Assembly: GCF_031254035.1 (NCBI RefSeq)
Contig: NZ_JAIRVF010000123.1
Source: Paenibacillus sp.
GTDB lineage: Bacteria; Bacillota; Bacilli; Paenibacillales; Paenibacillaceae
Strand: one strand, 5' to 3'
DNA: 24,000 nucleotides
Shown here: in pieces, positions 1 through 24,000 of the stretch
Layout: the number at the start of each line of letters is the position of its first letter
Numbering within the stretch: position 1 is the first letter of the stretch
Made by a program: the position numbers and the translations under genes
The notes under the pieces: generated by a model
The model's database searches: none
Told to the model about the DNA's origin: nothing
What the model saw: the letters and a program-made list of their open reading frames with translations, nothing else

Positions 1-84
1 TACAACAACCAACGCATCCATTCTACAATTGGTTACAACACACCGTCTGATTTCGAGTTAAGCTACTGGAATCAGGCGGCGTAG
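1..84 (+). mobile_element. 3' end of an IS3-family (rve/DDE) transposase gene, cut by the window edge
   Basis: Frame 1 reads YNNQRIHSTIGYNTPSDFELSYWNQAA-stop. The Y-N-x-x-R-x-H-S-x-(I/L)-G-Y-x-(T/S)-P-x-x-F pattern is the conserved C-terminal tail of IS3/IS150-type OrfB integrases. The right IS boundary cannot be fixed without the left end; ...TTGACA at 105-110 is one candidate terminus. Confidence 0.75.
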
Positions 85-251
85 AAAAATCTGTGTCTAC
101 TATCTTGACAGAAGTCCAGGTTCTTCGAAACAAACCGGGATCAAATCCAAAATCATTTATGAAGTTACCTACATACCTTTACAAATTATTGTGAAGGTAT
201 TAGGAGTAGGTATGGATTTTAGTGACAACTCTTTTAAAATTACAAGTAAGT

Positions 252-277
252 GAAGGGGCGATGCCCCTTCTTTTTTA
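252..277 (+). terminator. Rho-independent terminator-like hairpin
   Basis: GAAGGGGC (252-259), loop gat, GCCCCTTC (263-270), then TTTTTT (271-276). This is a perfect 8-bp GC-rich stem followed by a T-run. Confidence 0.7.
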
Positions 278-452
278 TATCTGGAATAATCTCACAACAA
301 AAATAGAGACTGATGATCGCATGAAGAAATACCCTTAAAGCGGCCTGGCTTCCTTGAGAGTATGTCGACGGATAATTTTGTGCATTTTCAAATGAAAGCT
401 GAATAATTAATGAATCTACCTATTTATCATATTTAATAGACCATCCAGATTA

Positions 453-482
453 TTGACCATGTGTTAAATGTCCTTATATAAT
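453..482 (+). promoter_or_regulatory. Sigma-A-type promoter for the 523-1639 cassette
   Basis: TTGACC (453-458), 18-nt spacer, TATAAT (477-482). It lies about 40 nt upstream of the AAAGGAGG RBS at 507-514. Confidence 0.55.
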
Positions 483-522
483 ATATATTGCTAATATTTG
501 TAATATAAAGGAGGTTATTCCT

Positions 523-1380
523 TTGATAGAAAACTATACTTCGATTGAACAAATCGATATAGACACATTGGTCAATATGGTAAAAATGGCGTATGAATTC
601 GAGAACTGGCGAGAAGTCATCTCATTATCTGCCAGCTTGTTGGATTCTGCCGAAACTATCAATAATAACCCATATAAAGGGTTACATGTTGGCCTGGAAA
701 CCAAAAGACATATTTCTTATTATTTTGGTTACAGTTACTTGATGAAGGGTCTTGCTTTTCAGAAATTAAAAATGTTTCCATATGCATTTGAATGCATCGA
801 CTATTACTCGGATTTAAGTTGGCTGGATGATTCAACGGATGAAGCGAATACAGTGATTGAAGATTTCAGAAAATTCGCCAAAGGAAATTTATTGACACTC
901 GAAATCTTGACCGGGAACAAAACCAAGCTGTCGGAGTATGTAGAATTTCTGGAACAAAACCATGATCAAATTCTTTCTGGGCTTATTACCTTGCTTGAAT
1001 CAGCCATTTACCATGGTTATAGTATTGATCGTGAATTGGAGCAGCTGACATATTACGTTCAAGACTCCTATCACGCTGATAAAGTATTGGCAACAAGATA
1101 TCTATCATTCTCATTTATGCTGTCATTATATGATTCTTTAAATAATAATTTGAAAAATGCTATCAACAGATCTTTACATAATTTAGTATTTTCTGATAAA
1201 ATAGGAAACGACAATTATTTTAAAAAATCTGTCATATTATTCGAGACACTTAAGCCCCACGCATCAGCTTCTCAACTTAGAGATTATTCGACTTTAATCA
1301 AAAAAATTTTTGAAGGAGAGATTTCTAATGAAGAAGGCTTTAACTTTAGTCACCGCTTTAGCCATCATCGCATTCAGTAG
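523..1380 (+). CDS. Hypothetical all-helical TPR-like protein without HTH; candidate RNPP/Rap-like peptide receptor
   Basis: A 285-aa ORF with a TTG start 8 nt after a strong RBS (AAAGGAGG). The in-frame upstream region is closed by TGA at 454-456, so there is no hidden N-terminal domain. Residues 64-97 (ISYYFGYSYLMKGLAFQKLKMFPYAFECIDYYSDL) fit a TPR-like helix-pair pattern, and no helix-turn-helix is recognisable at the N-terminus. The 3' end is overlapped by a signal-peptide/repeat-peptide gene, as in rap-phr pairs. The function is an inference. Confidence 0.8.
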   Translation: MIENYTSIEQIDIDTLVNMVKMAYEFENWREVISLSASLLDSAETINNNPYKGLHVGLETKRHISYYFGYSYLMKGLAFQKLKMFPYAFECIDYYSDLSWLDDSTDEANTVIEDFRKFAKGNLLTLEILTGNKTKLSEYVEFLEQNHDQILSGLITLLESAIYHGYSIDRELEQLTYYVQDSYHADKVLATRYLSFSFMLSLYDSLNNNLKNAINRSLHNLVFSDKIGNDNYFKKSVILFETLKPHASASQLRDYSTLIKKIFEGEISNEEGFNFSHRFSHHRIQ

Positions 1381-1639
1381 TGCTGCATTACCGTCCGTTA
1401 CACAAGCAAGCGCGCCGGTCAAACAATTAAATCATGGTGCTGAATATTCTGCTCTTAACCACGGCGCTGAATACTCTGCTCTTAACCACGGGGCCGAATA
1501 CTCTGCTCTTAACCACGGCGCTGAATACTCTGCTCTTAACCACGGCGCTGAATACTCTGCTCTTAACCATGGTGCTGAATACTCGCCACTTAACCACGGG
1601 GCTGAATACTCTGCTCTTAACCATGGTGCTGAATATTAA
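1328..1639 (+). CDS. Secreted precursor with Sec signal peptide plus 8 tandem copies of LNHGAEY(SA); candidate multi-copy signalling pro-peptide
   Basis: ATG at 1328 lies 7 nt after GAAGGAGAG; the ORF-track start at 1310 has no RBS. The signal peptide is MKKALTLVTALAIIAFSSAALPSVTQA|SAPVKQ, with an n-region, hydrophobic core and AXA-like TQA site. It is followed by LNHGAEYSA x5, LNHGAEYSP, LNHGAEYSA, then LNHGAEY-stop. Nucleotide differences between the copies are almost all synonymous in this frame only. Confidence 0.85.
   Translation: MKKALTLVTALAIIAFSSAALPSVTQASAPVKQLNHGAEYSALNHGAEYSALNHGAEYSALNHGAEYSALNHGAEYSALNHGAEYSPLNHGAEYSALNHGAEY
1427..1636 (+). repeat. In-frame 27-nt tandem repeat, 7 full copies plus a terminal 21-nt copy
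   Basis: The unit is ctt aac cac ggc gct gaa tac tct gct, repeated head-to-tail with no unique spacers. The copies differ at third-codon positions. Confidence 0.97.
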
Positions 1640-1646
1640 TCTTGTG

Positions 1647-1685
1647 AACAACGAATCGTTCTTACGAACGGTTCGTTGTTTTTTC
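1647..1685 (+). terminator. Rho-independent terminator of the cassette
   Basis: AACAACGAATCGTT (1647-1660), loop cttacg, AACGGTTCGTTGTT (1667-1680). This gives a 14-bp stem with one G-U pair, followed by TTTT. It starts 8 nt after the stop codon. Confidence 0.85.
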
Positions 1686-2049
1686 ATTAACTGCTTATAT
1701 CCAAACGGGGCATCCGGCCAAGTTTCCATGTCAATTTCTAAGTATTCTCCGATACCTCCCTCCGATTCCATTATCTCTCGAAAGCATCGATAAGGTTCAG
1801 CAAGAATGGCTTCTTCAATCTTCTCACATATTCCTAACTCCATAAATAGTTCGATTCGAACTAGGTAGTGTTTCTTCTAACAGATAACGCATAAAAATGA
1901 AAAAGCACCACTGCACTGCAAAAATCACAATGATAATTGCAACACAATGGTGTCTTTAGGTGAACATGAAGAAAAGGTTCTTTTTAACTATTGGCGAGCG
2001 GGCAGTGGATACTATATCCATCACAAGCACTGCCACACAAAACAATTAT

Positions 2050-3804
2050 TTATTTGTTAACTTTTGAAGCGACTTTAGCATCGAGGCTATTGATATAACT
2101 TGTTACCAGCTCCTGCACTTCCTCGGCTGTCCCAACACCCAGTGCTTTTGTTGCCAGCTTCTCAGTGCCGGCTAAGTTTAACTTAGCAATAAGGGAACGA
2201 GCGGGCAGGATGGAAGCGGCACTCATGCTGAACTCGTCTAACCCCAATCCAACCAGAATCGGAATGGCGGTTGAATCGCCAGCCATCTCTCCGCACATAC
2301 CAACCCAGCGTCCTTCACGATGTGCTGCATCGATTACCATCTTGACTAAGCGGAGGATCGATGGATGAAACGGCTGGTATAAGTAGGATACTCGTTCATT
2401 CATTCGGTCTGCAGCCATCGTATATTGAATCAGGTCATTCGTGCCAATGCTGAAGAAATCAACTTCCTTTGCAAACCGATCGGCTAACATAGCTGTAGAA
2501 GGAATTTCAACCATGATGCCCAGCTCGATTGAGTCAGAAACAGGGATGTTCTCTGCTTCGAGCTTCGCTTTCTCTTCATGAAAAAGAGCTTTGGCCTGTC
2601 GGAATTCCTCTAGGGTTGCAATCATCGGGAACATGATGCGAAGGTTGCCAAAGACACTTGCCCGCAGCAGGGCGCGAAGCTGAATACGAAAAATTTCCTG
2701 AAGCTCTAAACATAAACGTATAGCGCGAAAACCAAGGAACGGGTTCATCTCTTTCGGTAACTCCAGATATGGCAATTCCTTGTCTCCACCGATATCCAAA
2801 GTTCGAATAACAACAGGTTTGCCCTCCATTTTTTCCAAAACGGTCTTATAGGCAATGAACTGCTCCTTCTCAGAGGGCATTTTGTCTCTCCCCATATATA
2901 GGAACTCAGTGCGGTACAATCCTATGGCCTCACAACCGTTAGCAAGCGCATTCACTGCATCGGAGGAATTACCGATGTTGGCAGCCAGTTCTACATGAGC
3001 ACCGTCCTTTGTGAGTGTAGGCTCGTTCCGCAGCTTAGCCCATTCCGCACGTTTTTTCTCGTACTCCTGCTGCTTTATTTGGTAATCTTTCAGTGTTTCA
3101 CTATCCGGATTTACGATAACAAGTCCTTCCGAACCATCAAGAATAAGCGTATCGCCATCATGAACCTGCGTCAAAATATTTTTTGTTCCCACAACAGCAG
3201 GGATTTCCATTGATCTGGCCATGATCGCAGAATGTGAGGTGCGTCCTCCGATATTGGTCGCGAAACCCAATACATATTCTCGGTTCAATTGCGCTGTATC
3301 CGACGGAGTCAGATCCTCAGCAACCAAGATAACTTTTTCATTTATCTCACTCAAATCTATTACCTTTACCTCTAATAGGTGACTGAGCACCCGCTTTGTT
3401 ACATCCCGCATATCCGCAGCTCGTTCTTTAAGATAAGCACTCTTCATATTTTCGAACATCGCAACTAAGTCAGCAGCAACCTCTTGAAGAGCAAATTCCG
3501 CATTCATTTGTTTATCCCTAATATGTCCCTCTACAGGATCTATAAGCTCAGGGTCGTTTAATATCAGCAGGTGAGATTCGAATATTTCTGCTTTCTCCGC
3601 ACCATACTGCTGGAAGGTTCGTTCCTTAAGGGACTGTATCTCAATTCGAGCTGATTCTAAGGCTCTGCGAAATCTGGAAATTTCAAGAGCGACATCCTTC
3701 ACAATCCGTTTCTCTATGATGAGAGGGACTTGCTCCATAATAAAAGCCTTAGCGATAACAATTCCTGCCGCCGCTGCAATACCTTGGATCTTAATCATGG
3801 ACAA
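2050..3804 (-). CDS. ptsI: Phosphoenolpyruvate-protein phosphotransferase (PTS Enzyme I)
   Basis: 584 aa with an EI-typical N-terminus ([18 protein letters not shown]), a phosphohistidine region ([17 protein letters not shown]) and a C-terminal PEP-utilising domain ([17 protein letters not shown]). The start is TTG at 3804 (GAAGGG 7 nt upstream) or ATG at 3798. It overlaps the ptsH stop. Confidence 0.95.
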
Positions 3805-4066
3805 TTCCCAGCCCTTCTCTCACGAATATCTCCTCGAATGCTGCAATGACTTCCGCTTCGTCTTCCCCCTTCGCTATAAAAGTAATCGTATCCCCTTTTT
3901 CAAGCCCAAGAGAAAGGACACCAAGAAGAGATTTCATAGTCACCTTCCTGCCGCTGGCCTCAGCGAATACTTCAGATTTGTACTTATTCGCAGTATTGAC
4001 AAGAATTGTTGCTGGACGTGCGTGGATTGCGTCCTCGTCCGTAATCTTGAATGTGATGATTTGCAT
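3791..4066 (-). CDS. ptsH: Phosphocarrier protein HPr
   Basis: 91 aa when started at MQIITF (GGAGA 8 nt upstream). The track start at 4075 has its ATG abutting the SD. With this start, His15 (AIHARPA) and Ser46 ([13 protein letters not shown]) fall at the canonical positions. Confidence 0.93.
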
Positions 4067-4108
4067 GAAGTTCATCTCCAGTTCTCTAAACTATTACTTT
4101 GTTTAATG

Positions 4109-6214
4109 TCAATCTTCTTCTACCTCCATAGCGCGATAAAATGCGGTCTCCATTGAACCTCCCTCGGCCAATTCACTTAGAAATGAAGAACTCATCAATT
4201 TATCCAAATCAAATAACAGAGGTACATGCGTCATTTTTTCATCGGTAGATAATAGAATAATTAACTCTACTTCTAAAAAGGGGTCATCTTCTGTGATGAG
4301 CCCCGTTGCTGTATGCAACATACTGATTCCTGGTTTAAATGAGCCATATCGATAATCCGTATGCAATAAAAGAACTTTCGGATAAATAAAAAACCATTTG
4401 GATTCATCGACTATTTGCCGCCGGATCTCTGTCACATAAGAAGCTTGTATATAGTTTTTCCGCAACAGTGGAGCTGCCAGCAAATCAAGCGCTTCATCAA
4501 AAGAAACAATACGACTCAGTTGAAAAATATGTTCCGGGTTCCAGGCAGTCAGCAGGCTAACCTTTTCGATTGACTGAGTTTCCGTTCGACCACTCAAATA
4601 CAGAGCCTCAATTCGTCCGATCAATTCATCCCTAGATATGTCCGGTTCATCAAGTAAGCTCGCAAGCTGCTCTCGTCTGTTTGATGCCATTAACCGTCCT
4701 TTGATAATATGCAAGATCCGATCTTTATCGCCATTTGAAAGAATCGAATTGACATAGATCGTCTCCCCAGATGCATGCACATAGGTGCGATCCGTTGTAA
4801 TGCAATAATTTACGATAGGCTTGAAATCGGATGCATCTTTTACCGTGTACACACCGAGAATGACAGATTTGGGTAGAAGTTGCTTAATATGCGTAAGCAG
4901 CAGTGAATTATAGACATTAGCATAATCGGAAACGATTACAATATTATGAGCAGCTTTCTGAGTTTGTTCCCGCAATACGGATTCTTCAAAATAGAGGGAC
5001 AAACTAGCCGTCTCATCATCTGTCAACCCACTTGGATAATATCTTTTGAATACAGAGCTTGCTGAGACATGTGCCAATGATTTTTTGGTCAGCATATAGA
5101 TTTCCTTGCATTGTGTCACGACATAAACCAATGACTCCGTAGGCATGACCAGATTAAACACATGCCGATAATATAATACCTTCATGTGCGTCTGCACATT
5201 CTCAAAAAGTCGTTCCCGCTGCTTAGAATGCATTCCTGATACCATCTCAAAGTAATCAATTAACATAAAAGTCATGTCGCCGATCTCTTCAAACGACGTG
5301 CTTTTATAATGTGAATCCGTATTTTTCTGCATGCACAGTAGCAGCATGCCATAAAATACAGCCTCTTCGTCAGGTATAGCTAGATTCAAATAAGAGGAGA
5401 ACAATTCGGTTAAATATTGGGCTGCTTTATATTCCAAACGATCTGTAATTAATACCTTTAGATTGTCCGGCCAGTGAATTTCATTTCCCATCAAAACCCG
5501 TACAAGGAAGATTAACGAGGTACGTGCCAAGATCCGAACATCCTGCTCAGCATATTGCTTTTGTAAGACGGTTTCGGTCTTCTTAATACAAAGACTAAAA
5601 TGGTGAAATGATTCACAATGATTTATTGCTCGTATAGCTTCTTGGGACTGAATAAATTCCGTCATGAAAAAATCATAGGCTTGCTCCATGTTCTCGAAGT
5701 CTTGCATGAATTGATAAATTTTACGACGACGTGATAATTCATCCATATCCACGTAGTAACCACGCTTTTTATCCGAGTTCAGCATGTACCCATGTTCCGA
5801 CTGCGCCAATTTCTTTTTAATAAATTGTATATCTTTAATCACGGTGTTGCGGGAAACCATCGTGAGTTCCATCAAATCGGATAGGAACCATTTCCGACTC
5901 TCTACCAACAGCAGCATTAAAATAACTTGGCGACGCTCGTTCGTGGTTAGAATATATTCATCCTGCTCATATTCGTTTGACCACTTCATCATTTGATTCG
6001 CCTGTTTAAGCGTAACAGACATTCCGCCACCCTTAACTCTCGTCAGCGGAGGAAGGTTCGCTTGCTTAAAAAGACAATCCAGACGGTCCATGTAGTAATA
6101 GATCATTCTTCTGGAAAGATCTGTTCCTACAGCCATAGCCGATATGTTTATAATGCTCTTTTTTTCAGCCAGAACTTTAATAAAGAGACAGAAATGATTA
6201 TCGATTTGAATCAT
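4109..6214 (-). CDS. PRD-containing PTS-controlled transcriptional activator (MtlR/LicR/ManR-like: HTH - PRDs - EIIB-like - EIIA(Fru/Mtl)-like)
   Basis: 701 aa with an N-terminal HTH region (ISAMAVGTDLSRRMIYYYMDRL) and a long helical PRD-like middle. The C-terminal PTS_EIIA_2-like segment (YPKVLLLHTDYRYGSFKPGISMLH...ILLSTDE) resembles the adjacent UlaC fold family. There is no AAA+ (sigma-54) module. It sits inside a PTS operon. Confidence 0.8.
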   Translation of the reverse strand: MIQIDNHFCLFIKVLAEKKSIINISAMAVGTDLSRRMIYYYMDRLDCLFKQANLPPLTRVKGGGMSVTLKQANQMMKWSNEYEQDEYILTTNERRQVILMLLLVESRKWFLSDLMELTMVSRNTVIKDIQFIKKKLAQSEHGYMLNSDKKRGYYVDMDELSRRRKIYQFMQDFENMEQAYDFFMTEFIQSQEAIRAINHCESFHHFSLCIKKTETVLQKQYAEQDVRILARTSLIFLVRVLMGNEIHWPDNLKVLITDRLEYKAAQYLTELFSSYLNLAIPDEEAVFYGMLLLCMQKNTDSHYKSTSFEEIGDMTFMLIDYFEMVSGMHSKQRERLFENVQTHMKVLYYRHVFNLVMPTESLVYVVTQCKEIYMLTKKSLAHVSASSVFKRYYPSGLTDDETASLSLYFEESVLREQTQKAAHNIVIVSDYANVYNSLLLTHIKQLLPKSVILGVYTVKDASDFKPIVNYCITTDRTYVHASGETIYVNSILSNGDKDRILHIIKGRLMASNRREQLASLLDEPDISRDELIGRIEALYLSGRTETQSIEKVSLLTAWNPEHIFQLSRIVSFDEALDLLAAPLLRKNYIQASYVTEIRRQIVDESKWFFIYPKVLLLHTDYRYGSFKPGISMLHTATGLITEDDPFLEVELIILLSTDEKMTHVPLLFDLDKLMSSSFLSELAEGGSMETAFYRAMEVEED

Positions 6215-6264
6215 TTATATTCAGTCCTTCATGTAGACGAGCAATAAGCAGGCAAACGGACTAA

Positions 6265-6987
6265 TCAGCTTTTTGCCAGTCTATTTTTTTGTCCGTAATA
6301 AGCATTAGAACCGTGTTTTCTGAAATAATGTTTGTCTAGTAAATATTGCGGAATCCGCTGCTGATCATTTGACACTAGCAGTGTATGCAGAGCCATATCC
6401 GCAACTTCATCAAGTACAACACTGTTTTGAACTGCCGCTTTGGCGTCCTTCCCCCAGGTAAATGGCCCGTGTCCACGCACAATCACTCCCGGTACAGCTA
6501 GGGGATCAAGATTCCGTTCACGGAACGTCTCGACAATCACATTACCTGTCTCCGTTTCATAACCCTGCATCACCTCTTCCTCCGTCAATTGACGGGTACA
6601 AGGCACAGGACCGTAAAAAGTATCCGCATGTGTGGTTCCATAGACCGGAATATCCTGTCCTGCTTGCGCCCAGGCCACTGCCCATTTGGAATGTGTGTGC
6701 ACTACAGCACCAATGTCTGCAAAAGCTTTGTACAATACCAAGTGGGTTGCCACATCTGAAGATGGTGACAGCTCGCCTTCCAGCACATTGCCTTCCAAAT
6801 CAATCACAACCATATCATCCAGACTCATATCGGCATATGGAACACCACTTGGCTTAATGACAACAATCTCTCTTTCACGATCAATCATACTGACATTTCC
6901 CCAAGTTAGCTTAACCAGCCCTGATCGGGGTAGGTCTAAATTGGCACGCAGTACCTCAATTTTTAATGGAGTAAAACTTGTTTTCAT
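6265..6987 (-). CDS. ulaF: L-ribulose-5-phosphate 4-epimerase (class II aldolase fold)
   Basis: 240 aa, collinear by eye with E. coli UlaF/SgbE/AraD. Shared motifs: TWGNVS, VVIKPSG, PSSDxATHL, VHTHS, GTTHAD, HGPFxWGKDA, RKHGxNAYYGQK. Confidence 0.92.
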
Positions 6988-7840
6988 AATTGTAGCCTGC
7001 TTCCTTTAGTTTAGGTAATAGAAAAGCAAGAGCTTTAGCGATTTCATCACGATAATCCTCGCTTTTTTCGCTCCACATTTCGATCAAAAACGGGCCGTGA
7101 TAATCTATTGCCTTCAATGTTTTCAATGCGCTTATAAACTCGACACACCCGTCTCCGAACGGGACATCTTTAAATTTACCTGGAAATTCACTTGTCACTT
7201 TCATCGTATCTTTTAGATGCACTGCAGCTATATCATATTTTCCCCGATTTAATTCAGCGGTCACGTTATTATCCCACGCGGACAGGTTGCCGAGATCCGG
7301 ATACACATAGAGCCACGGTGAACCCACTTCAGCAGCGATGGACAGGTAGCTGGTAATCGAATTCATAAATGGATCGTCCATTATTTCAATGGCTAGAATA
7401 ACTTGTTTAGCCTGAGCCCATGTGCATGCCAATTTTAAGTTGTCAATAAAATACTGCCGTGTCATTTCATCTTTTGACTCATAATAGACATCATATCCAG
7501 CCAGTTGGATCACACGAATTCCTAAGTCATCAGCCAGTTCAATCGCCTTATGAATAAGAGAGAGACCTTTCTCCCGAATAGCGGAGTCGTGGGAACCAAG
7601 TGGATAGCGCCGATTTCCACTCAGACACATCGTAGGCACCCGGACACCTGTTTGGAGACTGGCGAGAACGAATTCTCGCCGCTCCTCCTGGGTCCAGTCT
7701 AGGCGACTCAATCGCTCATCGGTTTCATCGACGGACATCTCCACAAAATCAAATCCTAGCTCTTGCGCAATAAGCAACCGCTCAAGCCAAGAAATACCAC
7801 TCGGCAATGCCTTTTCATAAATACCGATCGGATTCATCAT
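6956..7840 (-). CDS. ulaE: L-xylulose/L-ribulose-5-phosphate 3-epimerase
   Basis: Collinear with E. coli UlaE: [48 protein letters not shown], [12 protein letters not shown], LIEMWSE. The preferred start is ATG 7840, which overlaps the ulaD TGA (TGATGATG). The track TTG at 7852 is less likely. Confidence 0.92.
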
Positions 7841-8484
7841 CAGTTCCCCCAAATTCTCGCAATCTCCGCCTTAAATTCACGAGCCGCCTGCGCTGGATCA
7901 GCTGCCTCACGAATACCGCGACCAGCGATGAAGGTGTACACATCAATACCTTTGAACAATGCCAATGTATCGACTTCCAATCCACCAGTAACAGACACCT
8001 TAAATCCCATTTCTACCAATTTCCGAATTTTGTTTAAATCTTTTTCGCCCCATGTCTCACCCGCTAGCAGCGCATCGCGGCTTTGATGATAGATAACTTG
8101 GGACAACCCGGCCTCTTTCCAGGCAAGCGCGTGTTCAAATGTCCAGTCCCCATATAATTCTACCTGCAAATCCCTTACTTCTTTCATTGCTGCCTTCATC
8201 GTCGGGATGGTGGCTGAACAGATCACCGTCATCCAGTCCGCACCTGCATCCGCACAATTTCTAGCTACCGTACCTCCTGCGTCCGCACATTTCGTATCCG
8301 CTAAAATTATTTTTTCGGGATACAACGCGCGCAAACAACGTACTGCCTCCATTCCTTCTGCTAAACATAATATCGTACCTGCTTCAATGATATCGACTTC
8401 ATGGCCAACGGCCAGAACTGAGCTCAAGGCTTCACTTAATATCGAGTTGTCTAGTGCAATTTGTAAATTGGGCAAACCCATCAT
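7840..8484 (-). CDS. ulaD: 3-keto-L-gulonate-6-phosphate decarboxylase
   Basis: 214 aa, collinear with E. coli UlaD/SgbH: LQxALDN, VDIIExGTILC, LADxKxADAG, ADWxTVIC, FKVxVTGGL, FIAGRxIRxAxxP. Confidence 0.92.
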   Translation of the reverse strand: MMGLPNLQIALDNSILSEALSSVLAVGHEVDIIEAGTILCLAEGMEAVRCLRALYPEKIILADTKCADAGGTVARNCADAGADWMTVICSATIPTMKAAMKEVRDLQVELYGDWTFEHALAWKEAGLSQVIYHQSRDALLAGETWGEKDLNKIRKLVEMGFKVSVTGGLEVDTLALFKGIDVYTFIAGRGIREAADPAQAAREFKAEIARIWGN

Positions 8485-8495
8485 AATCCTCTCCT

Positions 8496-8966
8496 CTACT
8501 TTAAATAAGAACTTGTATCCACCTGATCGATCATTTGCAAAATATCATCGATTGAAGTAGCTGCCACCATCTGATCCAGTACATTCGGACCATCAAAAAG
8601 GGCTACGATCTGCGGAATTGCGATGCTCGAATGAATAGACGGAGACGTAGCCGCCAGTGCTATCAGCACTTGTACTTCCTTGCCGTCAGAAAACTCCACA
8701 GGTTTGTCTAAAATAACGAGACTAAAAGCGTCGCGATTCACCCCATCCTTCGGGCGCGCATGGGGCATGGCCATCCCTGGAGTCAAAATATAATAAGGTC
8801 CATGAAGTTCAGTTGAGGCAATAATCGCTTGCGTATATCTGGGCTCTACTGCACCGCTTTTGACTAACGGCTCCGTTGCTCTTTCAATTGCTTCCTGCCA
8901 TGTCTTTGCCGTCGCATTCAATAGGATAGAATCATTTTCAACTAAGGACTGCTTCAGATTTAACAT
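8496..8966 (-). CDS. ulaC: PTS ascorbate-family EIIA component
   Basis: 156 aa, collinear with E. coli UlaC: TWQEA, VEPRY, HGPYxxLxPGxAMPHxRP with the phosphorylatable His. Confidence 0.9.
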   Translation of the reverse strand: MLNLKQSLVENDSILLNATAKTWQEAIERATEPLVKSGAVEPRYTQAIIASTELHGPYYILTPGMAMPHARPKDGVNRDAFSLVILDKPVEFSDGKEVQVLIALAATSPSIHSSIAIPQIVALFDGPNVLDQMVAATSIDDILQMIDQVDTSSYLK

Positions 8967-8986
8967 CGATGCTGCCTCCTTTTCCC

Positions 8987-9265
8987 CTACAAAATGCTGC
9001 TGAGTTTCGCACTGATTTCAGCTTCATCCATCAAATTGTCGAGTCCGAGCAAATGACCTTTAGTCCGTCCCTCCAGCTCGTGTATCAGATGTACTGAAGC
9101 GACAATAACATCGTATCCACTTGCTTGTGCTTTGGCTTCACCGACACTGCAATAATCAACTTTAAAATCTGTTTTTCCCATTCCCCGTAATACCTTTTCA
9201 ATTTTCATTTTGATCACCATACTAGAACCCATACCATTTCCACATGCAGCTAATATTTTTAACAT
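8987..9265 (-). CDS. ulaB: PTS ascorbate-family EIIB component
   Basis: 92 aa from MLKILAACGNGMGSS, with the active-site Cys in the CGNGxGSS loop as in UlaB. AAAGGA lies 8 nt upstream of this ATG. The track start at 9274 has no spacer to the SD. Confidence 0.9.
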   Translation of the reverse strand: MLKILAACGNGMGSSMVIKMKIEKVLRGMGKTDFKVDYCSVGEAKAQASGYDVIVASVHLIHELEGRTKGHLLGLDNLMDEAEISAKLSSIL

Positions 9266-9297
9266 TTCAACCATCCTTTCAATTTTTAAAGTCGAGG

Positions 9298-10725
9298 TTA
9301 TTCTAAACCTTCCTCATACGCTTTCTTATCTTTTGCTCGAGCAAACTGGATAAGTGGGATTGCGAGCATAAAGAGCACGACAATAACAATGCCCCAAATA
9401 TGGCAATACTTAAGCAACATCGCTACAGGTGTCCAGAAGATTTCAAAGTCAATGTTTCCGTGCCAGCCTCCGAATTTATATAGACCGACAAGCATCACTG
9501 CAAAAGCACTGATCGACACTTGCAAGATCCCTGAGACGAAGGAGCATATCATCGCCGCTCTTGTTCCCCCACGTTTGTTTGCAAACACAGCAATGGTCGC
9601 ATTATCGAAGAAGACAGGAACGAATCCGGTAATAATCAGCACGGGTGCCTTGAACAAGACCATACCTAGAATGACGATAAACTGACCCAATGCTCCAAAA
9701 ATAAAACCAAACAAAATTGCATTGGGTGGTGCAAAACTATATACAGCTGCGCAATCTACAGCAGGAAGCGCTCCCGGCAAAATGCGATTGGAAATCCCTT
9801 GGAATGAGTTCGTCAGTTCTGCGACAAACATTCGCACACCTTGCATCAGGATGGCGAGGTACACCGAAAAGTAAAGAGCTTCTGACAAAATATATGTGCC
9901 GAAAGATAATGTCTCTGGGAACTTTGCCGGATTCATTGCGCGAAGGTAGTCATCGCCCAAAATCACCATAATGGACCCGAAGAATAGGAGCATCAGCGTA
10001 CTTGTCGCCACAATGTTATCGTGGAATATTGACAACCACTTGGGCAATCGGATATTTTCCAAGTTCTTTTTAGGGTCTCCCAACTTCCCTGCGAATTTAT
10101 CCGTTAACCAGACCGCAAACATTTGCTGATGTCCGATCGCAAAACCAGCATTACCTGTCAATCGCTGAGTGGGACCTACCGTCAAATTAGAAGAAACCAT
10201 CCAGTAAAGACCTACCAATACACCTACAATAGCAGCACCAATCATATTCTGATATTCAGGGAACAGAAAGAAAATAATCCACGTAACCGTTGTTGCTTGC
10301 TGCACCATAATGTGTCCGGTAATGAACAAAGTTCTTATTTTCGTAAATTTCCGCAGTAAGACTAACACAATATTCAGTATGAATCCGATAAGCAATGAAA
10401 TCATTGTCCAGGAAGTCGTTAGACCAACAGAATCCAAAGCTGCGTTTACAGCGTTTAATCCAAAATAGGGGTCAATAATCGCCGCCTCTAACTTGAAGCG
10501 ATCATTAAGGCCTGCCAAAATAGGACGGAAAGTGGTGACTAGACCAGCAGCCCCAACATTCAGGATCATATAGCCGACAACTGCCTTGACAAATCCAGCA
10601 AAGCATTCATAAAAAGGTTTTTTGAGCAAGATATAACCTAGAAGAACAATAAGTCCAACAAAAAATTCCGGTCTCGTCAAAATATTGTTCGCAAACCAAC
10701 TAAACAAATTGAGTAAAGTATCCAT
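9298..10725 (-). CDS. ulaA: PTS ascorbate-family EIIC permease
   Basis: 475 aa and polytopic, collinear with E. coli UlaA: GHIMxQQ, GHQQ, FHDNIV, QGVRMFVAEL, IDCAAxYSFAP, FANxxGG. The RBS is AAGAGGTGA. Confidence 0.93.
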   Translation of the reverse strand: MDTLLNLFSWFANNILTRPEFFVGLIVLLGYILLKKPFYECFAGFVKAVVGYMILNVGAAGLVTTFRPILAGLNDRFKLEAAIIDPYFGLNAVNAALDSVGLTTSWTMISLLIGFILNIVLVLLRKFTKIRTLFITGHIMVQQATTVTWIIFFLFPEYQNMIGAAIVGVLVGLYWMVSSNLTVGPTQRLTGNAGFAIGHQQMFAVWLTDKFAGKLGDPKKNLENIRLPKWLSIFHDNIVATSTLMLLFFGSIMVILGDDYLRAMNPAKFPETLSFGTYILSEALYFSVYLAILMQGVRMFVAELTNSFQGISNRILPGALPAVDCAAVYSFAPPNAILFGFIFGALGQFIVILGMVLFKAPVLIITGFVPVFFDNATIAVFANKRGGTRAAMICSFVSGILQVSISAFAVMLVGLYKFGGWHGNIDFEIFWTPVAMLLKYCHIWGIVIVVLFMLAIPLIQFARAKDKKAYEEGLE

Positions 10726-10787
10726 TCATCACTCACCTCTTAATTTTCTCGCTGACAAATAAAACGGTTACATTTATCTAGCTAATA

Positions 10788-10829
10788 CTCAATTCAGACT
10801 TACAATTATGACGATAAGTCTGAATTGAG
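10788..10829 (-). other. Perfect 15-bp inverted repeat (RNA hairpin) in the ulaG-ulaA intercistronic gap
   Basis: CTCAATTCAGACTTA (10788-10802), 12-nt loop, TAAGTCTGAATTGAG (10815-10829). On the transcribed (-) strand it begins 10 nt after the ulaG stop and is followed by tattagc, which is not a U-tract. Confidence 0.8.
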
Positions 10830-10839
10830 AGGTTAATGA

Positions 10840-11904
10840 TTATAAGAATGACTTAAAGGGCATATCTGGTTCAATGGTGAAAACATCGTTAAAGCCTCTT
10901 GGATAATGATATTCGAGTTTGTCTTTATCATTTGGATAAACAAACTTCCCGCCTACTTGCCACGTATATGGTTTGAACTGATAGTTCAAGCGGTCTTTTT
11001 TCGATTCCCAAAGCAATTGCAATTCTTTCGGGTCTGCTTGGAAATTGGACCAAATATCATAATGGACGGGAATGACTACGTTAGCTTTCAGTGCCTCAGC
11101 CATCCGCAGCATATCAACAGAAGTGATTTTATCTGTGATGCCACGAGGATTCTCACCATATGCACCCAGACAAACATCAATCTGATGCTCGTTTCCATGT
11201 TTTGCGAAGTAATTGGAGTAATGTGAATCCCCTGCGTGATACAAACTACCACCTGAAGTTTTGAACAAGTAATTGACGGCTACTTCATCCATCTCCATCG
11301 GCATCTTACCTTTTAAAGTCACGTTCTGTGGTACAGTCACCAAGGCTGTACGATCAAACGCTTCCAAGACAACGATTTCAACATCCTTTATTTTGATGAC
11401 ATCTCCTGGTTTTACTACGATGCAGCGTTCTTCGGGCACGCCCCAGCTCGTCCAGAGATCAACGCAAGCTTGCGGGCCAATAAAGGGAACAGTTGACGCA
11501 CAATTTTGCAAAACGGCCGCAGCAGTATTGATATCAATATGATCCGAGTGAAAATGAGTAACGATCAGAGCATCCAGATTCTTGATCGCAAAAGGATCGA
11601 TGACAAAAGGGGCTGTCCGTAAATTGGGTTGCAACTCCTTACAGCCACTCATCCGTTGCATTTGATGACCGTCTTTCATCCATTTATTTTTACGCGTTTG
11701 CTTTCCCGTTCCACACCAGAGATCAACCAGCAGGTTGGCATCTCCTTCGGATTTAAGATAAATTCCCGTACAACCCAACCACCACATCGCAAACGTATTT
11801 TTCTCAACAACCGTTTCGTCTATTTCCTCATTCAACCACGTGCCCCATTCTGGAAATGTACTTAAAATCCACTTTTCTCGTGTAATATCATTGATATTTG
11901 CCAT
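10840..11904 (-). CDS. ulaG: L-ascorbate-6-phosphate lactonase (metallo-beta-lactamase fold)
   Basis: 354 aa from [21 protein letters not shown] (GAGGGA 8 nt upstream). It is collinear along its whole length with E. coli UlaG: WWLGCTG, FWCGTGK, HxHxDHID, YLFKTxGGSLYHxGDSHYSN, [11 protein letters not shown], [24 protein letters not shown]. The 65 extra N-terminal codons of the track ORF are not supported. Confidence 0.93.
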
Positions 11905-11937
11905 TTTAAATTTCCCTCGTTTCGGTAAATGGTTTTT

Positions 11938-11959
11938 AAAAAGAAAACGTTTTCTTTTT
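11938..11959 (-). promoter_or_regulatory. 22-bp perfect palindrome with a cre-like core (candidate CcpA site or operator)
   Basis: AAAAAGAAAAC|GTTTTCTTTTT. The central 15-mer AAGAAAACGTTTTCT matches the cre consensus WTGNAANCGNWNNCW at all but one position (A for T at position 2). It lies between the TATAAT box and the ulaG RBS. Confidence 0.5.
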
Positions 11960-11967
11960 ATGATTAA

Positions 11968-11973
11968 ATTATA
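11968..11973 (-). promoter_or_regulatory. Candidate -10 box of the ula operon promoter
   Basis: The minus strand reads cctggtTATAATtt, 64 nt upstream of the ulaG ATG. No good -35 is present (ttttca/tttttc), which fits an activator-dependent promoter. Confidence 0.4.
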
Positions 11974-12212
11974 ACCAGGTCGTTGACTGTGAAAAAGTCT
12001 AACCTGCACACAAGCGAGCTGTACATGGGTGCACTGAAAAACTTGCCAGAAAAAACGCCTCGTTGCTTTAAGGGAAATATAGATTTGTTCTATTATCATA
12101 GAATCAATAAAGAATTAATTCTATATCATTCTTCTGTTTCTCCTAAGTAAATATCGGTAAATATTCATCTTATTGGGGTATACTTTCGCAGAACAGAAAT
12201 CACCTTGAAAAC

Positions 12213-12343
12213 TTATCGTTGTAGGGAAAATCGGATTGCGCTTATTTTTCCCGTTTTAATGTTAGATAGATTGACATTCGTAATCCCCACTTTTTCCGCC
12301 AGATATTTTCCAGGTCTACCATCACACGATCGAATTCATCAAA
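12213..12343 (-). pseudogene. Decayed small XRE/Cro-type HTH regulator (YozG-like) remnant
   Basis: One minus-strand frame reads ..YLAEKVGITNVNLSNIKTGKISAIRFSLQR-stop, a recognisable Cro/C1 HTH. The preceding FDEFDRVMVDLENI segment lies in a different frame. Neither piece has a usable start with an RBS, and the C-terminal part expected after AIRFS is missing. Confidence 0.5.
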
Positions 12344-12407
12344 AAATAAAAATTGTTAAAACAATGAAAAGACCGCTTGATTATCCCTTGACATTGATGT
12401 ATTTTTG

Positions 12408-12427
12408 AAACATACGCTACCGTATGT
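12408..12427 (+). promoter_or_regulatory. Inverted-repeat operator, copy 1 (upstream of the TetR gene)
   Basis: AAACATACG-CTAC-CGTATGT, with ACATACG/CGTATGT arms. It overlaps or follows candidate promoters (TTGACA 12388-12393 or TTGATT 12377-12382 with TATTTT 12400-12405). It sits 10 nt before the GGAGG RBS. Confidence 0.6.
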
Positions 12428-12436
12428 CGGAGGTGA

Positions 12437-12964
12437 ATGATGCAGCTCTCAAGAGAAGATTGGATTAAAGCCGGGTTACGCAAACTAGCGCATTCCGGAA
12501 TCGATGCCGTTCGCGTTGAAGTGCTTGCGCGGGAACTGAAAATAAGCAAAGGAAGCTTTTATCATCATTTTCAGGATCGAAGCGATCTTCTGGAATCGAT
12601 GATCGATTATTGGGAGGAGTACGCAACTCGGAATATCATTGATGAATTAGAAGTGCAGAGCTCCCCCTCACTAGAACGCATATTGAAAGTTAGCTTTGCC
12701 CCAAATGAAGAAAACAAACAAATTGAATTCGCCATTTACGCATGGGCCAAACGATCTCCCGAGCTTTCGATCCGCATTGCCGAGATTGAAAATCAAAGGA
12801 TAAGTTATGTCGCGAAATTATATGAGCAACGAGGTTTGAAGCCTTCGGCTGCACTCTCTCGGGCAAAGCTGGCCTACCTGGTTTATTTAGGATGGATGAC
12901 CCGATTTGAAGCCAAGGCTGATTTTGATATGGAGAGTACATTAAATATTTTGCTTAATGCATGA
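12437..12964 (+). CDS. TetR/AcrR-family transcriptional regulator
   Basis: 175 aa with an N-terminal TetR HTH (WIKAGLRKLAHSGIDAVRVEVLARELKISKGSFYHHFQDRSDLL). The second ATG (12440) has better SD spacing. Confidence 0.9.
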   Translation: MMQLSREDWIKAGLRKLAHSGIDAVRVEVLARELKISKGSFYHHFQDRSDLLESMIDYWEEYATRNIIDELEVQSSPSLERILKVSFAPNEENKQIEFAIYAWAKRSPELSIRIAEIENQRISYVAKLYEQRGLKPSAALSRAKLAYLVYLGWMTRFEAKADFDMESTLNILLNA

Positions 12965-12977
12965 TCTGCTACTTTGC

Positions 12978-13009
12978 ATCCCTAATATGGCATAGGTCAT
13001 ATTAGGGAT
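12978..13009 (+). other. Perfect 12-bp stem hairpin after the TetR gene (weak or atypical terminator)
   Basis: ATCCCTAATATG, 8-nt loop, CATATTAGGGAT. It is followed by AAAAATT rather than a T-run, so termination efficiency is doubtful. Confidence 0.45.
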
Positions 13010-13021
13010 AAAAATTAATAT

Positions 13022-13043
13022 AAACATACGCTTCCGTATGTTT
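13022..13043 (+). promoter_or_regulatory. Inverted-repeat operator, copy 2 (upstream of the DUF3995 gene)
   Basis: AAACATACG-CTTC-CGTATGTTT, with perfect 9-bp arms. The core is the same as at 12408-12427. It ends 4 nt before the GAGGAGGA RBS of the 13061 gene. Confidence 0.6.
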
Positions 13044-13060
13044 CGAGGAGGAAGACCCTT

Positions 13061-13483
13061 ATGGAATTCTGGATGACTTTCGTTTCAGTCTGCATTTTAT
13101 GCTTCATCAGCATGCTGCATATGTACTGGGCGTGTGGAGGGCGCTGGGGAACCGAAGCTGTTATCCCCCGCAAAAAAGGAGAAAGCCAGCCTACATTCGT
13201 TCCAGGCAAGTCGGGAACTTTGCTGGTGGCATTCCTTCTTCTTATGGCTTGCTTTCTCCTTGTTATTCAAGTCGGGTTCCTGCCTTCTATGAAAGCAAGT
13301 GCGATCTCCCGCTGGGGCTGCATCGTTTGCACAGCTGTTTTTTTGCTGCGAAGTATCGGCGATTTCAAGTACGTCGGCTTTTTCAAAAAAGTAAAACATT
13401 CCACTTTTGCAACCTATGATACATTCTTGTACAGCCCACTCTGCTTGTATCTTGGAATCAACTATATTCTATTATTGTTATAA
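13061..13483 (+). CDS. DUF3995-family small membrane protein
   Basis: 140 aa with four hydrophobic segments. The N-terminal signature SMLHMYWACGGRWG and the later RSIGDFKYVGFFKK are typical of DUF3995. The RBS is strong. Confidence 0.8.
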   Translation: MEFWMTFVSVCILCFISMLHMYWACGGRWGTEAVIPRKKGESQPTFVPGKSGTLLVAFLLLMACFLLVIQVGFLPSMKASAISRWGCIVCTAVFLLRSIGDFKYVGFFKKVKHSTFATYDTFLYSPLCLYLGINYILLLL

Positions 13484-13519
13484 GTAAAGTTTTGACAGCA
13501 TCGGTCAATATTAAAAACC

Positions 13520-13575
13520 AAAGAACCTCTGGATAACCCAAGATATCCTTGGGGAAGCAGAGGTTCTTTTCGTTT
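13520..13575 (+). terminator. Rho-independent terminator of the DUF3995 gene
   Basis: AAAGAACCTCTG (13520-13531) pairs with CAGAGGTTCTTT (13558-13569). There is an inner CCAAG-atatc-CTTGG hairpin, followed by T-CG-TTT. Confidence 0.75.
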
Positions 13576-14050
13576 ATAAAAAATCATCACTTCAATTCTG
13601 AACCGACCATGCGCAAACTGCCGAGCTTCATCCATATCGAGAGGTGCCGATGGCCGATCTTTGCTATACAGATAACCATCCAAGTCAATAGCGGCTTTGA
13701 AATCCGCATCTTCATACAGAACATTAACCGCGGTGGCTCCGCCTTGGGAATGGCCGATAATCCCGAGCTTCGAAAAATCGATTTTGCTGGCAACGGGACT
13801 GTCTGAGCCCTCTGAGCCTATTTTCTTCATTTGTGCCAACGCGAATCGGATGTCTTGCGTCTGTTCATCGATAATAGGGGTGGTAACCTCATTTTCCGCT
13901 TGATAACCCATTTCCGAAAGAGAGGTAGCGCCCTCATAACCTTCATACGAACTATCCGGATAGGCTGACATCAACGCCGTGCCCGGATGCTCCACCGCTA
14001 CACTAAAGTATTATGTAAAATTTTTTGGCACTACTAACGATAAATTGCAT
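13576..14050 (-). pseudogene. Alpha/beta-hydrolase (lipase / PAF-acetylhydrolase-like) remnant
   Basis: The ORF contains VAVEHPG and the nucleophile elbow GIIGHSQGGATAV. It lacks the roughly 100 aa normally preceding VAVEH. An RBS-preceded ATG at 14050 gives only MQFIVSSAKKFYIIL-stop in another frame, with an A/T homopolymer run at 14017-14026. The ORF's 3' end runs through the neighbour's terminator and gene, and that part of the sequence does not look protein-like. Confidence 0.55.
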
Positions 14051-14252
14051 TCAATCCTCCCGCATACCATATTAAACAATCTCCATCCCTCCTTCTTTAC
14101 TTAAGTTCTCCGGGATAGTCAGTTCCTGCACTCTCTCTGTGGCTTCGATAGATATCTCTCAATCAATATTCGTAGTCCAATTATATGGTTAACCATACTT
14201 AATTATTAAGATATATACTCCCTTTTGCCAATGAAAGGGTAAACACACAGAA

Positions 14253-14288
14253 ACAACCCGACCGGAGCTCGAACTCCAATCGGGTTGT
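14253..14288 (-). terminator. Terminator-like hairpin downstream of the ribosomal-protection gene
   Basis: ACAACCCGA (14253-14261) pairs with TCGGGTTGT (14280-14288). On the minus strand it is followed by ttctgtgtgttt, an interrupted U-tract. Confidence 0.55.
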
Positions 14289-14320
14289 TGTCAATGTCAC
14301 AATCCATTATTCTGCATAGC

Positions 14321-16303
14321 TTAAAATGCACGCATCACATGCATCAAATATTCGTTTCGCTGCAGCGGATTATAATCGGTCCGCGGTCTAGTCGGAACAT
14401 CACTATGGACCTGGATGAATCCAGCCGGCTCCGTCATCATAAAACCTTCGCCTTGAGTAAAGGCGTGCAGGCTTCTTTTGAAGCTTTCTGTCATGCTGAC
14501 GGGAATGGTGCCCGAAATATGAGCCATGCCGTGTTCCACATCCGTTTCGCTTATTATCGCCTGGATGGCGGATAATTTGAAAACCGCTTTGCTCATTGCC
14601 TCTTTAGGTACCGTCAGTACATAGCTGTAAATCGGTTCATACACTTCCGTACCCGCCTGCACCAGCGCTTCCATGAACACAAGCGGAACAAGCTTCCGAA
14701 AATCGCCTGCGGTTGTCACTGGGCTCGCATATCCGGTGTGGGTCAATGTGACAATGATATCGGTGACTTCCCATCCAAACAAACCTTGCAAAAGCGTTAA
14801 GTGGACCGTTTCTTCAATCGCTTTATGAAAAGCCAAAGGTAGTGAACCCAGCTCGACTTCGAGCCGGTATGTGATTCCGCTTCCTGGCCCGCCGGGTTCG
14901 ATTCGAAAACCTACGGTCGCATAAAATGGATTATCGCCCTCCATGATGACTTCCAGCGCCTGCCCTACTCCCGCCGGTTTCTCCACGCAGACGGTTCGGG
15001 TCTCTGCAAACCGGACAGCCACGGAATAGGTTTCTTTCAAAGCAGATTCAATCACTTCTTTTTGCACTTCGCCGAAAATGCGGATATACAGATCCTGATG
15101 GATTTCATTTTTAACCACCTGAATTAGAGGATCTTCCTCCGACATACTAACAAGAGCCTGGTACAGGTGATGGGTTTGGCTTGGGTCCGCTGCTTCGATT
15201 TTCGTCTCCATCCGGGGCACAGCGAAGCTGAACCGCTTGATCTGATTAGATGATTCGCCGACGATATCCCCGATCCGAACATCTTCCAGCCCCCATACTT
15301 TAGCCAAATCACCGGCACCAATCTTGGCAGCGGGAACGGATTTTCCGTTCATCAAAGCATGGAGCTTTTTGATTTTGCAATCATAGATTTCGTATTCACC
15401 CTGCTTGTTGTTCCGCCCGACCTTCACTTGCTCTCGCAAGGAGAGACTGCCTGAAAACAGCCTGATATAAGCTATTTTTTCCCCGCTTGCTTCTCTTTCG
15501 AGTTTAAACACAATCCCCGACAAAAACGTTTCATCCGGCTGAGTTTCATTCACCGGAAACCATCGGGTTATGCCTGCAAGCAAGTCCGCAACACCTACCC
15601 CGGTCACGGCCGATCCAAAATATACCGGATGCGCATTCACTTGCCGCACCTGATCCCTAAATGCTGCTTCGACCCGTTCTCCCGGCAGCATCTCGCCATG
15701 GATATAAGACTCGAGCAACGACTCGTCATAGGATGACAAAAGTTCGATGCATTGCTCCAAAAACGCGGAGTCCGTGTCCCAATCGAAACGTTTAAGAGAA
15801 ACAGACGCTTCTTTCAGGCCCGCATTGGTGATTTTACATAAAGAAACCACGGACGGTGCAAGCTTAGCGCGGATTTGTTCGACCGACTGCTCACTCCGAG
15901 CGCCAAGCCGATCTATTTTGTTCACGAATAAAATTGTGGGAATCCCCATTTTCCGCAGAACGGAAAACAGTATTTTCGTCTGCGCCTGCACGCCTTCCAC
16001 CGCCGAAATGACCAAAATAACGCCATCCAATACGCTAAGGGAGCGCTCCACTTCAGCGATAAAATCAGCATGGCCCGGTGTGTCGATCAAATTCACCTTG
16101 TAATCGCCCAGATTAAAAGAAACCACGGACGCCTTGATCGTGATCCCTCTTTTCCGTTCCAGATCCATGGCATCCATCTGCGTGTTCCCTTGATCCACTC
16201 TTCCGAGCTCGTCAATCACATTCGTATCGAATAAAATGCGTTCAGCCAAACTTGTCTTTCCGGCGTCTACATGCGCCAAGATCCCTATATTTATAATTTT
16301 CAT
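14321..16303 (-). CDS. Tet(M)/Tet(O)/TetB(P)-family ribosomal protection protein (EF-G-like GTPase)
   Basis: 660 aa. The N-terminus MKIINIGILAHVDAGKTSLAERILF is nearly identical in pattern to Tet(M) and lacks the N-terminal extension of EF-G. It has G motifs AHVDAGKT, DTPGH and NKID, and is collinear in many blocks: SLSVLDGVILVISAVEGVQAQT, KMGIPTILFVNKID, AYIRLFSG, GLFGWEVTD. Confidence 0.85.
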   Translation of the reverse strand: MKIINIGILAHVDAGKTSLAERILFDTNVIDELGRVDQGNTQMDAMDLERKRGITIKASVVSFNLGDYKVNLIDTPGHADFIAEVERSLSVLDGVILVISAVEGVQAQTKILFSVLRKMGIPTILFVNKIDRLGARSEQSVEQIRAKLAPSVVSLCKITNAGLKEASVSLKRFDWDTDSAFLEQCIELLSSYDESLLESYIHGEMLPGERVEAAFRDQVRQVNAHPVYFGSAVTGVGVADLLAGITRWFPVNETQPDETFLSGIVFKLEREASGEKIAYIRLFSGSLSLREQVKVGRNNKQGEYEIYDCKIKKLHALMNGKSVPAAKIGAGDLAKVWGLEDVRIGDIVGESSNQIKRFSFAVPRMETKIEAADPSQTHHLYQALVSMSEEDPLIQVVKNEIHQDLYIRIFGEVQKEVIESALKETYSVAVRFAETRTVCVEKPAGVGQALEVIMEGDNPFYATVGFRIEPGGPGSGITYRLEVELGSLPLAFHKAIEETVHLTLLQGLFGWEVTDIIVTLTHTGYASPVTTAGDFRKLVPLVFMEALVQAGTEVYEPIYSYVLTVPKEAMSKAVFKLSAIQAIISETDVEHGMAHISGTIPVSMTESFKRSLHAFTQGEGFMMTEPAGFIQVHSDVPTRPRTDYNPLQRNEYLMHVMRAF

Positions 16304-16367
16304 GGATTATAATCCTCATCTCTCTATTCATATCTTTCTCCTTTCGAATGTTGTTAAATTGCCGCAT
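16242..16367 (-). CDS. Candidate leader/upstream ORF overlapping the start of the ribosomal-protection gene (speculative)
   Basis: GGAG 8 nt before ATG 16367 gives MRQFNNIRKEKDMNREMRIIIHENYKYRDLGACRRRKDKFG-stop (41 aa). An internal ATG at 16331 has an even stronger SD (AAAGGAG, 6 nt). The ORF covers the main gene's weaker SD and ATG (16303) in another frame. Confidence 0.3.
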   Translation of the reverse strand: MRQFNNIRKEKDMNREMRIIIHENYKYRDLGACRRRKDKFG

Positions 16368-16398
16368 GCCAATCACTCCAATCTAATGTATTACCCCC

Positions 16399-16427
16399 AG
16401 TATATGGGGATTGATGTTTTGTTTCAA
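16399..16427 (-). promoter_or_regulatory. Sigma-A-type promoter of the ribosomal-protection gene
   Basis: The minus strand reads TTGAAA (16427-16422), 17-nt spacer, TATACT (16404-16399). This is about 95 nt upstream of the ATG. Confidence 0.55.
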
Positions 16428-16465
16428 CAAATAGCGCTATAAGCTCGGACAAGGACTGCTTATAG

Positions 16466-16516
16466 CACAAAAAAACCTTCAATTCCATCTCAAAGATGGT
16501 TTTGAAGGTTTTATAT
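16466..16516 (-). terminator. Strong (bidirectional-looking) terminator after the DJ-1/PfpI gene
   Basis: AAAACCTTCAA (16472-16482) pairs with TTGAAGGTTTT (16502-16512), with an inner CCATCT-caa-AGATGG. It is flanked by an A-run (+ side) and a T-run, so a U-tract follows on either strand. Confidence 0.85.
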
Positions 16517-16535
16517 GATTGAAGGTATTAACTGT

Positions 16536-17150
16536 TCACTTTCCGGTATAATCCAAGTCAATGTCGTATTCCATCATCCGTGCCGTTTCCTTCGCTACCT
16601 CTTTACCGAGCAGGCGGACGACCATATGAAAAGCCATGTGGATACCTGCCGAAATTCCCGCTGATGACACAATCCGGTCTTCATCGACGAATTTAACGCC
16701 TTCCTCGACCTTAACCGCAGGGTATGTATCCCGCATCCTCTCGATACTGGCCCAATGGGTCGTCGCGTGTTTACCATCAAGTAGTCCTGCTTCCGCCAGC
16801 AAGAACGCTCCGGTACAAACCGATGTCATCCACTGTACCTCATGGAAACGATTGCCGATCCAGTCGATAACCGTTTTATTTTTCACTAGACTCCTTGTGC
16901 CCATGCCGCCCGGAATAACCAGCAAATCAAAAGCAGGTGCTGACTCGAAGTTATAATCCGGCATCACTTTCAAACCGTTGCAGGCTGTAACCATTCGGCC
17001 ATCCCCTGAAATGGTGGTTACTTCAAATGGACTGTATGTTTCCCCTTGTTCCTGCTTCGCAGTTGTCACTGCAAATACTTCAAACGGGCCGGCAAAATCG
17101 AGCACCTCTACATCGTCAAATAGTAGGATACCCACTTTCCATTTGTTCAT
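16536..17150 (-). CDS. DJ-1/PfpI-family protein (type-1 glutamine-amidotransferase-like fold)
   Basis: 204 aa from MNKWKVGILLFDD (AGGAGGAG 7 nt upstream). It has the nucleophile elbow SVCTGAFLLAEAGLL, followed by H in ATTHW. Confidence 0.85.
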   Translation of the reverse strand: MNKWKVGILLFDDVEVLDFAGPFEVFAVTTAKQEQGETYSPFEVTTISGDGRMVTACNGLKVMPDYNFESAPAFDLLVIPGGMGTRSLVKNKTVIDWIGNRFHEVQWMTSVCTGAFLLAEAGLLDGKHATTHWASIERMRDTYPAVKVEEGVKFVDEDRIVSSAGISAGIHMAFHMVVRLLGKEVAKETARMMEYDIDLDYTGK

Positions 17151-17329
17151 CTTTACTCCTCCTATCCCCATTTCGGGCATTTGGCAATCTCAGAGTACTT
17201 ATTGCAGCACATATCTTGTCTTAATCATAATAACAGAGCAGCAAGGAATTTAAATGACCAAGAAGTGCTACAAAATGACCAAATCATAAAAACGTCATAT
17301 TGATGTGCTTTCGGGAATTAGACATGATA

Positions 17330-17358
17330 TTGACCATTTTACATGATTCTGCCATAAT
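17330..17358 (+). promoter_or_regulatory. Sigma-A-type promoter of the MarR gene
   Basis: TTGACC (17330-17335), 17-nt spacer, CATAAT (17353-17358). Confidence 0.6.
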
Positions 17359-17359
17359 A

Positions 17360-17379
17360 TTAGACAATACCATGTCTAA
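17360..17379 (+). promoter_or_regulatory. Inverted-repeat operator immediately after the -10 box (candidate MarR autoregulatory site)
   Basis: TTAGACA-atacca-TGTCTAA, with perfect 7-bp arms. A third TTAGACA half-site lies at 17318-17324, abutting the -35. Confidence 0.55.
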
Positions 17380-17398
17380 ATACAAAGGAGAACATAAC

Positions 17399-17971
17399 GT
17401 GGATACACTTAGAGAGATGTTTTTAATGCAGCAAACGTACGCCACCCTTTTTTCCTTGACCAACAAACTTCAAATCCACGGCGATCAATACCTTGGGCGC
17501 TTAACCGCAAGGCAGTTTATGGCCATGACGGCCATTGGGCATTTGCCTGAAGATGAAACCACGCTCAACAATATCGCGAGAAAACTGGGTACCAGCAAAC
17601 AAAGCGCAAAACAGCTGATCACCATTATCGAAAAAAAAGGTTATGTCATTACCGTCCCGAGTCCGCAGGATAAACGCGCGGTGAACGTGAAAATCACGGA
17701 TGCCGGAAAAGAAGTTTTGCTGGAGTCTGCCAAGAAAGGTCTGTTCTTTTTAGAAGAGTTGTTCAAACATTTTACGCCTGATGAAATGGAAACCCTGTGG
17801 AGCCTACTAAAGAAACTATATCAATATGATGGCGAAGAGCAGGATGGTTTTGAAGAGGAGAGCAGAGTTGAAATGGGTGAAGGTTACAGTGAAACGCAAA
17901 CGAGAGTACTAAATGAATTTGAAGCCAAAAGACGATCGCGGCAAAAGGAGCGGGCAAACGATGAAAAATAA
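17399..17971 (+). CDS. MarR-family transcriptional regulator with an acidic/basic C-terminal tail
   Basis: A winged-HTH core (LTARQFMAMTAIGHLPEDETTLNNIARKLGTSKQSAKQLITIIEKKGYVITVPSPQDKRAVNVKITDAG). The GTG at 17399 is in frame and 8 nt after AAAGGAG. The upstream ATGs of the track ORF lie inside the promoter and operator and have no SD. Confidence 0.85.
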   Translation: MDTLREMFLMQQTYATLFSLTNKLQIHGDQYLGRLTARQFMAMTAIGHLPEDETTLNNIARKLGTSKQSAKQLITIIEKKGYVITVPSPQDKRAVNVKITDAGKEVLLESAKKGLFFLEELFKHFTPDEMETLWSLLKKLYQYDGEEQDGFEEESRVEMGEGYSETQTRVLNEFEAKRRSRQKERANDEK

Positions 17972-18935
17972 ACCCTGGAAACCAATTTGGATCGAAGAAT
18001 ATATCCCTATCGGCGGCATCGAGCAATATCTGTTTCATTCGGGCACAAACTTAGACAATCCGGTCTTGCTGTATTTGCATGGCGGTCCTGGCAGCGTCGA
18101 ATGTTTATTTGCGCATCTTTTTCAGGATGAAATAGAGAAAATATTTACCATCGTGCATTGGGATCAGCGCGGCGCCGGAAAAACACTGATGAGAAATAAA
18201 GACAAATATCCGACCATTGATTTGATGCTGCAGGATTTATTTGAGGTGATCCAGTATTTGAAGCAAAAATACAATAAACAAAAAATCGTTTTGCTGGGTC
18301 GTTCCTGGGGAAGCGTGCTGGGGATGACATTCATCAAACGATACCCGGATGAGGTTGAATATTTTATCGGTGTGGCGCAGGTCATATCCTTGCTTGAAAA
18401 TGAGCGCGTTGGTTACAACAAACTGAAAGAACGCATTTTTCAGGCCGGCGACCAGAAATCATTGGATAAACTCGAGGCGATCGGCGAGTACCCAGGAGAA
18501 AAATTAATCATCGACAATCATTTTTTGAAAAAAAACAGCAAAATCCGCAAACTCCAAGGCAAATATAACCTGGCTGGCAAAATAGATCTGCCGATCATGT
18601 TTAAGGTGACCAAAAGCCCTATTTTTAAATGGTCTGACATGACGGCTCTTTGGAAGGGACTGAAAGCCAATCGCCACGTGCTGGAAACTTTTTTGGCTGA
18701 CTTCGATTTGTTTGCGGAACCGGCAGATTATCAAGTACCCGTTTACTTTGTTTTAGGGGATCAAGACTGGCAAGCACCGTATGTAATCGCTGAGGACTTT
18801 TTCGCCAAAATCCAGGCTCCGCGCAAACAATTGTTTTTGCTGCCAGGAGCCGGACATCGCATCATGCTTGACCAAACGGAGTTGTTTACAGATGCGTTAA
18901 CGACAATTCGGAACAGGGAAGAAAATATGGGGTAG
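17961..18935 (+). CDS. Alpha/beta hydrolase (proline-iminopeptidase/S33-like)
   Basis: 324 aa from MKNKPWKPIW (AAGGAG upstream). It has the oxyanion motif LYLHGGPGS and the nucleophile elbow GRSWGS, plus late D and H candidates (GDQDW, GAGHRIM). The start overlaps the MarR stop by 11 nt. Confidence 0.85.
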   Translation: MKNKPWKPIWIEEYIPIGGIEQYLFHSGTNLDNPVLLYLHGGPGSVECLFAHLFQDEIEKIFTIVHWDQRGAGKTLMRNKDKYPTIDLMLQDLFEVIQYLKQKYNKQKIVLLGRSWGSVLGMTFIKRYPDEVEYFIGVAQVISLLENERVGYNKLKERIFQAGDQKSLDKLEAIGEYPGEKLIIDNHFLKKNSKIRKLQGKYNLAGKIDLPIMFKVTKSPIFKWSDMTALWKGLKANRHVLETFLADFDLFAEPADYQVPVYFVLGDQDWQAPYVIAEDFFAKIQAPRKQLFLLPGAGHRIMLDQTELFTDALTTIRNREENMG

Positions 18936-18940
18936 AAATT

Positions 18941-19525
18941 CTAACCGCAAAATTCGCGAATGATTTCTGCCTTCATTTCTTCAATCGGAAATTGTTGCGG
19001 ATAGGTTGAAATCATGAGCATGATCCCCTGCAGCACGGATGAAAAGTATACTGACCGCTTTCTCGGCTCCTTGACTCCGAGTTTTTCGAACATCTCGCAT
19101 TGCAAATTAAACTGTCTCGCGCTTTCTTCAATCAGGAGCTTACTGTATTTCGCAAGGACTTCGTCCGATTCAGGCTGGGTCTGCAAATGAAGATAAAATC
19201 GGAAAACTTCCGGTTTTTGCCCCACGTTGTCAATCGCTCCTGCGACGATATACTTGAGCTGCTCGTCAGGTTTCACAATAGCGGATGCAGCATCCATCAC
19301 AAAAATCAATTCATCGATCCTGGTCTGAACCATTGTCGCGAGGAGTTCCTCTTTCCCTTTAAAGTAATTGTAAAGCAACCCTTTGGAGATGTTCGCATGT
19401 TTAGCAACGTCGTCAATCGATGTCGCATGATATCCCTTTTGCATGAACAGCTCCATAGCTGCATTCCTAATTTTATCTATGGCAATCTGCCGTATGCGTT
19501 CATTTTCCGCTTGCGTTCGCGGCAT
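18941..19525 (-). CDS. TetR/AcrR-family transcriptional regulator
   Basis: 194 aa from MPRTQAENERIRQ (GGAGGA 9 nt upstream, inside the last codons of the upstream hydrolase gene). The TetR HTH is FMQKGYHATSIDDVAKHANISKGLLYNYFKGKEELL. Confidence 0.9.
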   Translation of the reverse strand: MPRTQAENERIRQIAIDKIRNAAMELFMQKGYHATSIDDVAKHANISKGLLYNYFKGKEELLATMVQTRIDELIFVMDAASAIVKPDEQLKYIVAGAIDNVGQKPEVFRFYLHLQTQPESDEVLAKYSKLLIEESARQFNLQCEMFEKLGVKEPRKRSVYFSSVLQGIMLMISTYPQQFPIEEMKAEIIREFCG

Positions 19526-19529
19526 GACT

Positions 19530-20279
19530 TCATTCCTCCAAAAAATCGATGATATGACGATACAGCTCATCAGGATGAGTTAACGTAAGCATGTGATCCG
19601 CACCGGTCATTGTGACGTAACGAAGATCGGGGATTTTCCGAAGGCATTCGGCCGTACGCATGTTATCCGGTAATTCTTCCGTACCGAGGATTAACATGGT
19701 TTTCACCGACATGTCTTCCAGCCTTTCGATCGCAGGAGGATTGGGCCAGACTGATTCGAAAGTCGCCCATTCCTTCGTCTTTTTTAAATGATGCCGAAAC
19801 ATTTGAAGCATGAGTTCCCAATGCGGACTGGACTTTACAATGCGGTATGATGGAACGTCAAAGGAAAGCTCAATGACCTTTTCGATATCAGGAAAAGCAG
19901 CATTGATCTTCTGCATCCATTCTTCAAACTCATGGGATAGGGCGAAACCTGATAAAGACGGACCAATAAGTACGAGTTCCGACACCCTTTCCGGGTGTTC
20001 CAATGCGAAGTCGGTTGCAATTCTGCCGCCCATGGAATGTCCTACGAGATTAGCCTTTTCGATTTCCAAATGATCCAGCAGAGCAAGCACGTCGGCAACA
20101 TAGTTAGCCGGTTCAGCAGGCGAAGGCGATTTCCCGGCGCCACGTCCGTCAAAGGCAACTACTTTATAATGTTGTGCTAACAGTGGAGCGAGAAAAGTCC
20201 AGTCCCGTAAATCCGCACCGCCGCTATGAAGAAGAACGATAGGTTTTCCATTTCCTTGAACCTCGTAATACAAGTCCAT
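19530..20279 (-). CDS. Alpha/beta hydrolase
   Basis: 249 aa from MDLYYEVQGNGKPIVLLHSGGAD (GGGAGGA 6 nt upstream). It has the nucleophile elbow GHSMGG and a C-terminal GADHML histidine. Confidence 0.88.
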   Translation of the reverse strand: MDLYYEVQGNGKPIVLLHSGGADLRDWTFLAPLLAQHYKVVAFDGRGAGKSPSPAEPANYVADVLALLDHLEIEKANLVGHSMGGRIATDFALEHPERVSELVLIGPSLSGFALSHEFEEWMQKINAAFPDIEKVIELSFDVPSYRIVKSSPHWELMLQMFRHHLKKTKEWATFESVWPNPPAIERLEDMSVKTMLILGTEELPDNMRTAECLRKIPDLRYVTMTGADHMLTLTHPDELYRHIIDFLEE

Positions 20280-20315
20280 TTGGATTCCTCCCAGCAATGA
20301 ATGGTTTATAATTCC

Positions 20316-20344
20316 ATTTTATTAATGAATGAACGTTTGGTCAA
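20316..20344 (-). promoter_or_regulatory. Sigma-A-type promoter of the hydrolase-TetR operon
   Basis: The minus strand reads TTGACC (20344-20339), 17-nt spacer, TAAAAT (20321-20316). AATGAATG direct repeats at about 20296-20303 and 20323-20330 flank it. Confidence 0.6.
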
Positions 20345-20349
20345 TATAA

Positions 20350-20392
20350 AATCAAAAAATAGTTCCTGCATTCCACTGCAGAAGCTATTTTT
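20350..20392 (-). terminator. Rho-independent terminator after the isochorismatase-family gene
   Basis: AAATAGTTCCTGCA (20357-20370) pairs with TGCAGAAGCTATTT (20377-20390), with 2 mismatches. On the minus strand it is followed by TTTTGATTTT. Confidence 0.7.
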
Positions 20393-20422
20393 AAAGAGGG
20401 AAATATGTTTTCGGCTGATCCC

Positions 20423-21010
20423 TTATTTCAATACCTCACACACTTCCTCGCTGGTCCGGATTTTACCGATCTTCGGAAAAATATATTTGCATACATAATC
20501 ATGCTCTTCCTTCGTTGAAGCCGTCATCGCATCTTCCACAAAAACCTGATGGTATCCATGCTGATAAGCTTCCCTTGCCGTCGTATCCACACCAATAGAC
20601 GTCGAAATGCCACATAACACAATCGTGTCAATGCCGCGGCGGCGCAGCTGCAGGTCCAGGTCCGTACCGAAAAATGCTCCCCATTGCCGTTTCGTAACGA
20701 TATGCGCTTGCTGCGTATCGGCGAGTTCAGGCACAATAAGGTCCCAACTTTCCGGGAATTGTGGCTGACTCATCTTTATATCTGTTTCCGGTTTTAACAT
20801 ATCTTTTCCATCAACGGTTGAAACTCTCACGAAAACAACAAACGCGCCCTTTTCCGTAAAAGTGTCTACCAATTTGCTTGTGCTGCGCACAACTTCTTCT
20901 CCCGTATATGGTGCCCGCTGCCCGTGTACAATCCCATTTTGCAGGTCAATCACTACCAGCGCTGTTTTTTCCGCTTTTATTTCCATTCCTTTTGTCAAAT
21001 TAGATTCCAT
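20423..21010 (-). CDS. Isochorismatase-family cysteine hydrolase
   Basis: 195 aa from MESNLTKG (GGAGG 7 nt upstream). It has the family pattern [11 protein letters not shown], the K in VFVRV, and the catalytic-Cys context [21 protein letters not shown]. Confidence 0.88.
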
Positions 21011-21232
21011 CCTCTTCCCTCCCATTCATTGGTTTATTTTTCGCTGAGCGCCATTTATTTGTTGTCCAATTTTTTATACACCGAGAAATAAACCCATACC
21101 GCGTTTGCGAGCAGCAAAGTGCCTGTAATGAAAAACACATATTGGATGTCAGTGAGCTTGTTTTTTACGTTAATCGGTCTTACTCCCAGATTTCCCCTTC
21201 AGAGCATTCCCATATTTAGGGCTCCAAGATCC

Positions 21233-23626
21233 TTACGTTACTTGCCTTACAAGTTCCCTGCTTTTTGTGAAGACAATCGCAACCGGAACGTCTGCCTCAA
21301 AATCGATCTCCAGCACCTTTCCGAGGTAACGTACCTTGTGTTTTCCGGCGAAGTCGGCTGTCACGAACGCTTGGGTTAGTATGCCATCTTGCCAGAATAC
21401 GTTCACTGTATAACCGCCACGGGCCCGCAGTCCCTTCACACTTCCCTCGCCCCACGATGCCGGGAGCGCCGGCAAAAGATGGAGATCCTGTTCGTGGCTT
21501 TGCAGCAGCATTTCCGCGATGCCAGCTGCAGAGCCAAAGTTGCCATCAATTTGGAACGGAGGATGCGCGCACATCAGATTCGGGTAAATTCCACCTTTAT
21601 GGTAGTCAAATCCCTCGCCTTCGACAATCGTAAGGAAATTGTTCAGCACATGGCTCGCCTGTTCTCCATCATGCAAACGCGCCCACATTGCTACTTTCCA
21701 ACCCATGCTCCAGCCCGTACCTTCGTTACCGCGAATCTCCAGGGAACGTCTGGCCGCTTTCATATACTCGGGTGTTCCCGCCATTGTCAGCTCGCTTCCT
21801 GGATACAATCCGTATAAATGAGAGAGGTGACGATGCTTCGGGTCGGCATCAGCAAAATCCTGATCCCACTCCACAATCTGCCCCCTCGCGCCGATTTGCA
21901 GCGGCGGCAGCTTGCCCAGCGCCTCGCGGCAGCCTTCGGCGAACACTTCATCCAGCTCTAGTTCTCCGCTTGCCTCGATCACGATCGCAAATAGATCCCG
22001 GCACAGGGTGATATCCATCGCAGTTGCCTGCGAGATAGAGCTATACCGGTCCGTCCCCGGCACAATGAAACTATTTTCAGGCGAGGTGGACGGGCTAGTA
22101 ATGAGATGTCCGGATTCATCCACGACGAGCCAATCGAGCATAAACCGGGCGGCTTCACGAATGAGCGGCCATACCCGCTGCTTGAGAAACTCGCGATCTT
22201 GGGTGAACAAATAATGTTCCCATAAATGTCGGCATAACCACGCCCCCGCCATCGGCCAGTATGCCCACTCGGCGTTCCCGCGCGGTCCGACATTGTTTGT
22301 GCGCCATATATCAGACATCGTATGAGCGGTCCATCCACTGCAGCCGTACTGAATACGAGCTGTTTCTGCTCCCGTGACGGCCTGCTGCTCAATCAGATTA
22401 AAAAGCGGTTCATGGCATTCAGGCAAATTGCATGTTTCGGCGAGCCAATAGTTCATCTGCAGGTTAATGTTAAAATGATAATCACTGTTCCAAGGCGGCT
22501 GCACCTTATCATTCCATATTCCCTGTAGATTAGCAGCTTGCGTGCCCGGTCTTGAGCTAGATATGAGCAAATACCGACCGTATTGGAATACCAAGCTAAG
22601 CATATCGGGATCTTTTGCACCATTCATCATGCGGCGCAGTCGCTCGTCAGTTGGCAGGTCCGCGCTGTCCGCGTCCTTCGGAGCACCTAATTGAAGCTCC
22701 ACGCGCCCAAACAGGGCCTGATAATCACGCTCATGCGCAGCCAGCAGCTCATCGTAACTTTTCTTCTCCGCTTGATCCATCACGCTGCGGCAAACCGCAA
22801 TCGGGTCGCGGCCGCTTTGTCCCGGAATTCGGTCAGAACCGTCAAAGCTGGTAGCGGATGTATACAGAAGCGTGATCCATGTTGCACCCGTGATGACGAT
22901 CCGCTCTTCCTCGGTATGAATATCGCCCCCTTCATGCAATACGCGAACGAGCGCAGCAAAGTACATTGGCCTGCCGGGTCTCTCTTCATCATAAACAACC
23001 GCAGGATCTTGCCCGTTGTTATGGTTGCTTACTCGGAGCGGACATTCCCCTTTCAGTAGTAACTCCCCACTAGGCGCAGCATGAACACCATGCTTCAGCT
23101 CCGAGCTGAGCGACACCGTGAGCTCTATGCCAGTCGGGTCTGTGCTTTCGCAGTGAACGACCATCACCTGATCGGCAGCGGATACAAATACGGTGCGGTG
23201 TTGCCGCTGCCCTCCCATACCGAATTCGGTCCGAGCCACCGCCGTATTCAAGTCAAGTGAACGGATATATTCCTTCTCATCCGGTTCTCCTGCGAATTCC
23301 AAAAACAAATCGCCAAGTGGCTGGTACGGCTGCACGCCATGTCCGGGCATCCCTAACATGCGGCTTTCGATTAGCTGCTGCGCCTCTACGTAGCGCCCTT
23401 CCACCAAAAGGCGGCGCGCTTCCGGCAATGAAGCGGCTGCCTCCGGATTGTCCTCCTTCACCGGATAACCAGCCCAAAGCGTATCCTCGTTCAACTGCAG
23501 CCGTTCGCGCTGTATCCCACCAAATACCATTGCGCCCATTCGACCATTGCCAATTGGGAGCGCTTCTTCCCATTTTTTCGCAGGCTGTTTGTACCAAAGC
23601 ATGTTCCGCTTCGTCAATTGCGCCAA
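21233..23626 (-). CDS. Glycoside hydrolase family 95 (alpha-L-fucosidase-type), no signal peptide
   Basis: About 790 aa. It has the hallmark GH95 N-terminus LWYKQPAKKWEEALPIGNGRMGAMVFGG...LQLNEDTLWAG, and later NLQGIWN, DYHFNINLQMNYW, PSTSPEN and HRHLSHLYGLYPG. The start is either TTG 23626 or ATG 23602; neither has a convincing SD. Confidence 0.88.
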   Translation of the reverse strand: MAQLTKRNMLWYKQPAKKWEEALPIGNGRMGAMVFGGIQRERLQLNEDTLWAGYPVKEDNPEAAASLPEARRLLVEGRYVEAQQLIESRMLGMPGHGVQPYQPLGDLFLEFAGEPDEKEYIRSLDLNTAVARTEFGMGGQRQHRTVFVSAADQVMVVHCESTDPTGIELTVSLSSELKHGVHAAPSGELLLKGECPLRVSNHNNGQDPAVVYDEERPGRPMYFAALVRVLHEGGDIHTEEERIVITGATWITLLYTSATSFDGSDRIPGQSGRDPIAVCRSVMDQAEKKSYDELLAAHERDYQALFGRVELQLGAPKDADSADLPTDERLRRMMNGAKDPDMLSLVFQYGRYLLISSSRPGTQAANLQGIWNDKVQPPWNSDYHFNINLQMNYWLAETCNLPECHEPLFNLIEQQAVTGAETARIQYGCSGWTAHTMSDIWRTNNVGPRGNAEWAYWPMAGAWLCRHLWEHYLFTQDREFLKQRVWPLIREAARFMLDWLVVDESGHLITSPSTSPENSFIVPGTDRYSSISQATAMDITLCRDLFAIVIEASGELELDEVFAEGCREALGKLPPLQIGARGQIVEWDQDFADADPKHRHLSHLYGLYPGSELTMAGTPEYMKAARRSLEIRGNEGTGWSMGWKVAMWARLHDGEQASHVLNNFLTIVEGEGFDYHKGGIYPNLMCAHPPFQIDGNFGSAAGIAEMLLQSHEQDLHLLPALPASWGEGSVKGLRARGGYTVNVFWQDGILTQAFVTADFAGKHKVRYLGKVLEIDFEADVPVAIVFTKSRELVRQVT

Positions 23627-23694
23627 CTCCCCATGATAACGTATTCATTCCATACCAAATATTTATTCATCAGCAACCTTCGTTCCATAAGTGC

Positions 23695-23703
23695 ATTGTA
23701 TCA
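23695..23703 (-). promoter_or_regulatory. Candidate extended -10 promoter element for the GH95 gene
   Basis: The minus strand reads TGaTACAAT, with no good -35. Confidence 0.3.
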
Positions 23704-23724
23704 CCAAGCCCGATTTCGGTCTCG

Positions 23725-23753
23725 TTAACCGCGGTTAAATTTCCCTAGGGAAA
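23725..23753. promoter_or_regulatory. Two adjacent perfect 14-bp palindromes in the divergent intergenic region (candidate regulator/UAS sites)
   Basis: TTAACCGCGGTTAA (23725-23738), one A, then TTTCCCTAGGGAAA (23740-23753). Confidence 0.5.
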
Positions 23754-23810
23754 GGTCTCGCGAATTACTGCAGCTGTGTTGGAGAACTAATTTCAGTAGT
23801 AGGCATTACT

Positions 23811-23826
23811 TGGCATGAAAATTGCT
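23811..23826 (+). promoter_or_regulatory. Sigma-54 (SigL/RpoN)-type -24/-12 promoter element
   Basis: TGGCATGAAAATTGCT compared with the consensus TGGCAC-N5-TTGCW. The GG and GC dinucleotides have canonical spacing. It ends 63 nt upstream of the ATG at 23890. Confidence 0.55.
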
Positions 23827-23889
23827 TATTAAAAGGATTAAACCACGACTTGTACCGGACAGGTTCACAAATAAGGGGAGGCAAAACCT

Positions 23890-24000
23890 ATGATCAGAAT
23901 CGAGCACGATATTTTAGGGGCGCGCGTGCTGCCCGCCCATGCTTATTACGGTATTCAAACACTGCGGACAATCGAGAACTATCCACGTGCCGCCGCACCA
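23890..24000 (+). CDS. Aspartate ammonia-lyase / class II fumarase-family lyase, N-terminal 37 codons (continues beyond the window)
   Basis: [32 protein letters not shown] matches the aspartase N-terminal pattern (R-I/V-E[26 protein letters not shown]). The RBS AAGGGGAGG lies upstream. Confidence 0.7.

Follow-up and report, generated by a model that had tools for sequence, protein, structure and literature searches.

By sequence homology, the cassette at 204-1686 (plus strand) of the window, the whole 24-kb stretch of Paenibacillus DNA that was analysed, is assigned to the Alo signalling family already published for Paenibacillus. An earlier sequence-only reading had put it forward as a candidate new cassette, a claim that had to be withdrawn given its homology to AloR7, AloR13 and AloR15. 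What is under-described in the family is a clade of short AloR receptors without a helix-turn-helix (HTH) domain and a peptide core that occurs in 1, 2, 3, 8 or 14 copies. It is likely that the cassette is an Alo-type (RRNPP-like) peptide quorum-sensing system in a Paenibacillus closely related to P. azoreducens and that it works by the mechanism proposed below. In Paenibacillus, an agriculturally important genus, Alo is the main family of peptide signalling systems, and Alo13, the receptor of which (AloR13) is a transcription factor, is the sole Alo system to have been studied.

Layout of the cassette and homology of the receptor gene

A blastn comparison with P. azoreducens KCTC 3829 (locus L004) delimited the whole conserved cassette, window positions 204-1686 having ~87% identity to L004 3676-5326 and comprising an upstream hairpin, a promoter, an aloR-like gene, an aloP-like gene and a terminator. 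The two genes had been read as bracketed by a single promoter and a single terminator and this was confirmed, with a predicted Sigma-70-type promoter-like site, TTGACC-18-TATAAT, at 453-482 (+) that matched the consensus at 11/12 positions, the top score across 200-2100, and an intrinsic terminator-like hairpin with a T-run at 1646-1681 (+), which has a 16-pair stem and an inverted repeat at 1647-1661/1666-1680. Both are also kept in L004. The gene coordinates likewise agreed with those given earlier. Gene 1 (523-1380, +; 285 aa) has a TTG start codon and, 8 nt ahead of the TTG (523), the ribosome-binding site AAAGGAGG at 507-514 (+), while gene 2 (1328-1639, +; 103 aa), recognised as an ORF from its translation and from its equivalents in relatives, overlaps gene 1 by 53 nt in another frame and has a ribosome-binding site of its own, GAAGGAGAG at 1312-1320 (+), 9 nt ahead of the ATG (1328); both sites were read from the sequence. 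The latter, which includes GAAGGAG at 1312-1318, lies within the gene 1 codons for E-G-E. A TTG at 1310 was rejected as the start of gene 2 because the homologues all begin at MKK and the ribosome-binding site suits the ATG at 1328, and long ORFs over the repeat array at 1427-1843 (-) and 1434-1793 (+) were rejected as by-products of the repeat.

Alo receptors have been defined in the literature by a BLASTP E < 1e-5 to AloR and a length >= 250 aa. The 285-aa gene 1 product matched AloR7 over its full length (33% identity, E 2e-45), AloR13 at residues 192-459 only (29% identity, E 9e-34) and AloR15 (28% identity, E 3e-25), and is a homologue of the C-terminal TPR-like 270 aa of the 467-aa AloR13. 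Compared with two orthologues gene 1 had a dN/dS of 0.11 and it is under purifying selection. In its AlphaFold (AF2) model the protein is confidently a TPR-like solenoid (pLDDT 85.7, pTM 0.79), all-helical with 12 helices and beginning directly with TPR-like hairpins. In Foldseek the model was closest to the TPR domains by which LGN and KLC1 bind peptides, these matches having a probability of 1.0 but weak scores (E ~4e-3, TM 0.45-0.54). Of the fold that had been expected, the TPR-like solenoid was thus upheld, but a canonical RRNPP structure was absent among the top 50 Foldseek matches. Against the BFVD viral fold library there were generic TPR and Sel1 matches only. Pfam and NCBIfam scans of the gene 1 and gene 2 proteins gave nothing significant, Pfam TPR models included; TPRpred misses TPRs in most AloRs too (PMC7425212). 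PDB sequences gave no match when searched with either gene 1 alone or the profile of the family, and the same search with a long-form relative was likewise empty. No Rap match to the gene 1 protein was obtained in the Pfam, NCBIfam and PDB searches and receptors of the PlcR, NprR and AimR types were not among its sequence or fold matches.

An RNPP-type logic, with a receptor and an overlapping exported pro-peptide, had been recognised from the outset, and examination of gene neighbourhoods showed homologues of gene 1 to be almost always paired in this way: in 23 of 25 complete cassettes from relatives the receptor gene is overlapped by an ORF with an MKK signal peptide that ends in [N/D]HGxx[Y/F/I]. 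The homologous pro-peptide ORFs all begin MK[KN] and continue with hydrophobic residues, and the peptide variants track the receptor clades. In its location, its overlap with the receptor gene and its hydrophobic N-terminus headed by MKK, gene 2 agrees with the features by which Alo pro-peptides are recognised. Published AloP ORFs in P. polymyxa have 32-50 aa and a hydrophobic signal sequence and lie beside or overlapping aloR (PMC7425212), a length that the 103-aa gene 2 product exceeds because of its eight-copy array; relatives with a single copy have 37-45 aa. Mature AloP13 is SHGRGG, active from 10 nM to 5 uM, and in published mass-spectrometry data AloP is cut one residue before xHG (PMC7425212). 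The register of NHGAEY is shared by the AloP13 (SHGRGG), AloP7 (..YHGANH) and AloP15 (..S/NHGVFSFTA) peptides.

The missing HTH domain and the short AloR clade

The receptor had been described as lacking an HTH, and all further searches bore this out. An in-frame TGA lies upstream of gene 1 at 454-456 and the stop-to-stop ORF begins at 457; the stop-to-stop receptor ORFs of relatives are all of 272-328 aa, and at every locus there is an upstream in-frame stop <=43 codons from the start of the receptor HMM match. A profile of the N-terminus of 62 long forms had zero matches in the six frames of 28 loci and the window, and a search reaching 4 kb from the loci revealed no HTH at any of them. A split gene with the HTH encoded separately nearby was rejected, there being no match to the long-form N-terminus profile.

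A profile search for the receptor family yielded 295 representative proteins, and among the best 150, which were examined, 119 had the full core. Of these, 62 are long forms, in which the N-terminus is XRE-like, and 47 are short forms, which are shorter by ~190 N-terminal residues. On this sequence evidence a sizeable conserved branch of the Alo family has no DNA-binding domain and, with 47 of the 119 full-core representatives (best 150 of 295) in that state, the description of the family needs correction. One NJ clade holds 38/47 of the short forms, with a conserved N-terminus, and the short AloR clade is old and largely monophyletic with its own co-diverging peptide. Invariant positions in the receptor are YYFGYSxLMK..QK, E159, D169, K235 and E241. 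Voichek et al. 2020 described all Alo receptors as HTH proteins (PMC7425212), a property that gene 1 does not have; the sequences of AloR7 and AloR15 have no HTH region either and the HTH therefore does not truly define the published family. The HTH-less receptor is for the same reason not the novelty that it had been taken for, as the published Alo set already contains AloR7 (285 aa) and AloR15 (291 aa) with xHGxxx peptides. The AloRs of P. polymyxa comprise 14 long and 2 short forms, and AloR7 and AloR15 were found in 14/14 strains of that species examined (PMC7425212). There is no published function for any short AloR, and an HTH-less Alo branch implies a new output mechanism that is still to be found.

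Two other views of the short receptor have to be weighed against this distribution. Gene 1 could be a functionless, decaying remnant of an N-terminally truncated HTH-AloR, with the array a product of neutral slippage, as might be suggested by the missing ~190 residues of the long form, by an IS element just upstream and by frameshifts that disrupt the receptor gene in 3/24 related loci, some copies therefore being in decay. This is scarcely credible for a gene with such a low dN/dS and with its own promoter and strong ribosome-binding site, kept in L004, when most short representatives fall in a single clade with a conserved N-terminus and when AloR7 and AloR15 occur in every P. polymyxa strain examined; neutral drift of the array is ruled out by the synonymous-only changes in its core that are described below. 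The second view keeps the same Alo cassette but gives the short receptor no effector partner of its own and has it act on full-length HTH-AloR paralogues in the same cell, either by forming inactive heterodimers via the common C-terminal TPR module, as a dominant-negative or anti-activator, or as a buffer or decoy for imported peptide. The short form corresponds to the C-terminal 270 aa of AloR13, Paenibacillus genomes hold both forms (P. polymyxa being a case in point), the published AloP13 response involves cross-regulation among Alo loci (PMC7425212), and no conserved neighbour gene indicates a dedicated target. However, the short clade is old, largely monophyletic and accompanied by its own co-diverging peptide, and a private signal of this kind disfavours a pure decoy for other systems, since a decoy needs none. 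Action on paralogues is considered unlikely.

The pro-peptide gene, its repeat array and its surroundings

Inspection of the gene 2 translation agreed with the Sec signal peptide claimed earlier (MKK, hydrophobic core and TQA): residues 1-27 (1328-1408, +) are predicted to form it, with MKK followed by a hydrophobic core and SVTQA. In the translation a short pro-region, SAPVKQ (1409-1426, +), leads from the signal peptide to the first repeat. Eight tandem LNHGAEY(SA) units had been reported and eight NHGAEY cores were indeed found at 1427-1636 (+), each 27-nt unit, according to TRF and a per-unit listing, consisting of L, the NHGAEY core and an S-A/P spacer. TRF itself gave a 27-nt period x 7.3 copies at 1439-1635 with a score of 317. 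The final unit of the array has no spacer and the protein stops exactly at the last core. Six substitutions occur in the 18-nt core across the eight copies, all of them synonymous and at third positions, and since the synonymous share expected for random single-base changes in the core codons is ~18%, conservation of the core is more than chance. In the P. azoreducens array (L004), which has 14 copies, variation in the core is likewise synonymous only. Amino-acid changes in the array are confined to the 3-aa spacer, and each core copy is under selection. Among relatives the number of core copies is 14 (L004), 3 (L012, L013 and L017), 2 (L029) or 1, the last being the state in most, which have one C-terminal core in an ORF of 35-45 aa; P. 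chibensis is a relative with one copy.

A signal peptide with a low-complexity repeat, the presence of His, Glu and Tyr in the core and a weak, non-significant likeness to HxsA4, a protein with His-Xaa-Ser repeats (E 2.3), could be taken to mean that the product of gene 2 is a repetitive protein secreted for a structural or surface role, or else a metal-binding peptide rich in His, Glu and Tyr, and that gene 2 is unrelated to gene 1 and adjacent to it only incidentally. This is very improbable. The gene 2 protein has no anchor, wall-binding or transmembrane segment and ends at its last core; most relatives have the single core in a 35-45-aa ORF, which therefore cannot be structural; and pro-peptide and receptor genes overlap in one and the same register family-wide, including the validated AloR13/AloP13. 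A homology search of 5.8 billion protein clusters, in which anchored structural repeat homologues of gene 2 were looked for as had been suggested earlier, yielded none of these and one match, a partial copy of the gene 2 ORF.

Some RiPP classes typically have precursors in which several short, conserved cores alternate with variable spacers, and gene 2 might on that account be a multi-core RiPP precursor with modified cores and gene 1 a scaffold or immunity protein. However, a Pfam scan of 20 ORFs in the 24-kb window found an ascorbate-type PTS operon, regulators and hydrolases as neighbours, and no RiPP modifying or maturation enzyme or exporter, whether radical-SAM, YcaO, lanthipeptide, cyclase, peptidase-ABC exporter or other maturation gene, and none was called beside the homologues inspected (L001 and L003). 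The absence of a modifying enzyme near the cassette, which had also been observed in the sequence-only reading, leaves the RiPP reading unsupported. A Sec signal peptide instead of a leader is moreover atypical for RiPPs and relatives with one core suit the Alo signal model, so that modified cores are very unlikely.

Exact look-up of two pro-peptide sequences in a protein collection found neither on record. The pro-peptide gene is passed over by gene callers and short-read assemblies break within the array. RRNPP_detector demands a TPR HMM match and a pro-peptide of 10-70 aa, and the window cassette would escape standard screens.

The earlier suggestion of mobile status was upheld in part. The 1.5-kb cassette block in the related genome (L004) has flanks that are both unrelated to those in the window, which lends it some support, and a transposase tail upstream, at 1-84, is weakly supported (rve_2/rve_3, E 0.003-0.007). 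No close plasmid or phage copy was found, searches of both giving only distant family members (identity <=32%) and hence no evidence that the window cassette is plasmid- or phage-borne.

Proposed mechanism and comparison with known systems

The scheme that we infer for export, cleavage sites, import, binding, output and the reason for the many copies is as follows. A single transcript would give a cytoplasmic receptor, consisting of the C-terminal TPR-like AloR module alone, and the overlapping AloP pro-peptide. Sec would export the pro-peptide, with removal of the signal peptide probably after TQA, and extracellular proteases would then cut the array on the N-terminal side of every Asn and the C-terminal side of every Tyr to give up to eight NHGAEY per precursor. 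Release of the internal copies would require a C-terminal cut (Y/S) for which the Alo peptides offer no precedent. NHGAEY would be re-imported by an Opp-type permease and would bind to the short AloR in its concave groove. By analogy with Rap, the output would most likely be a peptide-gated protein-protein interaction in trans, since the receptor has neither a DNA-binding domain nor a conserved neighbouring target gene; candidate partners are full-length AloRs, Spo0F/Spo0A-pathway proteins and response regulators. More cores would mean a higher ratio of signal to receptor in an obligately co-transcribed pair, and repeat gain or loss (1, 2, 3, 8 or 14 copies) would tune the density threshold.

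The copy series, with its near-identical receptors, offers a natural test of pheromone dosage versus quorum threshold, and precursors with 8 and 14 copies are the largest identical-pheromone arrays that were found reported for such systems. If the proposal is true, lineages would retune their threshold by repeat expansion and contraction instead of by changes in promoter or affinity. Raps have been reviewed as the sole RRNPPA members without an HTH. The short AloR clade would add a second case of independent origin. That it is a second HTH-less RRNPP-type lineage after Rap, with a protein-protein output and a 1-14-copy array by which the quorum threshold is retuned, is put forward tentatively and, taken as a whole, is open to considerable doubt.

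The cassette may be compared with the yeast alpha-factor precursor (MFalpha1), which is secreted and in which tandem identical pheromones are separated by short spacers that proteases remove. The analogy is formal only, MFalpha1 being eukaryotic, processed by Kex2/Ste13 in the secretory pathway and sensed by a surface GPCR with no re-import, and it has no homology to gene 2. PlcR-PapR, NprR-NprX and AimR-AimP are alike in having a cytoplasmic TPR receptor and a Sec-exported pro-peptide with a C-terminal signal of 5-10 aa, but PlcR, NprR and AimR bind DNA via an N-terminal HTH.

Rap-Phr systems share an HTH-less TPR receptor that is regulated by an imported oligopeptide, and phr overlaps or follows rap. 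The multi-copy precursor had been presented as atypical, but it is not unprecedented: up to 8 identical pheromone copies have been reported for Phr pro-peptides, and Phr105 has a pair of identical hexapeptides, separated by a 4-aa spacer (ERPVGT-LKLA-ERPVGT), of which both, the internal copy included, are matured by extracellular proteases (Felipe-Ruiz et al. 2024, PMC11343458). Unlike gene 1, with which they have no detectable sequence similarity, Raps are of ~380 aa and have an N-terminal 3-helix bundle contacting Spo0F or ComA; the short AloR has no such bundle, and with 285 aa and no Rap homology the gene 1 product falls outside Rap-Phr.

The resemblance is closest within Alo itself. Alo13 has the same two-frame overlap, with ..NEEGF../..DEEGF.. 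in the receptor and MKK.. in the peptide, and SHGRGG is the C-terminal hexapeptide of AloP13 and, like NHGAEY, has H as its second residue and G as its third. AloR13 differs from gene 1 in its length of 467 aa, its N-terminal XRE-like HTH and its extra TPR-like repeats; it also activates an adjoining spo0E-like gene, the peptide turning the activation off, whereas the window cassette has no co-oriented downstream gene. Alo7 and Alo15 of P. polymyxa have receptors of 285 and 291 aa that are homologous over their full length and have no HTH region, and directly downstream a pro-peptide gene with an MKK signal peptide and an xHGxxx core (YHGANH; NHGVFSFTA). AloP7 and AloP15 have a single core in an ORF of 35-45 aa, whereas gene 2 of the window carries eight identical NHGAEY cores in 103 aa.

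Cassette layout and membership of the Alo family

The cassette consists of two plus-strand genes. The first (gene 1, 523-1380), an aloR-like receptor gene, begins at a TTG preceded by AAAGGAGG (507-514) and encodes 285 aa. The second (gene 2, 1328-1639), which is aloP-like, has an ATG start preceded by GAAGGAG (1312-1318) and encodes 103 aa in another frame, beginning 53 nt ahead of the stop of gene 1. A promoter-like site, TTGACC-18-TATAAT (453-482), scored 11/12, the best of the region, and a hairpin of 16 pairs with a T-run was found at 1646-1681. The gene 2 product reads MKKALTLVTALAIIAFSSAALPSVTQA-SAPVKQ and then eight copies of LNHGAEY with S-A linkers, one of them S-P, the array having a 27-nt period (TRF score 317). 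On re-reading, the cassette matched the sequence-only reading base for base.

Neither protein had a match in Pfam or NCBIfam, and a sequence search of the PDB found nothing matching. A word-indexed search returned 15 close clusters alone, all from Paenibacillus or Neobacillus and some carrying the UniRef name 'DNA-binding protein'; an exhaustive profile search returned 295 representatives. Many of the latter are ~460 aa long, with the region homologous to gene 1 as their C-terminus and an N-terminus that reads as an XRE-type HTH, weakly matched by Pfam HTH_26 and HTH_3 (E ~0.15). Voichek et al. 2020 (PMC7425212) described these long proteins as the AloR receptors. Compared with the AloR sequences printed in Supplemental Data 1 of that paper, gene 1 matched AloR7 (285 aa) end to end with 33% identity (E 2e-45), AloR15 (291 aa) over near full length with 28% identity (E 3e-25) and the validated receptor AloR13 (467 aa) over residues 192-459 only, with 29% identity (E 9e-34). 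Because of these matches the cassette is assigned to the Alo family, which the sequence-only reading had cited as a mere analogue; the logic of that reading is right, its claim of novelty too strong. The verdict is a real and functional cassette that is no new system: it is an Alo system of the branch with short receptors, and its pheromone array is exceptionally expanded.

A receptor clade without the HTH

The absence of an HTH from the receptor, proposed from the sequence, was upheld and is a property of a clade. Upstream, the frame of gene 1 is limited by an in-frame TGA (454-456), and at all loci the start of receptor homology is preceded by an in-frame stop no more than 43 codons away. 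A profile of 62 long-form N-termini (HTH plus the N-terminal TPR-like part) had no match in the 24-kb window or in six-frame ORFs of 28 loci (~4 kb each side for most), and these 28 loci and the window held neither a split HTH gene nor an HTH remnant. The 119 full-core representatives among the 150 best profile matches comprised 62 long, 47 short and 10 intermediate forms, with 38 of the 47 short forms falling within one clade of a neighbour-joining tree of the core. The published AloR7 and AloR15 sequences are also without the N-terminal HTH region, which the text of the same paper ascribes to every Alo receptor, and both were reported in all 14 P. polymyxa strains (PMC7425212). A review names Raps as the sole RRNPPA members that lack an HTH. 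On the P. polymyxa plasmid p-YT9A (L029) a short AloR of 293 aa (1495-2461) bears the PGAP label 'DNA-binding protein' despite having no HTH region; upstream of it is a small HTH regulator gene in divergent orientation.

An AlphaFold2 model of the gene 1 protein (15-sequence alignment) was confident and all-helical, with 12 helices, pLDDT 85.7 and pTM 0.79. Foldseek against the PDB aligned the entire model with two peptide-binding TPR superhelices, those of LGN/GPSM2 and of kinesin light chain, at probability 1.0 but with E only ~4e-3 and TM 0.45-0.54. The confident helical model and these alignments support a TPR-like solenoid. That part of the RNPP-like fold expected earlier was borne out. 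No canonical RRNPP receptor was among the top 50 PDB matches.

Pairing, copy number and selection

Receptor-gene 3' ends were read in 24 genomic loci with relatives of gene 1 and in further places. An overlapping peptide ORF, starting within the last codons of the receptor gene, was present in 23 of 25 complete cassettes, which supports the RNPP-type logic proposed from the sequence. The ORFs begin with MK[KN] and a hydrophobic stretch and end in [N/D]-H-G-x-x-[Y/F/I], sometimes with 2-6 extra residues (e.g. ..FNHGSEY, ..YNHGADF, ..LDHGSEFRPK, ..FNHGTGYGPGKL and ..LNHGQEY), and the variants track receptor clades. At two loci (L014, L021) an intact receptor stands without any pro-peptide gene, as an orphan or 'eavesdropper' receptor, and possible signal-only loci are L024, L025 and L026 (receptor region 4001-4860), where a frameshift or stop splits the receptor gene and the pro-peptide gene is intact. 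P. dendrobii (L003) carries two tandem short cassettes (4001-4925 and 5267-6188) with peptides ending ..YNHGADF and ..FNHGVDYDG, respectively. The overlap is itself conserved: in this cassette, as in AloR13/AloP13, one stretch of DNA read in two frames gives the receptor tail ..NEEGF.. and the peptide start MKK..; at 1322-1380 of the window the tail ..NEEGFxFS.. shares its DNA with the MKK and hydrophobic start of the peptide. The tail is disordered (pLDDT < 50), and it is probably the signal peptide that accounts for its apparent conservation.

Most relatives have a single core, with two on p-YT9A (..NNHGANSFQPNNHGANS, in an unannotated pro-peptide), three in the P. rhizosphaerae / P. favisporus group (..LNHGANYDTANHGANYSIQNHGANY), eight in the window and 14 in P. 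azoreducens (receptor identity 93%). The cassette is also present in a third genome, where the contig breaks within the array. Short-read assemblies end within the repeats (contig ends of L028 and L031) and gene callers leave the overlapping ORF uncalled in single-copy loci (L001, L003), so that public data systematically under-record both the pro-peptide gene and its copy number.

The cassette is coding and under selection, not a product of chance. All differences among the eight window copies of the 18-nt NHGAEY core are synonymous third-position changes (six of six substitutions, against ~18% synonymous expected at random), and the 14 copies of the P. azoreducens KCTC 3829 orthologue likewise differ synonymously alone. 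Amino-acid changes in the arrays are confined to the three-residue spacer, and therefore the hexapeptide is the unit of selection. The receptor gene gave a dN/dS of 0.11 against two orthologues. Alignment predicts NHGAEY as the mature signal, and its six-residue register is supported by three observations: the array repeats as 6+3, single-copy relatives end directly after the sixth residue, and that residue is hydrophobic or aromatic wherever an extension is present. The P. polymyxa peptides AloP7 (..FYHGANH), AloP15 (..SNHGVFSFTA) and AloP13 (..S|SHGRGG) have the same register; published mass-spectrometry fragments place the cut one residue ahead of xHG, and synthetic SHGRGG was active on AloR13 from 10 nM to 5 uM (PMC7425212).

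Genomic setting, proposed mechanism and known systems

The block common to the window and P. azoreducens spans 204-1686, with unrelated flanks. On the left (1-84, plus strand, and up to ~203), the end of a DDE transposase ORF matches rve_2/rve_3 weakly (E 0.003-0.007), as would fit an IS3-family element that stops just short of the cassette. A minus-strand ORF from 1843 (MELGICEKIEEAILAEPYRCFREIMESEGG..., 1687-1843) has no Pfam match and runs without a stop through the terminator and array to 1427. This ORF could be what is left of a gene cut off where the cassette ends on the right, in keeping with an insertion or replacement event there. Beyond it, the opposite strand (2050-12099) carries genes for ptsI, ptsH, a PRD/HTH/EIIA regulator, a class II aldolase, a xylose-isomerase-like TIM barrel, an OMP-decarboxylase-family enzyme, EIIA, EIIC-GAT and a metallo-beta-lactamase-fold protein, which together resemble a PTS operon of the L-ascorbate (ula) utilisation type joined to the general PTS genes. 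Farther right are regulators, hydrolases, a GH95 enzyme and an EF-G/Tet(M)-like translational GTPase (14321-16303, minus strand, 660 aa; GTP_EFTU, EFG_IV, EFG_C), which lies among TetR and MarR regulators and alpha/beta hydrolases and could be a ribosomal-protection-type protein. The 24-kb window held no RiPP maturation gene, in agreement with the earlier remark on a missing modifying enzyme. Cassette neighbours vary from locus to locus, and plasmids and one Brevibacillus phage carry distant family members only. In that phage (SecTim467, L030) the gene of a long AloR-like protein (910-2334, 474 aa), labelled 'putative DNA-binding protein', adjoins a Spo0E-like gene, echoing the Alo13-spo0E arrangement, and the annotated overlapping 45-aa ORF is unlike an AloP.

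Alo membership, conserved pairing, the TPR-like fold, HTH absence and selection on each core were computed here; the steps from export to groove binding are drawn from established RRNPP and Alo knowledge. The pro-peptide would be exported via Sec and would lose its signal peptide, the cut probably falling behind TQA. Cleavage outside the cell at L|N and Y|S, sites that share a large hydrophobic residue at P1, would then yield up to eight NHGAEY per precursor, to be imported by an Opp-type system and bound in the concave groove of the receptor. As the receptor has neither a DNA-binding domain nor a conserved neighbour, the favoured, and least-supported, inference is that the output would be a Rap-like, peptide-gated protein-protein interaction in trans; no co-oriented downstream gene for cis control is present at the cassette. 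As the main alternative, the short receptor would titrate the peptide or pair with full-length AloRs. Because the genes overlap and are predicted to be co-transcribed, core multiplication would offer a simple route to more signal for each receptor, and gaining or losing repeats would reset the threshold.

The remaining interest of the cassette lies in the unrecognised HTH-less clade and the natural copy-number series. Tandem cores are not discussed in the Alo paper (PMC7425212) and no further report was found. Tandem identical pheromones are known from Phr pro-peptides, in which up to eight have been reported, and in Phr105 (ERPVGT-LKLA-ERPVGT) the internal and terminal copies are both matured by extracellular proteases, the internal one requiring WprA (PMC11343458). 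The array is thus not unprecedented in kind, and the 14 copies of P. azoreducens exceed the reported maximum.

Follow-up and report, generated by a model that had tools for sequence, protein, structure and literature searches.

A probable Alo-type quorum-sensing cassette in Paenibacillus with an eight-copy precursor of the predicted signal peptide NHGAEY

Peptide quorum sensing in Paenibacillus, propeptides carrying pheromones in tandem and even tandem AloP peptides in the published tables of the short clade are all known already. The Alo (Autoinducer peptide Locus) systems were defined in P. polymyxa by Voichek et al. 2020 in Life Sci Alliance (PMC7425212). Table S1 of that study lists Alo7, with a receptor of 285 aa and the peptide MKKLISRPLSLSLFSLLVFVTSHDLITVFYHGANH, ending in VFYHGANH, and Alo17, with a receptor of 293 aa and peptides such as ...APNNHGANSFQPNNHGANSFQPNNHGANS (PMC7425212). 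The AloP17 peptide ...APNNHGANSFQPNNHGANS(FQPNNHGANS) ends in NNHGANS and is present in 2-3 tandem copies (PMC7425212), and a search of the paper's main text for a discussion of these repeats found none. As a synthetic peptide, the C-terminal 6 aa of AloP13, SHGRGG, reprogram transcription, and secreted fragments of AloP13 detected by MS stop immediately before SHGRGG, while those of AloP15 stop immediately before NHGVFSFTA (PMC7425212). Alo13, the only Alo system tested with synthetic peptide, does not belong to the short class. In Rap-Phr systems, Even-Tov et al. 2016 (PMC5199041) gave the first catalogue of Phr cores that are duplicated within a gene, and up to eight identical copies have been reported for Phr propeptides (PMC11343458; PMC5199041). 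Tandem Phr propeptides of Bacillus phages release several active pheromones via WprA, Bpr and NprE, and Felipe-Ruiz et al. 2024 proposed that identical Phr copies raise the pheromone:receptor ratio (PMC11343458).

The window, that is the whole 24,000-nt stretch of Paenibacillus sp. DNA analysed here, contains on its plus strand two overlapping genes, which probably constitute a two-gene peptide quorum-sensing cassette of the Alo type (RRNPP-like), composed of an eight-copy signal polyprotein and a short receptor devoid of an HTH domain. The aloR-like receptor gene (523..1380, plus strand, 285 aa) begins with a TTG codon preceded by AAGGAGG at 508-514. The aloP-like pre-pro-peptide gene (1328..1639, plus strand, 103 aa) shares 53 nt with the 3' end of the receptor gene, and its ATG is preceded by the ribosome-binding site GAAGGAGAG at 1312-1320. 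Upstream of the receptor gene lies a sigma-70-type promoter-like site, TTGACC-18-TATAAT (453..482, plus strand), with 11 of 12 consensus matches and with its sequence kept at the P. azoreducens locus (L001), and an intrinsic-terminator-like hairpin of 16 pairs followed by a T-run (1646..1690, plus strand), which falls within the block conserved with the same locus, closes the operon. Together, the promoter-like site, the two ribosome-binding sites and the terminator-like hairpin point to the organization of the two genes as an operon. A consensus scan also returned a weak possible internal promoter, TTTACA-18-TAAAAT with a TG (1173..1202, plus strand; 10/12), situated within the receptor gene and upstream of the peptide gene.

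The receptor aligns with P. polymyxa AloR7, whose sequence was taken from Supplemental Data 1 of PMC7425212, with a BLASTP E value of 2e-45 and 33% identity over 264 aa, and hence the comparison with Alo peptides made in the preliminary description reflects real homology and not mere analogy. A first homology search using the receptor revealed 15 clusters of ~285-aa proteins that come almost exclusively from Paenibacillus, and a full profile search extended this set to 295 relatives, many of ~460 aa. These longer, HTH-bearing relatives, from P. peoriae, Brevibacillus laterosporus and Saccharibacillus, were matched in the profile search at E of 1e-50 and weaker, and are composed of an XRE/SinR-type HTH (residues 1-70), ~120 helical residues and then a 270-residue C-terminal receptor-like domain. 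The receptor ORF in the window cannot extend upstream, and the N-terminal HTH of the long relatives is missing. When both proteins of the cassette were scanned against Pfam and NCBIfam nothing meaningful was obtained, with no HTH, TPR or other domain in the receptor, and relatives of the receptor gave only sub-threshold matches to the TPR HMM. From these comparisons, the receptor belongs to a short AloR clade without the HTH DNA-binding domain.

An AF2 model of the receptor (pLDDT 85.7) is all-alpha with 12 paired helices, and its best Foldseek matches are peptide-binding TPR domains (LGN, KLC1; TM ~0.5, E >= 4e-3), suggesting a TPR-like solenoid. The top 50 Foldseek matches were generic TPR proteins (LGN, KLC, 14-3-3) with no RRNPP receptors among them. 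PDB sequence-profile searches did not find Rap, NprR, PlcR, PrgX or AimR; in these searches the long forms matched only the SinR/XRE HTH and the repeat domain matched nothing. Thus, by sequence or fold no kinship of the receptor with the founding members of RRNPP (Rap, Rgg, NprR, PlcR, PrgX, AimR) was detected in these searches.

Compared with Alo7 and Alo17, the cassette has a homologous receptor of similar length (285 aa, as against 285 and 293 aa), an aloP gene lying over the 3' end of aloR, an MKK-hydrophobic signal sequence and a C-terminal xHGxxx, and it further resembles Alo17 in that AloP17, too, is made up of 2-3 repeats, set apart by a spacer of 3-4 residues (FQP). Restriction to the Paenibacillaceae and variable genomic positions of the cassettes are likewise shared with Alo systems. 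However, the core is present in 8 copies here and in 14 in P. azoreducens versus 1-3 in Alo7 and Alo17, and the corresponding precursors of 103 aa and 157 aa exceed the 30-50-aa search window used for aloP (PMC7425212). The published Alo scheme combines HTH and TPR, whereas the receptor in the window is without HTH; since the receptors published for Alo7 and Alo17 are just as short, the HTH does not define Alo membership. Features of membership found here are AloR homology, an overlapping short ORF with a hydrophobic N-terminus and the occurrence in Paenibacillaceae. NHGAEY was not found in the supplementary text of PMC7425212, and the peptides of the cassette are absent from the RRNPP_detector supplementary tables.

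The precursor begins with MKKALTLVTALAIIAF..., comprising MKK, a 13-residue hydrophobic core ALTLVTALAIIAF and then SSA/ASA small-residue sites, followed by a short pro-region ending in PVKQ, and this signal peptide with its pro-region, as read from the sequence, occupies 1328..1426 on the plus strand. Residues 1-33, which make up this part, are identical at 32 of 33 positions in P. azoreducens. The N-terminus looks like a Sec signal with a putative cleavage site; proline at +1 disfavours signal peptidase I, and as ASA|P has such a proline, SSA|A may equally likely be the real cleavage site.

Following MKKALTLVTALAIIAFSSAALPSVTQASAPVKQ, the translation of ORF 1328-1639 continues as five LNHGAEYSA units, LNHGAEYSP, a further LNHGAEYSA and a terminal LNHGAEY, which can be written schematically as MKKALTLVTALAIIAFSSAALPSVTQASAPVKQ(LNHGAEYSA)x7 LNHGAEY and stop with one unit ending in S-P. 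The repeat array (1427..1639, plus strand) thus consists of eight tandem units of L-NHGAEY-S-A/P with a 27-nt period, of which units 1-7 have 27 nt each and follow head-to-tail, while unit 8 has 21 nt, ends at Y and is followed by TAA. TRF reports the array at 1439-1635 with a period of 27 nt, 7.3 copies and 90% matches. Variation between the units affects 10 of 27 columns, with nine silent changes and one A-to-P replacement, and codon position 3 accounts for 8 of these 10 columns (binomial P = 0.003). The other two columns correspond to silent TTA/CTN differences in Leu and to the G-to-C change that causes the A-to-P replacement in copy 6. Summed over unit pairs, the array has a pS of 0.50 and a pN of 0.024 (ratio 0.05), and the six core haplotypes at the DNA level require at least 6 substitutions, all of them silent (P ~ 4e-5 on a uniform neutral expectation). 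The coordinates, unit boundaries and codons given in the preliminary description were all correct when checked against the sequence; its statement that every difference is silent except the one in copy 6 agrees with the column count, and the synonymous versus non-synonymous count that it had proposed strongly favours its frame (pN/pS 0.05).

A scan that covered metagenomes and one genome for each species identified 31 related loci (24 genome, 7 metagenome), and three more were found by exact look-ups. The relatives lie in Paenibacillus, plus three loci in one Neobacillus mesonae assembly. An ORF of ~40 aa with the MKK-hydrophobic start is present over the 3' end of the receptor gene at 22 of the 24 genome loci, 6 of the 7 metagenome loci and on 2 further contigs, and in relatives such ORFs end in [N/D]HG[A/S/T/Q/V][E/D/N/G][Y/F] followed by 0-6 residues. 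Receptor homologues at two loci (L011 and L018) are apparently orphans without a peptide gene. Among 37 distinct units of the family survey H and G are invariant, and the residue preceding HG is N in 31, D in 5 and Y in 1. The closest single-copy relatives terminate in IQLFNHGSEY, IQAFNHGSEY, IKMFNHGAEY or ITPLNHGAEY, each directly before the stop codon. At least three receptor lineages possess arrays. Of these, the first includes the window with 8 copies, P. azoreducens with 14 and P. donghaensis with at least 3, where the record ends within the array; two records, a Logan contig and a GenBank entry, break off inside the array, and copy numbers from short-read drafts may be unreliable. A partial relative from P. 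donghaensis was also the sole match in a protein search with the propeptide. The second lineage comprises P. rhizosphaerae, P. favisporus, XY044 and one metagenome (L009, L010, L014 and L031) with the arrangement TTL-NHGANY-DTA-NHGANY-SIQ-NHGANY, and the third is represented by AloP17 of P. polymyxa with 2-3 copies (PMC7425212).

When units of the window and P. azoreducens were pooled, NHGAEY was found to be invariant in all 22 of them despite 11 DNA haplotypes of the 18-nt core, which require at least 11 substitutions, all silent and at the third position (P ~ 9e-9 on a uniform neutral expectation). All replacements in the 22 units are confined to a 3-residue spacer, which is SAL in ten cases, SPL in nine and LTF in one, the latter from P. 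azoreducens; a SAF spacer is found in P. donghaensis. The DTA and SIQ spacers of the 3-copy arrays are consistent with this 3-residue register. Across relatives the residue preceding N varies (L, F, A, Q, Y, D, N and others), and this variability, along with the DTA, SIQ and LTF spacers, argues for a hexapeptide core NHGAEY separated by a spacer S-[A/P]-L. Judging from these sequence patterns, the mature signal is likely to be the hexapeptide NHGAEY, with the preceding L belonging more probably to the spacer than to the core; the 7-mer LNHGAEY may be an alternative mature form. By analogy, the register is supported by that of AloP13, whose SHGRGG corresponds to NHGAEY. The earlier proposal that the functional unit ends in NHGAEY is borne out by the unchanging core, and the related loci, whose comparison it had called for, revealed no free variation within the core, as replacements all fall in the spacer. 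Its division into a core (L)NHGAEY and an S-A linker holds for the core, but the linker is of three residues, S-[A/P]-L, and not of two. Similarly, its placement of the signal at the extreme C-terminus fits single-copy relatives that end in NHGAEY, NHGSEY or NHGANY, but several others carry 1-6 extra residues.

Comparison of the two longest arrays also provides an insight into how such repeats evolve. Within-array distances between units are 2.4 and 3.2 nt (interior means), as compared to 6.6 nt between the arrays, whereas the last units of the window and P. azoreducens are only 1 nt apart, and copy 6, the single SP-type unit of the window, is only 2-3 nt from several P. azoreducens units. For the receptor gene, the window and P. 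azoreducens differ with a pS of 0.24 and a dN/dS (omega) of 0.11. As this pS is exceeded by the within-array value of 0.50, the unit types are older than the split of the two species. The simplest reading of these sequences would be an old array with at least two unit types, with unequal recombination having amplified different ones in each lineage. Purifying selection on every core and turnover of units thus appear to act together. The preliminary description had favoured purifying selection rather than slippage, and the maintenance of cores by selection agrees with it, but the presence of identical units and of 8 versus 14 copies shows that turnover takes place as well.

Such turnover is the starting point for the strongest of the alternative explanations, according to which the locus is a signalling system in which, as in most Phr, only the C-terminal copy is freed by a single cut, with the internal copies being functionless by-products of slippage or crossing-over. 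Copies 2, 4 and 5 of the window are identical in DNA, so a recent duplication of units is possible, and the difference in copy number between close relatives as well as the greater likeness of units within an array are typical of concerted evolution. Furthermore, the single-copy form is that of most relatives, in which one copy suffices. However, functionless internal copies should gain replacements, and none are seen in the internal cores, which have accumulated many silent differences while spacers changed. The excess of within-array over receptor pS argues that units are old and maintained, arrays are also present in two other receptor lineages (NHGANY three times; AloP17 two to three times), and in the Phr propeptides of Bacillus phages the internal copies do undergo processing and show activity (PMC11343458). 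Release of the C-terminal copy alone is hence considered improbable.

The genomic setting of the cassette varies. In a blastn comparison of the window with the P. azoreducens locus, only 204..1686 (plus strand) aligned, with L001 3676-5326, covering the whole two-gene cassette, and the flanking genes are unrelated in the two genomes. A transposase-like ORF, of which the 3' end lies at 1-85, constitutes a transposase remnant adjoining the cassette. Mobility of the cassette is suggested by these differing flanks and the adjacent remnant, and it behaves like the 'variable' Alo and Rap-Phr cassettes of the literature. The cassette was not found in the viral contigs and plasmids searched. Across the 24 genome loci, no gene family besides the receptor is conserved as a neighbour in more than three closely related loci, and so this search gives no hint of a target gene.

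RiPPs include some with multi-core precursors, and a second alternative, that of a secreted repetitive peptide without a signalling role, either metal-binding through His, Glu and Tyr or serving as a multi-core modified natural product, with the TPR protein acting as a chaperone, immunity factor or being unrelated, was also considered. Each unit combines the invariant H and G with an acidic and an aromatic residue, an N-terminus of the free X-X-H type, for instance L-N-H, would constitute an ATCUN motif that binds Cu/Ni, and the adjoining receptor is without any DNA-binding domain. Against this, no modifying enzyme, transporter or other gene is conserved beside the pair at the 24 loci, the precursor has by sequence a Sec-type signal peptide instead of a RiPP leader, and its partner is a clear AloR homologue, with AloR13/AloP13 responding to a synthetic xHGxxx hexapeptide. 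A role as RiPP precursor or in metal binding is thus judged unlikely, slightly more so than release of the C-terminal copy alone.

Examination of all reading frames qualifies what can be concluded from silent changes. Frames +2, +3, -1 and -3 undergo replacements at 5-8 of the 9 unit residues. However, the antisense frame -2 (YSAPWLRAE) has only 2 variable columns and almost reaches the conservation of the sense frame, because both frames have their wobble positions at the same nucleotides. The silent pattern by itself therefore narrows the choice to two frames and not to one. As frame -2 is absent from the ORF list and a start codon was not found in its repeat unit, it is not coding and does not represent a rival gene. 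Hence, the earlier claim that the silent pattern identifies the coding frame is upheld to the extent that the sense frame is favoured, with antisense frame -2 nearly as conserved, and the accompanying claim that the same differences alter residues on the reverse strand applies to frames -1 and -3 but not to -2. A non-coding satellite, or a reverse-strand ORF at 1427-1843 (138 aa) as the real gene, can be rejected with near certainty, for although this minus-strand ORF is open and antisense frame -2 is also conserved, its own frame -1 changes 5 of 9 residues between units, while the sense ORF starts with an ATG behind a ribosome-binding site, encodes a signal peptide, is followed by a terminator and is conserved in ~30 loci.

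Several features are shared with Rap-Phr, namely a receptor without a DNA-binding domain, a propeptide gene that overlaps or lies downstream of the receptor gene, and identical or near-identical cores repeated in one propeptide with a Sec-type signal. In Rap-Phr the internal copies are freed by extracellular proteases and active, with a higher pheromone:receptor ratio as the proposed benefit. However, no sequence homology to Rap was detectable by Pfam match or PDB profile match, the receptor in the window is ~90 aa shorter than Rap (~375 aa) with no sign of the N-terminal 3-helix bundle of Rap, and the core is a hexapeptide with invariant H-G in contrast to the Phr-type pentapeptide. Thus, the cassette resembles multi-copy Phr but is no member of Rap-Phr. 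A more distant parallel is the yeast alpha-factor MFalpha1, a secreted precursor with identical peptides whose short spacers are removed by proteolysis and whose copy number sets the output of each translation event. It serves as an analogy only, as the organism is unrelated and Kex2/Ste13 act in the secretory pathway, unlike extracellular bacterial proteases.

In the quorum-sensing cassette that we favour, the precursor would be exported by Sec with subsequent removal of the signal peptide, after which extracellular proteases would cut each unit twice, after the L/F preceding N and after the terminal Y, such that each precursor could yield up to eight NHGAEY hexapeptides together with S-A/P-L tripeptides. 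Of the 37 distinct units, 28 have L, F or Y ahead of the core and 31 close the core with Y or F. L, F or Y at P1 is typical of subtilisin-like proteases, and with a hydrophobic or aromatic residue both before the core and at its end a single protease specificity could make both cuts. The released NHGAEY would then be re-imported, presumably by an oligopeptide permease (opp genes were not found in the window), and would bind to the concave face of the cytoplasmic TPR-like receptor. Multiplication of the core would raise the amount of signal per transcript relative to the co-transcribed receptor, to 8:1 here and 14:1 in P. azoreducens, with copy number shifting by unequal recombination and selection holding every core intact.

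How the receptor conveys the signal should differ from the published scheme. Lacking a DNA-binding domain, it cannot follow the canonical Alo/RRNPP output of peptide-controlled DNA binding as drawn, and HTH-less AloR receptors must signal in a manner not yet described. By analogy, the receptor would most likely act via protein-protein contact, either Rap-like or by pairing with HTH-bearing AloR paralogues. More tentatively, it can be speculated that short HTH-less AloRs form a distinct functional class that acts without DNA binding, serving as Rap-like switches on a protein partner or as peptide-gated partners or decoys of HTH-bearing AloRs, with copy number as a fast dial. TrlR, a truncated TraR of Agrobacterium, offers an analogy for a decoy-type AloR.

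What is new, if modestly so, is the NHGAEY signal itself, as predicted, along with copy numbers of 8 here and 14 in P. azoreducens as compared to the reported Phr maximum of 8, and the explicit sign in these sequences of selection on every internal core. Such cassettes could be missed by detection pipelines, since the receptor matches no TPR HMM and precursors of 103 and 157 aa are too long for propeptide length limits of 30-50 aa (Voichek 2020) and 10-100 aa (RRNPP_detector). NHGAEY represents a clean prediction of the mature signal for an uncharacterised Alo branch. The natural alleles with 1, 3, 8 and 14 copies are suited for asking whether the signalling threshold depends on the number of copies in the propeptide, which has been raised for Rap-Phr without being settled. 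If HTH-less AloRs indeed constitute a distinct class, copy number would tune the ratio of signal to receptor and, with it, the quorum threshold. An identical NHGAEY peptide occurs with receptors that are only 51-57% identical, and a common signal with such divergent receptors would, if this holds true, permit cross-species signalling.

Across window 1427-1639, where eight 27-nt units encode LNHGAEYS[A/P], the antisense frame -2 is also near-invariant (1427-1636, unit YSAPWLRAE), because its wobble positions coincide with those of the sense frame. Conservation of frame -2 is hence a geometric artefact, and frame calling from silent changes is weakened by such an artefact unless start and stop codons are checked too. 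Concerning the expression of the peptide gene, a promoter-like site on the + strand, TTTACA-18-TAAAAT with an upstream TG, lies inside the receptor gene at 1173-1202 and is a consensus match only, from which the peptide gene could be transcribed separately. Separate promoters driving the peptide gene are known for some phr genes.

Short-read assemblies break inside the repeat array, as observed with L034, a Logan contig whose receptor is identical to that of the window and which ends at 1388 within the array, and with the P. donghaensis record P0178, which terminates likewise. Array copy numbers taken from draft genomes may therefore be unreliable.

At the upstream edge of the cassette, just before the start of P. 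azoreducens homology at 204, a transposase-like ORF is represented by its 3' end (1-85, + strand), with the terminal residues YNNQRIHSTIGYNTPSDFELSYWNQAA preceding the stop. This end resembles the C-terminus of an IS3-family integrase, and its HMM scan gave no match since the fragment is too short. Beyond the cassette, the minus strand carries a PTS region (2050-12099) comprising ptsI (2050-3804), ptsH (3791-4075), a PRD/HTH_11/EIIA regulator (4109-6214) and, after it, an L-ascorbate (ula-type) PTS utilisation operon with UlaF-like (6265-6987), UlaE-like (6956-7852), UlaD-like (7840-8484), EIIA (8496-8966), EIIC (9298-10725) and lactonase (10840-12099) genes. A 660-aa EF-G-like GTPase (14321-16303, minus strand), scoring 749.5 bits against the NCBIfam tetracycline ribosomal-protection model and hence below its cut-off of 775, is a near-threshold Tet/Otr(A)-type protein. 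No evident connection to the cassette was found for the GH95 glycoside hydrolase gene (21233-23626, minus strand) or for the run of small regulators and hydrolases at 12437-21025 (two TetR, MarR, alpha/beta hydrolases, isochorismatase and DJ-1/PfpI).

Among related loci, P. dendrobii (L003) encodes a second short AloR paralogue of 303 aa (5186-6097) directly downstream of its first receptor-peptide pair. No recognisable peptide ORF follows the receptor homologues of P. pini (L011) and Neobacillus mesonae (L018), which thus appear to be orphan receptors, as is the published AloR18. Three further loci, L025 (peptide ORF at 1928), L026 (at 1838) and L033 (about 2300-2430), each carry one C-terminal copy of the very same hexapeptide, NHGAEY, beside a receptor that shares only 51-57% identity with the window receptor. 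Judged from these sequences, between-species cross-talk via the common NHGAEY is possible.
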